This document shows, in pieces, positions 1 through 64,000 of a DNA stretch of 64,000 nt; position 1 is the first letter of the stretch, and the number at the start of each line of letters is the position of its first letter. Origin of the DNA: an uncultured Pelagibacteraceae bacterium (GTDB taxonomy: Bacteria; Pseudomonadota; Alphaproteobacteria; Pelagibacterales; Pelagibacteraceae). The stretch is taken from contig CACNQD010000004.1 in the NCBI GenBank assembly GCA_902622545.1, positions 116,465 through 180,464 on the forward strand, given 5' to 3'. The position numbers were made by a program, and so were the translations under genes. The notes under the pieces are model-generated. The model saw only the letters and a list, made by a program, of their open reading frames with translations. It made no database searches and had not been told where the DNA came from.

Positions 1-617
1 TTCATTTTGAATGCTTCAGTCATGGCTACTTGCATTGCGTAAACACCTATTCTATTTCCAAGAAAACCGGGTGTATCATTACAGACAATTGCGCCTTTGC
101 CTAATTCGTTTTCACAAAATTTTTTTAAAGAATCTATTTTTTTTAAATCGTTGTTTTCATTTTTAACGATCTCTAAAAGTCCCATGTATCTAACAGGATT
201 AAAGAAGTGAGTTATACAAAAATCTTTTTTTTCATCATCGGTTAAATGTTCTGATAAAATTTTTATGGGAATTGAAGATGTATTAGAGGATACAATTGCT
301 CCTGATTTTCTATTTTTAAATATTTTATCATATATTTTATGTTTTATATCTATTCTTTCAACAACTGCTTCCACAATCCAATCCGCTTCTTTAACTACAT
401 CAAAATCATCATTGATGTTGCCAACTTTGATGTTATCAATTTTATTTTTGTCGATTAGAAGTGGTGGTCTAGATTTATAAATTTTTTCTCTAGCCTTTGT
501 ACTTATCTCAGTTGATAGATCTAAAAGAGTAACAGGAACATTGGCATTACATAGATGTGCAGCTATTCCGCTACCCATAGTACCAGATCCAATGATGACA
601 ACACTTTTAATTTGCAT
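1..617 (-). CDS. 3-hydroxyacyl-CoA dehydrogenase / enoyl-CoA hydratase family protein (FadN-like), N-terminal part; runs off the left edge
   Basis: Not in ORF track. Manual translation from ATG at 617: MQIKSVVIIGSGTMGSGIAAHLCNANVPVTLLDL (Rossmann GxGxMG) ... SSNTSSIPI ... THFFNPVRYMGLLEIV ... NDTPGFLGNRIG, all 3HCDH motifs. Confidence 0.92.
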   Translation of the reverse strand, partial: MQIKSVVIIGSGTMGSGIAAHLCNANVPVTLLDLSTEISTKAREKIYKSRPPLLIDKNKIDNIKVGNINDDFDVVKEADWIVEAVVERIDIKHKIYDKIFKNRKSGAIVSSNTSSIPIKILSEHLTDDEKKDFCITHFFNPVRYMGLLEIVKNENNDLKKIDSLKKFCENELGKGAIVCNDTPGFLGNRIGVYAMQVAMTEAFKM

Positions 618-624
618 TTATTTT

Positions 625-1479
625 TTATCTATTAATTCCTCTGAGTCTTTCAGATCTTCTTCTTAACAACTCAGCTGTAACAAGAATAAGTGTAGATAAA
701 ATAATCAAACATGTCGCAACTGCAAGAATTGTTGGACTTAGCTGTTCTCTTAAACCAGTCCACATTTGAATTGGAATAGTTGTATTCTCTAAACCAGCTA
801 AAAATAATACGACAACAACTTCATCAAAAGATGTTACAAAAGCAAATAGGCCACCTGAGATTACGCCAGGTAAAATTAAAGGTAATGTAATTTTCATGAA
901 GGTATTAACCGGATCACTTCCAAGACTTGATGCAGCTCTCGTTACACTATGATCAAAGCCAGATAGAGTAGCTGTCACTGTTATTACAACAAACGGTGTC
1001 CCCAAAATTATATGTGCTAGAACTATACCAGTATGTGTAGCCGCTAAACCAGCTTTTGCCATAAAGAAGAAAATAGCTACACCAGATATAATTAAAGGAA
1101 CGATCATCGGAGAAATTAGTGTTGCCATGATCAATCCCTTATACGGCATGTGTCTACTACTTAACCCTAGTGCTGCAACAGTTCCTAAAAGAACTGAACC
1201 TAATGTTGCAAAGATAGCAATGATAAAACTATTTTTAGCTGCTAGACCCCAAGGGTTTTTTGTTCCGTAAATCATGTCCTTATACCATCTTAGAGAAAAT
1301 GCATCTGGATCAAGGTTTTTCATTCCTTCGGAAAAACTTAGAAATTCCTCAGCGTTAAATGATAGAGGAAAAATTACGAACAGAGGTGCAATCAAAAAGA
1401 AAAATACACATGTGCAAATAAAAATATATACATAATGCCAAATTCTATAATGTGGTTCTGTATATTTTGGTAACGCCAT
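625..1479 (-). CDS. potC: PotC-type ABC transporter permease (polyamine/osmolyte family)
   Basis: Multi-TM; EAA-like loop RAASSLGS; SFDEVVV motif; in pot operon. Confidence 0.85.
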   Translation of the reverse strand: MALPKYTEPHYRIWHYVYIFICTCVFFFLIAPLFVIFPLSFNAEEFLSFSEGMKNLDPDAFSLRWYKDMIYGTKNPWGLAAKNSFIIAIFATLGSVLLGTVAALGLSSRHMPYKGLIMATLISPMIVPLIISGVAIFFFMAKAGLAATHTGIVLAHIILGTPFVVITVTATLSGFDHSVTRAASSLGSDPVNTFMKITLPLILPGVISGGLFAFVTSFDEVVVVLFLAGLENTTIPIQMWTGLREQLSPTILAVATCLIILSTLILVTAELLRRRSERLRGINR

Positions 1480-1481
1480 AA

Positions 1482-2735
1482 TTATCCTAGTTTTATGTTA
1501 TCAATTCCAACTAATTTGTTATAAACCCAATATATTGCTAGTACTCCTGCTAATAACATTAGTCCCATTGCTGATGCAAAACTCCAATCTAATGTGCTCT
1601 TCATATGAAATGCAATTTGGTTACTGATCAAGGTGCCGGATGCACCTCCTACTAGCGCTGGGGTAATGTAATATCCAATCGCTAATATAAAAACTAACAA
1701 GCAACCTGCACCAATACCTGGAATAGTTAATGGAAAATATACCTTCCAAAAGGTGATGAATGGTGTTCCTCCAAGTGATTTTCCAGCTCTCATTAAGCTC
1801 GGGGATATGGTTTTCATTACACTGTATAAAGGTAAAACCATAAAAGGTAATAAAATTTGTGTCATTGCGACGTAAGTTCCAGTTTTATTGTACATCATCT
1901 CAGGCCGGTTATCGTCTGCTACTAAGCCGATCATGACAAAGAAGTCATTAACTACTCCTTGCTGTTGAAGAAGTATCATCCAACTTGCGGTTCTAACTAA
2001 TAATGAAGTCCAAAATGGAAGTAGTACACATATCATTAGAAGGTTGCTGTACTTCATTGGCAATGTTGCAAGTAAATGTGCAATTGGATAAGCCATTAAA
2101 AAACATAATAAAGTTACAAAGAAAGCTATCTCTAAAGTTCTAAGCCAAAGTACTCTATGTATTCTACGATCTTCCTCTACATTTACAATTTCACCTTCTT
2201 CATTTTTATACATATCCATGCCCTTCAGATATTTTGCACTTGTGAATGCAGGTGCTCGTCTTTTAATAGCTCTCCAATACTCAACATCTGCCCATCTTTT
2301 GTGAACTGACATTATTTGTTCTTTATAATTTCCCTCTTCGAAGTTTTTGGCCTTTCTTCGTAATTTTTTTAAAATACTTTTAAAACCGTTCTTGGTGTAA
2401 TTTAATTGGGTAGAAAGTTTTCCATCACGTTTTTCCTCTACTAATTTTTGAAAATCTAAATAGAAAGCTTCAAATACCTCCTCAGGAGGCATTTCATTTC
2501 CGTCCCAATTTTCCATCGATTTAAATGTTTTTGGTAACATTTCAGTAACCATTTTATCATCGACACTTCTCATCAGCATATCGCCGATAGGAAAAATATA
2601 AGTGATAAGTAAAAATAATAATAAAGGTGCAACTAAAAGAAATGCTTTAATTTTATTTTTTCTTTCAGCTTTTTTTAAACTTACCTCGAGAGGTATGCCA
2701 TCTGTTGTTAAAATTTTTCCAGTTTCGCTGCTCAT
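1482..2735 (-). CDS. potB: PotB-type ABC transporter permease with large periplasmic insertion
   Basis: LLPFWTSLLVRT and LPFMVLPLY motifs; GYYITPALVGG. Confidence 0.85.
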   Translation of the reverse strand: MSSETGKILTTDGIPLEVSLKKAERKNKIKAFLLVAPLLLFLLITYIFPIGDMLMRSVDDKMVTEMLPKTFKSMENWDGNEMPPEEVFEAFYLDFQKLVEEKRDGKLSTQLNYTKNGFKSILKKLRRKAKNFEEGNYKEQIMSVHKRWADVEYWRAIKRRAPAFTSAKYLKGMDMYKNEEGEIVNVEEDRRIHRVLWLRTLEIAFFVTLLCFLMAYPIAHLLATLPMKYSNLLMICVLLPFWTSLLVRTASWMILLQQQGVVNDFFVMIGLVADDNRPEMMYNKTGTYVAMTQILLPFMVLPLYSVMKTISPSLMRAGKSLGGTPFITFWKVYFPLTIPGIGAGCLLVFILAIGYYITPALVGGASGTLISNQIAFHMKSTLDWSFASAMGLMLLAGVLAIYWVYNKLVGIDNIKLG

Positions 2736-2740
2736 AAAAT

Positions 2741-2771
2741 AAAAAAAGGGCGGCTATAAATAACCGCCCTT
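2741..2771 (-). terminator. Intrinsic terminator-like hairpin between potD and potB
   Basis: Minus strand AAGGGCGGUUA-UUUA-UAGCCGCCCUU followed by a U-run. Confidence 0.8.
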
Positions 2772-2807
2772 AATATATTATATAATTTTAGTCTTTAAAA
2801 CTTAAAA

Positions 2808-3923
2808 TTATAGACCAGACTTCATTGCTTCCCATTTTTCACCAAGTTCTGTACCGTTATCAGCCCAGAATATTGGATCTACTAAGAAGTAATTTTTAGT
2901 GTTTGCTGGTGCAGTTGGCATTTGTGGTACCATGTTAGTTTTACCATCTTTATACCATGGCTCACCTGCTGCCATAACTTTAAGTGATGATTTTCTCCAA
3001 GGTGCATATGCAATATATTTTGCACTTCCTGCTAAACCTTCTGTGCTTGTCATCATCGCTAGTGCTTTTTTAGCATCAGCTTCGTTTGGTCCACCCTTAA
3101 CTAGTACGAAATATTCGTAGTCAAGACCTTGACCATCCCAAACTTGTTTGATTGGAGCGCCTTCACCGATTTCTGCGTTGAAGAATCTACCATTCCAACC
3201 AGTTGCCATAACAACTTCACCAGATACTAATAGTTCTGGTGGTTGAGCACCTGCTGACCAAAATACACATCCACCGTTAGGGTCTGTGCAAAGTTCTTTG
3301 ATCTTGTTCATTGCTCTGTTTACACCTTTTTCAGTTTCAAGAGCTTTGTAGATTTTTGCTCCACCTTTTCCTGGCTTAATACCATCTGCTGCTAAAGCGA
3401 TCTCTAAGTTTGTTAGAGCACTTTTGTAGATAGCTCTTTTTCCAGGGAATTTTTTTGTGTTAAAGAAATCTTTTATAGTCTTTGGAGTGCCTTTAACATT
3501 GTTCGTGTTGTAAGCATAGTTCCAAGAATATAAAATGTTTCCTACAGCACATTTACTTGGCATTGGAGCAAAGAAATCTTTACTCGCTGCAGTGCCATCT
3601 GGTGCTGGTGGGAAGTCTTTGTCGAAATCGAATTCTACAAATAAACCCTCGTCACATCCAGTGATAGTGTCCATAGCAAATACGTCGATAATATCCCACG
3701 TAATTTTGCCTGCCTCTTTTTGTGCTTTAATCTCTGATAATCCACCTGAGTAGTCGACCCAATTGATCGGTACACCAAGTTTTTTAGCAGTAGGGTCACC
3801 ATATCCTAGCTTTTGTGACTCTGTATATGCTCCACCCCAAGATGCAACAGTAACTGCAAATGCTGATGAGCTAATAGAAAGTGCAAAAGATAGAACTAGT
3901 AACAATTTACTTAGTTTTTTCAT
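2808..3923 (-). CDS. potD: PotD/PotF-family periplasmic substrate-binding protein
   Basis: Signal peptide; SWGGAY, WDIIDV, GEVVMATGWNGR motifs; strong GGAGG RBS. Confidence 0.85.
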   Translation of the reverse strand: MKKLSKLLLVLSFALSISSSAFAVTVASWGGAYTESQKLGYGDPTAKKLGVPINWVDYSGGLSEIKAQKEAGKITWDIIDVFAMDTITGCDEGLFVEFDFDKDFPPAPDGTAASKDFFAPMPSKCAVGNILYSWNYAYNTNNVKGTPKTIKDFFNTKKFPGKRAIYKSALTNLEIALAADGIKPGKGGAKIYKALETEKGVNRAMNKIKELCTDPNGGCVFWSAGAQPPELLVSGEVVMATGWNGRFFNAEIGEGAPIKQVWDGQGLDYEYFVLVKGGPNEADAKKALAMMTSTEGLAGSAKYIAYAPWRKSSLKVMAAGEPWYKDGKTNMVPQMPTAPANTKNYFLVDPIFWADNGTELGEKWEAMKSGL

Positions 3924-3955
3924 TATTCCTCCGTTTAAACGTTTTTTAAAAGCTA

Positions 3956-3984
3956 ATTACAGCAATATATGAGTAAGGAGTCAA
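3956..3984 (-). promoter_or_regulatory. Candidate internal sigma70 promoter for potD
   Basis: Minus strand TTGACT-17 nt-TGTAAT in the 120-bp potA-potD gap; the -10 is imperfect. Confidence 0.45.
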
Positions 3985-4043
3985 CAGCGCATTTCATTAA
4001 AATATGCCTAATTTAATTAGATAAATTTATTTAAACCTGGGGT

Positions 4044-5132
4044 TTATTTTGGGTCTAGTGCCCGGGCATCATGACTGTTCCAGCTAACATTTATTTCATT
4101 TCCCATTTTAATATCCATGTTAGCGGAACTGTTTGGAACTTTTAAAATAAATTCTTTGTTTCCAAGTAAGTCTATTCTTACTCTAGTGTGGTCACCATGG
4201 TATATAACTTCCTCAATTTTACCTTTAAAATTATTATCCATTTTGTTTTTTGTGTTTATAAGAGCTCTCTCTGGTCTTAATGATACAGTAGTTCTGTCAC
4301 CATTTGAGCTCACAGATATTGGATTGGCAATTATCTCTGAACCATTTAATAATTTTACTTTACATTGATCCTTTTGAAAGTTTGTTACTTCGCCGGCAAA
4401 AGTATTATTTTCTCCTATGAACTCTGCTACAAAAGAATTAACAGGCTCTTCGTATAATTTGTCTGGAGAAGAGAGTTGTTGAACTTTTCCGTCATTAAAT
4501 ACAGCAATCCTATTAGACATTGTAAGAGCTTCACTCTGATCGTGCGTAACGTATACAACAGTAACACCTATGCTTTCATGGATATGTTTAATTTCATATT
4601 GCATACTTTCTCTAAGATTTTTATCCAAGGCTCCTAAAGGTTCATCCATTAACACTACTTGAGGATCGAACACTAAAGCTCTAGCAACAGCAACACGTTG
4701 TTGTTGACCACCTGATAATTGTCCCGGCATTCTGTTTTCAAAACCAGATAATGATACCATTGATAAAGCTTTATCAACTTTCTTATCTATATCATCCTTA
4801 TTTATTTTTCTTACCTTAAGAGGAAAGGCCAAATTTTCATAAACTGTCATGTGTGGGAACAATGCATAATTTTGAAAAACCATTCCAATACCTCTTTTAT
4901 GGGGTGGTATGTTTGATATAGGATTTTTATCTAAAAAAATTTCACCGTTTGTTGGTGTTTCAAAACCGGCTAACATCATTAAACAGGTAGTCTTACCTGA
5001 ACCAGATGGTCCAAGCATCGTAATAAATTCTCCCTCAGCAATATCTAGATTCAAATCTTTTACAACAAGGACCTTACCGTCATAACTTTTGTCTACTTTA
5101 TCGAATTTTACAAATTCTTGGTTCTTTGACAT
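4044..5132 (-). CDS. potA: PotA-type ABC ATPase
   Basis: Walker A GPSGSGKTT, signature LSGGQQQ, Walker B VLMDEP; TOBE-like C-terminus. Confidence 0.92.
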   Translation of the reverse strand: MSKNQEFVKFDKVDKSYDGKVLVVKDLNLDIAEGEFITMLGPSGSGKTTCLMMLAGFETPTNGEIFLDKNPISNIPPHKRGIGMVFQNYALFPHMTVYENLAFPLKVRKINKDDIDKKVDKALSMVSLSGFENRMPGQLSGGQQQRVAVARALVFDPQVVLMDEPLGALDKNLRESMQYEIKHIHESIGVTVVYVTHDQSEALTMSNRIAVFNDGKVQQLSSPDKLYEEPVNSFVAEFIGENNTFAGEVTNFQKDQCKVKLLNGSEIIANPISVSSNGDRTTVSLRPERALINTKNKMDNNFKGKIEEVIYHGDHTRVRIDLLGNKEFILKVPNSSANMDIKMGNEINVSWNSHDARALDPK

Positions 5133-5175
5133 TGGGTAAGGTTTAAAACATTTGTAGGCTAATATTTCAAGTTTT

Positions 5176-6342
5176 TTATTTTACGTGTAAATCTCTTGAA
5201 AAGTTGCATAATAACTCGTTTCCCTCTTCTGTAATCCTTATAGACTCAGATGCTTCAACTCCCCAATCACCAAATTGCATCACGGCTATCATATGATAAC
5301 AAACATTAGGTTTTAAAATTGTCATATCACCTTTAGAAATATTTAGAGTATGTTCTCCCCAATCTGGCGGATATCCTATTCCAATTGAATAACCAGTTCT
5401 AGATTCTTTTTTAATTTTGTATTTATCTAATATTGCCCAAAATTTTTCAGCAACATCATTTGCAGTGTTTCCAGGTTTGCTTGCTTTTATCCCAGCCTCT
5501 AAAGCCTCATTTGTTGCGCTCATTGCATCAATTTTCTTTTGTTCTGGTTTTCCAAGATTAACAGTTCTTGCCATTGGAGCATGGTATCTTTTATAGGTGC
5601 CAGATAACTCTACAACAGTGGCTTCTCCAGTTACGAACTTTTCATCACTTGCTGTTAGATGTGATGCCGACGTACCTTTACCAGTAGGTAAAAGAGTTGC
5701 TATACTTGCATATTCACCACCAAAATCATTTGTTCCTTTGAATAATGATTTCTGTATCTCTGCAACGGCATCGCATTGTCTTACACCTGGATTAATTATG
5801 TCCATCGCTGTCTTCATTGCATTTTCTGAGATAATTGCAGCCTTTTTCATAAAATCTATTTCAGCATTCGATTTAACTACTCTTACCCAATTTACTAACC
5901 TTTCTGAGTCTTTTATTGTGGCGTTGGGCAATCCTTGTTTGAGCTTTTCATAACAGTATGCTGTAAAATAATGTGCGTCCATCTCAACCCCAATTTTAAG
6001 TTTATCCCATTTATTTTTTTTTAATAAATCAACTAGAGCATCGTATGGGTGAGATGGCCAAGTATGAATATATTTTTCATCGTAAATTACTATGTTTTCT
6101 TTTTTTAGATAAGTTTTTATAAATGCTCCACCTGCATCCTGTGCTCTTATAAAACAAATTGGCTCTTCTAAATTAATATGAACAATTACACATTGAGCAT
6201 AATAGAATGACCATGCATCATAACCAGTTAAATAATTAATATTTGCAGTGTCTTGGGATATTAAAAGTTCAATACCTTTTTTTTGCATTGATAATTGAAC
6301 TTTTTTTAGTCGTTCTTTGTATTCATTTTTAGAAAAGCTCAT
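5176..6342 (-). CDS. M24-fold hydrolase of the ectoine hydrolase (EutD/DoeA) subfamily
   Basis: YLTGYDAWSFY, ELSGTYKRYHAPMART, RTGYSIGIGYPPDWGE closely match remembered EutD/DoeA motifs. Confidence 0.75.
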   Translation of the reverse strand: MSFSKNEYKERLKKVQLSMQKKGIELLISQDTANINYLTGYDAWSFYYAQCVIVHINLEEPICFIRAQDAGGAFIKTYLKKENIVIYDEKYIHTWPSHPYDALVDLLKKNKWDKLKIGVEMDAHYFTAYCYEKLKQGLPNATIKDSERLVNWVRVVKSNAEIDFMKKAAIISENAMKTAMDIINPGVRQCDAVAEIQKSLFKGTNDFGGEYASIATLLPTGKGTSASHLTASDEKFVTGEATVVELSGTYKRYHAPMARTVNLGKPEQKKIDAMSATNEALEAGIKASKPGNTANDVAEKFWAILDKYKIKKESRTGYSIGIGYPPDWGEHTLNISKGDMTILKPNVCYHMIAVMQFGDWGVEASESIRITEEGNELLCNFSRDLHVK

Positions 6343-6351
6343 ATTTTGATT

Positions 6352-7092
6352 TTAAGAAAATAAACTTCCATAACCTTTTATCGAATTATTTCTATTTATA
6401 TTTTCTAAGGTTTCCCAAATTAAAGCTTGATTACTTGACAAAACAGTCATATTTAATTTTTTTTCTAGCCTTTCAATTATATTTAATACTGGTAATGAGG
6501 TGCAAGATACAAATAGAGCTTCAGCATCTTTGTGATTTATGTTTGACAAAATTTTAAACAATTGATCTTGATCTACTCTCCCAATATCGACATCAGACTC
6601 AATATCAAAATACGTGTTTGAGGTAACTTCAAAATTATTATTTTTAAAGAAGTTTACCACATCATCATTTACACTTTTAATATAGGGAGTTACTATTGAT
6701 ATCTTATTAATGTTCTTCTTCTTTAATGCATTTAAGGCTGCTGTGCTTGGAGCAGTTACTAAAGCATCTGGTTTAGCAATATTAATCTTTTTTTTAATAT
6801 TATCATATCCTGAAACAATTGTTCCTGATGTACAACCATAAACTATGCAATCTATTCTCTCTCCTGGTAGAATATTTTCTGTTACAGATGTAATTTTATT
6901 TGTCATTTTATTTAAGTTTTCAGCTGTAACAGGATTATAATTAGTTATTCTATTAACATAAAGATCAGCATGCACTCTACTAAAGACTTTTAGAAAATCT
7001 TTTTCAATCATCACATCGGTTGCTAAAACGATTAGACCTACTCTTGGGTTTATTTTTTTTATAAAATTGGGTTTAATTTTTTTGGATTTCAT
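6352..7092 (-). CDS. Asp/Glu racemase - maleate isomerase family protein (EutA-like)
   Basis: VGLIVLATD, YGCTSG and FVSCTSL (paired Cys), VLSSNQAL. Confidence 0.8.
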   Translation of the reverse strand: MKSKKIKPNFIKKINPRVGLIVLATDVMIEKDFLKVFSRVHADLYVNRITNYNPVTAENLNKMTNKITSVTENILPGERIDCIVYGCTSGTIVSGYDNIKKKINIAKPDALVTAPSTAALNALKKKNINKISIVTPYIKSVNDDVVNFFKNNNFEVTSNTYFDIESDVDIGRVDQDQLFKILSNINHKDAEALFVSCTSLPVLNIIERLEKKLNMTVLSSNQALIWETLENINRNNSIKGYGSLFS

Positions 7093-7125
7093 AATATTAA
7101 GTTATATTATCAATATAAAGATATC

Positions 7126-8358
7126 ATGTTTAATGATTATTATCATAAAAAAATAAAAGCTTATTTAAAAATATTATTATTATCTGTAATATATATTTCT
7201 ATCTTTATATCAAAATCTCATGCTGAAAATCGCAATGAAGTCAAAGTTGGTATTTTACTTGGATTTTCTGGTGTAGTCGAAAGTATAACACCGTCTATGG
7301 CGGATTCTGCTGAGTTAGCATTTAATGAGATATCGAATGATGCAGATCTTTCAAAAAAAATTAAATTTAAAATTCAAAGAGCAGATACAAGTTGCAGCAA
7401 TAAAAATTTAGCAAAAAACTCTGCAACCAAACTAATAAAAGAAGGTATTTCAGCAATTATAGGTGCAGCCTGCCCAGATATTACTATAGAGGTTGCAAAA
7501 AATGTTTCAGTTCCAAAAAAAATATTAATGATTTCACCAGCAGACACATCTGATGAATTAATTAACTTAAAGGATGATGGTTATGTATTTAGGACAACAC
7601 CTCCTAAGCTTAGAGGAAGTCAAATTTTAGCTGACATAACTTCAGATCGTGGAATTAAAAAAGTAGCAATTACTTACAGCAGTAATCAAGACTTTGAGAA
7701 ATTTGCAAGAGCTTACAGTAAAGCACTTAATAAAAATAAAATAGAGACCTCAATAATGATAGCTCATAACAATAATACTAATGATTATTCAAAACATATA
7801 TCAGCCTTAACAGCGGCTGGTGGAGAGGCTCTAGCTGTAATTAGTGATATCAATTTAGGAGGTGATCAAATTATAAAGTCTGTAATGGACACAGGGATGT
7901 TTAGATCATTCATACTGCCAGACAATATGATAGATCCAGAAATAATTGATAAATTTAAGGAAAAAAATTTAAAACAGTCATTTGGTTATGTTCAAGGTCT
8001 TTCTAATTTAGGTTCAGAAAAATTTTTCAACTTAGCTCAAAATTCTGGGATAGATTCATCTAGTCCTTACACAGGTGAATCTTATGATGCTGCAGCCTTA
8101 ATTATACTTTCAAATTTTGCAAAAATTTATTCAAAAGAGAAATCTATTAATAACATAATTTATTCTGTTGCAAATAAGCCAGGTATAAAAATTTTTCCAG
8201 GGGAAATAAAAAAAGCTATAAATATTTTAAGTGAGGGAAAATCGATCAATTACGAAGGCGCAACGGGAGTAGAGTTTGACAAAGTAGGTGATACTTTAGG
8301 TTCATTTGTAGAAGTTGATTTTAATAAGGGTAAATTAAAAAGTAAAAAACTTAGATAG
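7126..8358 (+). CDS. LivJ-like type I periplasmic binding protein, orphan
   Basis: VKVGILLGFSG, IIGAAC, MISPA, FRTTP, GESYDAAA, INYEGATG motifs; no liv permeases nearby. Confidence 0.8.
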   Translation: MFNDYYHKKIKAYLKILLLSVIYISIFISKSHAENRNEVKVGILLGFSGVVESITPSMADSAELAFNEISNDADLSKKIKFKIQRADTSCSNKNLAKNSATKLIKEGISAIIGAACPDITIEVAKNVSVPKKILMISPADTSDELINLKDDGYVFRTTPPKLRGSQILADITSDRGIKKVAITYSSNQDFEKFARAYSKALNKNKIETSIMIAHNNNTNDYSKHISALTAAGGEALAVISDINLGGDQIIKSVMDTGMFRSFILPDNMIDPEIIDKFKEKNLKQSFGYVQGLSNLGSEKFFNLAQNSGIDSSSPYTGESYDAAALIILSNFAKIYSKEKSINNIIYSVANKPGIKIFPGEIKKAINILSEGKSINYEGATGVEFDKVGDTLGSFVEVDFNKGKLKSKKLR

Positions 8359-8362
8359 AGTA

Positions 8363-9139
8363 TTAATAGCTAAATTTAGTTGATGGATATTTTCTTTTTT
8401 TAACTTCATTCTTAAACTTTCTTACTGCTGAGTCTATATGTTTTCGAATATCACAGAAACTCTTAACAAATTTAATTGAAGTTAAATTTAAACCGATTAA
8501 GTCATCAGTAACCAAGACTTGGCCATCACAATTAACTGAGGAGCCTATTCCGATTGTTGGTATTTTTAATGCTTTTGTAATTTCTTTAGCTAAGCTTGTT
8601 TCAATACACTCTAAGACAATTGAGAATACTCCATTTTTTTGAAGTAACAAAGCATCTGCTAAAAGATTTTTTCTTTCTTTAGATGTTTTACCTTTGTGTC
8701 TAAATTTACCTTTGTGACTTTGTGGTAAAATTCCTAAATGGCCCATCACATTTATTTTATTTTTTCTTAAATATTTAATAATGTCTATTATTTTTTTTCC
8801 TCCCTCTAATTTTACAGCGTCTGCTTTAGTATATTTGATTATCTTTTTTGCGTTTTTAAGTGCTTCATTTTTATTTCTATAGGTATTGAAGGGCATATCT
8901 ACAACCATTAAGCTTTTTTTAACTCCCAACCTAACACTTTTAGAATGTTCAATTATCATATTTAAATTAACTTTTTTAGTCGTATCAAATGAGTATAAAA
9001 CTGAACCAAGAGAGTCACCTACTAAAATTATATCAGTATACTTATCTAAAATTTCAGAAATATTTTTTGAATAAGAGGTTAAACAAATAATTTTGGTTTT
9101 ATTTTTTTTTTTTAATATTTTTTTAATTTTCAAATTCAT
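8363..9139 (-). CDS. panB: 3-methyl-2-oxobutanoate hydroxymethyltransferase
   Basis: ILVGDSLG, VVDMPF, VKLEGG, MGHLGILPQ, TIGIG, DGQVLVTDD. Confidence 0.96.
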   Translation of the reverse strand: MNLKIKKILKKKNKTKIICLTSYSKNISEILDKYTDIILVGDSLGSVLYSFDTTKKVNLNMIIEHSKSVRLGVKKSLMVVDMPFNTYRNKNEALKNAKKIIKYTKADAVKLEGGKKIIDIIKYLRKNKINVMGHLGILPQSHKGKFRHKGKTSKERKNLLADALLLQKNGVFSIVLECIETSLAKEITKALKIPTIGIGSSVNCDGQVLVTDDLIGLNLTSIKFVKSFCDIRKHIDSAVRKFKNEVKKRKYPSTKFSY

Positions 9140-10101
9140 AAAACTTTATTAAGAATGTTATTTGTTTCCATATCATATAGCTTATATAAATTTTCAGCAT
9201 CTTTTAACTCAATTTCTTTAAATTTTATTTTTGAGCCAGGAGGAATTTGTACCAGCTTGTCATAATCTGCACTTATAGTCATGCCAATCTTAGGATAACC
9301 TCCTATTGTCCCATGGTCAGACAATAGAATAATCGGTTGACCATCTGCAGGAACTTGTATTGTGCCCTTTACCAAACCCTCAGATTTAATATTTGTATCT
9401 TTAATATTATTTAATCTTGATCCATTTAATCTCATACCCATTCTATCTGTAAGTTTTGTTACTTCATAATTTTTTGAAAAAAAGTCTTTTGTTGACTGCT
9501 TAGAAAAATAATCAAAATTTGTTCCCTTAATTACTCTTATAAATTCAATCTTAGAATTTAAAATATTTAATTTTCTAAATGGTGAGTGATTTGGATTATT
9601 TAGCAAAATCTCTTGACCATCTTTTAACTTATCGCCATTATTAGGTCCCACTTTAGCTCTTGTTGTTGTAGAATAACTATTCCAAACTTTATCTAATTTA
9701 AAACCACCGTTTATTGAAAAATATCCATAAACAGACTTATTTGTTGATACAATATCTATGGTATCACCGTCATCTATCTCAATTGTTTTGTAACATTCGC
9801 CATTATTTTGAGTTTTATTATTTTTTAATATTTTAAAATTAACATTGCCAGTGATCACAATATTTCTTGACTCTCCAAAATATTTTAATTGTGGTCCTTG
9901 CAATGCAAATTCAATAACTGCATCATTTTTATCATTATTAATTAGTTTATTAGCAATTAAAAAATTTCTCCTATCCATTGCCCCGCTAAATGGTAAACCA
10001 ATATGGTAAAGGTTTTCTCTTCCATTATCTTGAAAAGTTGAGTTTAAACCTCCTCTTATTACTTTAAAATAATCATTTGTCATAAAATTTTGTAAATTCA
10101 T
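9136..10101 (-). CDS. pxpC: 5-oxoprolinase subunit C
   Basis: TFQDNGR, SGAMD, DRMGMRL, GTIQVPADGQPIILLSDHGTIGGYPKI. Confidence 0.9.
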   Translation of the reverse strand: MNLQNFMTNDYFKVIRGGLNSTFQDNGRENLYHIGLPFSGAMDRRNFLIANKLINNDKNDAVIEFALQGPQLKYFGESRNIVITGNVNFKILKNNKTQNNGECYKTIEIDDGDTIDIVSTNKSVYGYFSINGGFKLDKVWNSYSTTTRAKVGPNNGDKLKDGQEILLNNPNHSPFRKLNILNSKIEFIRVIKGTNFDYFSKQSTKDFFSKNYEVTKLTDRMGMRLNGSRLNNIKDTNIKSEGLVKGTIQVPADGQPIILLSDHGTIGGYPKIGMTISADYDKLVQIPPGSKIKFKEIELKDAENLYKLYDMETNNILNKVL

Positions 10102-10750
10102 TTTTTTTTATTTCATAAAATGTTATCTGGTCACCTGGGCTTATTAAATTTGGTTTTTTTTTATTTTTAGGATCAAAAATATTTAATGGGGTTTTACCGA
10201 TTATATTCCAGCCTCCTGGACTTTCGTAAGTATAAATATTGCAAAATTGTTCAGTTATACCAATTGAGCCTTTTGGAACTTTTACTCTAGGAGTTTCCAG
10301 TCTGTCTAGTTGGATCTTTTTATCTAAATCTCCCAAAAAAGGCATACCTGCTATAAATCCAGTCATATAACAAAAATAATTTTTATTTAAAAATAAATTT
10401 ATTATTTCATTTTTAGACTTTTGAAATTTTTTTTCAATTCTTTGTATATCTATAGAAAATTCTTCATCACAACACATTGGAATATTTATTTTTTGACCTA
10501 TATGTTTATTTTTAATGTTAAAACTCATGTTTAATATTTCTTGCTTTAAATAATCATAATTTGTTTCATTAAGGTCAAATGTAATTATCAATTTATTATA
10601 TGAAGGAGATAAATTAGTAACACCTTTTAAATTTTTATCTTTTAATATTTTAAAATATTTAATGACTTTTGAATTTATTTCTTGATTGACATCACTTCCA
10701 AAGTCACAATAGATCGCTGCGTCACCAAGATTTACTATATTTTTAATCAT
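10073..10750 (-). CDS. pxpB: 5-oxoprolinase subunit B
   Basis: LGDAA, PSYNKL, MTGFIAGMPFLG, RLETPR, SPGGWNIIG. Confidence 0.9.
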   Translation of the reverse strand: MIKNIVNLGDAAIYCDFGSDVNQEINSKVIKYFKILKDKNLKGVTNLSPSYNKLIITFDLNETNYDYLKQEILNMSFNIKNKHIGQKINIPMCCDEEFSIDIQRIEKKFQKSKNEIINLFLNKNYFCYMTGFIAGMPFLGDLDKKIQLDRLETPRVKVPKGSIGITEQFCNIYTYESPGGWNIIGKTPLNIFDPKNKKKPNLISPGDQITFYEIKKNEFTKFYDK

Positions 10751-10754
10751 ACAA

Positions 10755-10763
10755 TGTTATACT
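10755..10763 (+). promoter_or_regulatory. Extended -10 element (TGnTATACT) in the 27-bp pxpB/pxpA divergent gap
   Basis: TGTTATACT on +; overlapping TATAAC/TAACAT on -. Confidence 0.5.
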
Positions 10764-10777
10764 TCATGAAGATTTTT

Positions 10778-11551
10778 ATGGAAATTAATATTAATTGTGA
10801 TTTAGGTGAAAAATCTGAACATCATTCTACAAAGTACGACCCAGATTTACTTAAGATTGTTAACTCAGCAAATATTGCTTGTGGTTTTCATGCAGGTGAT
10901 GAAAAAACAATGAAAAATACAATAGAAATTTCAATACAAAATAATGTAAGTATAGGTGCACATCCCTCATTTAATGATCCCGAAAATTTTGGTAGGAAAA
11001 GACAAAACCTACCAGAAAATGAAATAAAAAAACTTATAATTGATCAATACGAAACACTACAAAGAATAGCCGAAAATCTTGGAACAAAGGTTACACATAT
11101 AAAACCCCATGGAGCCTTAAATAATATGGCATGTGAAGATTTAAATTTATCAAAAATATTAGCAGAAACTATTTATCATATTGATAAAAATTTAATTTAT
11201 TTAGTACCCACAGGATCAAAGATGGAAGAGGCAGCTAGAAAATTTGATATGAAAATAGCATGTGAAATATTTGCTGATAGAAATTATGAGGATGATGGCA
11301 ATCTGGTATCAAGAGTAAAGGAGAATGCAATCATACATGACCCAGAAAAATGTAAGAAACATGTTTTAGAAATGGTTAGAAACCAGTCTATCAACTGTAT
11401 GTCTGGAAAGAAAATTAAGTGTGAGATAGACTCTATTTGTATTCATGGTGATAATATTGAGTCACTTGAGACTGCAAAACAGGTTAAAAAAGTTCTTGAA
11501 GAAAATAATATTTACCTTAAACCATTAAATTACCTAAAAAAATTTTTATAA
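10778..11551 (+). CDS. pxpA: 5-oxoprolinase subunit A (LamB/YcsF)
   Basis: MEININCDLGE start at 10778 (the ORF-track start overlaps pxpB); SANIACGFHAGD, GAHPS, HIKPHGALNN, EIFADRNY, SICIHGD. Confidence 0.93.
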   Translation: MEININCDLGEKSEHHSTKYDPDLLKIVNSANIACGFHAGDEKTMKNTIEISIQNNVSIGAHPSFNDPENFGRKRQNLPENEIKKLIIDQYETLQRIAENLGTKVTHIKPHGALNNMACEDLNLSKILAETIYHIDKNLIYLVPTGSKMEEAARKFDMKIACEIFADRNYEDDGNLVSRVKENAIIHDPEKCKKHVLEMVRNQSINCMSGKKIKCEIDSICIHGDNIESLETAKQVKKVLEENNIYLKPLNYLKKFL

Positions 11552-11556
11552 TATTT

Positions 11557-12069
11557 ATGAAAAAATTTTTATTAATAATTTTAATTAGTTTTTACAGTTT
11601 GCATGCGTTTGCAGCTGGACCCTCTCCTACTGACAATAAAAGAAATACTACAGCGAGCACAGGTGTTAAAGCTGCAACTAAATTTGATATAGGGTTGAAA
11701 TGGGTATCTAAAGCAAAAAAATTTGAAAAAAAGAATAAATTATCTAAAGCTAAAAATGCGTATGAAAATGCAATCAAAAAACTCCTGGAAGCTAATTCAA
11801 AAAGTCCAAGCAATCCAGATATTTTGAATCTCTTGGGTTTTTCTCACAGAAAGATCGGGGATTATGAAAGTGCTGAAATATATTATTCGCTTGGTTTAGA
11901 AATTGATCCTGAACATATTGGTATTAATGAATACATGGGTGAATTATTTGTTGTGACTAATAGAATGGATGAAGCAAAAAAAAGGTTGGCAGTTCTAAAA
12001 AATTGTAATTGCAAAGAATACGATGAACTTAAGCAAGTGATTGAAGGAACTAAGCAATCTAAATATTAG
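11557..12069 (+). CDS. Exported tetratricopeptide-repeat protein
   Basis: Signal peptide (..HAFA); TPR-like NPDILNLLGFSHRKIGDYESAEIYY and LEIDPEHIGINEYMGELF. Confidence 0.8.
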   Translation: MKKFLLIILISFYSLHAFAAGPSPTDNKRNTTASTGVKAATKFDIGLKWVSKAKKFEKKNKLSKAKNAYENAIKKLLEANSKSPSNPDILNLLGFSHRKIGDYESAEIYYSLGLEIDPEHIGINEYMGELFVVTNRMDEAKKRLAVLKNCNCKEYDELKQVIEGTKQSKY

Positions 12070-13376
12070 TTAATATTTTTTATCATTTGATCTGGTAACC
12101 ACATTGCTATTTCGGGAAAAATAATCAAAATTAATGTTGCAAATATCATTAGCAAAAATAATGGAAAAGCACTCTTTGCAATAAAACCCATATCTTTACC
12201 AGCCATTCCTTGAAGTACAAACAAATTAAAACCAACGGGAGGTGTAATTTGTGCCATTTCAACTACTACTACAAGAAATATTCCAAACCAAATCATGTCA
12301 AAACCTGCTTGTCTAATCATAGGCTCTATTATTGCCATGGTAAGAACTACAGCTGATATTCCATCCAAAAACATTCCAAGAATAATATAAAATATCATCA
12401 GAACAAAAATTAGAATGTATGGTGAAAGTTCAAGACTATTTATCCATACTGCTAAATTTCTCGGTAAACCCGTAAAACCCATAGCCAGAGATAAAAAAGC
12501 TGAACCAGCTAATATAAATGAAATCATACATGAAGTAATTGTAGCCCCTAAAATTGATTTTTTAAAAGTACTCCAAGTTAAACTATTCTGAAAATAAGAC
12601 AGAATTAATGAACCTACTACACCAAGAGATGCCGCTTCTGTAGCAGTGGCAATGCCGGTATATATTGAACCAATCACAGAAATAATTAAAAGTATTACAG
12701 GAATTAATTGACTGGATTTTTTTATTTTTTCAATAAAGTTGTATTTTTTAGAAATAATTGGCATTTGTTTTTTGTTCAATAAAGACCAAAAAATAACATA
12801 GCTCATAAAAATTAAGGCAATCATTATTCCAGGTATAATTCCAGCTATAAATAATTTCGCTATAGACTCTTGAACTGTTACTCCATATATAATCAGAATA
12901 ATAGATGGAGGGATTAGTAACCCTAAAGTTCCTGAACCTGCCAAACTACCTAATAAAATTTTTTCAGGATAATTTCTTTTCCTTAATTCTGGGATTGACA
13001 TTTTTCCAACTGTTGCAACAGTAGCAGCAGATGAACCAGAGATTGCTGCAAATAAAGCACACCCAACAACATTGACATGTATTAAACCTCCGGGTAATTT
13101 TTGCATCCAAGGAGACAAACCCTCAAATAGATTTTCTGACAATTTTGTTCTAAATAATATTTCCCCCATCCATACAAATAATGGTAAAGCAGTTAAAGTC
13201 CATGAAGAAGACATCCCCCAAATAGTAGTTGCCATTGCATCTCCAACTGGTCGTGATGTGAATAAAGTCATTGCTATAGTGGAGACACCGATCATGCTCA
13301 ATGCAACCCAAATGCCGGTACTAAGAAATAATAGAAGAACAGAAATAAAAAATAAGCTTAGAAATATCTCAGTCAT
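12066..13376 (-). CDS. dctM: TRAP transporter large permease
   Basis: LPLFVWMGE, FAAISGSS, GTLGLLIPPS, ITPPVGFNLFV. Confidence 0.92.
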   Translation of the reverse strand: MTEIFLSLFFISVLLLFLSTGIWVALSMIGVSTIAMTLFTSRPVGDAMATTIWGMSSSWTLTALPLFVWMGEILFRTKLSENLFEGLSPWMQKLPGGLIHVNVVGCALFAAISGSSAATVATVGKMSIPELRKRNYPEKILLGSLAGSGTLGLLIPPSIILIIYGVTVQESIAKLFIAGIIPGIMIALIFMSYVIFWSLLNKKQMPIISKKYNFIEKIKKSSQLIPVILLIISVIGSIYTGIATATEAASLGVVGSLILSYFQNSLTWSTFKKSILGATITSCMISFILAGSAFLSLAMGFTGLPRNLAVWINSLELSPYILIFVLMIFYIILGMFLDGISAVVLTMAIIEPMIRQAGFDMIWFGIFLVVVVEMAQITPPVGFNLFVLQGMAGKDMGFIAKSAFPLFLLMIFATLILIIFPEIAMWLPDQMIKNIN

Positions 13377-13854
13377 TATTATAAAAATATTTTAACAAAT
13401 GATGAAACACGCATACAAAAAGTATTGTAGATCCAATTGCGAGGGGTGTTTGAGGAATCCATATTAGTATTTCGTCAGCACCTTCACTTCTTTCTTTAAA
13501 CTTGTATGAAATTACAAGCATTTTAGTGAAATAAAATGCAGTATAACCTGAAAAAATTGTTGCAACTAATAAACACCATATTTCAAATATTTTTCTTAAT
13601 TTTTTATTTAGTTTTTCTAAAAACAAAGTAATTCTTATATGTCCCCCTTCGCTAAATGTATATGAAAGAGCAAAAAATGTAGAAGCAGCCATACAATAAC
13701 CCGAATATTCAGACAAACCTCTAATATAAAAACCGAATATCCTTGAACAAACTCCTAACAAAATAAAAATTGCTATAAAAATTAAAAAAAAAGCAGCTAC
13801 ATACCCAGAAAATCTATAAATTTTTTCTAAGTAAAAATTGATTTTATTTAACAT
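13369..13854 (-). CDS. dctQ: TRAP transporter small permease
   Basis: Four TM segments; GGHIRITL motif; lies between dctP and dctM. Confidence 0.9.
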   Translation of the reverse strand: MLNKINFYLEKIYRFSGYVAAFFLIFIAIFILLGVCSRIFGFYIRGLSEYSGYCMAASTFFALSYTFSEGGHIRITLFLEKLNKKLRKIFEIWCLLVATIFSGYTAFYFTKMLVISYKFKERSEGADEILIWIPQTPLAIGSTILFVCVFHHLLKYFYNND

Positions 13855-13860
13855 ATGACT

Positions 13861-13888
13861 AAAGGCCGTTAATAAAGTAACGGCCTTT
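13861..13888. terminator. Perfect hairpin between dctP and dctQ (terminator or mRNA-stabilising stem)
   Basis: AAAGGCCGTTA-ATAAAG-TAACGGCCTTT, 11-bp stem. Confidence 0.8.
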
Positions 13889-13900
13889 ATAAAAGATTAT

Positions 13901-14869
13901 TTAATAAGCAGATAAAACTGACTCACCTCTGGCACCAGCTTTCTTGGTCCATTCAGATGCCATTTGAGATCCAACTTTTTCAAAATGCTGTTTTAAAGCC
14001 GAATTAACTTTACCAACACTCATACCTGCATTAGCTAATGCCTTCTTATCGTTTTTATTTCCCATTTTTGAAAGTTGCCAGCCTTTTCTTTCAGCAAGAG
14101 CTGCTTCCTTCATTATCAAGTCTTGAGTTTCTTTATCTAATTTATTCCAAGCCTTTTTATTAGCGATAATCATATTTTTTGGAAACCATGCTGCTATATC
14201 ATAAAAATATTTAACTCCATTTTCCCAGATCTTACTATTCTTTCCAGTTGTTGGTGAAGTAATCATACTTTCAACTGCGCCTGTAGAAAATGCTTGAGAT
14301 ATTTCTGCTGCTTCAATTTTAGTTGGAGCCATACCTGTAAGCTCAGCGATTCTAATTGTAGCACCATTATAAGCTCTAAACTTTAATCCTTTTAAATCTG
14401 CAACACTATTTATCTCTTTTTTAGAATATAAACCTTGAGCAGGCCAAGGCACTGCATATAAAAATACTAAACCTTTAGCATCTAAACTTTTTGCTATTTC
14501 AGCTTTTGATGCTTTGTATAATTTCATAGCATCCGTGTAAGATGTAGCTAAAAAAGGTAAAGAGTCGATTTCAAGTAACGGATCTTCTTTACCTAATGCC
14601 GACATAAATCTCTCACCAATAGGGGCTTGTCCTGTTCTTACTGCTCTAAAAATTTCTCCACCTTTGAATAATGATCCACCTGGGTGTGTAACTATAGTTA
14701 GTTTACCACCACTTTTTTCAGTTACATTTTTTGCAAATTCCGTTGCATTTGCAGAATGAAAATTACCTGCACCATAAGCTAATGCCATATCCCATTTTTC
14801 AGCATATGATACATTTGAAAGTAAAAGCAGTGATGTTAATATTGAAATAAAATATTTTATTGCTCTCAT
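13901..14869 (-). CDS. dctP: TRAP substrate-binding protein, DctP6/DctP7-like (pyroglutamate-binding) subfamily
   Basis: Signal peptide; KWDM.AY, GSLFKG.EI.RAV, DSLPFLAT, WPAQG, LKFRAY, AWFPKN, AERKGW. Confidence 0.85.
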   Translation of the reverse strand: MRAIKYFISILTSLLLLSNVSYAEKWDMALAYGAGNFHSANATEFAKNVTEKSGGKLTIVTHPGGSLFKGGEIFRAVRTGQAPIGERFMSALGKEDPLLEIDSLPFLATSYTDAMKLYKASKAEIAKSLDAKGLVFLYAVPWPAQGLYSKKEINSVADLKGLKFRAYNGATIRIAELTGMAPTKIEAAEISQAFSTGAVESMITSPTTGKNSKIWENGVKYFYDIAAWFPKNMIIANKKAWNKLDKETQDLIMKEAALAERKGWQLSKMGNKNDKKALANAGMSVGKVNSALKQHFEKVGSQMASEWTKKAGARGESVLSAY

Positions 14870-14984
14870 TTCACCTCCTCTTTTTAAAAATATATTTGAT
14901 TATTTATTTAATGTTAAATCAACAGAAAAATTAACTACTTTTAATTGAAAAATCCTAATAATCATTTAATATCTTTGAATTCTA

Positions 14985-15611
14985 ATGGAGCAATCACTAT
15001 TTTTTGAGCAATCTTTAATTCTTCTACAAATAATATTCATTGATATTATTTTGGCTGCAGATAACGCAATAATAATTGGCTTAATAGCTGCTAACTTTGT
15101 TCCAAAACATAGAAGACAAATTATACTTTGGGGTGTAGCAGGTGCATTAATTTTTAAAGTTATTTTTGCAATTTTTGCTACTTATTTATTTAAGTTTTAT
15201 TTTATTAAAATTTTAGGTGGGTTACTATTAATTTGGATAGTTTATGATTTAAGAAAAGACTTATTTGAAATCAAGAAAGTAAAATCACCAACAAAAGTTT
15301 CTAAAGAGCCTTCATATATACAAAGTGTTTATAAAGTTTTATTTGCAGATATAACAATTAGTTTTGATAATGTTATTGGTGTTGTTGGAGCTTCCAAAGG
15401 TTATTTTGGTTTTATGATTTTTGGTTTAGTTTTGTCAGTTATTTTAACCGGGGCCCTTGCAACTTATCTTGCAAACTATATTCAAAAACATTTATGGATT
15501 GCTTATATAGGTTTAGCATTTATTTTACTTGTTGCTATTCAATTAATAATAGGTGGATTAGTGGACTTAGAAATTTTACGAGTAAATGAACAATTTAAGA
15601 AATATTTTTAA
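14985..15611 (+). CDS. TerC/YjbE family membrane protein
   Basis: IDIILAADNAIII, KILGGLLLIW, ADITISFDNVIGV. Confidence 0.85.
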   Translation: MEQSLFFEQSLILLQIIFIDIILAADNAIIIGLIAANFVPKHRRQIILWGVAGALIFKVIFAIFATYLFKFYFIKILGGLLLIWIVYDLRKDLFEIKKVKSPTKVSKEPSYIQSVYKVLFADITISFDNVIGVVGASKGYFGFMIFGLVLSVILTGALATYLANYIQKHLWIAYIGLAFILLVAIQLIIGGLVDLEILRVNEQFKKYF

Positions 15612-15620
15612 TTATTAAAT

Positions 15621-16313
15621 ATGAAAAAGTTTTTAATAATTGTTTTGTTTATTTTTTCAACACAGTTAGTGCAAAGTCAAGAATGTAATTTAAATCCAGA
15701 GCGAGGAAGTAAAAATTATATTATTGGCTATGGATCTTTAATGGATAAAGAGTCGAGAATTAGAACAAATAAATCGGCTTTTATAGTAAAACCTATTTTA
15801 ATTAAAGGTTTTGAGAGAACTTGGGGCCTTCAGGGGAGAATGTACAAAATTACTTTTTTAACTATCATTAAAAAAGAAAACTCATCTGTTAATGCAGTTT
15901 ATTACCCAGTTTCTATAAAGGACTTGAATAAGACCGATAGGAGAGAGAGCGGATATTGTAGAGTAAAAGTTGAAGGTAAAGACTTAAGTTTCTATGGAAA
16001 AAAAATTAAAACTAAAAATAAAAACTTTTGGGTTTATGCAGCTAATCCTGAAAAAATAAAAAAACCAAGTAAAAGTCATCCGATTGTTCAATCATATGTC
16101 GATTTATTTATAGGTGGTTGTTTTCAGATTAAGGAGAGATATAAAATCAATGAATTTCCAAAACAGTGTGTAGAGACAACTACTGAATGGTCAAAGCACT
16201 GGGTAAATGACAGAGTTCATGCTAGAAGACCATTCCTAATACCAAATTTTTATAAGATAGATAAACTTTTATCAAATTTCTTTGATTACTATTTGGATAA
16301 TAAATACCAATAA
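15621..16313 (+). CDS. Gamma-glutamylcyclotransferase (GGCT/ChaC-like) with N-terminal signal peptide
   Basis: YIIGYGSLM loop and DRRESGY (catalytic Glu position); N-terminus MKKFLIIVLFIFSTQLVQS. Confidence 0.75.
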   Translation: MKKFLIIVLFIFSTQLVQSQECNLNPERGSKNYIIGYGSLMDKESRIRTNKSAFIVKPILIKGFERTWGLQGRMYKITFLTIIKKENSSVNAVYYPVSIKDLNKTDRRESGYCRVKVEGKDLSFYGKKIKTKNKNFWVYAANPEKIKKPSKSHPIVQSYVDLFIGGCFQIKERYKINEFPKQCVETTTEWSKHWVNDRVHARRPFLIPNFYKIDKLLSNFFDYYLDNKYQ

Positions 16314-16949
16314 TCACATTTTATACTCAAAATTTTGTGAGGTTTCATTAACTCCAATCTCAATAGCTCCGTTACTTAAATGAAATTTTCTAGCCATATC
16401 AGTAAGTGGTGAGAGTGTTACCAATCTATTTAAATGATTTGTTTTTTTTATTTTTTTGAAAACTTCTTTTACAATTAATCTTCCACCACCTCTTTTTTTT
16501 GACCAAACAGTGTATGCAATAGCAATTTGGCCTACTTTAAAATCTCTATTAATACTTTGTAGATAGGCATCTTTGCTCATCATATCTAATTCTTCTACAG
16601 TTTTTGGAATGCTATTTGTAAATGCAAAGCACATCACTGCATGTATCTCGTCTTGATACTTCACACCATATATTTTCCTTCCAAAACTTGTTCTAAAATC
16701 ATTGTCTAGTTCTGGTCGTACTGGATCCTCAGTAGTATTACAGTTTGGCAACTCTATAATTTCAGCACCTTTTACCCAGTCAAAGAAATTTTTTACAGAT
16801 TTTCCAATATCAATTTTTTTACCCTTAATGGAAGTATTAAATTTTTTTGATATTAGCTCTTTATTTTTTGTAATTGATCGCTTAAATATTTTGCTTTTTC
16901 TTTTTAAAGCGACTTTTATTTTTCTATTTAGTGGTTTTTTTTTAGTCAT
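16314..16949 (-). CDS. Hypothetical protein with a minimal malonyl-CoA-decarboxylase/GNAT-like domain
   Basis: IAYTVWS, GGGRLIVKEV, LVTLSP, ARKFHLSNGA; basic low-complexity N-terminus. Confidence 0.55.
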   Translation of the reverse strand: MTKKKPLNRKIKVALKRKSKIFKRSITKNKELISKKFNTSIKGKKIDIGKSVKNFFDWVKGAEIIELPNCNTTEDPVRPELDNDFRTSFGRKIYGVKYQDEIHAVMCFAFTNSIPKTVEELDMMSKDAYLQSINRDFKVGQIAIAYTVWSKKRGGGRLIVKEVFKKIKKTNHLNRLVTLSPLTDMARKFHLSNGAIEIGVNETSQNFEYKM

Positions 16950-16975
16950 TTATTAAATTTATAAACTAAATTATT

Positions 16976-17752
16976 TTAATTAGATTGTGACTTATTTAAC
17001 CTTTTTATTATTCTATTAGATGTTTTTTCAAGTAATCTATAAAAACCAGCTTTTCGTAAATCCTTAACAGCCTGCTCATTTAAGCCACCGGGTGTTTGTG
17101 ATACTTTGACTAGTCTTTTTAGATTTTTTTTATGATTAAAAGCATCTTCAGATAAAGCAAGGAATAGGGATGATATATATTTTTGTGCATTTTCTTTTTT
17201 TATTCCTCTATTAACTAACCAATTAGATAAAGAGTATAAAATTTCATAAAAAGGGGCCATCATTGCAGAGGTAGTCCAAAAATTTAGTGACAATTTCTCA
17301 TTGCTAATTTCAACTGTAGATCCTAATTTATCAAAAAACTTTTTAACCTTATTGTTTGGTGGATAGATTGGTACTGGTCCTTTGCATAACGCAATTGGTG
17401 GTAAAGGTATTGCTCTAACAATATTTGATTTTAATCCTGTAATTTTTTTTAATTGAGTTAAATTAATTGTTGAAATAAAACTAATTATCATCTTATTTTT
17501 ATTAAATTTTAAATTTTTTAAAATTTTGTTTCCCACAGCTGGTGTTACCGCAAGAAAAATCCATTCAGATTTATTAATAATATCTTGATTATCTTTAATT
17601 ATTTTAATTTTTTTACTCTTAAATTTTAAAATTCTTGAAATTTTTTTATTTCTTTCAGATACAAATATTTTTGAAATTTGTAATTTCGAGTTAATTATAC
17701 CTGTTATAACTGCTTTTGTTATTTGACCCGTTCCTATAAAACCTAATTTCAT
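16976..17752 (-). CDS. proC: Pyrroline-5-carboxylate reductase
   Basis: GFIGTGQIT; VSQTPGGLNEQA. Confidence 0.85.
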   Translation of the reverse strand: MKLGFIGTGQITKAVITGIINSKLQISKIFVSERNKKISRILKFKSKKIKIIKDNQDIINKSEWIFLAVTPAVGNKILKNLKFNKNKMIISFISTINLTQLKKITGLKSNIVRAIPLPPIALCKGPVPIYPPNNKVKKFFDKLGSTVEISNEKLSLNFWTTSAMMAPFYEILYSLSNWLVNRGIKKENAQKYISSLFLALSEDAFNHKKNLKRLVKVSQTPGGLNEQAVKDLRKAGFYRLLEKTSNRIIKRLNKSQSN

Positions 17753-17770
17753 AATAAATTAATATAGTTG

Positions 17771-18385
17771 TTAATAATTTTGTGTAAATCCAATAAAAAT
17801 AGCAATTAAAATCAATACACACGCCGAAATTGAGCTTATTATTCTTGGATTTGCATTTATCCAATGTAAAAGTTTTTTAGCTAATATTGCGTAACCAATA
17901 AGTGAGATAAAATCTAAAATCATATAAGTGATAATAAGAATTATAAATTGAGAAACATAATTTTCATTAAAGTTTATAAACTGCGGAAAAATTAATGGAA
18001 AAAATATCCATGCTTTAGGACTAGTACCTGCTACAATAAATCCATCCTTAAAAAACGATATTAAAGTCTTTGATTTAATTGAAGTGTTAGTAAAGTTTTT
18101 TGGGCTTGATTTATAAATATCATAAGAAAGATAGAATAAATAAACTACACCAAACCACTTTAAAATATTTAAAGTTTCAGCATTATCAGCAATAAAAGAA
18201 TCTATAAAAAAAATTACAAGAGTAGCTTGTATTAAATTTGCAGTAACATCACCTAAGGCAATCCAAATGCATTTTTTAGTACCATAATTCATTGCATAAG
18301 AAATAATAACAATTCTTGGGGTCCCAGGTGTTATAAATAAAAAAAAAATAATTTGTAAAAATAAAAAATAATCTAAGGGAAGCAT
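17771..18385 (-). CDS. LysE/RhtB family translocator
   Basis: FITPG, ALGD, YLFYL, SPKAWIFF; hydrophobic profile. Confidence 0.88.
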   Translation of the reverse strand: MLPLDYFLFLQIIFFLFITPGTPRIVIISYAMNYGTKKCIWIALGDVTANLIQATLVIFFIDSFIADNAETLNILKWFGVVYLFYLSYDIYKSSPKNFTNTSIKSKTLISFFKDGFIVAGTSPKAWIFFPLIFPQFINFNENYVSQFIILIITYMILDFISLIGYAILAKKLLHWINANPRIISSISACVLILIAIFIGFTQNY

Positions 18386-18439
18386 TAAAGGGATAGTCCT
18401 AACAACCGGGAGCTAAAGATGGCTAGATAGGACTATCTA
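18386..18439 (-). ncRNA. Candidate cis-regulatory leader RNA upstream of the RhtB-family gene
   Basis: 10-bp perfect stem GAUAGUCCUA/UAGGACUAUC with inner UAGCC/GGUUG stem; competing UAGAUA/UAUCUA hairpin. Confidence 0.65.
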
Positions 18440-18444
18440 AATAC

Positions 18445-18453
18445 AATATACCA
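18445..18453 (-). promoter_or_regulatory. Extended -10 (TGgTATATT) for rhtB-proC
   Basis: Would place the start site near 18438-18439, at the 5' edge of the leader hairpin. Confidence 0.5.
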
Positions 18454-18503
18454 CAGGTAGTAAAAATTGCATTAAGCAATTTTTTCATATTTATTAATAA
18501 TTT

Positions 18504-18797
18504 ATGAAAAAAAGTCGCAGACCGATGACAAAGGTTAAAAATCCAGAGCCCAAAGTGGGCACTCAAGATTGGGTCATATGGGCAGCATGGGCAGACCGTA
18601 TTACGTTTGAGGATATAAAATTAAAAACGGGATTGTCTGAAGGAAATGTAATTAAAATAATGAGAAAATCTTTAAGACCATCTTCTTTTAAACTTTGGAG
18701 AAAAAGAGCAAAAGGACAAAGTATAAAACATAGGAAAAAATTTGAGGAGTCCAGAAAAGAAATAAGAAGAAAAATTAATAAAAATGATTATATATAG
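18504..18797 (+). CDS. TIGR03643-like protein
   Basis: WAAWADRITFEDI...GLSEG.VIKIMR.SL.PSSFKLWRKR. Confidence 0.8.
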   Translation: MKKSRRPMTKVKNPEPKVGTQDWVIWAAWADRITFEDIKLKTGLSEGNVIKIMRKSLRPSSFKLWRKRAKGQSIKHRKKFEESRKEIRRKINKNDYI

Positions 18798-18800
18798 AAT

Positions 18801-19055
18801 ATGAAAAAAATTACAATTTATACGGGACCTGTTTGTAATTATTGTGATGCGACAAAAAGATTACTCATAAGAAATAATTTACAATTTGAAGAAATTGATA
18901 TTTCATCTGGACCTGAAGTCTTAAATGAAATGATTAATAAATCAAATGGCAAAAAAACTATACCGCAAATTTTTTTTGACAATTTACATATAGGTGGATA
19001 TGTTGAAATTAGGGAATTAGAGAAGAACGATAAGTTGCTTGAGTCTTTGAAGTAA
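18801..19055 (+). CDS. grxC: Glutaredoxin 3
   Basis: CNYC active site; TIPQIF; HIGG. Confidence 0.88.
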   Translation: MKKITIYTGPVCNYCDATKRLLIRNNLQFEEIDISSGPEVLNEMINKSNGKKTIPQIFFDNLHIGGYVEIRELEKNDKLLESLK

Positions 19056-19064
19056 AATTAAATT

Positions 19065-19400
19065 ATGTTTATAAAAAAAATATTTAATGATTCTATAAAA
19101 ATACTTCTAACTTTGAGAAACTATTTTATAATTTTTGCTTTACTATTTTTAACAAATTGCGGTCAATATACTGCAATGATTGGGCCAAGTTATACACTAC
19201 TTGAATCAGGAAGTGTTTTACAAGCCACAAGTTCTTATGGTAGATCTTACTTACTTTCAAGTGCAAAACAGAGTTACACAGATGAGATTGATCCACAAAG
19301 AATTTGTCGAGAAGTACATAGTTCAGAATTACGATCTATATTTTTTGAGACACAAGACAAAAAAGGTTGTGTTTATGATCCGATGAGCGTCTATAGATAA
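19065..19400 (+). CDS. Hypothetical lipoprotein
   Basis: Hydrophobic stretch ending in lipobox-like FLTNC. Confidence 0.55.
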   Translation: MFIKKIFNDSIKILLTLRNYFIIFALLFLTNCGQYTAMIGPSYTLLESGSVLQATSSYGRSYLLSSAKQSYTDEIDPQRICREVHSSELRSIFFETQDKKGCVYDPMSVYR

Positions 19401-19409
19401 TTACAATTT

Positions 19410-19751
19410 TTAAAAGAAAATATAATAAATAATCCAAAATATAAGCGTATACTCAAAACAACTTTTAAAAAGTATCAATTGCTTTTCACTAAATTTTTGT
19501 ATCAAAAATTTTTTAAAAAGAAAAAAAATTAAATTAACTAATAAAATTCCAATAACTAAACCAATAATCGTAAGTTTGATTGAAAAGTTTTTATATCCAA
19601 AATAAATAGCTGCAATTAATGTAAACCAAGATACTTTTGTTATAAATATTTTAAAAATAAGCCCAGCTTTTTTACTAAATACAGATTGTGTTTTTATTAA
19701 TGAATAAGACCAGATAATTCCTATTAAAAAACTTGTAAACTTTAAAATCAT
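19410..19751 (-). CDS. Small hypothetical membrane protein (starts MILKFTSF)
   Basis: 113 aa, about 4 hydrophobic segments; 4-nt overlap with the upstream amt fusion. Confidence 0.7.
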   Translation of the reverse strand: MILKFTSFLIGIIWSYSLIKTQSVFSKKAGLIFKIFITKVSWFTLIAAIYFGYKNFSIKLTIIGLVIGILLVNLIFFLFKKFLIQKFSEKQLILFKSCFEYTLIFWIIYYIFF

Positions 19752-21985
19752 TTTCCAATCCCAATTATAGTTAAATCGTCATCAAGTATATCATTATTAT
19801 CTTTGATGCCTTTCTCTAAATAATCCTTTTTAAGACTTTTTTGTTTTATTTCTTCAGTAGCGTTGTCTAATTCCTTTTTTAAAACTTGGTTTTCATGTTT
19901 AAGGATTAATTTTTTAACTCCATTAATACCTAATTCTTCATTATTTTCATCTAAACATTCTGAAAAACCGTCTGTGAAACAATAAATTCTACCATTATCT
20001 AATTTAAAGCTCTCTAATTTATAAACATTTGCGTTAGTTTGTTTAACAATAGCTAGTGGTGTTGTTTCAGATGGAAATTCTCTAAAATCCTGTTCTTTTC
20101 TGTATAATGCTGGTTGATGTCCCGCATTTGCTATTTCTACAATATCTGTTTTTAAATTATAACACCCCACAATTGAAGTCACAAAAGTCCCAGTTGGATT
20201 TGTTTCTTTTAAGTCGTTATTCATTTCTAGCAGAATTTCGTTTGGTTTAAATTTTAGCTTTGAAAATATTTTAAATAACGTAATTGATTTAGCCATTACC
20301 ATCCCAGCATTCACGCCTTTTCCAGATACATCAGATAGAGTAAAATAAACCTGGTCATCGTGAAGATAAAAATCATAAAAATCTCCAGAAATTTCCCTAG
20401 CAGGAATATTTAATCCATAGATAGGATAATTTGTGAGATCCCTATTTGGCATAAGTTTTTTTTGAACATTCATTGCTAATTTAATTTCTGAAGATACTCT
20501 TTTCTTCCATTTGTTTTTTTGTTTTTCGCTTTGTTCTAATCGATCCATTAAAATGTTATATTGTGTTCCAATTATTCCACTATCTGTAAAAGGGTCTTGT
20601 GGTGCTCTTAGTGAATAATCTTCAGTTTTAGCTTGATTAGTTAATACCTCTAATAATTCATGAGTATCTGTTGATGCATTATGTTCAGAAATATTTAATC
20701 CTAATTCTTCTTGAATTTTTCCAACTCTTAAAGGGAAAATATAATTTATAGATTTAAATATTACGAATGCGGATATAAAACAAAAACCTCCTATACTAGT
20801 TACTCCTATTAATTGAATATATAATTGTTCCATTCTTGAAATTTCTAAACCCATCATTTCAAAATCACCAAATATAGCTACAGACAAAGATCCCCAAACT
20901 CCAGCAATAAGATGAACTGGTATTGCACTCACAACATCGTCAATTTTTAATTTTTCTAATAAGACTATACCAAAGCCTGAAAGCAGTCCTCCAATGCTTC
21001 CAATAAAAATAGCTTCACTTGGATTTACATAAGCACAACTTGCTGTGATTGAGACTAATCCAGCCAAAGGTCCGGTAATCATAAATAATGGCTCAGGTTT
21101 TTTCATGACAAAAATTCCTAGTATGCTTGAAAAGATTAAACCAAAAGAAGCAGACAAAAATGTATTAATTAAAATTAAAGGAATTTTTAAATCCATTGCC
21201 CCATTAGCTCCACCATTAAATCCGAACCAGCCAAACCACAAAATCAATGCCCCAAGTGCTGCTATAGGTGTATTGCTGCCTTGAAATAATTTTTTATCTT
21301 GATCTTTCCTAAATCTACCTGTTCTGCTCCCAATAATTAATAGAATTGCAAGAGCAACCCATCCTCCTACAGAGTGAACCACAGATGAGCCTGCAAAATC
21401 CAAATATCCCATCTTGCCTAGCCATCCAAATTTTTCAGATGGTTCGTCAAAATTAAATGCCCAAGCCCAGTGACCTACAATTGGATACAAAAATCCTGAC
21501 GTGACAAATGTAATAATTACATAAGAAAAAAATCTTAGCCTTTCTGCAACAGCTCCAGAAATAATTGTTGCTGCAGTTGCTACGAACATCGCTTGAAAGA
21601 CAAAATATGTTTGATAACCAGCTACTTTTGTTGTGAAAAAATAAAACTTATCACCAAACAAACCCATAACACTTGTTCCATACATAAGTGCAAATCCAAA
21701 TGCCCAAAATGTTACAACAGCTATTCCAAAATCAGTAATATTTTTTAATGCAACATTAATACTATTTTTATTTCTTGATAGGCCGGACTCAAGGCACATA
21801 AAACCAGCTTGCATCAAGAAAACTAGAATTGCACAAATCAATAACCAAAAAGTATCTAGATTTGCTTGAAGAATTGCTTCAAGTCGAAATTCCGTAGCTT
21901 TAAGTGCACCTTTATTTGTGAGTTCTAACTGGCTTATTTTTGACTGTAGCTTATCTATTAAAATCTGAAGATCAGCTACAGTCAT
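19748..21985 (-). CDS. Ammonium transporter fused to a HAMP-like linker and a SpoIIE/PP2C phosphatase
   Basis: Amt motifs MQAGF..LESG, DFAGSSVVH, LWFGWFGFNGG, DDVVSAIPVH; PP2C motifs SGDFYD, DVSGKG, TDGFSE, DDLTI. Confidence 0.9.
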   Translation of the reverse strand: MTVADLQILIDKLQSKISQLELTNKGALKATEFRLEAILQANLDTFWLLICAILVFLMQAGFMCLESGLSRNKNSINVALKNITDFGIAVVTFWAFGFALMYGTSVMGLFGDKFYFFTTKVAGYQTYFVFQAMFVATAATIISGAVAERLRFFSYVIITFVTSGFLYPIVGHWAWAFNFDEPSEKFGWLGKMGYLDFAGSSVVHSVGGWVALAILLIIGSRTGRFRKDQDKKLFQGSNTPIAALGALILWFGWFGFNGGANGAMDLKIPLILINTFLSASFGLIFSSILGIFVMKKPEPLFMITGPLAGLVSITASCAYVNPSEAIFIGSIGGLLSGFGIVLLEKLKIDDVVSAIPVHLIAGVWGSLSVAIFGDFEMMGLEISRMEQLYIQLIGVTSIGGFCFISAFVIFKSINYIFPLRVGKIQEELGLNISEHNASTDTHELLEVLTNQAKTEDYSLRAPQDPFTDSGIIGTQYNILMDRLEQSEKQKNKWKKRVSSEIKLAMNVQKKLMPNRDLTNYPIYGLNIPAREISGDFYDFYLHDDQVYFTLSDVSGKGVNAGMVMAKSITLFKIFSKLKFKPNEILLEMNNDLKETNPTGTFVTSIVGCYNLKTDIVEIANAGHQPALYRKEQDFREFPSETTPLAIVKQTNANVYKLESFKLDNGRIYCFTDGFSECLDENNEELGINGVKKLILKHENQVLKKELDNATEEIKQKSLKKDYLEKGIKDNNDILDDDLTIIGIGK

Positions 21986-21991
21986 AAAATT

Positions 21992-22324
21992 TTATTGATC
22001 TATTAATTTTCTTGCTTTTTCTGCATCTGTTATAATTTCATCAACTGACATTACTTTAACAACTTCAAATCCAGTTCCAAGAATTGTGTTTTTGTATTCT
22101 TCTTCTGATATAGGTGATTTTTCAGCAAAACTAGAAACGGCAACTCCCTCCGGCCAAGATACTTTTACCTTTGCATTAGGCATTGCTTCTTGGAGAGCCT
22201 TGGTAACCATTTTCTGACATTTAACACACATCATTCCATTTACTTGAGCAATTTGAGTTTGTGCAGCAAATAAATTTGTGGTCATGAAAAAAAATATAAC
22301 AAATAAGATTGTTTTTTTAATCAT
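21992..22324 (-). CDS. Exported heavy-metal-associated (HMA) domain protein
   Basis: Signal peptide; VNGMMCVKC metal-binding motif. Confidence 0.8.
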   Translation of the reverse strand: MIKKTILFVIFFFMTTNLFAAQTQIAQVNGMMCVKCQKMVTKALQEAMPNAKVKVSWPEGVAVSSFAEKSPISEEEYKNTILGTGFEVVKVMSVDEIITDAEKARKLIDQ

Positions 22325-22369
22325 AAAACTCCTTTGTAGAAATAGTGTAATTTATTTATTATTAATTTA

Positions 22370-22531
22370 CTAATTAAATTTTGGTTTAAATACCAAACAG
22401 AGTCTATTATTACAGTATCTAATTCCGGTTGGTTTTGGACTATCTTCAAATATATGCTCATGATGACCACCACAATTTTTAAAATGGTACTCAGTTCTAG
22501 CATATTTAAAGCTAGCAAACTTAAGGATCAT
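22370..22531 (-). pseudogene. Chimeric 53-codon remnant: 8 codons resembling the start of 19410..19751 fused to a decayed msrB 3' half
   Basis: Manual translation: MILKFASFKYARTEYHFKNCGGHHEHIFEDSPKPTGIRYCNNRLCLVFKPKFN*. Confidence 0.85.
22372..22504. repeat. Diverged direct repeat, copy 1 (copy 2 = 24162..24295, msrB 3' end)
   Basis: Hand alignment: 23 mismatches and 1 gap over 134 columns (~82% identity). Confidence 0.92.
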
Positions 22532-22547
22532 TTATTAGAAAATTTAG

Positions 22548-23240
22548 TTATTCTAGCGCTATTGATACCGAGGGCTCGTTTATCCACATTGCACAAGCAG
22601 TATCCTCTACACCAATTGCAGTTGTTGTGCCAAACTTTATTCTAATAACTGGTGCTCTCAAAGTTTTTTTATAAGAAGCAGTTAATGCATAGATCATTAC
22701 TGCATCATCTCCTGATACTGTCATTGATACCGCTGATGATGGAGAACTGTAATCATAATCAAGGTCAGAACTTCCTACATCACCATCTCTAGCGCCATCG
22801 CCTGCTCCATAACTCCCAGCATTAACTAAGTACATTGCTTCTGAAACAGCTGTTCCACCATTAGTTCCTAATGTTAGCTGTGTTGCGCCTGCATTATCAC
22901 CTCCATCAGTTCTACAAGTTTTAGCTCCAACTGATATGCTTGCAATAACGTTGAATGTTCTATCAAGAGTTACTCTTAAATGTGTATAGGTAATACCAGC
23001 AGGTATTCCAGTTGTTGGTGCATAAGAACTAACATCTGCACCTGCGGAAGCTGATGCGATATCAGCCGCCATAGATTTTGTTCCTAAAACATAAGGTGTT
23101 CCGCTACATGTTGCATTTTCACATAATTCAACTTTTTTCATCGTAACTTCATATTTTGTTGGTTGACCAGTTGCCTCTGCAGCAAAACTGTTTGAAAAAA
23201 ATAATAAAGACAATAAAACCAAAAAAATTATTTTTTTCAT
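22548..23240 (-). CDS. Secreted Gly/Ala/Thr/Ser-rich hypothetical protein with 4 Cys
   Basis: Signal peptide MKKIIFLVLLSLLFFSNSFA; ATG directly abuts the stop of the upstream barrel gene. Confidence 0.8.
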   Translation of the reverse strand: MKKIIFLVLLSLLFFSNSFAAEATGQPTKYEVTMKKVELCENATCSGTPYVLGTKSMAADIASASAGADVSSYAPTTGIPAGITYTHLRVTLDRTFNVIASISVGAKTCRTDGGDNAGATQLTLGTNGGTAVSEAMYLVNAGSYGAGDGARDGDVGSSDLDYDYSSPSSAVSMTVSGDDAVMIYALTASYKKTLRAPVIRIKFGTTTAIGVEDTACAMWINEPSVSIALE

Positions 23241-24128
23241 TTATGAATTTCCATTAGTTATGACTACTCCTGTGCTCTCAACCTCAAGCGTAATTATGTT
23301 ACTTCTTTTTACTTTAGTTAGCATTTTTTCTCTAACATCTGAATTTACAAATGCAGTGCTCGAAAAACCATCAGAGATAATTGGTCTGTCTTTCCCGCCA
23401 AGTTTATAAGTAAGTTTTATAAAGTCCATGCTGTCACTAATATCGTTATCATCATAACCGGCTTTTAATGTTAAATCGTTTGAGAGATTTATTGTTGTTG
23501 AATAAATTTCACCATTTGAGTCTTTCGAACCCTTTATTGCTTCCCAACCATAAGAGTTATATGAAATATTCGCCCATGGCGCATATGGAACCTGTCCCTC
23601 AAATTCTATATTATATCCGTCCAAAACTCTCTCAGTATCTGATCCAACCTCTTGTGATCCACCCATTGCGTCTAAATAATAATTTCCAGTAAAATTAAAA
23701 TTTGCTGCTTTTAATTCTGATCCTAAACTTACTCTACTATTCATCTCTTTATCTAAATCTAAAAAACTATTTAATCCCCAAAAATAACTTTCATCCTCTG
23801 ATAAAAATCTTTTTCCTATACCATAGTTTAAGGATTGACGTGCTTCACCCAAAACATGATAACTATTAAATTGTGCTTGGTAAAAGACTAAATCCTTCTC
23901 ATTAATAGAATATGGTCTTACGATCATTATAGTACCTGTTGGCTTATTTTCATTTTTGGTTGATAATGACACCTCGGTTTCTCCAGGCCCTTCAAGAAAG
24001 TTTTTTATATATGTTTCTGCTTTTTCTGAGCCTTTACCATAAACTTTATTTATTACATTATTTAAAGTATCTGCGTGTATCTCAGTAGCAAAAAACAAGG
24101 TTATAAAAATTGTTAGAATTTTTTTCAC
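23241..24128 (-). CDS. Inverse autotransporter (intimin/invasin-type) beta-domain protein without passenger
   Basis: GTG start, signal peptide; NYGIGKRF, WGLNSFLD, NYYL, ERVLDGYNIE, and C-terminal REKMLTKVKRSNIITLE resembling the intimin linker. Confidence 0.75.
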   Translation of the reverse strand: MKKILTIFITLFFATEIHADTLNNVINKVYGKGSEKAETYIKNFLEGPGETEVSLSTKNENKPTGTIMIVRPYSINEKDLVFYQAQFNSYHVLGEARQSLNYGIGKRFLSEDESYFWGLNSFLDLDKEMNSRVSLGSELKAANFNFTGNYYLDAMGGSQEVGSDTERVLDGYNIEFEGQVPYAPWANISYNSYGWEAIKGSKDSNGEIYSTTINLSNDLTLKAGYDDNDISDSMDFIKLTYKLGGKDRPIISDGFSSTAFVNSDVREKMLTKVKRSNIITLEVESTGVVITNGNS

Positions 24129-24161
24129 TATTATTTAATAATTAAATTTTAAGAATTATAC

Positions 24162-24295
24162 AATTAAATTTTAGGTTTAAATACCAAACAAATACCATTA
24201 TTACAGTATCTTTTGCCAGTAGGTTTAGGCCCATCCTCAAATATGTGACCATGATGACCGCCACAACTTTTACAATGATATTCGGTTCTTGCATA
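24162..24295. repeat. Diverged direct repeat, copy 2 (intact msrB 3' end)
   Basis: See 22372..22504. Confidence 0.92.
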
Positions 24296-24547
24296 ACCAA
24301 TATGATGATCCGTTTTTGTTTCGAACACATCTGGCAAAGATTCAAAAAATGATGGCCAACCAGATCCACTCTCGTATTTTTTTTTTGATTCAAAAAGTTT
24401 TACATCACAATTTACACAGTGATAACTTCCTTCTCTTTTTTCAAAATTTAATTCACTAGATCCAGGTCTTTCTGTTCCCTCTTCAAATAAAATTAATTTT
24501 TGCTCAGATGTTAAATTAGGATTTTTTTTCATATTACTGATGCACAA
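24164..24547 (-). CDS. msrB: Peptide methionine (R)-sulfoxide reductase (true start possibly the second Met, MKKNPN)
   Basis: GTERP, CVNC, SGSGWPSF, CKSCGGHHGHIFEDGP, RYCNN. Confidence 0.95.
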   Translation of the reverse strand: MCISNMKKNPNLTSEQKLILFEEGTERPGSSELNFEKREGSYHCVNCDVKLFESKKKYESGSGWPSFFESLPDVFETKTDHHIGYARTEYHCKSCGGHHGHIFEDGPKPTGKRYCNNGICLVFKPKI

Positions 24548-25422
24548 GTTTTGTGTAATATAGCATGAAGTCGGACCAATGTTTCAAAATCTTTATTGTA
24601 ACCACCTCCCAAAACTCCGCAAATAGGAATTTTTTTTTCAAAAAAGTTGTTAATTATTATTTCATCTCTTTGTTTTATTCCTTTTTCTGAAACTTTCAAT
24701 TTGCCCAATCTGTCATTTAAATGAATGTCGACTCCAGCTACATAAAATACAAAATCATACTTTTCTTTGTTTAATAGTAAAATATTTTTCTTAAGTTTAT
24801 TAAGATATTCATCATCTTCAGTGTTATCATCTAGGCCCACATCTAAATCACCATTTGTTTTTTTTGCAGGATAATTAGATTTACAGTGCATACTAAAGGT
24901 GAAAACAGATTTATCGTTTTTGAAAATATCTGAAGTTCCATTTCCTTGATGAACATCAAGGTCAACTATTAAAACATTTTTTGCATAGCCTCTTGATTGT
25001 AAATATCTAGTTGCAACCGCCACATCATTAAAAACGCAATAACCAGCACCTTCGTTATAACTTGCATGATGACTTCCTCCAGCAGTATTACATGCAATAC
25101 GATGATCAACAGCAAGTTTGCTTGCCAAGACAGTTCCACCAGTTGCTCTAAAAGATCTATTCACAACACTATCATTGATTGGAAAACCGATTTTCTTTTG
25201 AGATTTAGTGTCTAAAGTTTTTTTTTTGACACTATTTATATAATCTAAAGAATGTGCTCTGCTTAAAGTATTCTCTGAACAAAACTCAGGTTTGTAAAAT
25301 TTATCTACTACCTTTTGGTTTATTAAATAGTTTGCAAGCTCTCCAAACTTTCTTATTGGGAACTTATTATCATCATTTATTTTTGCAACGTAATCCTGGT
25401 GGTTGACTACTGGTAGTTTCAT
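24529..25422 (-). CDS. Zn-dependent histone deacetylase / AcuC-family amidohydrolase
   Basis: GGSHHA, GYCVFND, DLDVHQGNGT, GGGY. Confidence 0.9.
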   Translation of the reverse strand: MKLPVVNHQDYVAKINDDNKFPIRKFGELANYLINQKVVDKFYKPEFCSENTLSRAHSLDYINSVKKKTLDTKSQKKIGFPINDSVVNRSFRATGGTVLASKLAVDHRIACNTAGGSHHASYNEGAGYCVFNDVAVATRYLQSRGYAKNVLIVDLDVHQGNGTSDIFKNDKSVFTFSMHCKSNYPAKKTNGDLDVGLDDNTEDDEYLNKLKKNILLLNKEKYDFVFYVAGVDIHLNDRLGKLKVSEKGIKQRDEIIINNFFEKKIPICGVLGGGYNKDFETLVRLHAILHKTCASVI

Positions 25423-26312
25423 TTGACAGTTTTTTTATTAGACAAATAAATTCCTGAAAGAATAAATGAAGCTCCTATGAAATGGTATAATTCAAATTTT
25501 TCTTTAAATATTAAAATTGCTAGCACTGCACTTAATAGCGGCATTAATTGGATAAACATTGTGGCACGATTTGGCCCCACTATCTCTACGCCCTTCTGCC
25601 AACAGTAATAAGCAGCTAAAGCGGGGAACATTACAACATAAAAAAGAATTATAAAAAATGCTGTATTAAAATTTGTTTCTAGACCAATTGACTTTTCGTA
25701 AAAAAATTGTGGTATTAAGAATAAAATTCCAACCGAAACCATCAATTGAATTAACGTAAATTGTGAAAACTTAAAACTATGCTTTTTAAGTAATGTTGAA
25801 TAAAGAGACCAACAAATAACACAAACCAACATCCAAAGATCACCTTTATTAAAATTTAAAGCTAAAATTTTATTTATATCTGCGTTAGAAATAATTGCGC
25901 TAATTCCTATAACAGACAGTAATAATCCAATTAATTGAAATACATTTGTTTTATCTACTTTCATAAATGATGAGATAATTATTGTTACCGCTGGAATAGC
26001 TGCTAAAACTAAAGCTACATTTATTACTTGTGTGTAGTTCAATGCAAAATATACCACTGAGTTAAATGTGCTAATTGTCATTAATCCCATAAAACTTATC
26101 ACAATTAAATTTTTTTGAATATAATTCCAATTGTTGAAAATTTCTTTGTATGTAAATGGTATTAAAATCAACCAGACTGAAATCCATCTAAAAAAATTTA
26201 GAGTTAATGGAGGTACTTCGTGTAGATAGGCGAATTTTCCTACTATAAAATTACCTGACCAGCAAAATGTAGCAAATACAAGCAAGGCATAAGCTAAATA
26301 ATTTTTTGACAA
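25419..26312 (-). CDS. DMT/EamA family transporter
   Basis: TTG start; WSGNFIVGK; two EamA repeats; GPNRAT. Confidence 0.88.
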   Translation of the reverse strand: MSKNYLAYALLVFATFCWSGNFIVGKFAYLHEVPPLTLNFFRWISVWLILIPFTYKEIFNNWNYIQKNLIVISFMGLMTISTFNSVVYFALNYTQVINVALVLAAIPAVTIIISSFMKVDKTNVFQLIGLLLSVIGISAIISNADINKILALNFNKGDLWMLVCVICWSLYSTLLKKHSFKFSQFTLIQLMVSVGILFLIPQFFYEKSIGLETNFNTAFFIILFYVVMFPALAAYYCWQKGVEIVGPNRATMFIQLMPLLSAVLAILIFKEKFELYHFIGASFILSGIYLSNKKTVK

Positions 26313-26320
26313 ATTAATCC

Positions 26321-27565
26321 TTAATTAAATCTTGATGAACTATATGGAGATAAATCTAAATTAGTTTTTTCACCAAGTATTATTTTAGATACTATCTTCC
26401 CTGAAATTGCACCTAATGTCCATCCTAAATGATGATGACCAAAAGAATAGTAAACATTACTGTAGTTTTTTGATTTACCAATTACTGGTAGAAAATCAGG
26501 TAATGTTGGTCTAAACCCTAACCATTCATCCTCATGGTCTTCATTCTCTGGCAAACCATTTAACATATCTTTTGCATTTAAAATTAAATTTTTAATTCTT
26601 GACTTAGATAGAGGGTTTTCTAGACCTCCAAATTCAACTGTTCCAACAACTCTCAACCCTTGTTCCATAGGTGTAATACCAAAACCTCTATCAGCCCAAA
26701 CAACTGGTCTGGATAATAATTTTGAGTAATTTTTAAAATGGATATGATAACCTCTTTCAGTATCTAAGGGAATTTTTTCATCTAATTTATCAGTTAACTT
26801 TTTCGAAAAAGCACCACAAGCTATGACAACTTTATCAAATAATAATTTATTATTTTCCGTAATTAAAATAGGTTTCTGTTCTTTAAAGTTTATGTCGTTA
26901 ACATTTGTTTTTTTGAATTTTCCTCCTTTTTTTAAAAAATCTGCAAATAACTTTTCAATAATTTTTTTTGGATTTCTTGCATGTCTTGCGTACTCATAAA
27001 ATACGCCTCCATCATAAAAAGGTTTTAAATTTGGTTCTAAATCGTGAACTTCTTTAGGATTTAAGATTTTTTGTTTTACACCTAATTTTTCTCGAATATT
27101 AATTTCGATTTTTCTGCTCTTAATTCCTTTTTTTTCCCATACATACATAATTCCTTTTTTTTCAACTAGGCCATCTAAATTAATATCTGCAAATAATTCA
27201 TCATATGCATTTAATGAAATATCTAAAATTTGGTGCATATATTTTGCTGTATGCATCATTTTTTTTTCTGAACAACTCATTATATATTTTGAAAACCAAG
27301 GAATCATTTTAACAAAATAATTCCATTTTAAAGCTAATGGTCCTCTACTACTTAATAACATTGCGGGCACATCAGATAACACATCAGATCTGTTTAATTG
27401 TAGTGAGGCGTATGGTGAAAAATGCCCTGCATTTCCATAGGAAGCAGCACATCCAGGTTCATCTTTATCAAATAAAGTTACATCAATACCTTTTTTTTGA
27501 AGAAATAATGCATTACAAATACCTTGTATACCTGCTCCAATTATTGCTACTTCATTTTTTGACAT
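26321..27565 (-). CDS. FAD-dependent oxidoreductase, D-amino acid dehydrogenase (DadA-like) family
   Basis: IIGAGIQG, ASYGNAG, ERGYH, WLGFRP, GHHHLGWTLG. Confidence 0.85.
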   Translation of the reverse strand: MSKNEVAIIGAGIQGICNALFLQKKGIDVTLFDKDEPGCAASYGNAGHFSPYASLQLNRSDVLSDVPAMLLSSRGPLALKWNYFVKMIPWFSKYIMSCSEKKMMHTAKYMHQILDISLNAYDELFADINLDGLVEKKGIMYVWEKKGIKSRKIEINIREKLGVKQKILNPKEVHDLEPNLKPFYDGGVFYEYARHARNPKKIIEKLFADFLKKGGKFKKTNVNDINFKEQKPILITENNKLLFDKVVIACGAFSKKLTDKLDEKIPLDTERGYHIHFKNYSKLLSRPVVWADRGFGITPMEQGLRVVGTVEFGGLENPLSKSRIKNLILNAKDMLNGLPENEDHEDEWLGFRPTLPDFLPVIGKSKNYSNVYYSFGHHHLGWTLGAISGKIVSKIILGEKTNLDLSPYSSSRFN

Positions 27566-27578
27566 TTAATTAACTTAC

Positions 27579-27607
27579 ATTATAGGCAAAAAAAATTATC
27601 GCGACAA
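27579..27607 (-). promoter_or_regulatory. Sigma70 promoter for the oxidoreductase-DMT-deacetylase-msrB unit
   Basis: TTGTCG-17 nt-TATAAT, 13 nt upstream of the ATG. Confidence 0.7.
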
Positions 27608-27608
27608 A

Positions 27609-28733
27609 TTATGCAATGATCTGTTTTTGATAAATCTTAGTACTCATCACTACGCTAAAACCAATCATAGTAGCTAACATTGAGGATCCGCCATATGACA
27701 TTATTGGCAAAGGGGATCCTACAATTGGGAGAAGTCCAAGCACCATGCTCATATTAACAGTCACAAAAATAAATATAGATGATGCATATCCATAACAAAA
27801 TAATTTTCCAAAAAAACTTCTAGCTGATGCACCAATTTTTGCAGTTCTATAAATTATAATCGCGTATAATAAAAGTAGAAGGACAGACCCTATAAACCCG
27901 TGTTCTTCTGAAAATAAAGTAAAAATAAAATCTGTATGTTTTTCCGGAAGAAAATCTAAGTAGCTTTGTGTTCCTTTTAGAAAACCTTTTCCAGATAAAC
28001 CACCTGAACCTACGGCTATTTTTGACTGAATTATTTGATAACCAGCACCAAGTGGATCTCTGTCTGGATTGAAAAAAGTTAATATTCTTAATTTCTGATA
28101 AGGTTTTAAAAACGATATTACAAAAGGTAAAGATATAAATAAAATAAGTGAAGAATATATAAAATATTTTGCGTTAACACCTGATAGCCATAAGACTGTC
28201 AAACCGCTTAGACCGATAAGAATAGAAGTACCTAAATCTGGTTGGCTAACAACTAATAAAATCGGTAAAATTAAAACCACTATTGGAATTATCAAATTTT
28301 TAAAACTATTGACTACATGTATCTGTGTTCGATGGTAAAATTTCGCAAAACACATTATTATTGCAACCTTCATTAATTCTGATGGTTGTAGATTTATAAA
28401 GTATAGATCTACCCATCTTTGTGAGCCAGAGGCTTTTATACCATAAAGAGAGGCCCAAATTAATAAACACAAAACGGTGAAGTAGAATAAATAACCCGTA
28501 GAGTGCCAAAATTTTAAATTTACAAAAGAAAATATTAACATCATCAAAAAAAAGATCAAAAATCTTATTACATGACTTTTTGTGTGATATAAAATTTCTC
28601 CGCCCTCTGTTGAATACATCGATAGGGAACTTACCAATCCAAGAATTAAAATACAGAATAGCAGAATATAATCAAGTGATCTTAATTTTTGAAAAAAAGT
28701 AATCTGTCCACTAAGTGCTGTATCTTGAAACAT
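27609..28733 (-). CDS. rodA: Rod shape-determining protein RodA
   Basis: LQPSE, QPDLGT, GYQIIQSKIAVGSGG, LPEKHTDFIF, SYGGSS. Confidence 0.96.
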   Translation of the reverse strand: MFQDTALSGQITFFQKLRSLDYILLFCILILGLVSSLSMYSTEGGEILYHTKSHVIRFLIFFLMMLIFSFVNLKFWHSTGYLFYFTVLCLLIWASLYGIKASGSQRWVDLYFINLQPSELMKVAIIMCFAKFYHRTQIHVVNSFKNLIIPIVVLILPILLVVSQPDLGTSILIGLSGLTVLWLSGVNAKYFIYSSLILFISLPFVISFLKPYQKLRILTFFNPDRDPLGAGYQIIQSKIAVGSGGLSGKGFLKGTQSYLDFLPEKHTDFIFTLFSEEHGFIGSVLLLLLYAIIIYRTAKIGASARSFFGKLFCYGYASSIFIFVTVNMSMVLGLLPIVGSPLPIMSYGGSSMLATMIGFSVVMSTKIYQKQIIA

Positions 28734-30712
28734 TATGTCTGTAAATTATTTTTGTTTAAATTTATTTTTTCTCTTTCTTCGTGTCTATCTATTATTAGTT
28801 TAAATAATTTTTTAGCCACTGGTGCTGCAGTTGATCCACCTGAGCCACCATGTTCTATAACAATGCTCAACGCATATCTTGGATTTTTGTAAGGACCAAA
28901 TGCAATATAGAGTGCATGGTCTCTATCCTCATATGGTATTTGTGATATATCTAAATCAAGCTCTCTTTCAGCCTCTGTTATTCTTTTAACTTGCGATGTG
29001 CCAGTTTTTCCTGCAAATTGATATTTTTTATCACTAATTCTTGAAGAATATGAGGTTCCTCTAATTTCATTTGTAGATGCAAACATAGCATCCAAAACAA
29101 ATTTAACATTCTCTTGATTTCTGAAAAGAGGTTTAAATAAAGTGTCTTTATTGCTTGGAGCAAATTTTAAATCTAATAAAGCATCATCAAAATCTGGGCC
29201 TTGTATTATTTTTTCTAAATTTTCACTCATTTTTGATTTTATCTTTTCTAAGTTTGGATCATCTTTATTAACAACTATTTTTGGATTTATTTTAAAACCA
29301 CCGTTTGCTAATTGAGCAGTCATTAAACATAACTGTAAAGGTGTTGTCTGAATGTATCCTTGTCCTATTCCTGTAATTAACGTTTCACCTAGAACCCAAC
29401 TTCTACCCAAACTATTTTTTTTCCATTCTGTGGATGGAACTAATCCAACTTTTTCCTCATTGAAAACATCTTTGAAAACCTTGTCTCCTAATCCAAATTT
29501 TTTTGCAGTTTCATTAAGACGATCTACACCAAGTCGTCTAGACATTTCATAAAAAAAAGTATCACATGAAACTTTTAAAGCTTCTCGTAAATTTACAACT
29601 CCATGACCCTTTTTTTTCCAACAATTATATGTTTGTCCATACATTTCAATTTTTCCAGTGCAATTGACTTTAAATTTTGTTGATATGATATTATTCTCAA
29701 GAGCAGAGAGTGCTACGATTGGTTTTATTGTTGAGCCAGGAGGATATAATCCAGTAATTGATCTATTAATCAATGGTTTTTTTGGATTACTCCTAATATT
29801 TTCCCAATTCTCGTAACTTATACCATACAAGAATAAATTTGGATCAAAAGATGGGGATGAGTGCATTGCAATAATCTCACCAGTAAAAATATCCATTACA
29901 CATATAGAGCCTGCTTTATCTTTTAAAAGATCGTTGCACTTTTGTTGGATTTTAGTATCTACTGTCAATTTTATAGACCGACCTTTTTGACCTTCAATGT
30001 GATCAATTTGGTTTATTCTTTTTCCATATGCATTTACCTCGTATCTTTGAACTCCATTCATGCCAATTAACTCATTTTCTAAAGACCTCTCTAAACCAAT
30101 TTTTCCTACCCTTAATCCAGGTACATGTTTTTTCTTAATTTCTTCATTATTAAGAATGTCGCTATTACTTGCTTGGGCAACATAACCTAAAAGATGTGTA
30201 TAGTTTTCATTATATGGGTAGCTTCTTGCTACAGACAAAACTGGTTTGACGCCTGATAATTCATGTAAATAAAAATTTATTTTTACAAATTGATCCCAGG
30301 ATAAATTTTCTGATACGATTAAAGTCTCCCAAGGTTTTTGGGAATTTTTTTTTTTGATAATTTTATTCAAGGTTTTCTGGTCTAAATCTAGAATATCTTT
30401 TACTCTTACTATTAAATTATTAAAATTTTCAACTTGCTCTGGAATTACATGAAGTTGATAAACTTGCAAATTGCCAGCGATAGTATTTCCATAAAAATCC
30501 TTAAAATCACCTCTTATAGGAGGAAGTTTCCACTCTCTTAATCGGTTTTTATCAGAAAGTGTAAGGTATTTTTTATTTTGGTTTATTTGTAGAGAGAACA
30601 ATTTTGCAACTATACCTCCAAACACTAATATTTTGGCAGTAGAAAGAATAAACATTCTTCTATTAACTACACTTTGTTTTCTATAGCTAGTATCTGAACC
30701 AAAACTAATCAT
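28733..30712 (-). CDS. mrdA: Penicillin-binding protein 2
   Basis: PPGSTIK (SxxK), SCD (SxN position), AGKTGT. Confidence 0.95.
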   Translation of the reverse strand: MISFGSDTSYRKQSVVNRRMFILSTAKILVFGGIVAKLFSLQINQNKKYLTLSDKNRLREWKLPPIRGDFKDFYGNTIAGNLQVYQLHVIPEQVENFNNLIVRVKDILDLDQKTLNKIIKKKNSQKPWETLIVSENLSWDQFVKINFYLHELSGVKPVLSVARSYPYNENYTHLLGYVAQASNSDILNNEEIKKKHVPGLRVGKIGLERSLENELIGMNGVQRYEVNAYGKRINQIDHIEGQKGRSIKLTVDTKIQQKCNDLLKDKAGSICVMDIFTGEIIAMHSSPSFDPNLFLYGISYENWENIRSNPKKPLINRSITGLYPPGSTIKPIVALSALENNIISTKFKVNCTGKIEMYGQTYNCWKKKGHGVVNLREALKVSCDTFFYEMSRRLGVDRLNETAKKFGLGDKVFKDVFNEEKVGLVPSTEWKKNSLGRSWVLGETLITGIGQGYIQTTPLQLCLMTAQLANGGFKINPKIVVNKDDPNLEKIKSKMSENLEKIIQGPDFDDALLDLKFAPSNKDTLFKPLFRNQENVKFVLDAMFASTNEIRGTSYSSRISDKKYQFAGKTGTSQVKRITEAERELDLDISQIPYEDRDHALYIAFGPYKNPRYALSIVIEHGGSGGSTAAPVAKKLFKLIIDRHEEREKINLNKNNLQT

Positions 30713-31217
30713 TTGTTCTTCTGAGTAAATTTAAATAGTAACCAAAAATATATGAAAAAAAATAATAGAACAAGAATGTATATAAAACATTAAATAACAG
30801 GTCGAAATAATTAATCGTAGCATTAAAAAATATCACCATTATTGAGTAAAAAAGTGAGCTTGTAACCAAAATAGTAAACATGAAGAAAAACCAATCTTTA
30901 ATTAGACTTGGTCTTAATGTAATATTTCTAAGATATACTGCAAATACACAAATTATCAGATATGTCATACTGCTTATTCCTAAGGGTAAACCAATAACAA
31001 CATCATTAATAAGCCCTGCAATAAAGACTAATACGTAGCTTAATCTACCTTCTCCCTTTAAACTCCAATAAAAAATTAATATGTATGGAAAATTGAATGA
31101 AAAATATTCAAAATTTAAATAATTTAAATCAAATTCGTTTAAAACTGAAATATAAAGTAATATTATTGGACCTAGTGATAAAATTTTTCTAGAAATTGGT
31201 AACTTTGATAAAGACAT
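30705..31217 (-). CDS. mreD: Rod shape-determining protein MreD
   Basis: Hydrophobic; GLINDVVIGLPLG; position between mreC and mrdA. Confidence 0.85.
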   Translation of the reverse strand: MSLSKLPISRKILSLGPIILLYISVLNEFDLNYLNFEYFSFNFPYILIFYWSLKGEGRLSYVLVFIAGLINDVVIGLPLGISSMTYLIICVFAVYLRNITLRPSLIKDWFFFMFTILVTSSLFYSIMVIFFNATINYFDLLFNVLYTFLFYYFFSYIFGYYLNLLRRTND

Positions 31218-31220
31218 GGA

Positions 31221-32069
31221 TCAATTCACATTTTCATATAAAACTATTTTTACCAATCTTAGCTGTGTAAAATCAGAGTGAAACTTCACATAACTTTCAT
31301 TACTTTCATCTATTAAGTTTATTTTACCAATTGGTATTCCTGATTTGAATATGCCACCTGAACCAGAGGAATAAATCTGATCACCTTCATTTAGGATAAT
31401 ATTGTCTAATTGTGTGTATTGTAATCTTCCAAATTTTTCACCGGTACCTGTTAAAATTGATTGTACGCTATTAGGCTCAATTGATACTGGTACTTTACTA
31501 TTTAAATCTGATAAAAGTAACACTCTTGCTGTTCTAAAATTTACCTCTACAACTTTGCCAATTAAAAACTCGCCATCTAAGACAGCCATCCCTAATTTCA
31601 CTCCATCTTTACTGCCTCTATTAACAATCACTGATTTAAGAAAAGGACTTTGTTTATCTAATAATACTTTTGCTAAAATTTCTGAGGATGAGTCTAAAAT
31701 ATCGTCTATTTTTGACTTTAACATTTTGTTTTCAGAGATGATAAAATTATTATTAAAGTTTTCAGCCTGTAAAACTTTAAAGTCTCTTTTTAATTTTTTA
31801 TGATCTTCATATAAATTAATATGTGATATGGTTAATTTATAAGTGTTTTTAATAAAATTCTCTGGTGCAGAGATTATGAATGAGGAACGGTAAACAATTT
31901 CGTTTAATGCGGTTTTTAAAAAAACTATTCCTTTAAAGTTATATTTACCTAATACTAAAATTGTTATTGAAAAAAAAAGTAAAACTATGAGTGAGAATCT
32001 TTGCTTTGTTCCTTTTTTTAAAAAGGCAGATCTGATTGCAATAATGAAATCATCTCTGTTTGTTTCCAT
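31221..32069 (-). CDS. mreC: Rod shape-determining protein MreC
   Basis: VIVNRGSKDGV, SGSGGIFKSGIPIG. Confidence 0.93.
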   Translation of the reverse strand: METNRDDFIIAIRSAFLKKGTKQRFSLIVLLFFSITILVLGKYNFKGIVFLKTALNEIVYRSSFIISAPENFIKNTYKLTISHINLYEDHKKLKRDFKVLQAENFNNNFIISENKMLKSKIDDILDSSSEILAKVLLDKQSPFLKSVIVNRGSKDGVKLGMAVLDGEFLIGKVVEVNFRTARVLLLSDLNSKVPVSIEPNSVQSILTGTGEKFGRLQYTQLDNIILNEGDQIYSSGSGGIFKSGIPIGKINLIDESNESYVKFHSDFTQLRLVKIVLYENVN

Positions 32070-32075
32070 TTTGTC

Positions 32076-34686
<2,611 letters not shown>

Positions 34687-34711
34687 AATTTTTGTAAATT
34701 ATTTTTTTTGG

Positions 34712-34739
34712 ATAATACAATCTCTAGCAGAGATTGCAA
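34712..34739 (-). promoter_or_regulatory. Candidate leuA promoter overlapped by an inverted repeat
   Basis: TTGCAA-16 nt-TATTAT; inverted repeat CAATCTCT-AGC-AGAGATTG at 34718..34736. Confidence 0.5.
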
Positions 34740-34774
34740 AACAAAACAGTCAATTATGGGTTTTAATGTTGTTT

Positions 34775-35809
<1,035 letters not shown>

Positions 35810-36358
35810 TTATTTAAAAATTTCTGATCCTCTTGTCATAGCTACTGCACCAGTTCTAGACACACTAACTAATCCAAATTTTTTTAAATCTCCCATAACA
35901 GTATCTATCTCTCTTCTTAATGCAGTTATTTGAAGTACAACTGATTTTTGAGTTTTGTCTAGTACTACTGGATTAAATTTTTTGCAAACTTTTAATGCTT
36001 TATTTCTCTTAGAAGTATTCCCAACCAGCTTTAATAAAGCCATTTCTTTAAAAATAATTTTTTTATCACCTCTCATAAAATCTGCAACTTTATGAACTGG
36101 CACAAGTTTACCTAGCTGTAACTTAATTTGTTCAATAACTTGTGGTGTTCCAGTAGTCACAATCGTTATCCTTGATATACCTCGTTTAGGATCGACCTCT
36201 GCAACAGCTAAAGACTCTATGTTATATCCTCTGCCAGAGAATAAACCCACTACTCTTGCTAAAACCCCAGCCTCATTATCTACCCATACTACTATTATAT
36301 GCGTATCTGGTTTTCCTTGTTTACCTGGATCGCTATAAGCTGACTTAGATTTAGCCAT
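35810..36358 (-). CDS. ilvH: Acetolactate synthase small (regulatory) subunit
   Basis: ACT domain NEAGVLARVVGLFSGRGYNIESL. Confidence 0.95.
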   Translation of the reverse strand: MAKSKSAYSDPGKQGKPDTHIIVVWVDNEAGVLARVVGLFSGRGYNIESLAVAEVDPKRGISRITIVTTGTPQVIEQIKLQLGKLVPVHKVADFMRGDKKIIFKEMALLKLVGNTSKRNKALKVCKKFNPVVLDKTQKSVVLQITALRREIDTVMGDLKKFGLVSVSRTGAVAMTRGSEIFK

Positions 36359-38124
36359 TAAACTAAAGTTTTTCCTTTTCCTGTAATTTTATTTTCTTTT
36401 TGATCATTAGGGCCTAATAACATTTGATTGTGAGGTTTGCCTGAAGGAATCATTGGAAAACAATTTTCTTCTTTATCAACTAAACAATCAAATATTACAG
36501 GTTTTTTTACATCAATCATTTCTTGAATTTTTGAATCTAATTCATCTGGAGTTTTCGCTCTTATTCCAACACATCCATAAGCCTCCGCTAGTTTTACAAA
36601 GTCAGGGAGAGCTGCTGTGTAACTTTCAGAATAATTTTTTTCATGAAGTAATTCTTGCCATTGTCTCACCATCCCCATGTACTCATTATTTAAAATAAAT
36701 ATCTTTATTGGTAGATTATACTGAACAGCTGTGGACATTTCTTGCATTGTCATAAGAACTGAGGCTTCTCCTGCAATGTCGACTACTAATTTATCAGGAT
36801 GAGCTATTTGAACACCAACTGCCGCTGGTAAACCGTAACCCATTGTACCAAGACCACCTGATGTCATCCACCTATTTGGTTTATCGAATTTATAATGTTG
36901 AGCAGCCCACATTTGATGTTGGCCAACCTCAGTTGTAATAAATGTATCTTTATTTTTAGTTAACTCGTAAAGTCTTTGAATTGCAAATTGTGGTTTTATT
37001 GTTTTATCACTATTAATAAAGTTTAGAGAATTAACAGATCTCCATTTTCCAATTTGTTCCCACCATTTTGAAATATTTTCTTTGTTAGACTTTAAAAAAT
37101 TTGGTTTATGTTTTTTAACTGTCTTTATTAGTAATGAAATTACTTCTGAGACATCACCTACAATTGGGAGGTCTACCTTCACATTTTTATTTATGGACGA
37201 TGGATCTATATCTATGTGAACCTTTTTGGATTTAGGAGAGAATTCATCAATTTTTCCTGTTATCCTATCATCAAATCTTGCACCTATATTAATCATAAGA
37301 TCGCAATCGTGCATAGCATTGTTGGCCTCATATGTGCCATGCATACCTAACATTCCCAAAAATTGATTGTCGTCTCCTGGGAATGAACCAAGACCTTGTA
37401 GTGTAGAGGTTATTGGAAAACCAGTGATTGAAATTAATTCTCTTAATTGTTCACTTGCCTTTGGACCAGAATTAATCACTCCACCACCTGTATAAAATAT
37501 TGGTTGTTTTGCTTTACCCATCATTTCAACAAGTTTGTCGATATCTTTTTGTGAAAATCTATTATTTGATTTTCCATTAAGTTTTTTTTGTTTTTTAAAA
37601 TTTGAGTATTTGGCTTTTTGAAATTGAATATCTTTTGGTATATCAACCAAAACTGGTCCGGGTCTTCCAGTAGTTGCAACTTCAAAAGCCTTGTGAATTA
37701 TTTTTGCTAAATCCTTAACATCTTTTACCAACCAATTATGCTTAGTGCACGGTCTAGTAATTCCTGTGGTATCACATTCTTGAAAAGCATCAGTGCCTAT
37801 TAAATGTGTTGGAACTTGTCCTGAAATACATACTAATGGAATAGAGTCCATGTATGCATCTGTTAAAGCAGTAACAACATTTGTTGCACCGGGACCAGAT
37901 GTTACTAAAACTACACCAGGTTTTCCACACGACCTTGCATAACCTTCAGCAGAATGTCCTGCTCCTTGCTCGTGTCGTGCGAGTATATGTTTAATGCTAT
38001 CGTGATTTTTTAATTCATCGTAAATTGGTAATACGGCGCCACCAGGATAACCAAAAATAAATTCAACTTTTTGATCCTCCATACATTTAAAAACTATTTC
38101 TGCGCCTGTATATAATTTTGACAT
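36358..38124 (-). CDS. ilvI: Acetolactate synthase large subunit
   Basis: GYPGGAVLP, RHEQGAGH, TSGPGATN, FQECD, TPP-binding region. Confidence 0.96.
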   Translation of the reverse strand: MSKLYTGAEIVFKCMEDQKVEFIFGYPGGAVLPIYDELKNHDSIKHILARHEQGAGHSAEGYARSCGKPGVVLVTSGPGATNVVTALTDAYMDSIPLVCISGQVPTHLIGTDAFQECDTTGITRPCTKHNWLVKDVKDLAKIIHKAFEVATTGRPGPVLVDIPKDIQFQKAKYSNFKKQKKLNGKSNNRFSQKDIDKLVEMMGKAKQPIFYTGGGVINSGPKASEQLRELISITGFPITSTLQGLGSFPGDDNQFLGMLGMHGTYEANNAMHDCDLMINIGARFDDRITGKIDEFSPKSKKVHIDIDPSSINKNVKVDLPIVGDVSEVISLLIKTVKKHKPNFLKSNKENISKWWEQIGKWRSVNSLNFINSDKTIKPQFAIQRLYELTKNKDTFITTEVGQHQMWAAQHYKFDKPNRWMTSGGLGTMGYGLPAAVGVQIAHPDKLVVDIAGEASVLMTMQEMSTAVQYNLPIKIFILNNEYMGMVRQWQELLHEKNYSESYTAALPDFVKLAEAYGCVGIRAKTPDELDSKIQEMIDVKKPVIFDCLVDKEENCFPMIPSGKPHNQMLLGPNDQKENKITGKGKTLV

Positions 38125-38130
38125 TTAGCC

Positions 38131-38160
38131 AATCTAGCTGAAGTTGTGCTAATTGGTCAA
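38131..38160 (-). promoter_or_regulatory. Sigma70 promoter probably giving a leaderless ilvI mRNA
   Basis: TTGACC-18 nt-TAGATT, then 6 nt to ATG; no SD. Confidence 0.6.
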
Positions 38161-38162
38161 GT

Positions 38163-39074
38163 TTAACTAATCTTATTTAGATAAGAATTTAGATTGTTCG
38201 GAGCAATTCTATACCAGTCTTTCATATGTCCTCTTGCCCAAGTCATCTGTCTTTTGGCATATTGCCTTGTTTTTATAGTGATTTTTTCTTTGATAAGACT
38301 TAAATTGGTCTTATCAGGTTTCAGTTCATTAATTTCTTTTATCCCTATTATCTTAAATGAGCTATTCGCTTTTTTAACTTTTAATTTATTAAATCTCTTT
38401 ACTTCTTGGATGGCTCCTGCTTTGATCATTTTTTCTATCCTATTTGATAAACTTTTTAAAACTTCATCTCTTGAGATATCAATAAATATTTTCTCAAAGT
38501 CCTTATCTTGAAAATGAATTGTTGTATTCTTGAACCAAGTATACAAAGATTTATTGGTTTGAATATAAACTTCATAAGCTCTAATAGATCTATTTTGATC
38601 ATTGATGTTAATATTATTTTTACACAAAGGGTCTAATTTAATTAATCTTTTATAAAAATTTTTTTGACCAATTTTTTTTTGTAACTTTCTTATTTTATCT
38701 CTATTGTTTTTACTTATTTTTGGTATTTTTGCTAAACCATCTACTAAAGATTTGAAATAGAGGCCAGAACCACCAACAATTATTGGAACTTTTTTTCTTT
38801 TTTTTATTTCTGAAATTTTTGTAAGACATTTTTTTAACCACTCACCTACTGAAAAATTTTTTTTAACACTTAGAAAACCATATAAGTGATGTTTAATATT
38901 TGATTTATCTTTTGAGCTAGGCCTTGCATTTAAAATTTTTATTTCTTTAAATATTTGCATACTGTCAGCATTGATAATTTCCCCGTCAATTTTTTTTGCA
39001 AGCTTAAGTGCAAATTTAGATTTACCTGATGCTGTGGGTCCTGAAATTAAAATTATTTTGGACTTTAGGTCCAT
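38163..39074 (-). CDS. miaA: tRNA dimethylallyltransferase
   Basis: GPTASGKS, NADSMQ, VGGSGLY, TRQYAKRQ. Confidence 0.96.
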   Translation of the reverse strand: MDLKSKIILISGPTASGKSKFALKLAKKIDGEIINADSMQIFKEIKILNARPSSKDKSNIKHHLYGFLSVKKNFSVGEWLKKCLTKISEIKKRKKVPIIVGGSGLYFKSLVDGLAKIPKISKNNRDKIRKLQKKIGQKNFYKRLIKLDPLCKNNININDQNRSIRAYEVYIQTNKSLYTWFKNTTIHFQDKDFEKIFIDISRDEVLKSLSNRIEKMIKAGAIQEVKRFNKLKVKKANSSFKIIGIKEINELKPDKTNLSLIKEKITIKTRQYAKRQMTWARGHMKDWYRIAPNNLNSYLNKIS

Positions 39075-39075
39075 A

Positions 39076-40479
39076 CTAATCCAATTTTACACCAATATAT
39101 CTTTTTTGATTTTGATTATTAAATATTGCAATTAGTATAGTTTTATTTTGTGACTTTAATGCTGTGTTAACTAAATTATTTAATTGATTAGCAGATTTAA
39201 TTCTTCTTTTGCCTGCTTCTACGATTATGTCGTTTACTTTTAAATAATTTATTGGGCTATCTGGTTCAATTTTAGTTATTATTAGACCTGATACATTTGG
39301 TGGTAGTTGTCTTTGAATTATATCTTCTTTTGTTGTTGGTCTAACCTCAATTTTTAGAGCATTTATAACTTCAATCTTTGGAATATTTGGAGTTTCAGCT
39401 TTAAAATCTTCTGAAGTTTCAAGTCTGCCAAGAGTAATGGTTTTTGTTATTTCTTTTTTATTTCTCCAAACTTTAAGTTTAACAACCTTGCCAACTTTTG
39501 TTTGAGCAACTATTAATGGAAGTTCTTGCATTTCGTTTATTTTTTTTCCATCAAACTCTAATATGATATCCCCATCTTTAATTCCTCCTTTATCTGAAGG
39601 GCTTCCTGGTGCAACACTTGCAACTAAAGCACCTCTTGCTTTTCCTAATTTTTCAATTTCTGCTATTTCTTTTGAAACATTTTGAATTCTTACACCTAGC
39701 CATCCTCTTTTTGTTTCACCAAACTCAATTAATTGATCTATTACTTGTTTTGCACTATTTGACGGAATTGCAAAACCTATGCCAATTGATCCTTGTTGAC
39801 CAAGTATTGCAGTATTAATTCCTATCACATCTCCATCCATATTAAACAAAGGTCCGCCAGAATTTCCCGTATTGATCGATGCATCTGTTTGGATAAAATC
39901 TTCATATCTTGATAAACCAATATTTCTATTTCTTGCTGAAATTATTCCTGAAGTAACTGTACCACCTAAACCAAAAGGATTCCCAATTGCTATAACCCAG
40001 TCACCTATTCTAGCTTTATCAGAATTTCCAAATTTGACAGGTTGAAACTTATCTTCGGATTTAATTTTTAAAACTGCAACATCTGACAATGGATCTGCAC
40101 CAATTATTTCTGCTTTATATTCTTTATCATTACTGAATCTAACAACTATATCCTCTGCACCCTTTATCACGTGATTATTCGTTATAACAGTTCCATTTTT
40201 ATCTATTACAAAACCTGAACCTAAAGCGCTTGCTTTTCTTTTCTGAGGTGATCCAAATTCTTTAAACATATCCCCAAAAGGTGATCCTGGGGGGAATTCA
40301 AAAGGGAAAGGGTTTGTATTTTGTACGACAGTTGTTGTTGTTGAGATATTTACAACAGATGGCATTAATTCTTCGGCCAAATCAGCAAAAGAAACCGGTC
40401 TATCCTGAGAGTTTGTTGGTAAAATCATTGTTATTGAAAACAACAAGATCAAAGTAAAATATTTTTTTATTACTCTCAT
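39076..40479 (-). CDS. degP: DegP/Do-family periplasmic serine protease, two PDZ domains
   Basis: Triad TNNHV / SDVAV / GNSGGP. Confidence 0.9.
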   Translation of the reverse strand: MRVIKKYFTLILLFSITMILPTNSQDRPVSFADLAEELMPSVVNISTTTTVVQNTNPFPFEFPPGSPFGDMFKEFGSPQKRKASALGSGFVIDKNGTVITNNHVIKGAEDIVVRFSNDKEYKAEIIGADPLSDVAVLKIKSEDKFQPVKFGNSDKARIGDWVIAIGNPFGLGGTVTSGIISARNRNIGLSRYEDFIQTDASINTGNSGGPLFNMDGDVIGINTAILGQQGSIGIGFAIPSNSAKQVIDQLIEFGETKRGWLGVRIQNVSKEIAEIEKLGKARGALVASVAPGSPSDKGGIKDGDIILEFDGKKINEMQELPLIVAQTKVGKVVKLKVWRNKKEITKTITLGRLETSEDFKAETPNIPKIEVINALKIEVRPTTKEDIIQRQLPPNVSGLIITKIEPDSPINYLKVNDIIVEAGKRRIKSANQLNNLVNTALKSQNKTILIAIFNNQNQKRYIGVKLD

Positions 40480-40664
40480 AAAACTTTCATATACCAGATG
40501 ATTAAAAAACCAACTAATACAAATATAACTCCTCCAAATCTTAGTTGGGAATCTTTCATCAATTTTAACTTATCTAACATATTTCTCATTTTTGAGGGAA
40601 ATAAGGCGTATAAAGCGCCTTCTATAAATAAGAATAGTCCAAAAGCGACTATTATTTCTCTCAT
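40476..40664 (-). CDS. DUF2065 family small membrane protein
   Basis: LFIEGALYALFP; conserved position after hflC. Confidence 0.85.
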   Translation of the reverse strand: MREIIVAFGLFLFIEGALYALFPSKMRNMLDKLKLMKDSQLRFGGVIFVLVGFLIIWYMKVL

Positions 40665-40668
40665 TTTT

Positions 40669-41538
40669 TTACTGATTTAATTGTTTTGCTTTTATATCCC
40701 CGAAGAATTTAAAAAATTCACTATCTGGCGAGAGTATCAAAGATGTTTCTCCACCTATTAAAGCTTTTTCGTAAGCTTGCATTGCTCTGTAAAAAGCAAA
40801 AAATTGAGGGTCTTGTCCAAATGCATCTGCAAATATTTTATTTCTTTTTCCATCGCCTTCACCCTTCATGATTTGAGATTTTTTTTCTGCATCTGCCAGT
40901 ATTACTGTAACTTCTTTATCTGCAGTAGAAGTAATTGTAACAGCCATTTCTGCACCTTTTGCTCTAAATTCTTTCGCTTCCCTCTCCCTTTCGGTTTGCA
41001 TTCTTCTATAAATAGCATCGCTATTAGCTTGAGGAAGATCTGCTCTCTTTATTCTTACATCAACAATTTTTATTCCAAAATTTTCGGCTTCATTATTTAC
41101 GCCTTCTTGTATTAAAGCCATCTGTTTTGTTCTATCTTGTGATAATAGCGTTTGTAATTCTTGTTGACCTAAAACGTTTCTTATTCTTGAGTTTATAATT
41201 GTAGATAATCTTGATCTTGCAACTCTTTCATTGCCAACTGATATATAGAATTTCAATGGGTCAATAATTTGGAATCTTGCAAATGCATCCACGATTAAAC
41301 GTTTCTGATCTGATGCAATGACTTCTTCGGGTGGGGTATCTAAATTTAAAATTCTTTTATCTAAATAAACCACGTTTTGAATAAAAGGTAATTTAAAATT
41401 TATTCCTGGTTTTAAAATAATTTTTTTTGGATCACCAAATTGTAAAACGATAGCCTGGTTAACTTCTTTAACTATAAAAATTGAAAAGAAAGCTGTAAAT
41501 GCTATAATTAAAATAATTGGTATCGCAAATTTTTTCAT
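40669..41538 (-). CDS. hflC: FtsH modulator HflC
   Basis: SPFH domain; RMQTEREREA; FYRAMQAY. Confidence 0.96.
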   Translation of the reverse strand: MKKFAIPIILIIAFTAFFSIFIVKEVNQAIVLQFGDPKKIILKPGINFKLPFIQNVVYLDKRILNLDTPPEEVIASDQKRLIVDAFARFQIIDPLKFYISVGNERVARSRLSTIINSRIRNVLGQQELQTLLSQDRTKQMALIQEGVNNEAENFGIKIVDVRIKRADLPQANSDAIYRRMQTEREREAKEFRAKGAEMAVTITSTADKEVTVILADAEKKSQIMKGEGDGKRNKIFADAFGQDPQFFAFYRAMQAYEKALIGGETSLILSPDSEFFKFFGDIKAKQLNQ

Positions 41539-41539
41539 A

Positions 41540-42637
41540 TTAATTGGTTTTCTTTTTTAATTCTGGTAATGGTAGATATGGAACAACTCCTGAACCTGAG
41601 TCTTTATCGATTATAACTTTATCAATATCAGCCAAAACTTTTTCCATCGTCTCCAAATACATTCTCTCTTGTGTAACTTCTTTTGCTTTTCTATACTCAT
41701 TAAATATTGATAAAAATCTACTTGCTTCACCTTCAGCTTTTGCAACAACTTCTTTTTGATATGCCTCAGCAGCCTGTAAAATTTTTGCAGCTTCACCTCG
41801 AGCCCTTGGAATAACATCATTAGCATAGGCTTCAGCTTCGTTTTTTGATCTTTCCATGTCTGCTCTTGCTGCTTGTACATCTCTAAATGCATCAATAACT
41901 TGATCTGGTGGGTCAGCTTTCTGTGTTTGAACTTGTGTTACTTGAATTCCACTTTGATATTCATCTAAAATTTCTTGAATAATCGTCTCAGTTTCTTGCT
42001 CAATTACTGATCTTCCTTCTGTTAAAATTGGTTGAATATTACTTTTAGCAATTACTTCTCTCATAGCCGTTTCAGCTGCAGCTTTTACTGTTCCCTCTGG
42101 ATCTTGAATCTTAAATAAAAATTTTCCAGCATCTTTGATTACCCAAAAAACTGAAAAATCTATGTTAACGATATTTTCATCACCAGTTAACATTAAGCTT
42201 TCTTCTGGAACATCTGCTACAACTCCTGAACTAAATCCTGAGTCTCTTTCTGATCTAAATCCAATATCAATTCTATTTACTTTAGTAACCTTAGGTGTAA
42301 GCACACTTTCAATAGGAAAAGGTATGTGATAATTTAAACCTGGTTGGGTTGTTGTTACAAATTTTCCAAATCTCAAAACAACGCCCTGCTCGTCTGGTAA
42401 AACACGATATAAACCACTCAAAGCATAAATTATCAATAATATAGAAATTCCAAAAACCAATGGTTTGCCACCTTTAGATGCACCACCAGGTAAAAACTTA
42501 TTTATTTTATCTTGTAAAGTTTTGATAATCTCATCTATATTTGGAGGAGTTGGGCCTCTTCTGCCTGAACCATTTCCACTTCCGCCTGGGGGTGATCCCC
42601 AAGGACTTCCACCTCTACTTCTAAAATCGTCAACCAT
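41540..42637 (-). CDS. hflK: FtsH modulator HflK
   Basis: PWG N-terminus; MLTGDENIV; AFRDVQAA; RMYLETME. Confidence 0.96.
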   Translation of the reverse strand: MVDDFRSRGGSPWGSPPGGSGNGSGRRGPTPPNIDEIIKTLQDKINKFLPGGASKGGKPLVFGISILLIIYALSGLYRVLPDEQGVVLRFGKFVTTTQPGLNYHIPFPIESVLTPKVTKVNRIDIGFRSERDSGFSSGVVADVPEESLMLTGDENIVNIDFSVFWVIKDAGKFLFKIQDPEGTVKAAAETAMREVIAKSNIQPILTEGRSVIEQETETIIQEILDEYQSGIQVTQVQTQKADPPDQVIDAFRDVQAARADMERSKNEAEAYANDVIPRARGEAAKILQAAEAYQKEVVAKAEGEASRFLSIFNEYRKAKEVTQERMYLETMEKVLADIDKVIIDKDSGSGVVPYLPLPELKKKTN

Positions 42638-42718
42638 GCACTTTATATAGTGTCTTTGTTGGGAAAAACAAGTTTAGTATGTTAAAAGAACCCTTAAAAA
42701 ATTGGACTTAATGTAGCA

Positions 42719-43516
42719 ATGATAGGAAAACCTTATAAAAAAACCTTTGTCAAAAATCCAATAGCAGGCACAAAGTTCACTATTGCAATTTCAAGTGCAA
42801 AAGGTGGTGTTGGAAAGTCAACTTTTGCAACAAACTTAGCTTTAGCATTAAAAAATTTAGGCTGTAAGGTAGGCTTGTTAGATGCTGATATTTACGGTCC
42901 ATCATTACCAAAACTTTTTTCAATTAATCAAAAACCCGAAAGTGATGGTTCGAACTTAAAACCTATTGTTAAATACGACATTCAATGTATGTCAATTGGT
43001 TTTCTAACTGATGAACAAACACCAATGATTTGGAGAGGTCCGATGGTAACCAGCACTGTTAAAACTTTTGCTCAAAAAGTAAGTTGGAAAAATTTAGATT
43101 TTATAATTGTTGATATGCCGCCTGGAACAGGTGATACTCAACTTACTTTTGCTCAGGAAATAGAAATGGATGGTGCAATTATAGTTTCAACTCCTCAAGA
43201 ACTTGCTCTACAAGATGTGAAAAGAGGAATAAGAATGTTTGATAAATTGGGCATTAAAATTATCGGTCTCGTAGATAACATGAGTTTTTTTAAGGGAGAA
43301 GATGGAAAAAAATATCCTATTTTTGGAGAGGGAGGAGTTAAAAGGACTGCTGAGGAATTTAGTAAAGAATTTTTATGTGAAATTCCAATTGATCCAGAGG
43401 TTGGTAAATCAGGTGATCAAGGAAAGCCGATTGTTGAAAGTAATCCAAATAACGAAATATCTAAAATTTATTTAGATATTGCAAAAAAAATTAAATCTTC
43501 TTTTATTGAAAATTAA
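42719..43516 (+). CDS. mrp: Mrp/ApbC family P-loop ATPase
   Basis: SAKGGVGKST, DADIYGPS, WRGPM, DMPPGTGD; lacks the usual CxxC. Confidence 0.92.
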   Translation: MIGKPYKKTFVKNPIAGTKFTIAISSAKGGVGKSTFATNLALALKNLGCKVGLLDADIYGPSLPKLFSINQKPESDGSNLKPIVKYDIQCMSIGFLTDEQTPMIWRGPMVTSTVKTFAQKVSWKNLDFIIVDMPPGTGDTQLTFAQEIEMDGAIIVSTPQELALQDVKRGIRMFDKLGIKIIGLVDNMSFFKGEDGKKYPIFGEGGVKRTAEEFSKEFLCEIPIDPEVGKSGDQGKPIVESNPNNEISKIYLDIAKKIKSSFIEN

Positions 43517-43538
43517 TTTTACTTTAAAGTGTAGACTT

Positions 43539-44486
43539 TTAAATCAATCTATCGTTAAGTTCTAAGGCTGTCATTAGCTCATTCCACTCTCTTTTTGAAA
43601 GACCTGACTGTTCTAGATCTACTTTTTCACCACTGATCAGCTTTTGAATAATCTTTTTTCCTTTTGATGATACCTCAGTGCCACCTACTCTATAATCCAT
43701 AAATGCTTCATAAGTTGTTGGTACCCATCTTTTTAAAGTATCTAACATCACGACTGCATAAGCTCTTATTTCATATTGAGCATGATGATCGGCTCTCAAT
43801 CTTAAAAAATTCATTAAATTTAAAAGATCTGTTTTCCAATACCACTGGGTATATGTATTTAATGTTAAATTCATTCTTGCAAGTTCTCGAGCAAGTCCAG
43901 TTTCATTTTCATCAACTACTGAACCGTCATATCGTTCATTCAACATTGTCTCGTAATTATCATATGTTCTTTCTGCATCATTTTTTAAAAGGTTAAGAAC
44001 TTTTTTTGCTTGTTCGCCTTGAAGAACTTCTCCTCGTCCTTGCCTGTTACTTTTAGATTGTGCAGCTAGGTGCTCATTTTTTGGAAGATAAAATTCTTTA
44101 TCTAAAATAGAATATCTTGCTGAATATTCATTCACATTTGCTGTTCTGTGTCTAATCCATTGTCTCGCTATAAATATTGGAAGTTTTACGTGATATTTAA
44201 TTTCACACATTTCAAATGGAGTACTGTGCCAATGTCTCATTAAATATTTTATTAAACCACTATCTGTTGAAACTTTTTTTGTTCCTTTGCCGTATGACAC
44301 TCTTGCTGCTTGAACGATAGAAGTATCATCGCCCATGTAATCTATAACTCTAACAAAACCATGGTCTAAAACAGAAATTGCATCATAAAGTATTTTTTCT
44401 AGCTCGGGCGCAACTACTCTTTTAGTTTTATTTTCTTGAGATTGTAAATCCTTTATTTCCTGAGCCTGTTCTTTTGTAAGTTTCAT
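43539..44486 (-). CDS. thyX: Flavin-dependent thymidylate synthase
   Basis: [33 protein letters not shown]. Confidence 0.97.
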
Positions 44487-44497
44487 GAATTATTTAT

Positions 44498-44526
44498 TGA
44501 ATCTAATAATATTGCTTTTATATTAT
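44498..44526 (+). promoter_or_regulatory. Sigma70 promoter of ssrA
   Basis: TTGAAT-17 nt-TATTAT. Confidence 0.75.
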
Positions 44527-44532
44527 ATGTGT

Positions 44533-44790
44533 TGGTTTTCCAACTACGACGATAAACGAATTTCGTAATAAACATTGCGGACGTGGGGGCAGTACCCACC
44601 ACCTCCACCAAAAATTTACAACTTATGGGGGTGAACTAGGATCGACGGATGTCTAAAAGTCTTTCTTTCGTTCGGGATTGTTCCACCGTAACGGGCTATT
44701 TATAATTGCAAATAATAAATTTGCACTTGCAGCTTAATTAATTTTTTAATTAAGTTACGGGGTCTGGGGCACCTGGCAACAGAACGCCCC
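44533..44790 (+). ncRNA. ssrA: Circularly permuted two-piece tmRNA; ends approximate
   Basis: Acceptor piece ends ...GGGGCAGTACCCACCACCTCCACCA (44610); 16-nt spacer; coding piece starts GGGGGTGAACTAGGATCGAC (44627); tag ORF 44708..44737 = ANNKFALAA*; 3' CACCTGGCAACAGAA motif. Confidence 0.95.
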
Positions 44791-44799
44791 TTTTTTTTT
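44766..44799 (+). terminator. Terminator at the ssrA 3' end
   Basis: GGGGC...GCCCC followed by T9. Confidence 0.7.
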
Positions 44800-44825
44800 A
44801 TTAAAAAATTCTATAAATTATAACT

Positions 44826-45122
44826 ATGTTGATAGGTTTTATTACTTTATTTATAATATATCTTTTGCATAAATACATTACCGCTTGGATCAAATATTAT
44901 AATGAAACGGATGAAAGGTTTGGAGATTCTGTTTGGCGATGGTCCTACGACTATAAGGTAAAGGGGATTAGAGATATTTCTGATTTAGACGACAAAGAAT
45001 TTGTAAGAAAAAGAAGGATTAGAAATAGAACGGTCTCGTTTATGTACTGGAACTTTTTTATAGGATTTACTGTTTCTATGTATTTAATAAGTGATGTTCT
45101 TATGTTTATTTTAAACAATTAA
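44826..45122 (+). CDS. Small hypothetical membrane protein
   Basis: 98 aa; N- and C-terminal hydrophobic helices around a charged loop. Confidence 0.7.
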   Translation: MLIGFITLFIIYLLHKYITAWIKYYNETDERFGDSVWRWSYDYKVKGIRDISDLDDKEFVRKRRIRNRTVSFMYWNFFIGFTVSMYLISDVLMFILNN

Positions 45123-45124
45123 TA

Positions 45125-45496
45125 TTAAGTCAAAAATTTATTTAAATCTGGTTTAAAATAATTTGGGCCTTTCATAACCTTGCCATCCTTGTTATAAATT
45201 GGTTTTCCATCTTGTCCCAATTTGCTCATATTTGATTTTTGGACTTCTTCGAAACAATCATCAAGATTGATACCAAATGCATGTCCTGCGCCATAAGTAA
45301 CATACAGAATATCTGTTAACGCATCTGCTACCTCTTTAAGATCTTTTTTAGATATAGCTTCTTTAAATTCCTCAAGTTCTTCTTCAATCAAGTTAGTTCT
45401 TAAATTATTAATTTTGTCAGTGCTTAAACTTGGTTTTTTTTTAACTTCTTGACCAAATGTTGTCATAAACAATCCAACTTTTTCGAAATTTGTCAT
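45125..45496 (-). CDS. All-alpha NTP pyrophosphohydrolase (MazG-like / PRA-PH family)
   Basis: LIEEELEEF and EVADALTDILYV metal-binding motifs; SNMSKL; GKVMKGPNY. Confidence 0.85.
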   Translation of the reverse strand: MTNFEKVGLFMTTFGQEVKKKPSLSTDKINNLRTNLIEEELEEFKEAISKKDLKEVADALTDILYVTYGAGHAFGINLDDCFEEVQKSNMSKLGQDGKPIYNKDGKVMKGPNYFKPDLNKFLT

Positions 45497-45553
45497 AGCT
45501 CTCCTATATGATTCTTTTTATTTTTAATGTATAAGATAAAGACTATTATCCAA

Positions 45554-46942
45554 ATGAAATTTAGAAAAGAATACGATAGTATTGGAAAAATTAACGTCCC
45601 AATTGATAAGTATTGGGGTGCCTCGACTGAGAGATCAAAAAAATTTTTTGATATTGGTGAAATATTTGTTCAAAGAATTTTAATAAAATCAATTGCAATT
45701 ATTAAAAAAGCTGCAGCCATAGTTCACAAAAAAGATAATCAGATTAATTCAAAAATTGCGAATGCAATCATTATTGCATCTAATGAAGTTATTTCAGGTA
45801 AGCTGGATAGTAACTTTCCTTTGAAAGTTTGGCAAACTGGGTCTGGAACTCAAACTAATATGAATGTCAATGAGGTGATTTCAAATAGGGCAATTAAATA
45901 TTTAGGTGGAAAATTAGGTTCAAAAAAACCTGTTCATCCTAATGATCATGTAAATAAATCGCAATCGACAAATGATGTTTTTCCAACAGCTATGCATATA
46001 GCAATTGCTTTAGAGACAAAAAATAAGTTACTACCAAGCTTAAATCTTTTAAATAAAGAATTAAAGATTAAAGTAAAAAAATTTAAAAAAATAATAAAAG
46101 TTGGAAGAACACATTTACAAGATGCGACACCTTTATCATTGGGACAAGAATTTTCTGGTTATCAATCTCAATTAGAGGATTGCATAAATAGAATTAAAAT
46201 TGCTATAAAAGAAATATATTTTCTCGCACAAGGAGGTACTGCTGTAGGCACAGGGATTAATACTAAAAAAAACTTTGATAAAAAAATTTGCAAAGAAATT
46301 AGTAAATTAACAAAAGTAAAATTTAAACCGTCTTACAACAAATTTGCTGCTCTCGCTGCGCATGACTCAATCGTCAATTTCTCTGGAACTTTAAATACTA
46401 CGGCAGTGTGTTTACTTAAGATTGCCAATGATATCAGGTTTCTTGGGTCTGGACCAAGAGCTGGTTATGGTGAATTAACTTTGCCATCAAATGAACCCGG
46501 GTCATCAATAATGCCAGGAAAAGTAAATCCAACACAATCAGAGGCGGTTACAATGGTTTGTGTTAAAGTAATTGGTAATCACACAGGTATTACAATTGCA
46601 GGTTCACAAGGACAATTTGAGCTAAATGTATTCAAACCGCTAATTGCGCATAATATTTTACAATCGATTGATTTAATTTCTGATAGTTCAAAGAATTTTG
46701 CGAAATACTGCGTTAAAGGAATAAAGGCAAATCAAGACAAAATTAAAAAGGACTTGGATAATTCTCTAATGTTAGTTACAGCTCTTGCTCCAAAAATTGG
46801 TTATGATCAAGCCGCAAGTATTGCAAAAAAAGCTCTAAAAAATAAAACCACACTTAAAAATGAGGTGCTTAAAAGCGGCTTATTAAGTGAAAAAGAGTAC
46901 AAAAAAATTGTAGATCCTAGAAAAATGATTCAGCCTGAATAA
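45554..46942 (+). CDS. fumC: Class II fumarate hydratase
   Basis: Probable start MKFRKEYDS at 45554; WQTGSGTQTNMN; GSSIMPGKVNP. Confidence 0.97.
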   Translation: MKFRKEYDSIGKINVPIDKYWGASTERSKKFFDIGEIFVQRILIKSIAIIKKAAAIVHKKDNQINSKIANAIIIASNEVISGKLDSNFPLKVWQTGSGTQTNMNVNEVISNRAIKYLGGKLGSKKPVHPNDHVNKSQSTNDVFPTAMHIAIALETKNKLLPSLNLLNKELKIKVKKFKKIIKVGRTHLQDATPLSLGQEFSGYQSQLEDCINRIKIAIKEIYFLAQGGTAVGTGINTKKNFDKKICKEISKLTKVKFKPSYNKFAALAAHDSIVNFSGTLNTTAVCLLKIANDIRFLGSGPRAGYGELTLPSNEPGSSIMPGKVNPTQSEAVTMVCVKVIGNHTGITIAGSQGQFELNVFKPLIAHNILQSIDLISDSSKNFAKYCVKGIKANQDKIKKDLDNSLMLVTALAPKIGYDQAASIAKKALKNKTTLKNEVLKSGLLSEKEYKKIVDPRKMIQPE

Positions 46943-48498
46943 GATGAAATAATTTTATTTGCAAAGTTTTTAAACTCTATCCAATTTGAAATTTTTATAC
47001 CTCCGCTATTAAATTCATAAATTAGCTCATCAATTTCTTGGAATTCTTTGTTTTCAAATCTTTCATTCTTTATGCTGAGAATTTTAAATTCATCGTTAGT
47101 TAAATTAATTAAAATTTCTAATTTTAAACTTTTAAAATTATTTCTGTTTTTTTTTGGGACTACTAATTTGTTATAAAACTTATTTAAATCATTAATGACG
47201 AATTCTACAGTGCTTTTAAAAATTAGATCATTTTTCTCTTCGAATAAAGATCCTTTTTTAATAATAAGATTTGCAATTTTGTCATTCAAAAAAACTGAAT
47301 TGTTAAATTCTAAATTTCTACCTTTAAAATTTGCGTTAACCTTTAAACTATTAAAAAAAGGATTGTTTTCTAGTTTTTTAATATCTAAATTGATTTTCCC
47401 ATTAAAATTTTCATTTAAAATGAAATCTCTAGATAGAATTTCTTTTAAAAGAAAGCCATTTAAAAATAGAGATTTGAGTTTAAGTCTATCTAAAGAGGAA
47501 CTTATTTCAAAATTAAACGGATCTACAAAAATGTTTCCAGAAAACATTAACTTGTCATTTCCTATAAAAGAATTGTTAGAATTAAAAATTATATTTTTAT
47601 CATTAAATTCATAGTCAATTAGATATCTCGATCTATTCAAATAGACCTGTAACTTATGTAATTTTTTTTTATTATATATCTTGGTTATATTTGAAATATC
47701 TAAATTTATTTTTTTAAATCTTAAATTTGTAATTTGTTCTAATTTAAATGGATCATTTTTCCATGTAACATTAAATGGAATATTAAAAATTTCACCTTCA
47801 GAATTTAATACATCATTATTAATTTTATCATTAAAAAAAATATTGACTTTTTTTAAATTTAAAAAAGATATAGTACTTTTTTCCATATCTTGATAAAATA
47901 AATTTGCTTTTTTTACAGTAATTGGTCTTCCTAAAAATCCTTTATTAAAAAATTTTTGTAAATAAGTTAAGTCGTTTTTATTAATGAAAAAATTTGTTTC
48001 AAAAAGTTCCACAGATTTAATTTTTAATTTTTGTTTTTTAAAAAAATTTGTTTGATGAAGGTATAATTTTAATTTTTTAACTTGTGCAATTTCTTTTTGG
48101 AAATTTTGGTTATTATTAAAAATGATTACATCGTTTATTTGAAAATGAGGTTTTGGTAAAATAGTATAATTTATATCAGGCGTAAGTGAAAATTCAAGAC
48201 CATACTGATCTCTTAATAGTTTTGTGAAATAGTTTTGATCTGATTTATTATGCAATATTCCAGGAAAAGATAAATAAATTAAATAATAAAAAATTATTAA
48301 ACTTAAAAAAAATATTAAATATCTTAATTTATACTTTTTTGAATAAAATTGACCATATGCTTCAAAAAAAATTTTTTTTATATTTTCAAACCTCAAGATT
48401 TTTTTTATATTTGAGAAAAAACTAATTGATTTTTTAAATACCTTAAATTTCCTGAATAAATTCAATATAAAATTTAATTTAAATTTAAAATTTTTCAT
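46930..48498 (-). CDS. Large AT-rich membrane-anchored protein, AsmA-like
   Basis: N-terminal TM (YYLIYLSFP); INYTILPKPHFQI resembles the AsmA N-terminus; beta-rich, K/N/F-rich. Confidence 0.55.
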   Translation of the reverse strand: MKNFKFKLNFILNLFRKFKVFKKSISFFSNIKKILRFENIKKIFFEAYGQFYSKKYKLRYLIFFLSLIIFYYLIYLSFPGILHNKSDQNYFTKLLRDQYGLEFSLTPDINYTILPKPHFQINDVIIFNNNQNFQKEIAQVKKLKLYLHQTNFFKKQKLKIKSVELFETNFFINKNDLTYLQKFFNKGFLGRPITVKKANLFYQDMEKSTISFLNLKKVNIFFNDKINNDVLNSEGEIFNIPFNVTWKNDPFKLEQITNLRFKKINLDISNITKIYNKKKLHKLQVYLNRSRYLIDYEFNDKNIIFNSNNSFIGNDKLMFSGNIFVDPFNFEISSSLDRLKLKSLFLNGFLLKEILSRDFILNENFNGKINLDIKKLENNPFFNSLKVNANFKGRNLEFNNSVFLNDKIANLIIKKGSLFEEKNDLIFKSTVEFVINDLNKFYNKLVVPKKNRNNFKSLKLEILINLTNDEFKILSIKNERFENKEFQEIDELIYEFNSGGIKISNWIEFKNFANKIISSYSG

Positions 48499-48539
48499 AA
48501 TGTGTTAAATGATTTATATAAGTAAATTTATTAATTAAA

Positions 48540-50569
48540 ATGACAAATCTTAAGTATTTAGAGAATTTAAATAAATCTCAAAAGGAAGCAGTTTTACATA
48601 TCTCAGGGCCACTTTTAATTGTTGCTGGTGCTGGATCTGGAAAAACAAGAGTGCTTACCTCGAGGATAGCTCATATTTTAAAAGAGAATAAAGCATTCTC
48701 AAACCAAATATTATCTGTAACTTTTACAAATAAGGCTGCACGCGAAATGCAGAATAGAGTTGGTAAAATTCTTGATAATAAAGAGGTGGGTTTACCTTGG
48801 CTCGGTACTTTTCATTCTATATGCGCTAAAATTTTAAGAAGACACGCTAAGGCGGCCAATTTAAATCAGAATTTTACAATTATAGATCAAGATGATCAAT
48901 TAAGACTTATAAAGTCAATTTGTAATGCAGAAAATATAGACATAAAAAAAATATCACCAAATTTTATAATTTCTTTAATTAACAAATGGAAAAATTTTGG
49001 GTGGTACCCTGATGAAGTTATTTTAAAAAAAAACGAAAATCTTGAAAAAAACTTATTAAAGATTTACAAAATTTATCAAACCAAATTAAATAATCTCAAC
49101 GCTTGTGACTTTGGAGATTTAATTTTACATTGTGTTTCGATTTTTGAGAAAAACCTTGATATAAATGAAATGTATTCTAAAAATTTTAAATATATTTTAG
49201 TAGATGAATATCAGGATACAAATTTTATTCAAAGTAAATGGTTAAAATTTTTGACAAAATGTCATGATAATATTTGTTGTGTGGGTGATGATGATCAATC
49301 TATCTACAGTTGGAGAGGTGCGGAAATTAAAAATTTTTTAGATTTTGACAAAGTATATAATAATACAAAAATTATCAGGCTTGAGGAAAATTATAGATCT
49401 ACACAAAATATACTAAATGTTGCATCTGAACTTATTTCAAAAAATGAGAATAGGTTAGGTAAAGAACTCATTTCAAATCAAAGCCAAGGTGAACTAGTGA
49501 AACTTAATTGTTTTAAAAATGGTAAAGACGAAGCAATAAGTATTTCTAAAATAATTGAGAATCAAGTTTCAAAGAAATATAGATTAAATAATGTAGCTAT
49601 TTTAGTTAGAGCAATTTACCAAACTAGAGAATTTGAGGAAAGATTTCTAAAAATTGGTTTACCTTATAGAATAATAGGAGGTGTAAAATTTTATGAGCGA
49701 GCAGAGATCAAAGATTGTATCGCATATCTTAGAGTGGTGTATCAAAATAAAGACGACTTAGCTTTTGAGAGAATTTTGAATGTGCCTAGAAGATCAATTG
49801 GCGATACCACTTTTAAAATGATAAGTGAACATGCAAAAAAAAATCGTTTATCTTTAGAAAATTCATCCAAGAATTTGATCGAATTAAATAAAATCAAGCC
49901 CAAAACAAAAATTGGTTTGTTTAATTTTTTGAATTTATTGGAAAAATGGAGAAAAGATCATTTCAACAAAAAAATTGACCATATAAAATTACTTCAGTTA
50001 ATTTTAGATGAGTCTGGTTATTCACTATTATTAAAGAATAAAAAAGATTTGGAGAATGAAAATAGACTTGAAAATATAAAAGAACTTTTAAATGCTATGA
50101 AGGAATTCGACAATTTAGAAAGTTTTTTAGAACACGTCTCTCTAGCAACATCAATAGATAATGATTGGGATGGAGAAAAAATTAATTTGATGACAATGCA
50201 TGCATCTAAGGGACTTGAATTTGATACAGTTTTCCTTCCTGGATGGGAAGAAGGGTTATTTCCACACCAAAAATCAATTGATGAAAAAGGTCAACAAGGT
50301 CTTGAGGAGGAAAGAAGACTTGCATATGTTGCAGTTACCAGAGCAAAATATGATGTATATATATCATTTTCACTTAACAGATTTTATCAGGGAGATTGGA
50401 TAGATAGCATCTCTTCAAGATTTATAGACGAGCTACCTGATAAATATATTAAAAAAATTAATAATTATGAAAAAGAAGAAGATGACTTTTTTGAATTTAA
50501 TCAAGACTTCGAAAATGATGAGGATGTTTACAGAAGTCCGGGTTGGTTGAGATATCAAAAACGATTGAA

Positions 50570-50573
<4 letters not shown>
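48540..50573 (+). CDS. uvrD: UvrD/PcrA family ATP-dependent DNA helicase
   Basis: AGAGSGKT, VDEYQD, VGDDDQSIY, LEENYRS, MTMHASKGLEF, EERRLAYVAVTRA. Confidence 0.92.
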
Positions 50574-55100
<4,527 letters not shown>

Positions 55101-55140
55101 TTATTAAATTATTACCAGATAAATTAAAAAGCTTAAATAT

Positions 55141-56061
55141 TTAAGCAGAAGTTTTTAATGGATTCTTTATTAAGAAAGAATGTGGTATATTTTTTTCTTT
55201 GAGTTCAATTATTGAAAAATTATCATTATTGCTTAATAAATCTCTTAATCCTTGGTTAGTCATATTATGACCACCTTGACTTGATGTAATTTTTCCTACC
55301 ATTCTATAGCCGGCGAGGTATATGTCCCCTAGGCAATCTAAAATTTTATGATTCACAAACTCCTTAGTATTTCTTAATTTTTCTGGATTAAGTATTTCGT
55401 TACCTTTTAATACTATAGCGTTCTCGAGACTTCCCCCTTTGGCTAACCCTATCTTTTTTAATTTTTCAACATCCTCAAACAAACAAAAAGTTCTTGAATT
55501 ATACATATCTGTTAAATCATTCATATAGATATTTATTGAATTTCTTTGGTTTAAAATTAAATTTTGTTTATATTTAATCTCAAAGTCAATTTCTAAACTA
55601 ATTTTGTTTGGTTCAAATTTGATAAATTTTTCACCATCCGAGTAAGTAACTTTTTTATTAATTTTAATTATTCTTATGGGTTGATCACTAATTTTAAATC
55701 CAATATTTTGCAAGACATCTATAAAATTTTTTGCAGAACCATCCATAATTGGTAATTCCTCAGAATTCAATTCGACAAAAAGATTATCTATGCCTAATCC
55801 ACATAAAGCAGCCATTAAATGTTCAACTGTTGAAACGCTTACACCATATTCATTTGTTAATTTTGTACAATAAGAAGCGCTTGATACATTAAATACACTC
55901 GGATAAATTAAATTGTTATTATTTAAATCTGATCTTTTAAATATAATTCCTGTGTTTGGTGGAGCAGGAAACAAAGTCATTAAAACTTTTTTACCTGAAT
56001 GTAGTCCTATACCTTCAAATTTTGCGCTATTTTTTATAGTTTTTTGATTTAATACTGACAT
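55141..56061 (-). CDS. lpxC: UDP-3-O-acyl-N-acetylglucosamine deacetylase
   Basis: GIGLHSG, TVEHLMAAL, HKILDCLGD. Confidence 0.97.
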   Translation of the reverse strand: MSVLNQKTIKNSAKFEGIGLHSGKKVLMTLFPAPPNTGIIFKRSDLNNNNLIYPSVFNVSSASYCTKLTNEYGVSVSTVEHLMAALCGLGIDNLFVELNSEELPIMDGSAKNFIDVLQNIGFKISDQPIRIIKINKKVTYSDGEKFIKFEPNKISLEIDFEIKYKQNLILNQRNSINIYMNDLTDMYNSRTFCLFEDVEKLKKIGLAKGGSLENAIVLKGNEILNPEKLRNTKEFVNHKILDCLGDIYLAGYRMVGKITSSQGGHNMTNQGLRDLLSNNDNFSIIELKEKNIPHSFLIKNPLKTSA

Positions 56062-56127
56062 TTAAACCTTATAGGAGTTAAGGATAATTAAGGAAAAACA
56101 AGTAATATTACAAAAGAATACAAAAAT

Positions 56128-56838
56128 TTATCCAAATAAATCAAATATTTTGTAAAAAATACCTCTTTTTTTTGAAATACTATCATTTAAGTAAACTTCT
56201 GATTGATTAATTCCATTTAAGACTTTTACCGCAGACACACACATTGTGTCATCAGTGGTATCATTTGAGAATTTTTTAGCATATTCATATGATACAATCT
56301 TATTAACATTGACTTTACAATCGCTAAACAGGTTATTTACTTTGGTAATTATGTTTTTATCTAAGCATATAAATTCAATTTCAAGAATAATTTTTTTAAA
56401 ATTAATATTCTTTGGAAAAAATTCGTATATCCTATCGTCGACTACAAATTTATTAATCATTATATGAATAATAGATAAATTTTTTTCACTTAAGTGAAAT
56501 TTTTGAATACTGCTAGTTATAAGATCAGTAATAACCTTTTTATCAAGTATTTTTTCGTCAAATATATTTTTTATACTAAATGATATCCTCTGAGTAGAAT
56601 TTGACTTTATAGATATATTCCCACTATTTAAAAAAAAACCTAAATTTTTTTCTATCTTCCTTATATTATTTTTTAGTAAATTTGAAATAATTCTAAAATT
56701 TAAATTATTATTTAGACTGTCTGGAATTTCAAAATCTACTCTTTCTTTGTAATCTATTTTTCCCTTTTCAAAAAAACATATATAAATTTTTTTTTCTGAA
56801 ATACCGAAGTAAAAGTCTCCTGTTTCATTGCTATTCAT
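56128..56838 (-). CDS. Truncated, divergent FtsA-like protein
   Basis: Position after ftsQ; IIHIMINKFVVD resembles FtsA subdomain 1C; C-terminal amphipathic helix KKRGIFYKIFDLFG; only 236 aa. Confidence 0.6.
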   Translation of the reverse strand: MNSNETGDFYFGISEKKIYICFFEKGKIDYKERVDFEIPDSLNNNLNFRIISNLLKNNIRKIEKNLGFFLNSGNISIKSNSTQRISFSIKNIFDEKILDKKVITDLITSSIQKFHLSEKNLSIIHIMINKFVVDDRIYEFFPKNINFKKIILEIEFICLDKNIITKVNNLFSDCKVNVNKIVSYEYAKKFSNDTTDDTMCVSAVKVLNGINQSEVYLNDSISKKRGIFYKIFDLFG

Positions 56839-57505
56839 ATTTTATTATTTTATTTTTGATTCTTAAATCAATAATTTTAGAATTAACAAATTTTTTTTCA
56901 TTTAACAAATTACTACTATAATTTATTGTATCTTTGGTAAACTTAATTGGTAATTTAATAATAGTACCTTTTTGAAGATGAATATCAAACCTTCCACTTT
57001 TAAAAAAATTGATTTTCTTGATTAATTTATAATCTAATTTTGAGTCGTATAACAAATTTATAACACTATAAATTTTATCTATATCCCCGGAACCTGTAAC
57101 TGTTGGTAAATTCTCTTTTTTATTTTCCAAATCTAATTTTTTTCCGTTATCACCCAAAACTATCTTATTATTATTAATTTCAATTATACATATTGGTTTT
57201 GCTGGGGTGAAATCAATAATTATTTTATTTGGATAATTTTTTTTAACAGTTAGATATTTCACGTCATTTCTCTCACTTAATTTTAAAAAATAATCATTAT
57301 TTATAAAAAAAATATTTTTTGTAGTAATTTCTTTGATATCGTTCTTAATCTGCTCATTTTTTTTTTTTGAAAATCCTTTTACTTGAATATCTTTAATATT
57401 AAATACGCTCTCCTTATTAAAATTATAATTATTTACCGATGTTAAAATAATTATAATTAAGGTATAATAAAAAAATTTAGTTTTTTTATCTATTTGTTGA
57501 TGCAT
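56831..57505 (-). CDS. ftsQ: Cell division protein FtsQ/DivIB
   Basis: N-terminal TM, POTRA region (VKKNYPNKI), C-terminal IIDLRI. Confidence 0.88.
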   Translation of the reverse strand: MHQQIDKKTKFFYYTLIIIILTSVNNYNFNKESVFNIKDIQVKGFSKKKNEQIKNDIKEITTKNIFFINNDYFLKLSERNDVKYLTVKKNYPNKIIIDFTPAKPICIIEINNNKIVLGDNGKKLDLENKKENLPTVTGSGDIDKIYSVINLLYDSKLDYKLIKKINFFKSGRFDIHLQKGTIIKLPIKFTKDTINYSSNLLNEKKFVNSKIIDLRIKNKIIKYE

Positions 57506-58397
57506 CTTTTATAATCCAATTAATTAAAGAACCAAAATTTATGCCTCTGTAAGCAGCTATCTCTGGGACTAATGAAAGGTCAGTCATTCCTGGCTGAGTA
57601 TTGATTTCAAGTAAATAGAATTTATCTTTATAATACTTAAAATCAGATCTAGTTACGCCTTTGCAGCTCAATAATTTATGTGCCTTTAATGCAATTTTAT
57701 TAATTTTGTCTAAATTTTTTTTACTTAATTTTACCGGTATGATGTGTTCAGTTTTTGCATTAGAATCATATTTAGCATTAAAATCATAGAATTTTCTTTT
57801 TGGCTTAAGCTCTATAAGACCCAATACTTTATTACCCATAATTGCTACCTGTATCTCTCTACCTGGAATAAATTCTTCAATGAGTAATTCTTTGTAATGC
57901 CTCATTTTTTTTAGTCTATTTAGTAAAGACAATTTATTATTACAAATGAATACGTCTAGACTTGATCCTTCATTAATTGGTTTTAAAACTACTGGATAAT
58001 TTAGGTAATTTTTAATTTTCGTATAATTTATTTTTTCAATATTACATTTTATTTTTATAAATTTAGGGGTTAATATTTTGTTTTTTATAAAAATTTTTTT
58101 CGAAATCTCTTTATCCATTGCTAACATAGAGGAAACAACTCCTGAATGAGTGTACTTAACACCTAATGTTTCTAATATTGATTGAATATAACCATCTTCT
58201 CCAAACCTACCGTGTAATGCGTTAAAAATTACATCGGGTTTGAAAGTTTTGACCGTTTTTAAAAAATTTTTACACGGATCAGAAAATTTTACTTTATGTG
58301 TTTTTTTAATTGATTTTATAATAGCTCTAGATGATTTAAGGCTAATAACACGCTCTTTTGAATATCCGCCTCCTAAAATTAAAACCTTTTTTTTCAT
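57486..58397 (-). CDS. ddl: D-alanine--D-alanine ligase
   Basis: ALHGRFGEDG, EGSS, FYDFNAKY, LEINTQPGMT. Confidence 0.96.
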   Translation of the reverse strand: MKKKVLILGGGYSKERVISLKSSRAIIKSIKKTHKVKFSDPCKNFLKTVKTFKPDVIFNALHGRFGEDGYIQSILETLGVKYTHSGVVSSMLAMDKEISKKIFIKNKILTPKFIKIKCNIEKINYTKIKNYLNYPVVLKPINEGSSLDVFICNNKLSLLNRLKKMRHYKELLIEEFIPGREIQVAIMGNKVLGLIELKPKRKFYDFNAKYDSNAKTEHIIPVKLSKKNLDKINKIALKAHKLLSCKGVTRSDFKYYKDKFYLLEINTQPGMTDLSLVPEIAAYRGINFGSLINWIIKDASTNR

Positions 58398-59306
58398 TTA
58401 ATCTACAATTTCCAATTCAAGCTCCAAAGTTATTCCTGTTTTTTCTTTAACTTTTTTTTTTACAAAATTAATTAAATTATTCATATTTTCAAATGAAGCA
58501 TTATTGGTATTAATAAAGAAATTACAGTGCTTTTCAGATATTTTTGCATCACCAAAACTAATTTTACTATCTACGTGCTCCTTTATAAGTTCCCAAGCTT
58601 TTTTTTCTGACTGATTTTTTGGATTCTTAAATGTGCTACCTCCAGTTTTAACTCTTAATGGTTGGGAGACTTCTTTTTTTTCTTTTAGTATGTTGATATT
58701 TTCTTCTATTTTTTTTTTATCTTTTTTATTAGTTTTAAATGACGCACTTAAAAAAATAAGGTTTTTAGGTAGGTTTGTTTGTCTGTAACCAAATTTTATG
58801 TTTTTTGAGTTAATCGTATATACATTGCCGTTAAAATCCATAACTTGAACAGAAAGTAGAACATCTTTAAATTCTGTGCCAAAACATCCTGAATTCATTC
58901 TTATACCACCGCCTATAGATCCTGGTATGCATGATAAAAACTCAAGGCCACTTAAATTATTTTCACAAGCAAAATTAGATACACTTTTGTCTAATATTGA
59001 ACATCCTGCAATCAAAACATTATCTTTTAATAGGGATATTTTATTAAAATTTTTACCTAATTTAATAAAAATATGATTATTGACATTTTCAGAAATGAGT
59101 AAATTTGAACCTGCTCCTATCGTAAAAAAATTATTATGTTCTTTTTTTATGTATAACAAAAAATCTTTTAATTCAGTTAAAGTTTCTGGAACAAAAAAAA
59201 TTTTTGCATTTCCACCGATGTTAAGCCATGTGTGATTTTTTAAACTATAATCAAATTTTATTTTACCTTTAATATTTTTTGAAAAACTATTTAAATCTTT
59301 TAACAT
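58398..59306 (-). CDS. murB: UDP-N-acetylmuramate dehydrogenase
   Basis: GAGSNLL, IPGSIGG, TGGSTFKNP, KHCNF. Confidence 0.96.
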   Translation of the reverse strand: MLKDLNSFSKNIKGKIKFDYSLKNHTWLNIGGNAKIFFVPETLTELKDFLLYIKKEHNNFFTIGAGSNLLISENVNNHIFIKLGKNFNKISLLKDNVLIAGCSILDKSVSNFACENNLSGLEFLSCIPGSIGGGIRMNSGCFGTEFKDVLLSVQVMDFNGNVYTINSKNIKFGYRQTNLPKNLIFLSASFKTNKKDKKKIEENINILKEKKEVSQPLRVKTGGSTFKNPKNQSEKKAWELIKEHVDSKISFGDAKISEKHCNFFINTNNASFENMNNLINFVKKKVKEKTGITLELELEIVD

Positions 59307-60706
59307 TATTTTTTCATTAGACCTGGCAATTCTTTAATCCAATTTGATATAGTTCCGGCTCCCATACCAATTACAACGTTTTCATGACTTAAAAATTGTT
59401 TTAAAAATTTTGCTAATTCATTTTGGTTTTTTACAAAGAATACTTGAACTTTGGATTTTTTTGCGATTTGTTCTGCAAATTTATTATAATTAAAGTTTAA
59501 TTTAAGATTTTCACCAGCTTTGTAGACAGGACATAAAATTACATAACTAGCTTTTTTAAATGACAAACAAAATTCGTTTTTTAAATCATTCAATCTTGAT
59601 ACTCTATGAGGCTGAAAAATACATATTATTTTTTTTTCCTTAAAGCTGTTGTTAACCCCATTTATAACTTGTCTGATTTCTGTGGGGTGATGGGCATAAT
59701 CATCGTAAATATCTGCCCCATTATATGTAAATATTTTATTAAATCTTCTTTCGACACCCTTGAAGTTCTTTAAACTTTTTTTCAGAATATTAGATGATAT
59801 TCCAATAAAATTAGAGACCGCAATCGCCGCAGTTGCATTTTTGACATTATGAGATCCAATCAAGGGTATTTCAAATTTTTTTATAAAAGTTTTTTTTTTA
59901 TTAGGTAGGTTCATTTCAATGTCAAAAGTTGACTTATTTTTTAGGAATGAACAATTTTTAATTTTGAAATTTGAATATTTATTGAAACCATATGTAAGAA
60001 TATTTTTAATTTTGCTTTTTTTATAAATATCTTTATTATTTTTATCATCAATACAAACAAATGTTTTGCCAAAAGACGGAACATTTGACATAAATTTTAT
60101 AAAGTGCTTTTTTAAATCATCAAGAGATTTATAATAATCCATATGTTCTCTATCAATATTTGTTACAACAGCATAAGTAGATGGAACTTTTACAAAACTG
60201 CCGTCTGACTCATCTGACTCTAAAATACTCCACTCACTTTTTCCAAGTTTAGCAGAATTTTCCAATGAATTAATTACTCCACCATTAATTATAGTCGGGT
60301 CTAATTTTGCTTTGGCAAAAATAGATGCTATTAAGGATGTGGTAGTAGTTTTGCCATGAGATCCTGAAACCACTATATTTTTTTTGAGAGAGGTTATGTG
60401 CGCTAACATATCCCCTCTTTTATAAATAGGTAAATTTTTCTTTTTTGCCGCTTTAAACTCTACATTTGAGTTTTTGATTGCCGATGAAATTACTAAAATT
60501 GTAGCCCTTTTAATATTTGATTTGGTATGCCCTAAAAAAAATTTAACATGATTTTTTTTTAATCTTTCTATATTTTTATTATAAACTTTGTCACTACCTT
60601 GTATTTTAAAACCCAATCCTTTCATTATTAATGCGAGGCCACTCATACCAATACCACCTATCCCAACAAAATGGATTATTTCTGATTTAGCTAAGTTTAT
60701 ATTCAT
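59306..60706 (-). CDS. murC: UDP-N-acetylmuramate--L-alanine ligase
   Basis: GIGGIGMSG, GSHGKTTT, ESDESD, DDYAHHPTEI. Confidence 0.97.
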   Translation of the reverse strand: MNINLAKSEIIHFVGIGGIGMSGLALIMKGLGFKIQGSDKVYNKNIERLKKNHVKFFLGHTKSNIKRATILVISSAIKNSNVEFKAAKKKNLPIYKRGDMLAHITSLKKNIVVSGSHGKTTTTSLIASIFAKAKLDPTIINGGVINSLENSAKLGKSEWSILESDESDGSFVKVPSTYAVVTNIDREHMDYYKSLDDLKKHFIKFMSNVPSFGKTFVCIDDKNNKDIYKKSKIKNILTYGFNKYSNFKIKNCSFLKNKSTFDIEMNLPNKKKTFIKKFEIPLIGSHNVKNATAAIAVSNFIGISSNILKKSLKNFKGVERRFNKIFTYNGADIYDDYAHHPTEIRQVINGVNNSFKEKKIICIFQPHRVSRLNDLKNEFCLSFKKASYVILCPVYKAGENLKLNFNYNKFAEQIAKKSKVQVFFVKNQNELAKFLKQFLSHENVVIGMGAGTISNWIKELPGLMKK

Positions 60707-60708
60707 TT

Positions 60709-61770
60709 TTATAATTGATTGTTTAAATAACTAGAATTTTGTTCCCAATCATATGCTTTATGAAAATTTTCCATATTTTTTTTTTTTTGAAATACCAATT
60801 TTTTATTTTTAATCAAATTTGAAACAAATTTATATAAAAAATTACTACTTAAATTGGTTTCTCTTATTAACCAACCTAGATTTTTTTTTGTATAATATCT
60901 TGCATTAAAAAATTGGTGATCGTCTTTAGCAAAAGGGAATGGTATAGCTAAAAACGGTGACCCTAAAAATACTAATTCGTTAATTGTTGATGCTCCTGAT
61001 CTTGTTATTGCAAGATCAGTTTTTTTTATAATTTTATATAATTCATTGGTGTATGAAAAAACTTCAAATCTGATATTATTCGAAATATAAAAGTTTTTAA
61101 GATTTTTTAAATTTTCTTTGGAAGTTTGATGATAAATTTTAATTTTGAATTTGTTAGATAATTTAATTAAATCTTCATTAAATAAATTGTCGAATTTCTT
61201 TGCTCCCTGGCTACCGCCTATTATCAGAAGAGAAAAATATTTCGACTTTTTTATAAATTGTTTTTTTGATTGAATAATCTCTTTCCTGATTAAAGGTTTA
61301 ATAACAAAGTTTTTATAACCCATTTTTTTTGGTAAATTTTTAATTTTTTTATTATAAGTAAAGATTTTTTCACAATAATTTAACAAAAATAAATTTGATC
61401 TACCTAAGACTAAGTTAGGCTCAAATAAAAAAAGTTTTAAATTCAAAAATCTAGCAGCTAGACAAATAGGTACAGACATATAACCACCTGTGGATATTAA
61501 TATTTTAATTTTTTTTTTTTTAAAAAAAAAATATGATTTAATTACAGATAATATAAAGTAAACTGCAAAAAATATAAATCCAGTTAGATTTTTGTTAATT
61601 TTAGGAACATCTATTTGTTTAACTTTATATCTTTTTTTATCTAAAAAATTAAAACCTCTTTTATCACAAGTTATCATTACATCATTTTTATCTTTTAAGT
61701 AATCATATAATACTTGAGCAGGAATTACATGACCTCCAGTACCTCCAGTGCTAATAATTATTTTTTTCAT
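60709..61770 (-). CDS. murG: UDP-GlcNAc:lipid I transferase MurG
   Basis: GGTGGHV, GGSQGA, RSGASTI, DDHQFFNA. Confidence 0.95.
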   Translation of the reverse strand: MKKIIISTGGTGGHVIPAQVLYDYLKDKNDVMITCDKRGFNFLDKKRYKVKQIDVPKINKNLTGFIFFAVYFILSVIKSYFFFKKKKIKILISTGGYMSVPICLAARFLNLKLFLFEPNLVLGRSNLFLLNYCEKIFTYNKKIKNLPKKMGYKNFVIKPLIRKEIIQSKKQFIKKSKYFSLLIIGGSQGAKKFDNLFNEDLIKLSNKFKIKIYHQTSKENLKNLKNFYISNNIRFEVFSYTNELYKIIKKTDLAITRSGASTINELVFLGSPFLAIPFPFAKDDHQFFNARYYTKKNLGWLIRETNLSSNFLYKFVSNLIKNKKLVFQKKKNMENFHKAYDWEQNSSYLNNQL

Positions 61771-61774
61771 AAAT

Positions 61775-62893
61775 TTAAATTTTTCTTCTTGTAAAGTTTA
61801 ATATCAACCCTGCCAGTATTGAGGAACTTAGTATCGAAGATCCACCATAACTCAAAAAAGGGAGGGTCATACCAGTTGTTGGTAGAAATCTTATATTAAC
61901 TCCAATATGTATCAACACTTGGAAGATTATTAATAAAATTGAACCAATTAAAATTAATCTATTGGTATTTTTTTTTTCCGTTGGAATTTTTTTAAAAACT
62001 CTAAATATTAAAATTAAAAATATTAACAAAATTAACAATATAAATATAACCCCAAATTCTTCAGAAATTACTGAAATAACATAATCTGTGTGTGCCTCTG
62101 GTACTCGAGTGTTTAGTGTTCCTTCTCCGACACCTTTTCCAAAAAAACCTCCATCAATAATTGCTTCTGTTGCTTTTTGAGATTGATAATTACCTTTTTG
62201 ATTTATATCGAAAAAAGCTTCTAATCTAAATTTAATATACGCAAATTTAGGAACGTAAAAAATTAGGTATCCAAAGATTGATATAGAAAACAACATTAAA
62301 AAACTTAGTAAATATAAATTAATTCCTGATACAAATATAAGACTTAACCAAACACAAGATATTAATAGAGTTTGTCCTATATCAGGTTGTGAAATCAATA
62401 ATGACAAAACAGGCAAAACTATTAACGAACTAACTAAAAATTTAAAGTATTTATTTGAAGTAAACCTTGAGCCCAATATTAATGACATAGAAATTATTAA
62501 AAATGGTTTTAAAAATTCTATTGGTTGAAATCTTGGTATAATTGGAAAATCTAGCCATCTTGTTGATCCCTTTACTTCAACTCCAAAAATTGGAATTAAT
62601 AATAAAGATATAAAAAACGAAATAAATAAAAAAATTGATATTTTATAAATATCTTTTTCATTTAGGGCTGAAAAAAAAATAATTAAACTAAAACCAAGAA
62701 AAATGTAAATAAGGTGTCTTATAAAAAAATAATAATTATTTGTACCTAATTTTGAAGACGCAATTAAAGATGTTGATACCAAAGAAAAAAAAACTCCTAA
62801 TATAATTAAAGATAAAAACAAAAAAAAAATTAATTTATCTAAATTTTTCCACCAGTCATAAATATAATTATCATATAAATTTCTACCTTCCAT
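61775..62893 (-). CDS. ftsW: Peptidoglycan polymerase FtsW
   Basis: FQPIEFLKP, QPDIGQT, PEAHTDY, LPFLSYGGSS. Confidence 0.95.
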   Translation of the reverse strand: MEGRNLYDNYIYDWWKNLDKLIFFLFLSLIILGVFFSLVSTSLIASSKLGTNNYYFFIRHLIYIFLGFSLIIFFSALNEKDIYKISIFLFISFFISLLLIPIFGVEVKGSTRWLDFPIIPRFQPIEFLKPFLIISMSLILGSRFTSNKYFKFLVSSLIVLPVLSLLISQPDIGQTLLISCVWLSLIFVSGINLYLLSFLMLFSISIFGYLIFYVPKFAYIKFRLEAFFDINQKGNYQSQKATEAIIDGGFFGKGVGEGTLNTRVPEAHTDYVISVISEEFGVIFILLILLIFLILIFRVFKKIPTEKKNTNRLILIGSILLIIFQVLIHIGVNIRFLPTTGMTLPFLSYGGSSILSSSILAGLILNFTRRKI

Positions 62894-64000
62894 TTAACCT
62901 ATGCCTTTTAATCAAATAATTGAAAATTTTTCCTCTGTGCTCAAAGTTCTTAAATTGATCAAAAGAGGCAGCAGCAGGGCTAAATAAAATTGTCTTTTTA
63001 TTTTTATCACTCTTAATTTCTTTTTTAATAGTTAAAATTGCATTTTTTAAATTTTTTAAATATTTAAATTTTATTTTGTTTTTAAATTGATTAACAAAGT
63101 AATTTTTATTTAGTCCAATTATATAAGCCTTCAAATTATTATAATATATTTTTTCTAACAAAAATTTATCTCCCTTTTTAAAAGTACCACCAACAATCCA
63201 ATAAATATTTCTATATGTTGACAATAGACTATTTGTTGACGAAAAACTTGTAGATTTTGAATCATTAATTATAGTTAAATTCGATTTGTCATAAATTATT
63301 TGTTTTCTAAATTTTAATCCTTTGAATAAATTTATGGACTTGAATATTCTATTTTCTGGTATTCTAAATATTTTTGAAATTTTATAAATAAAATGAATAT
63401 TGTTTAGATTATTATTATCTAATAAATACTTATTTTTGATTTTTCTTTTGAATAAATCGTAATTATTATATTTAATCCTAATTAATTTAGACTTAATTTT
63501 TTTTTTTGATAAATGTCTATTTATTATTAAACTATCTTTTTCTATCAGCGAGAATTTATTTTTTTCTTGATGACAAATTAATTTAATTTTAGTTTTTGCA
63601 TATTTGTTAATATTATCATGCCTCTCTAAATGGTCTATATTTAAGTTTAAAATTGCCGCATAATCAGCTTTAAAATATTTATTATAAAAAATTTGGTAAG
63701 ATGAGGCTTCAACTATGAAAATAGTTTTCTTTTTAATGTTTGTTTCATTTAATGGAGGTTTTCCAATATTTCCTACAAGTCTGACATCTGTTTTTTCTGA
63801 ACTAAAAATCTTGTAAAGCAATTGACAAGTTGTGGACTTACCATTTGTTCCTGTAATTGCAATTTTGGTGTTCTTTGGATAAGATATATAAAAGATATCT
63901 AATTCAGTAATTATTTTACTCCAATTTTTTAAAAGATATGATTTAAGTTTACACTTCTTGTGATTAATTCCAGGGCTTATCACAATATAATCAAATTCTA
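62883..64000 (-). CDS. murD: MurD ligase, C-terminal part; frame stays open to the right edge
   Basis: EFDYIVISPGI, ITGTNGKSTT, DHLERH, NDSKST, LFSPAAASFDQFKNFEHRG. Confidence 0.95.
   Translation of the reverse strand, partial: EFDYIVISPGINHKKCKLKSYLLKNWSKIITELDIFYISYPKNTKIAITGTNGKSTTCQLLYKIFSSEKTDVRLVGNIGKPPLNETNIKKKTIFIVEASSYQIFYNKYFKADYAAILNLNIDHLERHDNINKYAKTKIKLICHQEKNKFSLIEKDSLIINRHLSKKKIKSKLIRIKYNNYDLFKRKIKNKYLLDNNNLNNIHFIYKISKIFRIPENRIFKSINLFKGLKFRKQIIYDKSNLTIINDSKSTSFSSTNSLLSTYRNIYWIVGGTFKKGDKFLLEKIYYNNLKAYIIGLNKNYFVNQFKNKIKFKYLKNLKNAILTIKKEIKSDKNKKTILFSPAAASFDQFKNFEHRGKIFNYLIKRHRLNGR

What the first reader, a model, noticed from the sequence alone, without database searches (positions are those of the whole stretch)
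9136..16313. Putative complete pyroglutamate / gamma-glutamyl scavenging system: exported GGCT + TRAP + PxpABC
Seen within ~7 kb: pxpC, pxpB, pxpA, an exported TPR protein, dctM-dctQ-dctP, a TerC protein and a GGCT with a signal peptide. Known: GGCT/ChaC enzymes release 5-oxoproline from gamma-glutamyl compounds such as glutathione; PxpABC converts 5-oxoproline to glutamate using ATP; Bordetella DctP6/DctP7 TRAP proteins bind pyroglutamate. Inference: periplasmic cleavage, TRAP uptake and cytoplasmic ring opening form a C+N acquisition route from dissolved glutathione and gamma-glutamyl compounds. PxpABC is usually viewed as damage repair. I do not know of this linked system being described in SAR11.
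Basis: partly seen in the sequence, partly recalled or inferred. Interest (0 to 1): 0.8.

Follow-up and report, generated by a model that had tools for sequence, protein, structure and literature searches.

The report
SAR11 pyroglutamate uptake cluster plus neighbouring GGCT
The genes are real: a transporter and an enzyme set that let this marine SAR11 bacterium take up pyroglutamate and turn it into glutamate, a route already reported for SAR11 in 2024. The neighbouring exported gamma-glutamyl cyclotransferase sits beside them in only one narrow lineage, so it is not shown to be part of that route.

Summary
All nine genes are present as described: pxpC, pxpB, pxpA, an exported TPR protein, dctMQP, a TerC/YjbE protein and a GGCT-fold protein with a signal peptide.

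**TRAP + PxpABC: well supported, but not new.**
- The DctP matches the pyroglutamate-bound Bordetella DctP6/DctP7 structures and 6WGM at E 1e-77 to 1e-82. Other TRAP binding proteins score no better than 1e-18.
- dctPQM-pxpBCA single-strand operons exist in Leisingera and Azospirillum.
- Clifton et al. (Nature 2024) already reported high-affinity pyroglutamate uptake next to pxpABC in SAR11, and an "alternative transporter" in other SAR11.

**GGCT: real enzyme, weak link.**
- It is a credible exported enzyme, with a conserved signal peptide, YGSL motif, catalytic Glu and four invariant cysteines, and it has the GGCT fold.
- It is homologous to Francisella's periplasmic, glutathione-degrading ChaC (FTN_0599).
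- Its link to the pyroglutamate block is confined to one narrow clade. Four close relatives lack dctPQM but keep terC-GGCT.
- Other SAR11 subclades keep terC-dctPQM-(TPR)-pxpA-pxpBC without GGCT.
- 60 more distant GGCT loci have no pxp or terC within 10 kb, and only one has even a partial dctM-like match.

**Verdict:** a known pyroglutamate module plus a separately placed periplasmic GGCT. The three-step "system" is possible but unsupported. Genome-wide co-occurrence could not be tested.

The parts
9136..10101 (-). pxpC, 5-oxoprolinase subunit C (CT_A_B domain)
   Evidence: Pfam PF02626, E 2.6e-70. TIGR00724 scores 244.8 bits, above its cut-off. The PxpC equivalog model scores 196 bits, below its cut-off of 500.
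10073..10750 (-). pxpB, 5-oxoprolinase subunit B (CT_C_D domain); overlaps pxpC by 29 nt
   Evidence: Pfam PF02682, E 4.2e-56. TIGR00370 PxpB scores 135.9 bits, just below its cut-off of 145.6.
10778..11551 (+). pxpA, 5-oxoprolinase subunit A (LamB/YcsF). The mechanical ORF starts at 10682, but the homology starts at residue 33 (MEININ...)
   Evidence: Pfam PF03746, E 1.4e-87. NF003814 scores 303 bits against a cut-off of 226.
11557..12069 (+). Small exported TPR protein. It is conserved between dctM and pxpA in most SAR11 versions of the block
   Evidence: TPR_1/TPR_2 hits. Signal-peptide-like N-terminus MKKFLLIILISFYSLHAFA|AG. Present in L083, L084, L089, L097 and L099; absent in L087 and L098.
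12066..13376 (-). dctM, TRAP large permease
   Evidence: PF06808, E 1.4e-82. TIGR00786 scores 378 bits, above its cut-off.
13369..13854 (-). dctQ, TRAP small permease
   Evidence: PF04290, E 4e-19.
13901..14869 (-). dctP, TRAP solute-binding protein of the pyroglutamate-binding DctP6/DctP7 group
   Evidence: PDB sequence search: 2PFZ E 8.8e-82, 6WGM E 1.1e-79, 2PFY E 2.1e-77; the next TRAP SBP scores 6.7e-18. About 45% identity to 2PFZ and 6WGM. It has the highest contig depth of any gene here in metatranscriptome assemblies.
14870..14984 (.). 115-bp divergent intergenic region between dctP and terC. The roughly 50 bp nearest terC are retained in relatives that lack dctMQP
   Evidence: Alignment A2. 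Best promoter-like matches lie at 14917-14889 (-) and 14945-14972 (+); such matches are not enriched over shuffled sequence. No Rfam riboswitch was found.
14985..15611 (+). TerC/YjbE-family membrane protein. It is the constant divergent neighbour of dctP in all SAR11 contexts seen
   Evidence: PF03741, E 1.3e-40. TIGR03717 YjbE scores 154 bits, above its cut-off. Synteny.
15621..16313 (+). Exported GGCT-fold enzyme of the Francisella FTN_0599 'ChaC' family. It lies 9 bp downstream of terC and is a neighbour of the block only in this clade
   Evidence: NF049903, E 6.6e-48. Conserved signal peptide; invariant YGSL(37-40), E109, and C22/C113/C167/C183. AF2 model pLDDT 87.6. Foldseek top hits are human GGCT 3CRY/2RBH, ChaC2 and yeast ChaC.

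Best explanation
The region holds two separate things.

**(1) A pyroglutamate (5-oxoproline) acquisition module.** The periplasmic DctP binds free L-pyroglutamate. DctQM imports it using the ion gradient. Cytoplasmic PxpABC opens the ring with ATP to give glutamate, which supplies both carbon and nitrogen. In SAR11 this module travels as a fixed block: terC | dctPQM | (TPR) pxpA | pxpBC.

**(2) A separately placed, Sec-exported, disulfide-bonded gamma-glutamyl cyclotransferase.** It is homologous to Francisella's periplasmic ChaC. It most likely splits periplasmic gamma-glutamyl peptides (glutathione or gamma-Glu-amino acids) into 5-oxoproline plus the released peptide or amino acid. In this one SAR11 subclade it lies just downstream of terC and is probably co-transcribed with it. 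Its 5-oxoproline could be salvaged by the TRAP system, but it is not an obligate or conserved part of that system.

**Shown:** gene identities, fold, conserved motifs, and the synteny patterns.
**Inferred:** substrates, localisation, and any hand-off between the two.
For: **DctP.** It is far closer to 2PFZ, 2PFY and 6WGM than to any other solved TRAP SBP (E 1e-77 to 1e-82 against 1e-18 or weaker). 2PFZ/2PFY are the pyroglutamate-bound DctP6/DctP7. The arginine in LKFRAY aligns with LKWRAY (2PFZ) and IKFRSY (6WGM).

**TRAP-Pxp linkage.**
- dctPQM-pxpB-pxpC-pxpA lie contiguous on one strand in Leisingera and Azospirillum.
- Thermus has dctPQM-MBL-pxpA.
- Every SAR11 context retrieved from the DctP side has dctPQM next to pxpA/pxpBC.

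**Literature.**
- Pyroglutamate is bound by the SAR11 protein SAR11_0655 with Kd < 5 nM. That gene lies next to pxpABC, and the paper notes an alternative transporter in other SAR11 (PMC11485210).
- pxpTABC is needed for growth on 5-oxoproline in C. glutamicum (PMC13274462).

**GGCT as an enzyme.**
- Signal peptide in all 23 homologues; invariant YGSL, E109 and four Cys.
- GGCT fold.
- FTN_0599-family HMM match at E 6.6e-48.
- FTN_0599 is periplasmic, DsbA-dependent, and supports growth on external glutathione (PMC7340319).

**Separateness of GGCT.**
- 4 of 16 close relatives lack dctMQP through a clean indel but keep TPR-terC-GGCT.
- In the DctP 85-86% clades, the gene beyond terC is panB, a 143-aa ORF, thioredoxin or glyoxalase, and never GGCT.
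- 60 distant GGCT loci have no pxp or terC within 10 kb even at E 1e-3, and only one (L070) has a partial dctM-like match.
- GGCT contexts differ between SAR11 subclades.

**Transcription.** All these genes are represented in marine metatranscriptome assemblies, with dctP the most abundant.
Against: - No binding, transport or enzyme assay exists for these exact proteins.
- The PxpB and PxpC equivalog scores fall below NCBI's curated cut-offs.
- The GGCT score (163 bits) is far below the FTN_0599 model's cut-off (480). It has a cleavable signal peptide rather than Francisella's membrane anchor, so substrate transfer from Francisella is only an analogy.
- An accessory gene landing exactly beside the pyroglutamate block, 9 bp after terC, is unlikely under purely random placement. 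This leaves room for real coupling in this clade.
- Only 10-kb neighbourhoods were tested, not whole-genome co-occurrence.
- That Clifton's 'alternative transporter' is this TRAP is inferred from their citing 2PFY/2PFZ/6WGM. Their Supplementary Note 6 could not be read.
Confidence: 0.62

Rival explanations
1. GGCT, TRAP and PxpABC form one dedicated three-step scavenging system: periplasmic cleavage of glutathione or gamma-glutamyl compounds, TRAP uptake of the released 5-oxoproline, and cytoplasmic ring opening.
For: - The three functions lie within 7 kb, and GGCT sits 9 bp after terC. terC shares a 115-bp divergent control region with dctP.
- The chemistry fits: GGCT-fold enzymes release 5-oxoproline, and the DctP is of the pyroglutamate-binding type.
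- The arrangement is kept in 12 of 16 close relatives.
- All the genes are transcribed in situ.
Against: - Adjacency is confined to one narrow clade (GGCT at least 90% identical).
- 4 of 16 of those relatives have lost, or never gained, dctMQP while keeping GGCT.
- All other SAR11 versions of the TRAP-Pxp block lack GGCT.
- 60 distant GGCT loci lack pxp and terC nearby, and only one has a partial dctM-like match.
- GGCT homologue clusters are far rarer than DctP homologue clusters: 386 at E <= 1e-3, against more than 5000 at E <= 1e-40.
Confidence: 0.22
2. The exported GGCT exists mainly to free the other half of gamma-glutamyl peptides, for example Cys-Gly from glutathione. That would supply reduced sulfur and glycine, as in Francisella. 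The 5-oxoproline would be a by-product, and the position next to the TRAP genes incidental.
For: - Homology to Francisella FTN_0599, which supports growth on glutathione as the cysteine source.
- GGCT is a stand-alone gene in variable contexts. In HIMB114-type loci it lies next to a Cys/Met-metabolism PLP enzyme, and in L091/L092 next to a MAPEG protein.
- From general knowledge, not tested here: SAR11 needs exogenous reduced sulfur and glycine.
Against: - No Cys-Gly transporter or dipeptidase was seen next to GGCT in any locus.
- Substrate specificity is unknown. The best structural matches are to human GGCT, which does not use glutathione, rather than to ChaC.
- The Pfam ChaC family does not match.
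Confidence: 0.3
3. PxpABC here only repairs endogenous 5-oxoproline, the TRAP system imports some other small carboxylate, and the adjacency is inherited gene order.
For: - pxpABC persists in relatives that lack dctMQP.
- DctP6-like TRAP loci in Ruegeria and Tistrella have no pxp genes nearby.
Against: - E values of 1e-77 to 1e-82 to three structures cited as pyroglutamate binders.
- Same-strand dctPQM-pxpBCA operons occur in two other orders.
- SAR11 is independently shown to bind pyroglutamate at nanomolar affinity through another transporter next to pxpABC.
Confidence: 0.07

Closest known systems
SAR11 (Ca. P. ubique HTCC1062) L-pyroglutamate ABC transporter SAR11_0655 with pxpABC SAR11_0662-0664 (Clifton et al., Nature 2024, PMC11485210)
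   Same: Same organism group and same logic: a high-affinity periplasmic binding protein for L-pyroglutamate sits next to PxpABC, giving glutamate. The paper also says other SAR11 use an alternative transporter.
   Different: Here the transporter is a TRAP system (DctPQM), not an ABC system. The LivK-like SBP in this window (7126-8358) does not match 8WCH. The paper's main text mentions no GGCT, TerC or TPR partner.
Bordetella pertussis DctP6/DctP7 (PDB 2PFZ, 2PFY) and the TRAP SBP 6WGM
   Same: Same SBP subfamily: E 1e-77 to 1e-82 and about 45% identity. DctP6 and DctP7 were crystallised with 5-oxoproline, and the KD of DctP7 is 0.3 uM (as summarised in PMC13274462).
   Different: In Bordetella the nearby 5-oxoprolinase is of the eukaryotic type, and utilisation was not demonstrated. 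Here the partner is PxpABC. Ligand binding by this protein is untested. That 6WGM is a marine-metagenome pyroglutamate binder is from my memory of the PDB title.
dctPQM-pxpBCA operons of Leisingera thetidis pBMJM1_4 and Azospirillum argentinense AbAZ39_p1 (seen here)
   Same: A DctP6-type TRAP system sits directly beside all three pxp genes.
   Different: Those are single-strand operons without TerC, TPR or GGCT. The SAR11 block is split into divergent and convergent units.
Corynebacterium glutamicum pxpTABC / B. subtilis pxpABC with YcsG/PxpG (PMC13274462)
   Same: [quoted passage not shown]
   Different: Those use a secondary transporter of another family and a GntR regulator, PxpR. No regulator is present in the SAR11 block.
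Francisella ChaC (FTN_0599), a periplasmic glutathione-degrading GGCT (Ramsey et al. 2020, PMC7340319)
   Same: Homologous (NF049903, E 6.6e-48), extracytoplasmic, and cysteine-rich in line with DsbA dependence. Both have the GGCT fold with a YGSL motif and a catalytic Glu.
   Different: The score is well below the family cut-off. The SAR11 protein has a cleavable signal peptide instead of an N-terminal membrane anchor. It comes from a free-living oligotroph rather than an intracellular pathogen. Its substrate is untested.

Membership tests
Prokaryotic 5-oxoprolinase PxpABC | Three subunits: PxpA (LamB/YcsF), PxpB (CT_C_D) and PxpC (CT_A_B) | tested here: met
   Pfam E values of 1.4e-87, 4.2e-56 and 2.6e-70. 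The PxpA subfamily model scores above its cut-off. The PxpB and PxpC equivalog models score below theirs.
Prokaryotic 5-oxoprolinase PxpABC | The three genes are clustered | tested here: met
   pxpC and pxpB overlap. pxpA diverges from pxpB with only 27 bp between the start codons. The same layout is seen in all SAR11 loci examined.
Prokaryotic 5-oxoprolinase PxpABC | ATP-dependent conversion of 5-oxoproline to glutamate | not testable with these tools
   Needs an enzyme assay.
Pyroglutamate-binding DctP subfamily (DctP6/DctP7/6WGM) | Closer to the pyroglutamate-bound structures than to TRAP SBPs of other specificity | tested here: met
   2PFZ 8.8e-82, 6WGM 1.1e-79 and 2PFY 2.1e-77, against 6.7e-18 for the next hit.
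Pyroglutamate-binding DctP subfamily (DctP6/DctP7/6WGM) | The conserved TRAP arginine that clamps the ligand carboxylate | tested here: met
   LKFRAY in the query aligns with LKWRAY (2PFZ) and IKFRSY (6WGM). The role of this arginine comes from general knowledge of TRAP SBPs. Other ligand contacts were not checked.
Pyroglutamate-binding DctP subfamily (DctP6/DctP7/6WGM) | Measured binding of L-pyroglutamate | not testable with these tools
   Needs DSF or ITC.
Francisella-type periplasmic GGCT (NCBIfam NF049903, FTN_0599 family) | HMM score above the curated cut-off | tested here: not met
   163.5 bits against a cut-off of 480 (E 6.6e-48). The protein is therefore a homologue, not a member of the narrowly defined family.
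Francisella-type periplasmic GGCT (NCBIfam NF049903, FTN_0599 family) | GGCT fold with a YGSL motif and a catalytic glutamate | tested here: met
   Y37 G38 S39 L40 (preceded by invariant G36) and E109 are invariant in 23 homologues. Foldseek gives 3CRY/2RBH at E 4e-7 with target TM-score 0.70.
Francisella-type periplasmic GGCT (NCBIfam NF049903, FTN_0599 family) | Extracytoplasmic location and dependence on disulfide bonds | tested here: inconclusive
   By sequence there is a signal peptide with an AXA-type cleavage site in all homologues, and four invariant Cys. This fits the feature but is not experimental. It is a cleavable signal rather than a membrane anchor.
Francisella-type periplasmic GGCT (NCBIfam NF049903, FTN_0599 family) | Degrades external glutathione | not testable with these tools
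   Needs an enzyme assay or genetics.
Canonical ChaC (Pfam PF04752) | Match to the ChaC family model | tested here: not met
   Only PF06094 (GGACT) matched, at 24.7 bits.
Proposed three-module GGCT + TRAP + PxpABC system | Conserved co-localisation of all three modules across lineages | tested here: not met
   All three occur together only in the clade with GGCT at least 90% identical. Elsewhere they separate.
Proposed three-module GGCT + TRAP + PxpABC system | Genome-wide co-occurrence of the modules | not tested
Only 10-kb flanks are held.

The most novel reading that the evidence does not exclude
In this SAR11 subclade the exported ChaC-like GGCT cleaves dissolved glutathione or gamma-glutamyl peptides in the periplasm. 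The cell would then use both halves. The 5-oxoproline would go through the adjacent TRAP/PxpABC route to glutamate. The Cys-Gly or released amino acid would supply reduced sulfur and glycine, two nutrients SAR11 cannot make. That would be a glutathione-scavenging pathway in the ocean's most abundant heterotroph, assembled by placing GGCT downstream of terC under the control region it shares with dctP.
Probability: 0.2. Interest if true: 0.7.

Novelty: new member of a known kind. Interest (0 to 1): 0.35.

Why it matters
Pyroglutamate as an ocean nutrient for SAR11 was a surprise when it was reported in 2024. This window shows the TRAP-based version of that route. It also shows that the route is a fixed block (terC-dctPQM-TPR-pxpA-pxpBC) that is present or absent between very close relatives, which helps in reading metagenomes and ecotype differences.

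The exported GGCT has, as far as the searchable literature shows, not been discussed for SAR11. If it degrades dissolved glutathione, it would bear on how a sulfur- and glycine-dependent oligotroph obtains those nutrients. As it stands, that is a hypothesis supported only by homology to Francisella ChaC and by one clade-specific adjacency.

Tried and rejected
- **Riboswitch upstream of terC.** TerC genes often carry a yybP-ykoY element. An Rfam E-value scan of 8000-18000 found only a weak CRISPR-DR22 chance hit inside dctM.
- **LivK-like SBP as the SAR11_0655 pyroglutamate ABC binding protein.** A PDB sequence search with 7126-8358 gave only weak LivJ-type hits and no 8WCH. Rejected.
- **Sequence search of GGCT against PDB.** No meaningful hit. 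A structure prediction plus Foldseek was needed to identify the fold.
- **Supplementary Note 6 of Clifton et al.** Not held as text. The bioRxiv version also defers to a supplement.
- **TPR hits near GGCT in HIMB114-type loci.** These looked like a conserved link. The TPR gene there is most likely the paralogue that lies between guaB and guaA in other SAR11 loci, not the pxp-associated one. This rests on context and gene size; the neighbouring 526-aa ORF was not annotated.
- **A conserved partner of GGCT outside SAR11.** Neighbour clustering gave almost only singletons.
- **Metatranscriptome evidence for co-expression.** The second showed that all the genes are transcribed. Contig fragments and assembler depths cannot show co-transcription or co-regulation.
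- **Promoter and terminator scan.** No enrichment over shuffled sequence, and no terminator between terC and GGCT.

Full report
**Observation**

The window is about 29% G+C. Its closest relatives are single-cell and metagenome genomes of Pelagibacteraceae, that is SAR11.

| Gene | Coordinates | Strand |
|---|---|---|
| pxpC | 9136-10101 | - |
| pxpB | 10073-10750 | - |
| pxpA (homology begins at 10778) | 10778-11551 | + |
| TPR protein, 170 aa, with signal peptide | 11557-12069 | + |
| dctM | 12066-13376 | - |
| dctQ | 13369-13854 | - |
| dctP | 13901-14869 | - |
| TerC/YjbE-family protein | 14985-15611 | + |
| GGCT-like protein, 230 aa | 15621-16313 | + |

The genes form alternating divergent and convergent units rather than one operon. 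GGCT starts 9 bp after terC with no terminator-like site between them. terC and dctP diverge from a 115-bp spacer.

**The transporter and PxpABC**

The DctP matches three PDB entries far better than any other TRAP binding protein: 2PFZ at E 8.8e-82, 6WGM at 1.1e-79 and 2PFY at 2.1e-77. The next hit scores 6.7e-18. Identity to 2PFZ and 6WGM is about 45%.

2PFZ and 2PFY are Bordetella DctP6 and DctP7, which were crystallised with 5-oxoproline (summarised in PMC13274462). The arginine that TRAP binding proteins use to hold the ligand carboxylate is retained: LKFRAY in the query aligns with LKWRAY in 2PFZ.

Independent support for a functional TRAP-Pxp link comes from other lineages:
- On a Leisingera thetidis plasmid, dctP-dctQ-dctM-pxpB-pxpC-pxpA lie contiguous on one strand.
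- The same is true on an Azospirillum chromid.
- Thermus thermophilus has dctPQM-MBL hydrolase-pxpA.
- Ruegeria and Tistrella have the TRAP genes without pxp nearby. The link is frequent, not universal.

**Prior knowledge**

Clifton et al. (Nature 2024, PMC11485210) screened the binding proteins of Ca. P. ubique HTCC1062.
- They found that the ABC binding protein SAR11_0655 binds L-pyroglutamate with Kd < 5 nM.
- They noted pxpABC (SAR11_0662-0664) in the same locus.
- They proposed use of exogenous pyroglutamate as a glutamate source.

Their list of referenced structures includes 2PFY, 2PFZ and 6WGM.

PxpABC is also established as catabolic, not only as damage repair. It is required for growth on 5-oxoproline in B. 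subtilis and C. glutamicum (PMC13274462).

**The GGCT-like protein**

It has no sequence-level PDB match. It matches the NCBIfam model built around Francisella FTN_0599 at E 6.6e-48, scoring 163 bits against a cut-off of 480.

An alignment of 23 homologues at 39-83% identity shows:
- an N-terminal signal peptide with an AXA-type cleavage site in every sequence;
- an invariant GYGSL motif (G36-L40, containing the family's YGSL) and an invariant E109, which are the GGCT-family substrate-binding motif and catalytic glutamate;
- four invariant cysteines (C22, C113, C167, C183), as expected for a disulfide-bonded periplasmic protein.

The AlphaFold model is confident, with pLDDT 87.6 and pTM 0.84. 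Its best structural matches are human GGCT (3CRY and 2RBH, E about 4e-7, target TM-score 0.70), followed by ChaC2 and yeast ChaC.

Francisella FTN_0599 is experimentally periplasmic, membrane-associated and DsbA-dependent. Together with GGT, it allows growth on external glutathione as the cysteine source (PMC7340319). An exported, glutathione-degrading GGCT is therefore a known kind of enzyme, and the SAR11 protein is a diverged homologue of it. No paper in the searchable library links GGCT or ChaC with SAR11.

**Is GGCT part of the pyroglutamate system?**

A scan of one genome per GTDB species returned 79 loci with a GGCT homologue and up to 10 kb of flank on each side. I searched them with all the window's proteins.

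*Close relatives.* Only the clade whose GGCT is at least 90% identical to the window has pxp, TRAP or terC nearby.
- 12 of the 16 informative loci show the window's arrangement.
- Four loci (L004, L012, L014, L016) lack dctMQP and read TPR-terC-GGCT.
- The junction is clean. Sequence matching the TPR end joins directly to the roughly 50 bp upstream of terC (alignment A2).

*Distant loci.* Twelve further SAR11 loci at 55-63% identity, including HIMB114 and CODY6, and about 48 non-SAR11 loci (Nitrotoga, Legionella, cyanobacteria and others) have no pxp or terC within 10 kb. This holds even at tblastn E 1e-3. One partial dctM-like hit in L070 is the only exception.

*GGCT's own neighbours differ between SAR11 subclades.*
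- L091/L092: groES/EL on one side, and MAPEG and hisG on the other.
- An LD12-like contig: a deacetylase-like gene and a BT1 transporter.
- HIMB114: a P-loop kinase and a Cys/Met-metabolism PLP enzyme.
- Outside SAR11 the neighbours are essentially all singletons.

*From the transporter side.* DctP homologues at 85-86% identity are very abundant in marine metagenomes; one cluster alone has 3180 member sequences. Contigs carrying them always show terC | dctPQM | (DoxX) (TPR) pxpA | pxpBC | EamA. The gene beyond terC is panB, a 143-aa ORF, thioredoxin or glyoxalase, and never GGCT. Only the 98-99% DctP clade has GGCT there.

The conserved, mobile unit is therefore terC-TRAP-(TPR)-PxpABC. GGCT belongs to the flank in one lineage.

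**What this does and does not show**

It shows that GGCT is not a conserved component of the pyroglutamate module.

It does not exclude that, in this clade, 5-oxoproline released by GGCT in the periplasm is picked up by the TRAP system. Four points bear on this:
- Probable co-transcription with terC from a region shared with dctP would fit such use.
- The chance of random placement exactly here is small.
- Against that, this locus is demonstrably variable, with a TRAP indel and a block that sits in different places. Accessory genes tend to gather in such spots.

**Expression**

Contigs from four marine metatranscriptome assemblies cover pxpA/B, dctP, terC and GGCT. dctP has by far the greatest depth in one run: 55-183, against 2-28 for terC and 0-16 for GGCT. 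This shows transcription in situ and the usual high expression of binding proteins. Contig depth cannot establish co-regulation.

**Verdict**

TRAP plus PxpABC is a pyroglutamate acquisition route; I put this at about 0.85, and it is already known in outline. The exported GGCT is a real and probably active periplasmic cyclotransferase (about 0.8). The single "complete system" reading is not supported by comparative genomics (about 0.2).

I rate the whole as a new member of known kinds, of moderate-to-low interest. The most interesting open possibility is glutathione scavenging by SAR11.

Noticed in passing
window 12066-14930 versus L004:9240-9335, L012, L014, L016: The dctMQP cassette (about 2.85 kb) is a clean presence/absence polymorphism among very close Pelagibacteraceae relatives. 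In the relatives that lack it, the TPR stop codon region joins directly to the roughly 50 bp upstream of terC. pxpABC is kept in those genomes.
   Followed up: partly
window 14985-15611; L083, L087, L089, L097-L100: A TerC/YjbE-family gene is the constant divergent neighbour of dctP in every SAR11 version of the pyroglutamate block, whatever lies beyond it. No yybP-ykoY riboswitch was detected. It is absent from the Leisingera and Azospirillum operons. Its role in this block is unexplained.
   Followed up: partly
window 11557-12069; L083:12814-13305, L089:13197-13679, L099:11199-11681: A small exported TPR protein sits between dctM and pxpA in most SAR11 subclades; it is missing in L087 and L098. 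Some versions add a DoxX gene next to it. A second TPR paralogue lies between guaB and guaA in the same genomes.
   Followed up: partly
window 10682-10778: The start codons of pxpB (10750, - strand) and pxpA (10778, + strand) are only 27 bp apart. The mechanical pxpA ORF extends upstream into pxpB. Any promoters for this divergent pair must therefore lie inside coding sequence.
   Followed up: no
window 19748-21985 (-): A 745-aa protein fuses an ammonium transporter (Amt, E 5e-108) to a C-terminal SpoIIE/PP2C phosphatase domain (E 4e-27). This looks like a transporter-sensor fusion.
   Followed up: no
window 625-7092: A PotABC-like ABC transporter lies next to a 371-aa ORF (2808-3923) with no NCBIfam match and to DoeA-like (ectoine hydrolase family, 450 bits, below the equivalog cut-off) and EutA-like genes. 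This may be an uptake and degradation cluster for an ectoine-like or related N-compound. A LivK-like orphan binding protein follows at 7126-8358.
   Followed up: no
window 23241-24128 (-): A 295-aa protein matches the inverse-autotransporter beta-domain (IAT_beta, E 2e-26). This is unusual for a streamlined planktonic bacterium.
   Followed up: no
L024 and L026 (both from MAG N-SamH-20apr23-026): One Pelagibacterales MAG carries two GGCT paralogues (55% and 59% identical to the window's protein) on different contigs.
   Followed up: no
L091:8001-9081 and L092: In another SAR11 lineage the GGCT gene lies back-to-back with a MAPEG-family gene. MAPEG is the family of membrane glutathione transferases, so this is a second hint of a glutathione connection.
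   Followed up: no
window 16314-16949 (-): A 211-aa lysine-rich protein is found only in the close clade. It has just a weak, sub-threshold match to the malonyl-CoA decarboxylase C-terminal domain. Its function is unknown.
   Followed up: no

Follow-up and report, generated by a model that had tools for sequence, protein, structure and literature searches.

Between msrB and a gene whose product begins with MILKF (the MILKF gene), the window, which is the whole stretch of 64,000 nucleotides of DNA analysed here, carries two alternative SAR11 cassettes in tandem. We consider it probable that this arrangement arose when a cassette A haplotype and a cassette B haplotype were joined once by illegitimate recombination, and that cassette A was later lost, in haplotypes now carrying only cassette B, via the msrB repeats that the joint created. 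The order in the window is msrB, cassette A, a scar consisting of nucleotides 1–24 of a MILKF gene fused to 134 nt of an msrB 3′ end, cassette B and MILKF. The features of the locus are listed below, with L001 as a relative carrying only cassette B and L004 as a relative carrying only cassette A.

24164..24547, minus strand: full-length msrB, upstream anchor gene of the hotspot (Pfam SelR, E=6.5e-42; 98% identical to L001 msrB)
24197..24211, minus strand: 15-nt block AGATACTGTAATAAT in full-length msrB, identical to the block at 22406..22420
23241..24128, minus strand: cassette A gene 1, 295 aa (Pfam IAT_beta, E=2.3e-26)
22548..23240, minus strand: cassette A gene 2, 230 aa, with hydrophobic N-terminal leader
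22370..22531, minus strand: fusion ORF of 53 aa, in which the two remnants below happen to be joined in frame
22508..22531, minus strand: 5′ remnant of a MILKF gene, codons 1–8, from the cassette A haplotype
22374..22507, minus strand: 3′ remnant of a foreign msrB: its final 44 codons, beginning with the Gly in HHIGYARTEY and running to the original stop
22406..22420, minus strand: 15-nt identical block of the remnant, partner of 24197..24211
22325..22373, minus strand: cassette B spacer from msrB stop to HMA start, including the RBS (100% identical to the msrB–HMA spacer of L001)
21992..22324, minus strand: cassette B gene 1, 110 aa protein with HMA (heavy-metal-associated) domain and hydrophobic N-terminal leader
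19748..21985, minus strand: cassette B gene 2, 745 aa fusion of ammonium transporter and PP2C (SpoIIE) phosphatase (Amt-PP2C)
19410..19751, minus strand: full-length MILKF gene, 113 aa, hydrophobic, downstream edge of the cassette slot

The first gene of cassette A encodes an inverse-autotransporter-type beta-barrel without passenger domain, with 85–87% aa identity in the A-only relatives L002, L004, L005 and L008. The product of the second gene had zero matches in the Pfam profile search and is likely secreted, judged from its leader; its aa identity is 95% in L002 and 57–67% in L004, L005 and L008, and an identical protein occurs in 46 indexed blocks of the assembly collection. In cassette B, the HMA match (E=3.4e-4) lies under the family cut-off, and this protein shows 100% aa identity in L001. 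Amt-PP2C matches Ammonium_transp (E=5e-108) and SpoIIE (E=4e-27) and is 99% identical in L001; a fusion of this type is a known flexible SAR11 gene, named Amt-GI5 (PMC11796062). Its stop overlaps the start ATG of the MILKF gene, whose product is likely a membrane protein.

The initial annotation described an ORF at 22531..22370 that starts like the MILKF gene and continues as a copy of the msrB 3′ end with about 82% identity, and this description holds. The ORF is present on the minus strand, and the msrB-like local alignment (window 22504..22348 versus 24295..24139) corresponds to the sole long direct repeat of the region (22348-22504 / 24139-24295, 157 nt, 77%); in the coding part, 108/132 aligned positions are identical between the remnant and full-length msrB. 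The remnant matches SelR with E=1e-10 over residues 7–50, which cover profile positions 72–116 of 116 only. The codon counts given against the resident msrB (11 synonymous and 7 non-synonymous differences) proved exact, and the Cys reported as lost corresponds to TGT>TTT in the second CxxC motif. Eight MILKF codons were also correct, but the msrB piece begins one codon earlier than described, at Gly.

Taken alone, the match of the MILKF remnant to the start of the window's own MILKF gene (18/24 nt) would be marginal evidence of descent: it is the best 24-mer match window-wide on both strands, yet three chance matches reach 17/24. The MILKF origin of 22531..22508 is certain because of the relatives, since the start of the gene in L004 is identical at 23/24 positions. 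MILKF codon 8 directly abuts an internal Gly codon of msrB, leaving one non-homologous border. The ancestral junction AGC TTT/GGA TAT is in frame with zero filler, and TTT GGA TAT is found in 9/9 aligned metagenome copies; a further contig (L097) equals the window exactly. By this comparison, AAA at 22507-22505 in the window is derived, as is the window's GAG (Glu) codon. The joint would have at most about 2 nt of microhomology, judging from other msrB alleles only. A 1-nt deletion at 22383/22382, near the end of the remnant, yields the KPKFN tail of the ORF, and the join is not responsible for it.

Synteny was compared at the msrB site of 80 SAR11 genomes or loci, plus metagenome contigs. Across the 80 loci, the slot is empty in 18 and contains a Gig2-like gene in 29, MILKF only in 12, variants of the barrel and secreted genes in about 17 and cassette B in 1. 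Single-cassette strains had been expected, and they were found for A (four, named above) and for B (L001, L095, L096 and L098), so that msrB–(barrel+secreted)–MILKF, msrB–(HMA+Amt-PP2C)–MILKF, msrB–MILKF and the empty site all exist among relatives. Moreover, homology with these relatives breaks at the predicted joint. In A-only genomes, collinearity with the window extends across the secreted gene and the intergenic spacer exactly to 22508, where alignment stops and picks up again at 19752; for B-only L001, alignment stops at 24139 and picks up again at 22504. These breakpoints, together with the single-cassette relatives, support the proposal that two haplotypes were joined in tandem by illegitimate recombination.

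Downstream of msrB, SAR11 genomes have a small variable slot that lacks an integrase and always follows msrB immediately. As in replacement-type flexible islands, one locus has alternative unrelated contents in all strains, and exchange proceeds via homologous recombination with identity tracts ending in flanking genes. In L096, identity is ~70% in HDAC and then 96–100% across msrB, starting at its 5′ end, and cassette B. Identity between the window and L001 reaches 96–100% in 26300-24200 and 22390-19800, compared with 85–90% in the background, and these two tracts are contiguous in L001.

Codon comparisons show that the msrB remnant derives from a divergent working msrB foreign to the window's clade. 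Against the resident msrB, pN/pS is 0.15 with pS of 0.6–0.74, and the synonymous excess is significant relative to neutral decay from that gene (P about 1e-5), in agreement with the initial view that the fragment diverged as a working gene in another lineage. At third codon positions, the remnant is identical to the window's own msrB clade at 15–20/34 and to L056 and L020, which belong to other subclades, at 25/34; it is thus placed outside the window's clade, and none of the sampled msrB genes is close to it. A tandem duplicate of the resident msrB was rejected on these same values.

In the window's lineage, we suggest, one A-type chromosome and one segment of B-type DNA were joined a single time: codon 8 of the A-haplotype MILKF gene was ligated directly, by chance in frame, to the Gly that lies 44 codons from the end of the msrB preceding cassette B. 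The incoming DNA would have been anchored on one side by homologous pairing, in MILKF and beyond it downstream or else in msrB and upstream of it, and its other end would have been joined where microhomology was at most about 2 nt. Homology-facilitated illegitimate recombination (HFIR) is the most likely route to such a joint, and the A-type chromosome may have been the recipient of the B-type segment. Haplotypes share homology in both outer flanks, one being msrB with its upstream sequence and the other MILKF with its downstream sequence, and recombination tracts terminate in these flanks. The donor is unsampled: a full remnant-type msrB followed by cassette B was absent from the 80 genomes and from the metagenome pattern scan. 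Natural transformation is not known in SAR11.

After this event, the two msrB 3′ copies would act as direct repeats, and a crossover just past the 15-nt identical block would delete cassette A, leaving a B-only haplotype whose msrB is chimeric yet intact. In L001, L095, L096 and L098, msrB is chimeric: it follows the window's full copy up to AATAATG, and then the remnant, the spacer and cassette B, with the switch point immediately 3′ of the 15-nt block. This structure fits the loss of cassette A through recombination between the two msrB repeats (~130 nt). Ordinary homologous recombination would then have carried the B-only haplotype into other SAR11 backgrounds. The B-only copies of cassette B are 0.3–0.8% apart and interspersed among tandem copies; because they are not a single clade, allele shuffling between haplotypes is implied. 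However, 3/4 B-only contigs were retrieved because they encode an HMA protein identical to that of the window, so that window-like alleles are favoured, and the direction from tandem to B-only is inferred from this small sample. The initial annotation held that either cassette could be excised. Loss of cassette A agrees with the chimeric msrB of B-only genomes, but no derivative lacking cassette B and arising from the tandem was found among the sampled SAR11 relatives, and the 24-nt MILKF repeat (75% identity) is a poor substrate for recombination.

The reversed order of events seems unlikely. Here, a B-only haplotype with native msrB would be ancestral, and the tandem would have arisen by integration of cassette A from a circle or loop (134 nt of msrB 3′ end, cassette A and MILKF 1–24) closed by the illegitimate joint, through a single Campbell-type homologous crossover in msrB beside the 15-nt identical block. 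This order gives exactly the same final structure and crossover position, accords with the 98–100% identity between the window's msrB upstream of the crossover and that of B-only L001, and would derive the remnant from the donor of cassette A, whose sampled relatives diverge by 13–20%. However, copies of cassette B differ by up to 5.2% in tandem haplotypes versus 0.8% or less in B-only ones, and the B-only copies lie inside a shallow tandem subcluster, both under the biased sampling described above. In addition, A-type cassettes are resident in the window's clade at about background divergence, cassette B at this site is known only from tandem-related alleles, and both a circle and a crossover within about 130 nt of 79% identity are required. 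Illegitimate joining of A and B, followed by loss of A, is therefore the order that we prefer.

Most probably, neither remnant has a function. Comparisons among population copies indicate that the msrB remnant now decays as a pseudogene and that the fusion ORF is not a conserved gene: the changes C>F, G>S, K>I and G>R in the remnant fall at positions invariant across sampled full-length msrB, the ORF is 51, 52, 53 or 69 aa long, and its start codon is gone in L083. The in-frame fusion, its ATG and the metatranscriptome contigs over the region would suit a functional small protein, such as a truncated MsrB-like peptide, but we think this very improbable, given this variation, a SelR domain that has lost two thirds of its length and with it the first CxxC, and the loss of a Cys of the second CxxC with three other invariant residues; transcription over the region would be expected from read-through alone. 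A functional MsrB (SelR) protein was likewise rejected, as its SelR domain is incomplete, a CxxC Cys is lost and the frame is unconserved in the population.

Islands integrating at 3′ ends of genes often bring a replacement 3′ end that displaces the original. A mobile element or site-specific recombinase of integron or island type might have used the msrB 3′ end as its target, with the msrB copy as an att-type duplication, and the invariable position of the slot right after msrB would agree with this. Such an origin is hardly credible. No integrase is encoded at the site, where every gene between 16976 and 27565 has a housekeeping role or belongs to a cassette; no tRNA lies within 20 kb, the only related feature being a tmRNA at 44515; and no att/attC-like or conserved inverted repeats occur in the window or at cassette borders. 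Moreover, the msrB pair is a 79–82% diverged gene fragment whose conserved core consists only of chance blocks, and fusion to MILKF codon 8 is not expected from a site-specific event in msrB. Other stacks at the site (an A-type cassette plus a Gig2-like gene) were inserted cleanly, with neither scar nor msrB duplication. A site-specific integrative island or integron cassette was thus rejected for want of integrase, att/attC and tRNA, and the site is integrase-free, as first proposed. Scar-type stacking looks like a single old event and not a routine property of the locus.

The window comes from a single-amplified genome assembly and MDA is known to generate chimeras, but concatenation of two strain variants by single-cell or metagenome assembly is effectively refuted already and has next to no probability: the same junction is found in 13 independent metagenome contigs (96–99% identity) that come from various samples and assemblers and carry SNPs and indels of their own, it is internal to Logan contigs of 3 DNA runs and spanned by contigs of 3 metatranscriptomes, at least 66% of its k-mers are held by at least 20 runs from 11 studies, and the joint has no shared k-mer for an assembler to bridge. 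The junction is also the same throughout the diverged tandem copies of cassette B. The tandem is therefore an old, diversified population haplotype.

The scar is a rare, datable record of gene gain, and apparently also of loss, in a bacterium without mobile elements. It is doubtful that it is the visible tip of a general integrase-free cycle of gain and loss in SAR11 and not a one-off. If such a cycle exists, one-sided homologous anchoring plus an illegitimate joint would turn replacement slots additive, leftover gene-fragment repeats would drive precise loss, and streamlined genomes lacking mobile elements could sample cassette combinations reversibly. In that case the msrB slot would serve as a model in which all four states (empty, A, B and A+B) coexist in the ocean.

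The locus is a new natural example of a process that is itself already known. HFIR has been described in naturally transformable bacteria, namely Acinetobacter (de Vries & Wackernagel 2002), S. pneumoniae (Prudhomme 2002) and P. stutzeri (Meier & Wackernagel 2003), as cited in PMC5361080 and PMC3240628. As in those bacteria, foreign DNA would here have been added beside a homologous anchor; one joint is non-homologous and shows hardly any microhomology or none, neither a recombinase nor a mobile element takes part, and fragments of flanking genes remain at the border. However, HFIR was seen in experiments, whereas here it is inferred from a natural scar in SAR11, in which transformation is not established. 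Furthermore, the SAR11 event joined alternative alleles of one locus, giving a tandem with direct repeats of gene fragments.

Orphan immunity-gene arrays downstream of T6SS effectors in V. cholerae, and C-terminal displacement in Rhs/CDI loci (PMC5361080 and references there), are similar in that successive incoming modules do not replace the old one but push it downstream and leave 3′ remnants of the displaced gene. HFIR has been proposed for these loci too, and in both cases ordinary homologous replacement is commoner at the same locus. In contrast, the SAR11 locus shows one stacking event, its cargo is not a toxin–immunity module, its remnant comes from the housekeeping flanking gene msrB and not from the variable gene, and a product of the reverse deletion is among the sampled haplotypes.

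Replacement and additive flexible genomic islands of marine bacteria, including SAR11, share with the msrB slot a constant chromosomal position, varying content and homologous exchange in conserved flanks, and hallmarks of illegitimate recombination are stated to be absent at such islands (PMC4033161, PMC11796062, PMC10734472). The msrB slot differs in that an explicit illegitimate joint is preserved, by which a replacement slot has become additive with neither integrase nor tRNA.

The window belongs to SAR11 (Pelagibacteraceae). No bacterial clade in the ocean is more abundant, and its genomes carry almost no mobile elements and a large flexible gene pool. Studies of SAR11 genomic islands infer homologous recombination as the route of exchange, since illegitimate recombination has left no visible mark there (PMC4033161, PMC10734472). 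At the msrB locus such a mark is preserved at single-base resolution, and natural samples include the parental haplotypes with one cassette, the tandem product and what is probably a deletion derivative. The relevant genes all lie on the minus strand:

24529-25422, minus strand: HDAC-like gene
24164-24547, minus strand: msrB (SelR)
23241-24128, minus strand: 295-aa IAT_beta barrel (cassette A)
22548-23240, minus strand: 230-aa protein with hydrophobic N-terminal leader, likely secreted (cassette A)
22370-22531, minus strand: small ORF under study
21992-22324, minus strand: HMA protein (cassette B)
19748-21985, minus strand: Amt-PP2C (SpoIIE) fusion (cassette B)
19410-19751, minus strand: 'MILKF', 113-aa hydrophobic protein, likely membrane

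Downstream of MILKF and convergent with it lies a 111-aa ORF with no Pfam match (19065-19400, plus strand); its distant relatives adjoin Amt-PP2C-like or PP2C-like genes elsewhere (L015, L025, L033, L108 and L111 among the related loci and contigs), and this neighbourhood suggests a functional link with such modules. Further along the window, ARAGORN reports a tmRNA (44515-44828) with tag peptide ANNKFALAA, permuted into the two-piece form expected in an alphaproteobacterium.

The initial annotation described the small ORF as a MILKF-like start fused to an msrB 3′ end, and this observation is confirmed. Its 3′ part copies the msrB 3′ end (local alignment of 22504..22348 with 24295..24139), the sole long direct repeat in the region; 108 of 132 positions of the coding part are identical to full msrB, and Pfam SelR matches through its last 45 profile positions only (E=1e-10). 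The reported codon differences, 11 synonymous and 7 non-synonymous with one Cys of a CxxC motif lost, are exact. Judged within the window, evidence for the MILKF half is weak: its start is the best match there to the window's own MILKF (18/24), but this is barely above chance (17/24). In L004, a relative with cassette A only, the MILKF start (ATGATCCTAAAGTTTGCTAGCTTT) is identical to 22531..22508 at 23 of 24 positions. The 53-aa fusion ORF returned no record when looked up as a called gene. In population copies the ORF has 51, 52, 53 or 69 aa or no start codon, and the remnant 3′ end carries at least three different indels. The fused ORF is a pseudogene fusion and not a gene.

Haplotypes were read by tblastn with the window's proteins over 80 related loci from an msrB genome scan, all from Pelagibacteraceae SAGs or MAGs, and every predicted haplotype was present among them.

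Haplotypes at the msrB locus among the 80 SAR11 loci
msrB-HMA-AmtPP2C-MILKF: L001, the closest relative
msrB-barrel-secreted-MILKF: L002, L004, L005, L008
msrB-MILKF: L003, L006, L007, L009-L012 and others
msrB-grx, nothing between: 18 loci

In nucleotide alignments, collinearity with the window extends in A-only relatives from far upstream to exactly 22508 (base 24 of the MILKF-like start) and begins again at 19752; in the B-only relative it extends to 24139 and begins again at 22504. Up to MILKF codon 8 the window is thus an A haplotype, and beyond it a B haplotype that starts inside msrB. These single-cassette relatives and their breakpoints support the earlier interpretation that two SAR11 haplotypes were joined in tandem, with the corrections that the event was single and old, that loss is supported for cassette A only, and that recipient and direction may be read either way.

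Spanning of the junction had been proposed as a check, and independent assemblies as well as contigs from DNA runs and metatranscriptomes span it. The junction region has a 100% match in contig CACJVW010000001.1 of single-cell assembly GCA_902596955.1, and the exact secreted and HMA proteins are each indexed in many assemblies. The same junction occurs at 96-99% identity in 13 metagenome contigs from different samples (L082-L090, L093, L094, L097, L099), each with its own SNPs and indels. At least 66% of junction k-mers are found in >20 runs from at least 11 studies, and the junction is crossed by Logan contigs of three DNA runs and by contigs of three metatranscriptomes. Since the two sides share no k-mer, an assembler could not have created the joint. 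Moreover, tandem copies differ by up to 5.2% in the first 1 kb of cassette B, and hence the junction predates substantial diversification. In metatranscriptome contigs of RNA runs X25, X27 and X28, depth was 14-20 over HMA (21900-22230) and 3-5 over the secreted gene and junction (22450-23260); contig depth is a poor measure of expression, and this difference could reflect an HMA-proximal promoter or a contribution of B-only strains.

The joint reads AGC TTT/GGA TAT GCT in 9/9 aligned metagenome copies, and L097 instead matches the window. AGC TTT/GGA TAT is MILKF codon 8 followed by an msrB Gly codon (...HHIGYARTEY...), in frame and without filler. Both AAA (22507-22505) and the GAG (Glu) codon of the window represent derived states, which L097 alone shares among sampled copies; AAA was accordingly rejected as junction filler, being a window-specific GG>AA change. 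Microhomology was also rejected at TGCTAG, both copies of which are retained, and at ATAGGA, where a crossover would require an extra 6-nt loss.

Between remnant and resident msrB, pN/pS is 0.15 and pS 0.6-0.74. A synonymous excess this large (binomial P about 1e-5) rules out that a copy of the resident gene simply decayed neutrally, in agreement with the earlier proposal that the remnant diverged as a working gene elsewhere. The remnant is 76-81% identical to msrB of its own clade (15-20 of 34 third positions), and its best matches, L056 and L020, reach 87-88% (25/34); it is no closer to its own clade than to other subclades. No sampled msrB gene matched as its source. Metagenomes were also scanned for intact msrB with the remnant's synonymous signature CCAAAACCAACCGGAAARAGATA; the donor haplotype was absent from the six hits, which were four non-SAR11 msrB and two SAR11 contigs in which msrB is of another type and a distant barrel cassette comes after it. 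The remnant decayed after the join: C>F, G>S, K>I and G>R, at residues invariant in sampled full-length msrB, are found in every copy of it. Its last ~35 nt (22374-22399 compared with 24174-24190) are much closer to the window's own clade, with a 17-nt identical block, than the preceding 90 nt; the remnant itself may be a mosaic, or the full copy may have converted part of it.

In all four B-only sequences (L001, L095, L096, L098), msrB equals the window's full copy up to ...AGATACTGTAATAATG, and 3′ of this point they are identical to the window's remnant, spacer and cassette B. The switch falls immediately 3′ of a 15-nt block common to both copies (24211-24197 and 22420-22406) and 3′ of every inactivating change of the remnant, and hence the chimeric msrB is intact. 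L001 is generally 85-90% identical to the window and 96-100% over 26300-24200 and 22390-19800, tracts that are contiguous in L001. The simplest reading is that cassette A was deleted once: a crossover between the two msrB 3′ copies would remove it and leave a B-only haplotype with chimeric msrB. The opposite sequence of events, in which a circle bearing A entered a B-only genome by Campbell-type insertion, is less likely; it draws on the fact that B-only cassette B alleles are not monophyletic and on a sampling caveat, as an exact match to the HMA protein of the window was the way in which three of the four B-only contigs were found. Divergent HMA alleles (P0001, P0002, P0006), looked up for an unbiased B-only sample, followed STAS and pilin-like genes in another genomic context or lay on contigs whose shortness hid the context, and they gave no help in rooting.

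The B-only copies of cassette B, 0.3-0.8% apart, fall among a shallow subset of tandem copies. One crossover point is common to the four B-only contigs, with no deletion at a different point among them, and recurrent excision of cassette A is not shown. The claim that either cassette could be excised is supported for cassette A by the chimeric msrB, but no derivative without cassette B was found; the MILKF repeat, of 24 nt and 75% identity, is a poor recombination substrate. In L096 (920-2618, compared with window 25424-21948), HDAC is only ~70% identical to the window, and msrB and cassette B are 96-100% identical in a tract starting at the msrB 5′ end, which shows ordinary homologous exchange of cassette plus flank across subclades.

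Beyond the msrB site, the closest relatives of cassette B (84% nt) follow STAS-domain genes elsewhere in the genome, and their homology with the window covers exactly 22327..19750, so the mobile unit is just HMA and Amt-PP2C. The Amt-phosphatase fusion is known as the flexible SAR11 gene Amt-GI5 (PMC11796062). In L106-L112 (e.g. L108 1237-2286, L111 2191-2751), HMA and Amt-PP2C relatives follow STAS-domain genes and a pilin-like N_methyl gene, and the sequence just upstream of HMA can be read as a short C-terminal peptide of PP2C-like type, a hint that the fusion may feed a STAS partner-switching pathway. In two metagenome copies collinear with the window, Amt-PP2C is called split (486+241 aa; L085 1696-3933) or truncated (221 aa; L098 1197-1862), and these breaks could stem from frameshifts in a gene that is dispensable or from faulty assembly.

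Cassette A (22548-24128) pairs an inverse-autotransporter-type beta-barrel that has no passenger domain with a separate 230-aa protein encoded behind it. The pair resembles a hypervariable surface module and may be a split autotransporter; L025 carries two barrels (module loci: L013, L025, L032, L054, L059, L060, L066, L067, L074, L075, L079).

Occupants of the slot directly after msrB (n=80 loci)
Empty: 18
Gig2-like/PhyH dioxygenase gene: 29
MILKF only: 12
Barrel+secreted variants, only 29-35% aa identity: about 17
Cassette B: 1

The commonest occupant between msrB and grx encodes a 410-aa Gig2-like/PhyH-type dioxygenase (L020 10384-11616 and 28 other loci). In L039, L045 and L066 the gene comes after an A-type cassette in a stack, and no flank is duplicated.

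The site had been called integrase-free, and indeed no integrase, transposase, tRNA or att/attC-like repeat was found there. The further idea of a hotspot that stacks cassettes in this way needs qualifying, as the scar event looks single and old and no scar was found in other stacked loci (A-type with Gig2-like, or two barrels), which are clean insertions. Cassettes at the site are thus usually swapped cleanly through homologous recombination in the flanks, the route proposed for islands of this sort (PMC4033161, PMC10734472). The window would represent a rarer outcome, one homologous side plus one illegitimate joint, i.e. homology-facilitated illegitimate recombination (HFIR). Because the window's clade has A-type cassettes as residents and cassette B is known at the msrB site only from tandem-related alleles, an A-type recipient is favoured, which would have captured a fragment [msrB 3′ end-spacer-HMA-AmtPP2C-MILKF...] of the donor; with the roles exchanged the product is the same.

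The locus raises the questions of how a cassette is added rather than swapped in an integrase-free genome, how long scars last and whether they mediate later loss; with the haplotype series sampled in nature, gain, scar survival and loss become directly testable. The scar is of specialist interest and does not amount to a system of a new kind: model bacteria already provide cases of HFIR-like joining with subsequent repeat-mediated deletion, and the locus is a clean natural example of a known recombination process in an organism where scars were thought absent. It resembles HFIR as defined in transformable bacteria, and the orphan immunity arrays of Vibrio T6SS loci, for which HFIR has been invoked (PMC5361080, PMC3240628).

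What the first reader, a model, noticed from the sequence alone, without database searches (positions are those of the whole stretch)
22548..24128. Split inverse autotransporter: passenger-less barrel plus separately encoded secreted protein
Seen: a 295-aa intimin/invasin-like beta-domain that ends ~15 aa after the linker motif, so there is no passenger; its TAA abuts the ATG of a signal-peptide-bearing, Gly/Thr/Ser-rich, 4-Cys protein. Known: type Ve systems are single polypeptides. Inference: a two-partner variant in which the barrel exports or anchors an exchangeable subunit, possibly a variable surface structure or phage receptor in a free-living oligotroph.
Basis: partly seen in the sequence, partly recalled or inferred. 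Interest (0 to 1): 0.7.

Follow-up and report, generated by a model that had tools for sequence, protein, structure and literature searches.

The report
Barrel-only inverse autotransporter with swappable partner
A marine SAR11 bacterium encodes an intimin-type outer-membrane barrel with no surface domain, always directly followed by a gene for a separately exported protein of unmatched fold; it resembles the Salmonella ZirT/ZirS two-gene system, is untested, and may place a replaceable protein on the cell surface.

Summary
Minus-strand ORF 23241-24128 (295 aa) is a full inverse-autotransporter beta-domain (Pfam IAT_beta, E 2.3e-26). Its model matches the intimin and invasin barrels. It ends 13-18 residues after that domain, so it has no passenger. 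Its TAA abuts the ATG of a 230-aa protein (22548-23240) with a signal peptide and four Cys.

The partner is confidently modelled as all-beta (pLDDT 87) but matches no Pfam, NCBIfam or PDB entry. The pairing is not chance. All 73 related loci with enough downstream sequence carry a partner gene at the barrel's stop. Six of seven distant partner relatives, from DNA of 31-65% GC, also follow a passenger-less barrel with the same tail.

Both genes are under purifying selection, and metatranscriptome contigs cover them and span their junction. Partner alleles are replaced independently of the barrel. Close relatives lack the whole pair.

Here the barrel has no Ig domain and the partner is not Ig-like, so this is a new variant of a known kind. 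Surface display, and any role as a phage receptor, are inferred, not shown.

The parts
24129..24163 (-). 35-nt spacer between the msrB stop and the barrel start. No convincing promoter of its own, so the pair is probably transcribed with the upstream DAO-EamA-HDAC-msrB genes.
   Evidence: The promoter and terminator scan found no more sites than shuffles. Metatranscriptome contig X3 record 13 spans 23946-24360.
23241..24128 (-). Passenger-less inverse-autotransporter (type Ve) barrel gene, 295 aa including the signal peptide; stop codon at 23241-23243.
   Evidence: Pfam IAT_beta E 2.3e-26. AF2 pLDDT 81.3. Foldseek top hits are intimin 4E1S (E 6.8e-14) and invasin 4E1T (TMt 0.80). 195 homologues, nearly all 294-308 aa or 275 aa.
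24072..24128 (-). Barrel signal peptide (residues 1-19, cleavage after IHA).
   Evidence: Read from the sequence; modelled as a helix of low confidence.
23985..24071 (-). Short periplasmic N-terminal region (residues 20-48, two low-confidence helices). Its architecture is not conserved: part is deleted in the 275-aa subfamily, and L090 has an AMIN-like domain plus a Pro-rich linker instead.
23403..23984 (-). Transmembrane beta-barrel (residues 49-242).
   Evidence: AF2 strands E50-E242 with pLDDT mostly 85-97; structural match to the intimin and invasin beta-domains.
23289..23402 (-). Linker or plug segment that returns through the pore (residues 243-280). It includes MLTKVKRSNIIT, the most conserved stretch of the protein.
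   Evidence: Aligns to the invasin segment ...LAESRYNLVDRNNNIVLE. Conservation 0.75-0.88. Alignment A1.
23244..23288 (-). Extracellular end (residues 281-295, LEVESTGVVITNGNS). It holds a short strand (281-285) and a conserved 9-10 residue tail that is disordered in the monomer model. The tail is the candidate docking strand for the partner (inferred).
   Evidence: AF2 strand E281-285; residues 287-295 have pLDDT below 50. Conservation 0.82 and 0.70. The same type of tail ends the barrels of L001, L070, L081-86, L090 and L099-L101. A role for the strand after the linker in intimin: PMC13078405.
22548..23240 (-). Partner gene: a 230-aa precursor whose mature form is 21.4 kDa, acidic and all-beta, with 4 Cys; stop codon at 22548-22550.
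23181..23240 (-). Partner signal peptide (residues 1-20, cleavage after SFA). There is no lipobox Cys.
   Evidence: Read from the sequence.
22941..23180 (-). Conserved N-terminal part of the mature partner (residues 21-100). It carries the motif TxYxVTMKKVELC-x4-C and GIPxGxTYTHLRVT. This is the part shared with the most distant partner types.
   Evidence: Many representative hits cover only query residues 1-110 to 160. A weak profile match to the 305-315-aa partner type is restricted to this part (E 6.7e-4).
22746..22940 (-). Variable, loop-rich, Gly/Asp-rich middle of the partner (residues 101-165).
   Evidence: Column conservation 0.49-0.54, with indels. The lowest nucleotide identity between allele classes lies here.
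22551..22745 (-). Conserved C-terminal part of the partner (residues 166-230), ending in the strand EPSVSIALE.
   Evidence: P223 is invariant.
22350..22504 (-). Duplicated fragment of the msrB 3' end directly downstream of the partner. It is the recombination scar that joins the barrel-partner cassette to the HMA plus Amt-PP2C cassette.
   Evidence: 134 nt are 82% identical to window 24164-24296.

Best explanation
The two genes form one dedicated envelope module, a two-partner form of the inverse-autotransporter (type Ve) system reduced to its minimum.

Shown: the first gene makes a Sec-exported, 12-strand-type intimin/invasin barrel. Its own linker aligns with the invasin segment that threads the pore, and it ends after about 13-18 further residues, so it has no passenger. 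The second gene is translationally coupled to the first and makes a separately Sec-exported, all-beta 21-kDa protein with four conserved Cys. The pairing is conserved in SAR11 and in unrelated lineages. Both genes are under purifying selection, and metatranscriptome contigs cover both.

Inferred: the two products are made in roughly 1:1 amounts. The barrel serves as the outer-membrane anchor, and perhaps also the export device acting during its own BAM/TAM-assisted assembly, for the partner. The partner docks on the only barrel feature conserved across all lineages and not explained by the barrel fold: the short, strand-like C-terminal tail. By homology with intimin and invasin, that tail lies at the outer face. 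The partner would dock through its conserved N- and C-terminal parts and present its variable, loop-rich middle to the outside.

Because partner alleles are swapped by recombination, and the whole cassette is present or absent among close relatives, the exposed protein is most likely under diversity-maintaining selection, for example by phages or grazers. Its biochemical role (binding, adhesion or receptor) is unknown.
For: Barrel identity and lack of a passenger:
-.

Pair conservation:
- 73 of 73 loci with enough downstream sequence have the partner gene. In 71 its start lies from 1 nt before to 6 nt after the barrel stop, typically as TAATG; the other two are disrupted.
- The pair keeps the same synteny (msrB upstream, grx downstream) in a 38%-identical barrel subfamily.
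- A passenger-less barrel with the tail ...KV(K/R)RxNxIxhE...GxhxIxRxx* lies directly upstream of distant partner relatives in DNA of 31%, 33%, 57%, 64% and 65% GC, and on a JGI contig.

Both genes are functional:
- dN/dS is 0.07-0.31 for the barrel and 0.10-0.62 for the partner.
- Metatranscriptome contigs at 95-99% identity cover both genes, and two of them span the junction.

The tail is conserved although it is disordered in the monomer model.

The partner has a constant frame and a variable middle.

The partner is exchanged independently of the barrel:
- L004 against L005 is 88-98% identical in nucleotides over msrB and the barrel, 48-78% exactly over the partner, and 82-90% again downstream.
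- Window against L004 gives barrel dS 1.17 but partner dS 0.18.
- Amino-acid identities are discordant, for example barrel 93% with partner 58%, or barrel 66% with partner 81%.

The cassette is dispensable:
- L092, L096 and L097 have msrB followed directly by HMA and Amt, with no pair. Across the flanking DNA L092 is about 97% identical to the window.

Precedent:
- ZirS is secreted in a ZirT-dependent manner (PMC2270342).
- The two-partner IAT model comes from PMC4943183.
Against: - There is no direct evidence that the two proteins touch, or that the partner leaves the periplasm. No complex model could be made.
- By homology, the barrel pore is filled by its own linker.
- No conserved periplasmic receptor domain (such as POTRA) exists.
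- The partner's Cys109 and Cys216 would form a long-range disulfide in the periplasm, which is awkward for passage through a narrow barrel.
- Unlike ZirT, the barrel has no Ig-like domain to bind a partner, and the partner is not detectably Ig-like.
- Conservation of residues 271-285 is also explained by barrel stability alone (PMC13078405). Only about 10 tail residues remain unexplained.
- One of seven distant partner relatives (a 374-aa protein, L087-89) has no barrel upstream.
- The metatranscriptome evidence rests on assembled contigs and could include some DNA.
Confidence: 0.55

Rival explanations
1. Periplasmic complex. The partner never crosses the outer membrane. It folds and forms its disulfides in the periplasm, then binds the periplasmic turns or the N-terminal helices of the barrel, which acts only as a membrane anchor. 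The complex could be an envelope tether, a sensor or a binding protein held under the outer membrane.
For: - The partner has a Sec signal peptide and four conserved Cys.
- The barrel pore is plugged by its own linker, by homology.
- No known route exists for a folded 21-kDa protein through a 12-strand barrel.
- Translational coupling fits any stoichiometric complex.
Against: - The periplasmic N-terminal region of the barrel is the least conserved in architecture. It is partly deleted in the 275-aa subfamily and replaced by an AMIN-like domain plus a Pro-rich linker in L090.
- By contrast, the outward-facing tail is universal.
- Allele replacement and presence/absence polymorphism are more typical of exposed structures. 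This last point is inference from general knowledge of flexible genomic islands.
Confidence: 0.22
2. True secretion as in ZirT/ZirS. The barrel acts as a translocator and the partner is released into seawater as a free exoprotein instead of being retained on the cell.
For: ZirS is released into the medium in a ZirT-dependent manner (PMC2270342). The gene order is the same and the downstream protein is Sec-dependent.
Against: - Overlapping stop and start codons (TAATG) suggest roughly equal amounts of the two proteins, not a catalytic translocator with many substrate molecules (inference).
- Releasing protein is costly for a dilute planktonic oligotroph (general knowledge).
- There is no Ig-like domain on either protein.
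- The conserved tail suggests retention.
Confidence: 0.15
3. There is no functional link. The barrel is a small porin-like channel and the downstream gene is an unrelated exported protein that merely shares an operon.
For: No interaction has been demonstrated. Second-tier Foldseek hits of the barrel model include small porins such as KdgM, NanC and OmpG.
Against: - The pair is adjacent in 73 of 73 loci, and also across lineages of 31-65% GC with unrelated neighbouring genes.
- The stop and start codons overlap.
- The linker that fills the pore in invasin is conserved here.
Confidence: 0.05
4. The pair is a decayed or artificially split classical inverse autotransporter, produced by a nonsense mutation, a frameshift or an assembly error, or it is fused again by stop-codon read-through.
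For: The TAA directly abuts the ATG in the same frame in the window.
Against: - The partner has its own signal peptide in every lineage.
- The junction uses different frames and gaps in different loci, from a 1-nt overlap up to a 25-nt gap.
- Lengths are conserved over hundreds of homologues.
- Both genes are under purifying selection.
- No Big or Ig domain is detected.
Confidence: 0.01

Closest known systems
ZirT / ZirS / ZirU of Salmonella enterica (Gal-Mor et al. 2008, PMC2270342) and the related SinH/SinI and Yfr4/Rat-like operons: the 'two-partner inverse autotransporters' of Heinz et al. 2016 (PMC4943183)
   Same: An outer-membrane barrel of the IAT_beta family is followed in the same operon by a separately Sec-exported protein that has no barrel. 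The barrel is proposed (and for ZirT shown) to be needed for the partner to reach the outside.
   Different: ZirT (about 660 aa) carries its own extracellular IgSF domain, and its partners resemble that domain in sequence. Here the barrel ends 13-18 residues after the beta-domain. The partner has no detectable Ig or Big similarity and no fold match in the PDB. The two genes overlap or abut. The hosts are free-living marine oligotrophs. Function is untested.
[quoted passage not shown] 2016 (PMC4943183)
   Same: An IAT_beta barrel without passenger domains. The SAR11 barrels fit that description.
   Different: In the text read here, that paper treats the clade as a possible ancestral form and does not describe a dedicated partner family for it. 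The paper's supplementary tables were not available, so it is unknown whether SAR11 sequences were in its data set.
Intimin (EHEC/EPEC) and invasin (Yersinia): classical type Ve adhesins (PDB 4E1S, 4E1T)
   Same: The barrel fold is the same (Foldseek E 7e-14 to 4e-13, TMt 0.77-0.80). The conserved linker motif ...(K/R)V(K/R)RxNxIxxE aligns to invasin's ...VDRNNNIVLE.
   Different: There are no Big, Ig or lectin passenger domains and no LysM domain. The surface-exposed function, if any, is encoded on a separate gene.
Type Vb two-partner secretion (FhaC/FHA)
   Same: The logic is a barrel plus a separately encoded, Sec-exported partner.
   Different: FhaC is a 16-strand Omp85 barrel with POTRA domains, and its substrate has a TPS domain. 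Neither is present here.

Membership tests
Inverse autotransporter beta-domain family (type Ve, Pfam PF11924 IAT_beta) | Match to the IAT_beta profile above the curated threshold, over the whole domain | tested here: met
   E 2.3e-26, 93.4 bits against a cut-off of 22.3, profile positions 20-279 of 279.
Inverse autotransporter beta-domain family (type Ve, Pfam PF11924 IAT_beta) | Intimin/invasin-type transmembrane beta-barrel fold | tested here: met
   AF2 pLDDT 81.3. Foldseek top three hits are 4E1S, 4E1T and 5G26, with E 7e-14 to 4e-13 and TMt 0.75-0.80.
Inverse autotransporter beta-domain family (type Ve, Pfam PF11924 IAT_beta) | Linker after the last barrel strand that returns through the pore (conserved ...RxNxIxLE motif) | tested here: met
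   The profile alignment to the invasin crystal construct reaches its residue 243 of 245. This is the most conserved segment of the protein. That the linker actually occupies the pore is inferred by homology.
Classical inverse-autotransporter adhesins (intimin, invasin, FdeC) | C-terminal passenger of Big, Ig or lectin domains on the same polypeptide | tested here: not met
   Only 13-18 residues follow the beta-domain. Homologues are uniformly 275-308 aa.
Two-partner inverse autotransporters (ZirT/ZirS type) | A Sec-exported, barrel-less protein encoded directly downstream in the same operon | tested here: met
.
Two-partner inverse autotransporters (ZirT/ZirS type) | The barrel protein carries an IgSF extracellular domain that resembles the downstream partner in sequence | tested here: not met
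   The barrel has no extracellular domain. The partner has no Big or Ig Pfam hit. Its Foldseek hits to Ig-containing chains have probability 0.08 or less.
Two-partner inverse autotransporters (ZirT/ZirS type) | Barrel-dependent appearance of the partner outside the cell | not testable with these tools
   This needs secretion or surface-exposure assays.
Type Vb two-partner secretion (FhaC/TpsB with TpsA) | Omp85-type barrel with POTRA domains, and a TPS domain in the substrate | tested here: not met
   No such Pfam hits on either protein. The barrel fold is of the intimin type.

The most novel reading that the evidence does not exclude
The pair is a natural minimal surface-display system. A passenger-less 12-strand barrel, with no receptor domain of any kind, would be enough to bring a separately exported, disulfide-stapled protein of a previously unseen fold to the cell surface. 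This would probably happen during the barrel's own BAM/TAM-assisted assembly. The barrel would then hold the partner by beta-strand augmentation with its 10-residue C-terminal tail. The partner would be a major variable surface protein of SAR11 and other abundant aquatic bacteria, kept polymorphic by allele replacement and by gain or loss of the cassette because it is a target of phages or grazers.
Probability: 0.28. Interest if true: 0.8.

Novelty: new variant of a known kind. Interest (0 to 1): 0.55.

Why it matters
Type V secretion is usually explained as self-export of a covalently attached passenger. A conserved barrel that has no passenger at all, yet always travels with one dedicated exported protein, would be a clean natural test of whether an inverse-autotransporter barrel can act on a partner in trans. 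It would also test what the minimal requirements are, since this barrel has no Ig domain and no POTRA domain.

The module sits in SAR11, the most abundant heterotroph in the surface ocean, whose surface proteins and phage receptors are almost unknown. The partner shows allele replacement and presence/absence polymorphism, the pattern expected for an exposed target.

The partner family has hundreds of representative clusters, no annotation and no structural relative, so a structure or a localisation experiment would annotate a large block of 'hypothetical' marine proteins. A minimal two-piece display scaffold could also be useful for surface-display engineering in laboratory strains.

Tried and rejected
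- **Read-through or frameshift fusion of the two ORFs.** Rejected. The partner has its own signal peptide everywhere, and the junction uses different frames and gaps in different loci.
- **Pseudogene or split-gene artefact.** Rejected on conserved lengths and purifying selection.
- **Promoter and terminator scan around the pair.** No more sites than in shuffles.
- **Genome-contig scan with the single barrel protein.** An alignment query would have been better.
- **Viral contigs.** No barrel relatives were found. The partner alignment was too divergent to build patterns.
- **Third homologue search, with a profile of distant partners.** It was swamped by SAR11 sequences and gave no taxonomy.
- **Cluster look-up.** It gave no cultured-strain names.
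- **The genome search and the fetch from genomes.** Both were shut, so the genome-wide and taxon-wide distribution could not be counted.
- **Model of the complex.** A fused or multimer prediction was not attempted.
- **Supplementary tables of Heinz 2016.** Not held.
Full report
**What is there**

The window is low-GC DNA (22-36% GC) of the SAR11 type. Close homologues come from Pelagibacterales or Pelagibacteraceae single-cell genomes.

Two ORFs lie on the minus strand, directly after msrB (24164-24547, SelR domain).
- The first (23241-24128, 295 aa) starts with a signal peptide. It matches Pfam IAT_beta over the whole profile (E 2.3e-26, residues 23-277).
- Its TAA is immediately followed by the ATG of the second ORF (22548-23240, 230 aa).
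- The second ORF has a typical Sec signal peptide without a lipobox. It is 46% Gly/Ala/Ser/Thr and has Cys at 40, 45, 109 and 216.

**The barrel**

With an alignment of 23 homologues, AlphaFold2 gives a barrel at pLDDT 81. Its best PDB matches are the beta-domains of intimin (4E1S, E 6.8e-14) and invasin (4E1T, TMt 0.80). Porins follow only eight orders of magnitude later.

A profile of the family aligns up to residue 243 of the 245-residue invasin crystal construct. The SAR11 segment ...MLTKVKRSNIITLE lies on invasin's ...YNLVDRNNNIVLE. So the protein contains the barrel and the pore-threading linker, plus only about 13 more residues (VESTGVVITNGNS). There is no passenger.

This is not a truncation. 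The 195 homologues found are almost all 294-308 aa, plus a 275-aa subfamily. Barrel dN/dS is 0.07-0.31.

The linker and tail (residues 271-290) form the most conserved part of the protein. Residues 281-285 are modelled as a short strand. In intimin, the strand at the end of the linker forms a small sheet with two extracellular loops that is needed for stability and secretion (PMC13078405). The last nine or so residues are conserved but disordered in the monomer model (pLDDT below 50).

**The partner**

The partner has no hit in Pfam, NCBIfam or PHROGs, nor by profile search against PDB sequences.

The family is large: 382 close homologues and 303 representative clusters at E<1e-3.

Conservation is uneven.
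- The first mature strand (TxYxVTMKKVELC-x4-C), the segment GIPxGxTYTHLRVT and the C-terminal third are conserved.
- Residues 101-165 are loop-rich, Gly/Asp-rich and variable, with indels.
- The four Cys are conserved to below 30% identity. In one subgroup the fourth Cys has moved five positions within the same loop, which suggests a structural disulfide (inference).

**Is the pairing real?**

I collected 85 loci that encode barrel relatives at 38-99% identity.
- In 3 loci the barrel runs off the contig, and 9 have fewer than 165 nt after the stop.
- All the other 73 have a downstream ORF.
- 71 of these start with a signal peptide from 1 nt before to 6 nt after the barrel stop, typically as a TAATG overlap. 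The other two are disrupted but still show partner homology.
- 63 of the 73 are detectably homologous to the window's partner.
- The remaining ten, next to barrels 42-45% identical, are a 305-315-aa, 6-Cys type. Only its N-terminal part shows a weak profile match (E 6.7e-4, including a YxhxxxKVxLC motif).

A 275-aa barrel subfamily (38% identity) sits at the same msrB-grx site with a 292-aa, 9-Cys partner.

I then started from distant partner relatives (25-37% identity) and looked at their contigs.
- Six of seven lie directly behind an IAT barrel. Five of these contigs have DNA of 31, 33, 57, 64 and 65% GC; the sixth is a JGI contig for which no DNA was returned, where the pair lies between flhB and flhA.
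- Wherever the upstream sequence could be read, it ends with the same kind of tail and no passenger. Examples are ...KVRRENRIVVKKVGTTVSGGAVVIVRND*, ...KVRRENKIILERANTGITISRGT* and ...RVRRSDKITIEREYNGSIVVRRSN*.
- One of these barrels is 661 aa, but the extra length is an N-terminal AMIN-like domain plus a Pro-rich linker, which would be periplasmic, not a passenger.
- The exception is a 374-aa partner-like protein without an upstream barrel.

**Expression and selection**

Contigs from four marine metatranscriptomes, at 95-99% identity, cover both genes. Two span the barrel-partner junction (22845-23261 and 23084-23290). One spans msrB and the barrel (23946-24360). This fits co-transcription, with the caveat that these are assembled contigs and may include some DNA.

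No promoter or terminator signal above chance lies around the pair. Partner dN/dS is 0.10-0.62, on average somewhat higher than the barrel's.

**Exchangeability**

On average the two proteins are equally conserved (59.9% for the barrel, 58.4% for the partner, over 703 pairs). Their histories differ, however.
- L004 against L005: nucleotide identity is 88-98% over msrB and the barrel. It falls to 48-78% exactly over the partner gene and returns to 82-90% downstream.
- Window against L004 shows the reverse: barrel 76-87%, partner 88-100%.
- Synonymous divergence agrees: barrel dS 1.17 against partner dS 0.18 for window and L004, and 0.38 against 0.96 for L004 and L005.
- One database protein (P0130) looks like an intragenic chimera of two allele classes.

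So partner alleles are replaced by homologous recombination. The conserved tail-coding end of the barrel gene and the partner's own end appear to act as the anchors for this exchange.

**Dispensability and local history**

Three haplotypes exist at this site among genomes that share an identical HMA protein.
- A: msrB, pair, 113-aa gene (L004).
- B: msrB, HMA, Amt-PP2C, 113-aa gene, with no pair at all (L092, L096, L097).
- C: both cassettes (the window, L091, L093-95, L098).

Relative to L092, which is about 97% identical on both sides, the window has an extra segment at 24138-22505. It holds the pair and is bounded by two copies of the msrB 3' end that are 82% identical over 134 nt. The Amt-PP2C gene next door is the published SAR11 'Amt-GI5' flexible gene (PMC11796062). 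The pair therefore belongs to the flexible genome of this population.

**How it most likely works**

*Shown.* An intimin-type barrel without a passenger, and a dedicated, separately Sec-exported, all-beta partner, are translationally coupled. The pair is conserved as a unit across distant lineages. Both genes are under purifying selection, and metatranscriptome contigs cover both.

*Inferred.*
- Overlapping stop and start codons suggest production in roughly 1:1 amounts, hence a complex and not an enzyme-like translocator with many substrate molecules.
- The periplasmic N-terminus of the barrel varies in architecture between lineages. The C-terminal tail is universal, strand-like, conserved, and unexplained by the barrel fold.
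- There it would be held by the tail, perhaps by strand augmentation, through the partner's conserved frame, with its variable loops exposed.
- How it crosses the outer membrane is unknown. The ZirT/ZirS precedent shows that an IAT barrel can be required for export of a separate Sec-dependent protein (PMC2270342). Engagement during BAM/TAM-assisted barrel assembly is a plausible route, but it is speculation.

I put about 0.55 on surface display or anchoring, 0.22 on a purely periplasmic complex, and 0.15 on release as a free exoprotein. Very little remains for coincidental adjacency or gene decay.

**Comparison with what is known**

Gal-Mor et al. 2008 showed ZirT-dependent secretion of ZirS. 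Heinz et al. 2016 named 'two-partner inverse autotransporters' (ZirT/ZirS/ZirU, SinH/SinI, Yfr4/Rat-like). [quoted passage not shown]

The SAR11 module works like those systems in outline, but it fails two of their features. The barrel has no IgSF domain, and the partner is not Ig-like and does not resemble any part of the barrel protein.

I found no paper that describes this barrel-plus-partner family or any SAR11 inverse autotransporter. It is best classed as a new variant of a known kind.

Earlier notes of this scan report the same module in other SAR11 genomes, in Prochlorococcus and in a gammaproteobacterium. These are unchecked leads. Apart from the general breadth beyond SAR11, which my own loci support, I did not verify them.

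**Verdict**

The two-partner and exchangeable aspects are supported. Surface location and a phage-receptor role are untested. The claim of novelty against 'single-polypeptide' type Ve is overstated.
- Interest is moderate to high for people working on type V secretion and on SAR11 biology. It is limited by the existing two-partner concept and by the lack of any functional evidence.

Noticed in passing
window 22350-22504 (-), compared with 24164-24296: A second, degenerate copy of the msrB 3' end (134 nt, 82% identical) lies just downstream of the partner gene. Together with haplotypes A (pair only), B (Amt cassette only) and C (both), it marks a recombination scar joining two alternative cassettes at the msrB site.
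   Followed up: yes
window 19748-22324 (-): A periplasmic HMA-domain protein (110 aa) and an Amt-SpoIIE/PP2C fusion (745 aa) form a cassette that is absent from L004. The fusion corresponds to the published SAR11 flexible gene 'Amt-GI5' (PMC11796062).
   Followed up: partly
P0130 (metagenome protein, 242 aa; alignment A2): Its N-terminal two thirds match the window/L013 allele class and its C-terminal third matches the L059 class, including an AFRLD insertion. It looks like an intragenic recombinant partner.
   Followed up: no
L087-L089: 1373-2497: A 374-aa partner-like protein has a 120-residue Cys-rich N-terminal extension and no IAT barrel upstream; its neighbours are divergently transcribed genes with no Pfam hit. 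It is the only one of seven distant partner relatives found outside the pair.
   Followed up: partly
JGI metagenome contig (no DNA returned): A 287-aa IAT barrel and a 246-aa partner sit inside a flagellar export gene cluster, after fliP-fliQ-fliR-flhB and before flhA. This may be coincidence or a link to the flagellar or envelope region in that organism.
   Followed up: no
L090: 1990-3975: In a 64% GC organism the passenger-less barrel carries a 400-residue N-terminal extension: a weak AMIN-like match followed by a Pro/Ala-rich linker. It probably tethers the barrel to peptidoglycan, much as LysM does in intimin.
   Followed up: partly
L099: 469-1521: The barrel is called as two ORFs (209 and 118 aa) ahead of an intact partner gene. 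This is either a frameshifted barrel or an assembly error.
   Followed up: no
P0361 (307 aa): Its first 150 or so residues match the L084 partner type. They continue into a Thr/Gly/Ser-rich repetitive C-terminus (...GTITGNLSVGGTLTA...) that looks fibre-like or beta-helix-like. It may be a partner N-domain fused to a different exposed module, or a chimeric contig.
   Followed up: no
L070-L080, gene after the barrel: A distinct 305-315-aa, 6-Cys partner type (AETETTCVRN...) accompanies barrels that are 42-45% identical to the window's. Only its residues 59-134 show a weak profile match to the main partner family.
   Followed up: partly

Follow-up and report, generated by a model that had tools for sequence, protein, structure and literature searches.

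A half-size FtsA of 236 aa is the only FtsA that we found in the genome of an uncultured Pelagibacteraceae bacterium (G000). Around 135 residues comprising the whole of lobe II (subdomains IIA and IIB) have been lost in frame, and subdomains IA and IC, the last IA helix and the C-terminal membrane helix are kept. The half-size protein is widespread among relatives, conserved and under purifying selection, and it is undescribed in the literature searched, in which we found no truncated SAR11 FtsA.

The gene lies in a stretch of 64,000 nucleotides that was analysed as a whole (the window) and belongs to a 1.15 Mb genome of ~29% GC, which is assembled in 9 contigs and is 97.7% complete; its size, GC and gene content point to SAR11 (Pelagibacterales). 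The gene order described in the initial annotation is confirmed, with ftsQ (56831..57505, minus strand, 224 aa) overlapping the start of ftsA by 8 bp at its 3' end and followed by the 236-aa ftsA (56128..56838, minus strand), a 66-bp spacer at the usual site of ftsZ (56062..56127) and lpxC (55141..56061, minus strand). We looked for a frameshift or assembly gap that might hide the missing part and found neither, the ftsA frame being unbroken and the genome free of N. The half-size frame occupies the FtsA ortholog slot of the dcw cluster, directly after ftsQ. Among 79 related loci, picked from 201 related genomes to span every class of FtsA length, with a further 3-kb locus omitted, short or long ftsA directly precedes lpxC in every case, and the spacer between the two is about equal in long-form and short-form genomes (mostly 61-67 bp). 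The elongasome appears as intact as first described, with frames for mreB, mreC, mreD, mrdA and rodA at 27609-33110; mreB is supported by a TIGR01174 match and the other four names are our assignments from sequence features. Elsewhere in the window (22548-24128, minus strand) a 230-aa secreted-looking protein adjoins a 295-aa protein which, judging by its features, presumably resembles an inverse-autotransporter beta-barrel.

Standard family profiles pass over this protein. A Pfam search of the 236-aa frame gave no match (PF14450 and PF02491 included), it reaches only 29.6 bits with TIGR01174, whose cut-off is 175.85, and an ESM Atlas search returned unnamed clusters only, one of them with 10% PF02491. 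Surveys of gene presence and absence would consequently score such genomes as lacking ftsA. Its derivation from FtsA, as initially proposed, is nevertheless borne out by three approaches. A profile of 81 short forms searched against the PDB had the FtsA of E. coli, Xenorhabdus and Vibrio as its top three matches (E 0.001 for E. coli), the match covering residues 57-196 of E. coli FtsA. Profile-profile comparison of the short forms with their long relatives gave 99.8%, and a profile of 18 long relatives matched solved FtsA structures over ~275-335 positions (E 5e-28 to 8e-32). Finally, the AF2 model (pLDDT 85, pTM 0.80) found FtsA as its best Foldseek match (E 1.8e-12), and VIA placed 204 of its residues on residues 6-388 of E. 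coli FtsA (rmsd 2.8, Z 13.9) and gave Z 16.2 against S. aureus FtsA. The half-size protein is thus a variant of FtsA and not a separate family.

The profile of long forms maps onto the 236-aa frame in two blocks, positions 6-186 to residues 8-191 and positions 343-383 to residues 194-236. Modelling of a 369-aa relative places the whole of IIA and IIB, strands and helices alike, between a helix at 177-189 and another at 329-341, and in the half FtsA model the corresponding helices (184-190 and 200-207) are linked by a nine-residue loop. Taken together the two-block mapping and the model comparison indicate that lobe II was cut out at its hinges from within the protein, without a shift of frame. 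A global MAFFT alignment had paired the phosphate-2 strand with the last IA helix; it was overruled by the two-block profile match, a split alignment and the fold match. The initial annotation had recognised a 1C-like segment and the C-terminal membrane helix and had missed that all of IA is kept as well; its suggestion that 2A and 2B are lacking agrees with both the profile mapping and the model. The four-subdomain actin fold is accordingly incomplete and the FtsZ-tail site of IIB is absent, the region having been deleted. According to the model, the remainder would form a single IA+IC unit with the membrane helix at its end.

Along the protein (all on the minus strand), residues 1-82 form the first part of IA with three strands, a helix at 45-66 and a strand at 72-77 (56593..56838), and residues ~83-160 form IC, an SHS2-type insert whose limits are taken from the model and the alignment with E. 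coli FtsA (56359..56592). The presence of this SHS2 subdomain in the position typical of FtsA is supported by the model, the fold match and the profile match to E. coli FtsA, although PF02491 does not score it. Residues 161-190 comprise a helix, strand and helix of IA up to the former hinge (56269..56358), and residues 191-199 are the deletion junction, a short loop in place of the ~135 residues of IIA and IIB (56242..56268). The last IA helix and a G-x-N-x-x-E-V motif follow at residues 200-215 (56194..56241), and a Phe-rich C-terminal helix at residues 226-236 is the predicted membrane-targeting sequence (56131..56163). A membrane role for the C-terminal helix is established FtsA biology. 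In the half FtsA model this helix spans residues 228-235 at low pLDDT, and its hydrophobic moment of 0.55 is exceeded in 22 of the 226 windows of the protein.

The reported absence of ATP-binding motifs also holds. The phosphate-1 Asp, replaced by Gly12 in the half FtsA, is found in 0/43 short forms, 20/20 same-genus long forms, 0/5 long forms of sister genera and 9/10 deeper forms, and the phosphate-2 and adenosine motifs fall in the part that the short forms have lost. Other residues are strongly kept in the short forms, with E63 invariant (43/43), K64 strongly kept, N58 (37/43), F69 (38/43) and K90 (40/43) better kept than in long forms, and H125 conserved in IC together with K90. The G-x-N-x-x-E-V motif retains its G in 39/43, N in 38/43 and E in 41/43, and the C-terminal Phe residues are close to invariant (F228 42/43, F232 43/43, F235 42/43). 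An R-x-x-E motif of IIB, present in all 20 same-genus long forms, presumably contributes to FtsZ binding. It aligns with the helix around residue 300 of T. maritima FtsA, in the region described as the FtsZ site of E. coli FtsA (PMC10769210). Using hand-picked pairs and a simple counting method, we obtained dN/dS values of 0.14-0.31 for short ftsA in 8/9 pairs, the ninth and most diverged one giving 0.75; the short-form values are like those of long ftsA (0.17-0.31, 4 pairs) and like those of ftsQ. The half-size gene is under purifying selection.

A second ftsA, which the initial annotation had suggested, was not found. TIGR01174 returned only MreB, the 236-aa frame and one weak 646-aa match from the source genome, and a lobe-II profile run on all six frames of the same genome gave nothing beyond MreB (E 0.068), two held-out long forms used as a control scoring E ~1e-40. 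No long ftsA that could form a full-length ftsA-ftsZ pair elsewhere was therefore detected in this genome, and in nearly all other short-form genomes the full-length FtsA profile has a single match. It follows that the half FtsA is the only FtsA of the cell and not a spare paralog, which is the more surprising of the two situations, and its description as a non-ATPase FtsA derivative stands, with the ATP motifs gone and IIA and IIB absent. Four metatranscriptome assemblies (of 13 listed runs) contained scattered pieces of the locus, including one 261-nt contig running from ftsQ into the first 42 nt of ftsA; none of the pieces listed spans the body of the ftsA gene.

Within the genus, 116 genomes were examined: 78 gave a short-type FtsA match spanning the junction, 36 a long FtsA (368-391 aa where read out) and 2 no match. 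One unpublished genome (G111) is counted as a short form in these tallies and used nowhere else. An unbroken frame of 220-245 aa is seen in 70 of the 78 short-type genomes and a broken or cut frame in 8, and many of the genomes with a short form are single contigs. Beyond the genus, 24/24 genomes from other genera of the family and 50/60 genomes of a second family had a long-form match (three of them cut by contig ends), the 10 genomes of that second family without a match being mostly incomplete. Class-wide, the IC family matched 280/301 genomes (a tally that includes the unpublished G232 and G406) and missed the source genome; its matches were 304-753 aa long among the 150 frames listed. Homologs of the half FtsA were nearly all 231-243 aa among the 120 matches listed, and when representatives at 50% identity are considered, half of the best 150 (75) fall within 218-245 aa, 10 are longer than 300 aa and most of the others are fragments. 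Length is steady, 231-238 aa in 38/43 short forms, and sequence is very divergent (22-37% identity between lineages). Four of the 43 (L067-L070, from G075, G083, G158 and G191) have a further loss of 11-14 residues in an IC hairpin and measure 220-223 aa. Five loci of sister genera (L048 and L098-L101, from G177, G155, G162, G187 and G167) carry full-length FtsA of 376-399 aa with neither the phosphate-1 Asp nor the phosphate-2 D-x-G (0/5), and judging from these motifs they may represent a parallel pseudo-ATPase stage.

How often lobe II was lost is less simple. Short forms fall in three groups in trees of the neighbouring dcw proteins, which need 2-3 changes, at least two of them forced by well-supported branches. 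A single short clade is rejected by the neighbouring genes (AU p=0.012, 25 of 78 taxa, 1700 columns), the tested group being set by FtsA length but after the first tree had been viewed. The shared columns of FtsA itself allow a single origin, in 16% and 26% of bootstrap trees. Junction length is equal within ~2 residues across all three short groups, and synonymous distances within a pair differ markedly between genes. The conflicting trees, similar junctions and uneven synonymous distances point to either repeated deletion at one hinge or a single deletion spread by recombination.

The window contains no ftsZ, and the initial annotation had concluded that the dcw cluster lacks it. This does not hold: an intact ftsZ of 490 aa lies ~7 kb beyond the end of the window at G000:C4:187496-188968(-), between mraZ and mraW, so that its apparent absence is a window-edge effect and its outright loss is rejected. 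It is the sole tubulin-family match in the genome and carries an intact C-terminal peptide. The further suggestion of relocation was right in that ftsZ has moved rather than been lost, and wrong in that it is still inside the cluster, which reads mraZ-ftsZ-mraW-ftsL-ftsI-murE/F-mraY-murD-ftsW-murG-murC-murB-ddl-ftsQ-ftsA-lpxC with ftsZ second. In 73 of the 79 related loci ftsZ is immediately ahead of mraW, and in none does it come after ftsA; the remaining 6 end at a contig edge near or before the ftsZ-mraW point. Since the order mraZ-ftsZ-mraW is also found in genomes with a 369-410-aa FtsA, the move is older than the shortening of FtsA and separate from it. The FtsZ tail, [DE][LF]EIPAFLRRQ, is kept in 43/43 short-form and 18/18 same-genus long-form loci. 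Nothing on this position of ftsZ was found in the literature searched; a 2022 survey of dcw clusters that we recall, and that did not surface there, may cover gene order.

Upstream of mraZ there are three CCCA boxes at 10-bp spacing (L005:11460-11500, minus strand; G000:C4 ~189460-189500), with RNase P RNA just upstream of them. Two boxes are found in 68/68 loci and three in 63/68. Their spacing is that described for MraZ boxes with six-base spacers, and the letters differ (PMC12957436). The boxes are likely an MraZ operator directly above ftsZ, which would place ftsZ under MraZ control. Within the same cluster murE and murF share a single 940-aa frame (G000:C4:181727-184549, minus strand), a fusion common to the genus and its sister genera, the two being separate genes in deeper lineages. 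The membrane segment of FtsL (G000:C4:186204-186476, minus strand) stands almost at the start of the protein and that of FtsQ is preceded by only ~10 residues, compared with ~30 cytoplasmic residues kept by FtsI. Such minimal tails of FtsL and FtsQ leave fewer possible partners for the half FtsA.

Of the remaining division proteins, FtsB, ZapA and FtsK were present in 5/5 genomes tested, and ZipA and SepF in 0/5. FtsX was likewise found in 0/5, a weak blank as the FtsX family search also missed the Caulobacter control. The only GST-family match in the source genome, considered as a possible FzlA, we take from its features to be a plain YfcG-type GST. A SPOR/FtsN domain had no match in the source genome and was seen in 1/5 genomes tested, there in an RlpA-like lipoprotein. 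A SPOR gene lies directly before nagZ in 5/5 other alphaproteobacterial genomes, with argS upstream in 3. The argS-nagZ slot of the source genome holds an 86-aa single-pass membrane protein with almost no cytoplasmic tail (G000:C3:216928-217188, minus strand), which is found in 86/88 same-genus genomes, long-form and short-form alike, at 48-76% identity to the query from G154 in most. Its profile showed no similarity to five SPOR proteins of the same slot (best E 0.087) and the ESM Atlas gave it no named match. Lacking likeness to SPOR proteins it is a candidate by position only, for a reduced FtsN or a new division protein. Published work on the SAR11 cell cycle describes zipA, ftsE, mipZ, sepF and minCD as mostly missing in SAR11, and the main text of that preprint mentions FtsA twice, both times in reference titles (10.1101/2025.06.25.661606).

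What might a cell do with half an FtsA? FtsZ is described as binding subdomain IIB of FtsA near E. coli residues 234-245 and 294-304 (PMC10769210). FtsA filaments make lateral contacts through IC and lengthwise contacts through IIA/IIB, and FtsN binds the IA-IC cleft (PMC7613929); an activating link from FtsA to FtsW has been proposed (PMC11323482), and active-site mutants of FtsA in model bacteria do not form rings (PMC10213515). Neither the ATP site nor the established site for the FtsZ tail is physically present, and known FtsA structure implies that the half protein neither binds ATP in an actin cleft nor holds the FtsZ tail in the canonical way, and the loss of IIA and IIB likewise implies no lengthwise filament contacts. 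As the half that binds ATP and holds FtsZ has gone, the division ring would have to be tethered by another means.

The explanation towards which we lean, at slightly better than an even chance, is that the half FtsA is a nucleotide-free membrane adaptor for the late divisome and that FtsZ is held by something else. On this scheme lobe II would have been removed in frame at its two hinges to leave lobe I, which would sit on the inner membrane independently of nucleotide, perhaps as an IC-IC dimer. Its IA/IC surface would recruit or switch on late division proteins (FtsW-FtsI, FtsQLB, FtsK), the second job of FtsA, and the invariant FtsZ tail would be held by another partner, ftsZ having moved earlier and separately to the second place of the operon behind MraZ-type boxes. 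It is precisely the IA/IC side and the membrane helix that the half FtsA has retained. Several observations speak against this adaptor role: FtsN, the ligand of the IA-IC cleft, may be missing, the equal conservation of the FtsZ tail fits a new site on the half FtsA equally well, none of the known replacement anchors searched for was found (ZipA, SepF and FtsX, 0/5 genomes), and the short forms show high divergence, one pair with dN/dS 0.75 and 8/78 broken or cut frames.

That second possibility, in which the half FtsA still anchors FtsZ through a new tail site in the IA-IC cleft or on a newly exposed face, as a passive ZipA-like tether with neither ATP nor filaments, we regard as rather unlikely yet the most serious of the alternatives. 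It would account for a tail unchanged in 43/43 short-form loci, for a membrane helix that is the best-kept part of the protein and for the better conservation of N58, F69 and K90 in short than in long forms. The absence of ZipA, SepF and FtsX from the 5 genomes tested, in keeping with the general scarcity of zipA, ftsE, sepF and mipZ reported for SAR11 (10.1101/2025.06.25.661606), and the description of short peptides bound in the IA-IC cleft of FtsA and PilM, also favour it. Against it, the deleted IIB is the sole FtsZ site found in the literature searched (PMC10769210), the FtsZ tail shows no compensating change, and the same source names other binders of the tail (FtsZ itself, MinC/ZipA) that could explain its conservation. 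So could ClpX, a further binder of the FtsZ tail.

We consider it improbable that the half FtsA is a decaying remnant, dispensable, halved in the course of genome streamlining and weakly kept, for example through operon coupling. Fast divergence, the additional IC loss in 4/43 short forms and the motif-dead full-length FtsA of sister genera (phosphate-1 Asp 0/5) might be read as decay, but dN/dS of ~0.2, the steady length, invariant residues at both ends, a confident AF2 fold and an FtsA match in 114/116 same-genus genomes are hard to reconcile with it, and the broken frames of G101 and G119 accompany breaks in other essential dcw genes, as would be expected from sequencing errors. A split gene or assembly artefact, with lobe II elsewhere or dropped by the assembler, is scarcely credible, since despite the 9 contigs and 97.7% completeness of the source genome the lobe-II profile finds nothing there, the loss is an internal one that preserves the reading frame and both ends of the protein, and the same form recurs at nearly constant length, many times in single-contig genomes.

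It is possible, at a little under an even chance, that most species of the main SAR11 genus build a normal FtsZ ring without a known anchor, the ATPase and FtsZ-binding lobe having been lost, probably repeatedly at the same hinge, and the FtsZ tail being gripped by a new site on the half FtsA or by an undescribed small membrane protein, for which the 86-aa argS-nagZ protein is one candidate. If so, they would divide with a minimal divisome free of ATP-driven FtsA filaments. In model bacteria it is difficult to disentangle the two jobs of FtsA, tethering FtsZ and activating septal wall synthesis. Here one genus holds long and short FtsA with the same FtsZ tail, a protein split along the line between its two jobs, and these naturally paired alleles offer a way to study lobe I by itself and to look for other anchors of FtsZ, in a clade that has been called the most abundant among marine bacteria.

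Compared with canonical FtsA (E. coli 7Q6D, V. maritimus 7Q6F/7Q6I, T. maritima 4A2A/1E4F, S. aureus 3WQT; TIGR01174, PF14450+PF02491) the half FtsA shares the slot after ftsQ, the IA+IC fold, the last IA helix and the C-terminal membrane helix, and canonical FtsA provides its best matches in both sequence and fold. It differs in the loss of IIA, IIB, the phosphate-1 Asp, the phosphate-2 and adenosine motifs and the IIB FtsZ site, in its length (236 aa against ~400-420 aa), in falling under all Pfam and TIGR cut-offs and in having no ftsZ downstream. Long FtsA proteins of the order (368-410 aa) have the same slot, lobe I and C-terminal motifs and keep lobe II; those of the same genus keep the D-x-G (20/20) and the IIB R-x-x-E (20/20), whereas the five sister-genus long forms are without phosphate motifs. 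The cytoplasmic domain of GspL/EpsL (4PHT, 1YF5, 1W97) and PilM (2YCH, 5EOU) also have an FtsA-like fold with an IC-type insert and act as membrane-side adaptors, and the GspL domains are of similar size (224-238 aa). GspL is not known to bind ATP, retains a part resembling IIA and has a transmembrane segment as its anchor. Both are weaker fold matches to the half FtsA (TM 0.34-0.38; GspL by Foldseek E 1e-5 to 4e-4) and work in secretion or pilus systems. VIA ranks FtsA first (Z 13.7-16.2), ahead of PilM (11.3) and GspL (9.3), and the gene belongs to the dcw cluster rather than to an operon for type II secretion or type IV pili, so that membership of the GspL/PilM group is rejected on both operon context and fold. 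By analogy, GspL and PilM may instead serve as models of how the half FtsA works.
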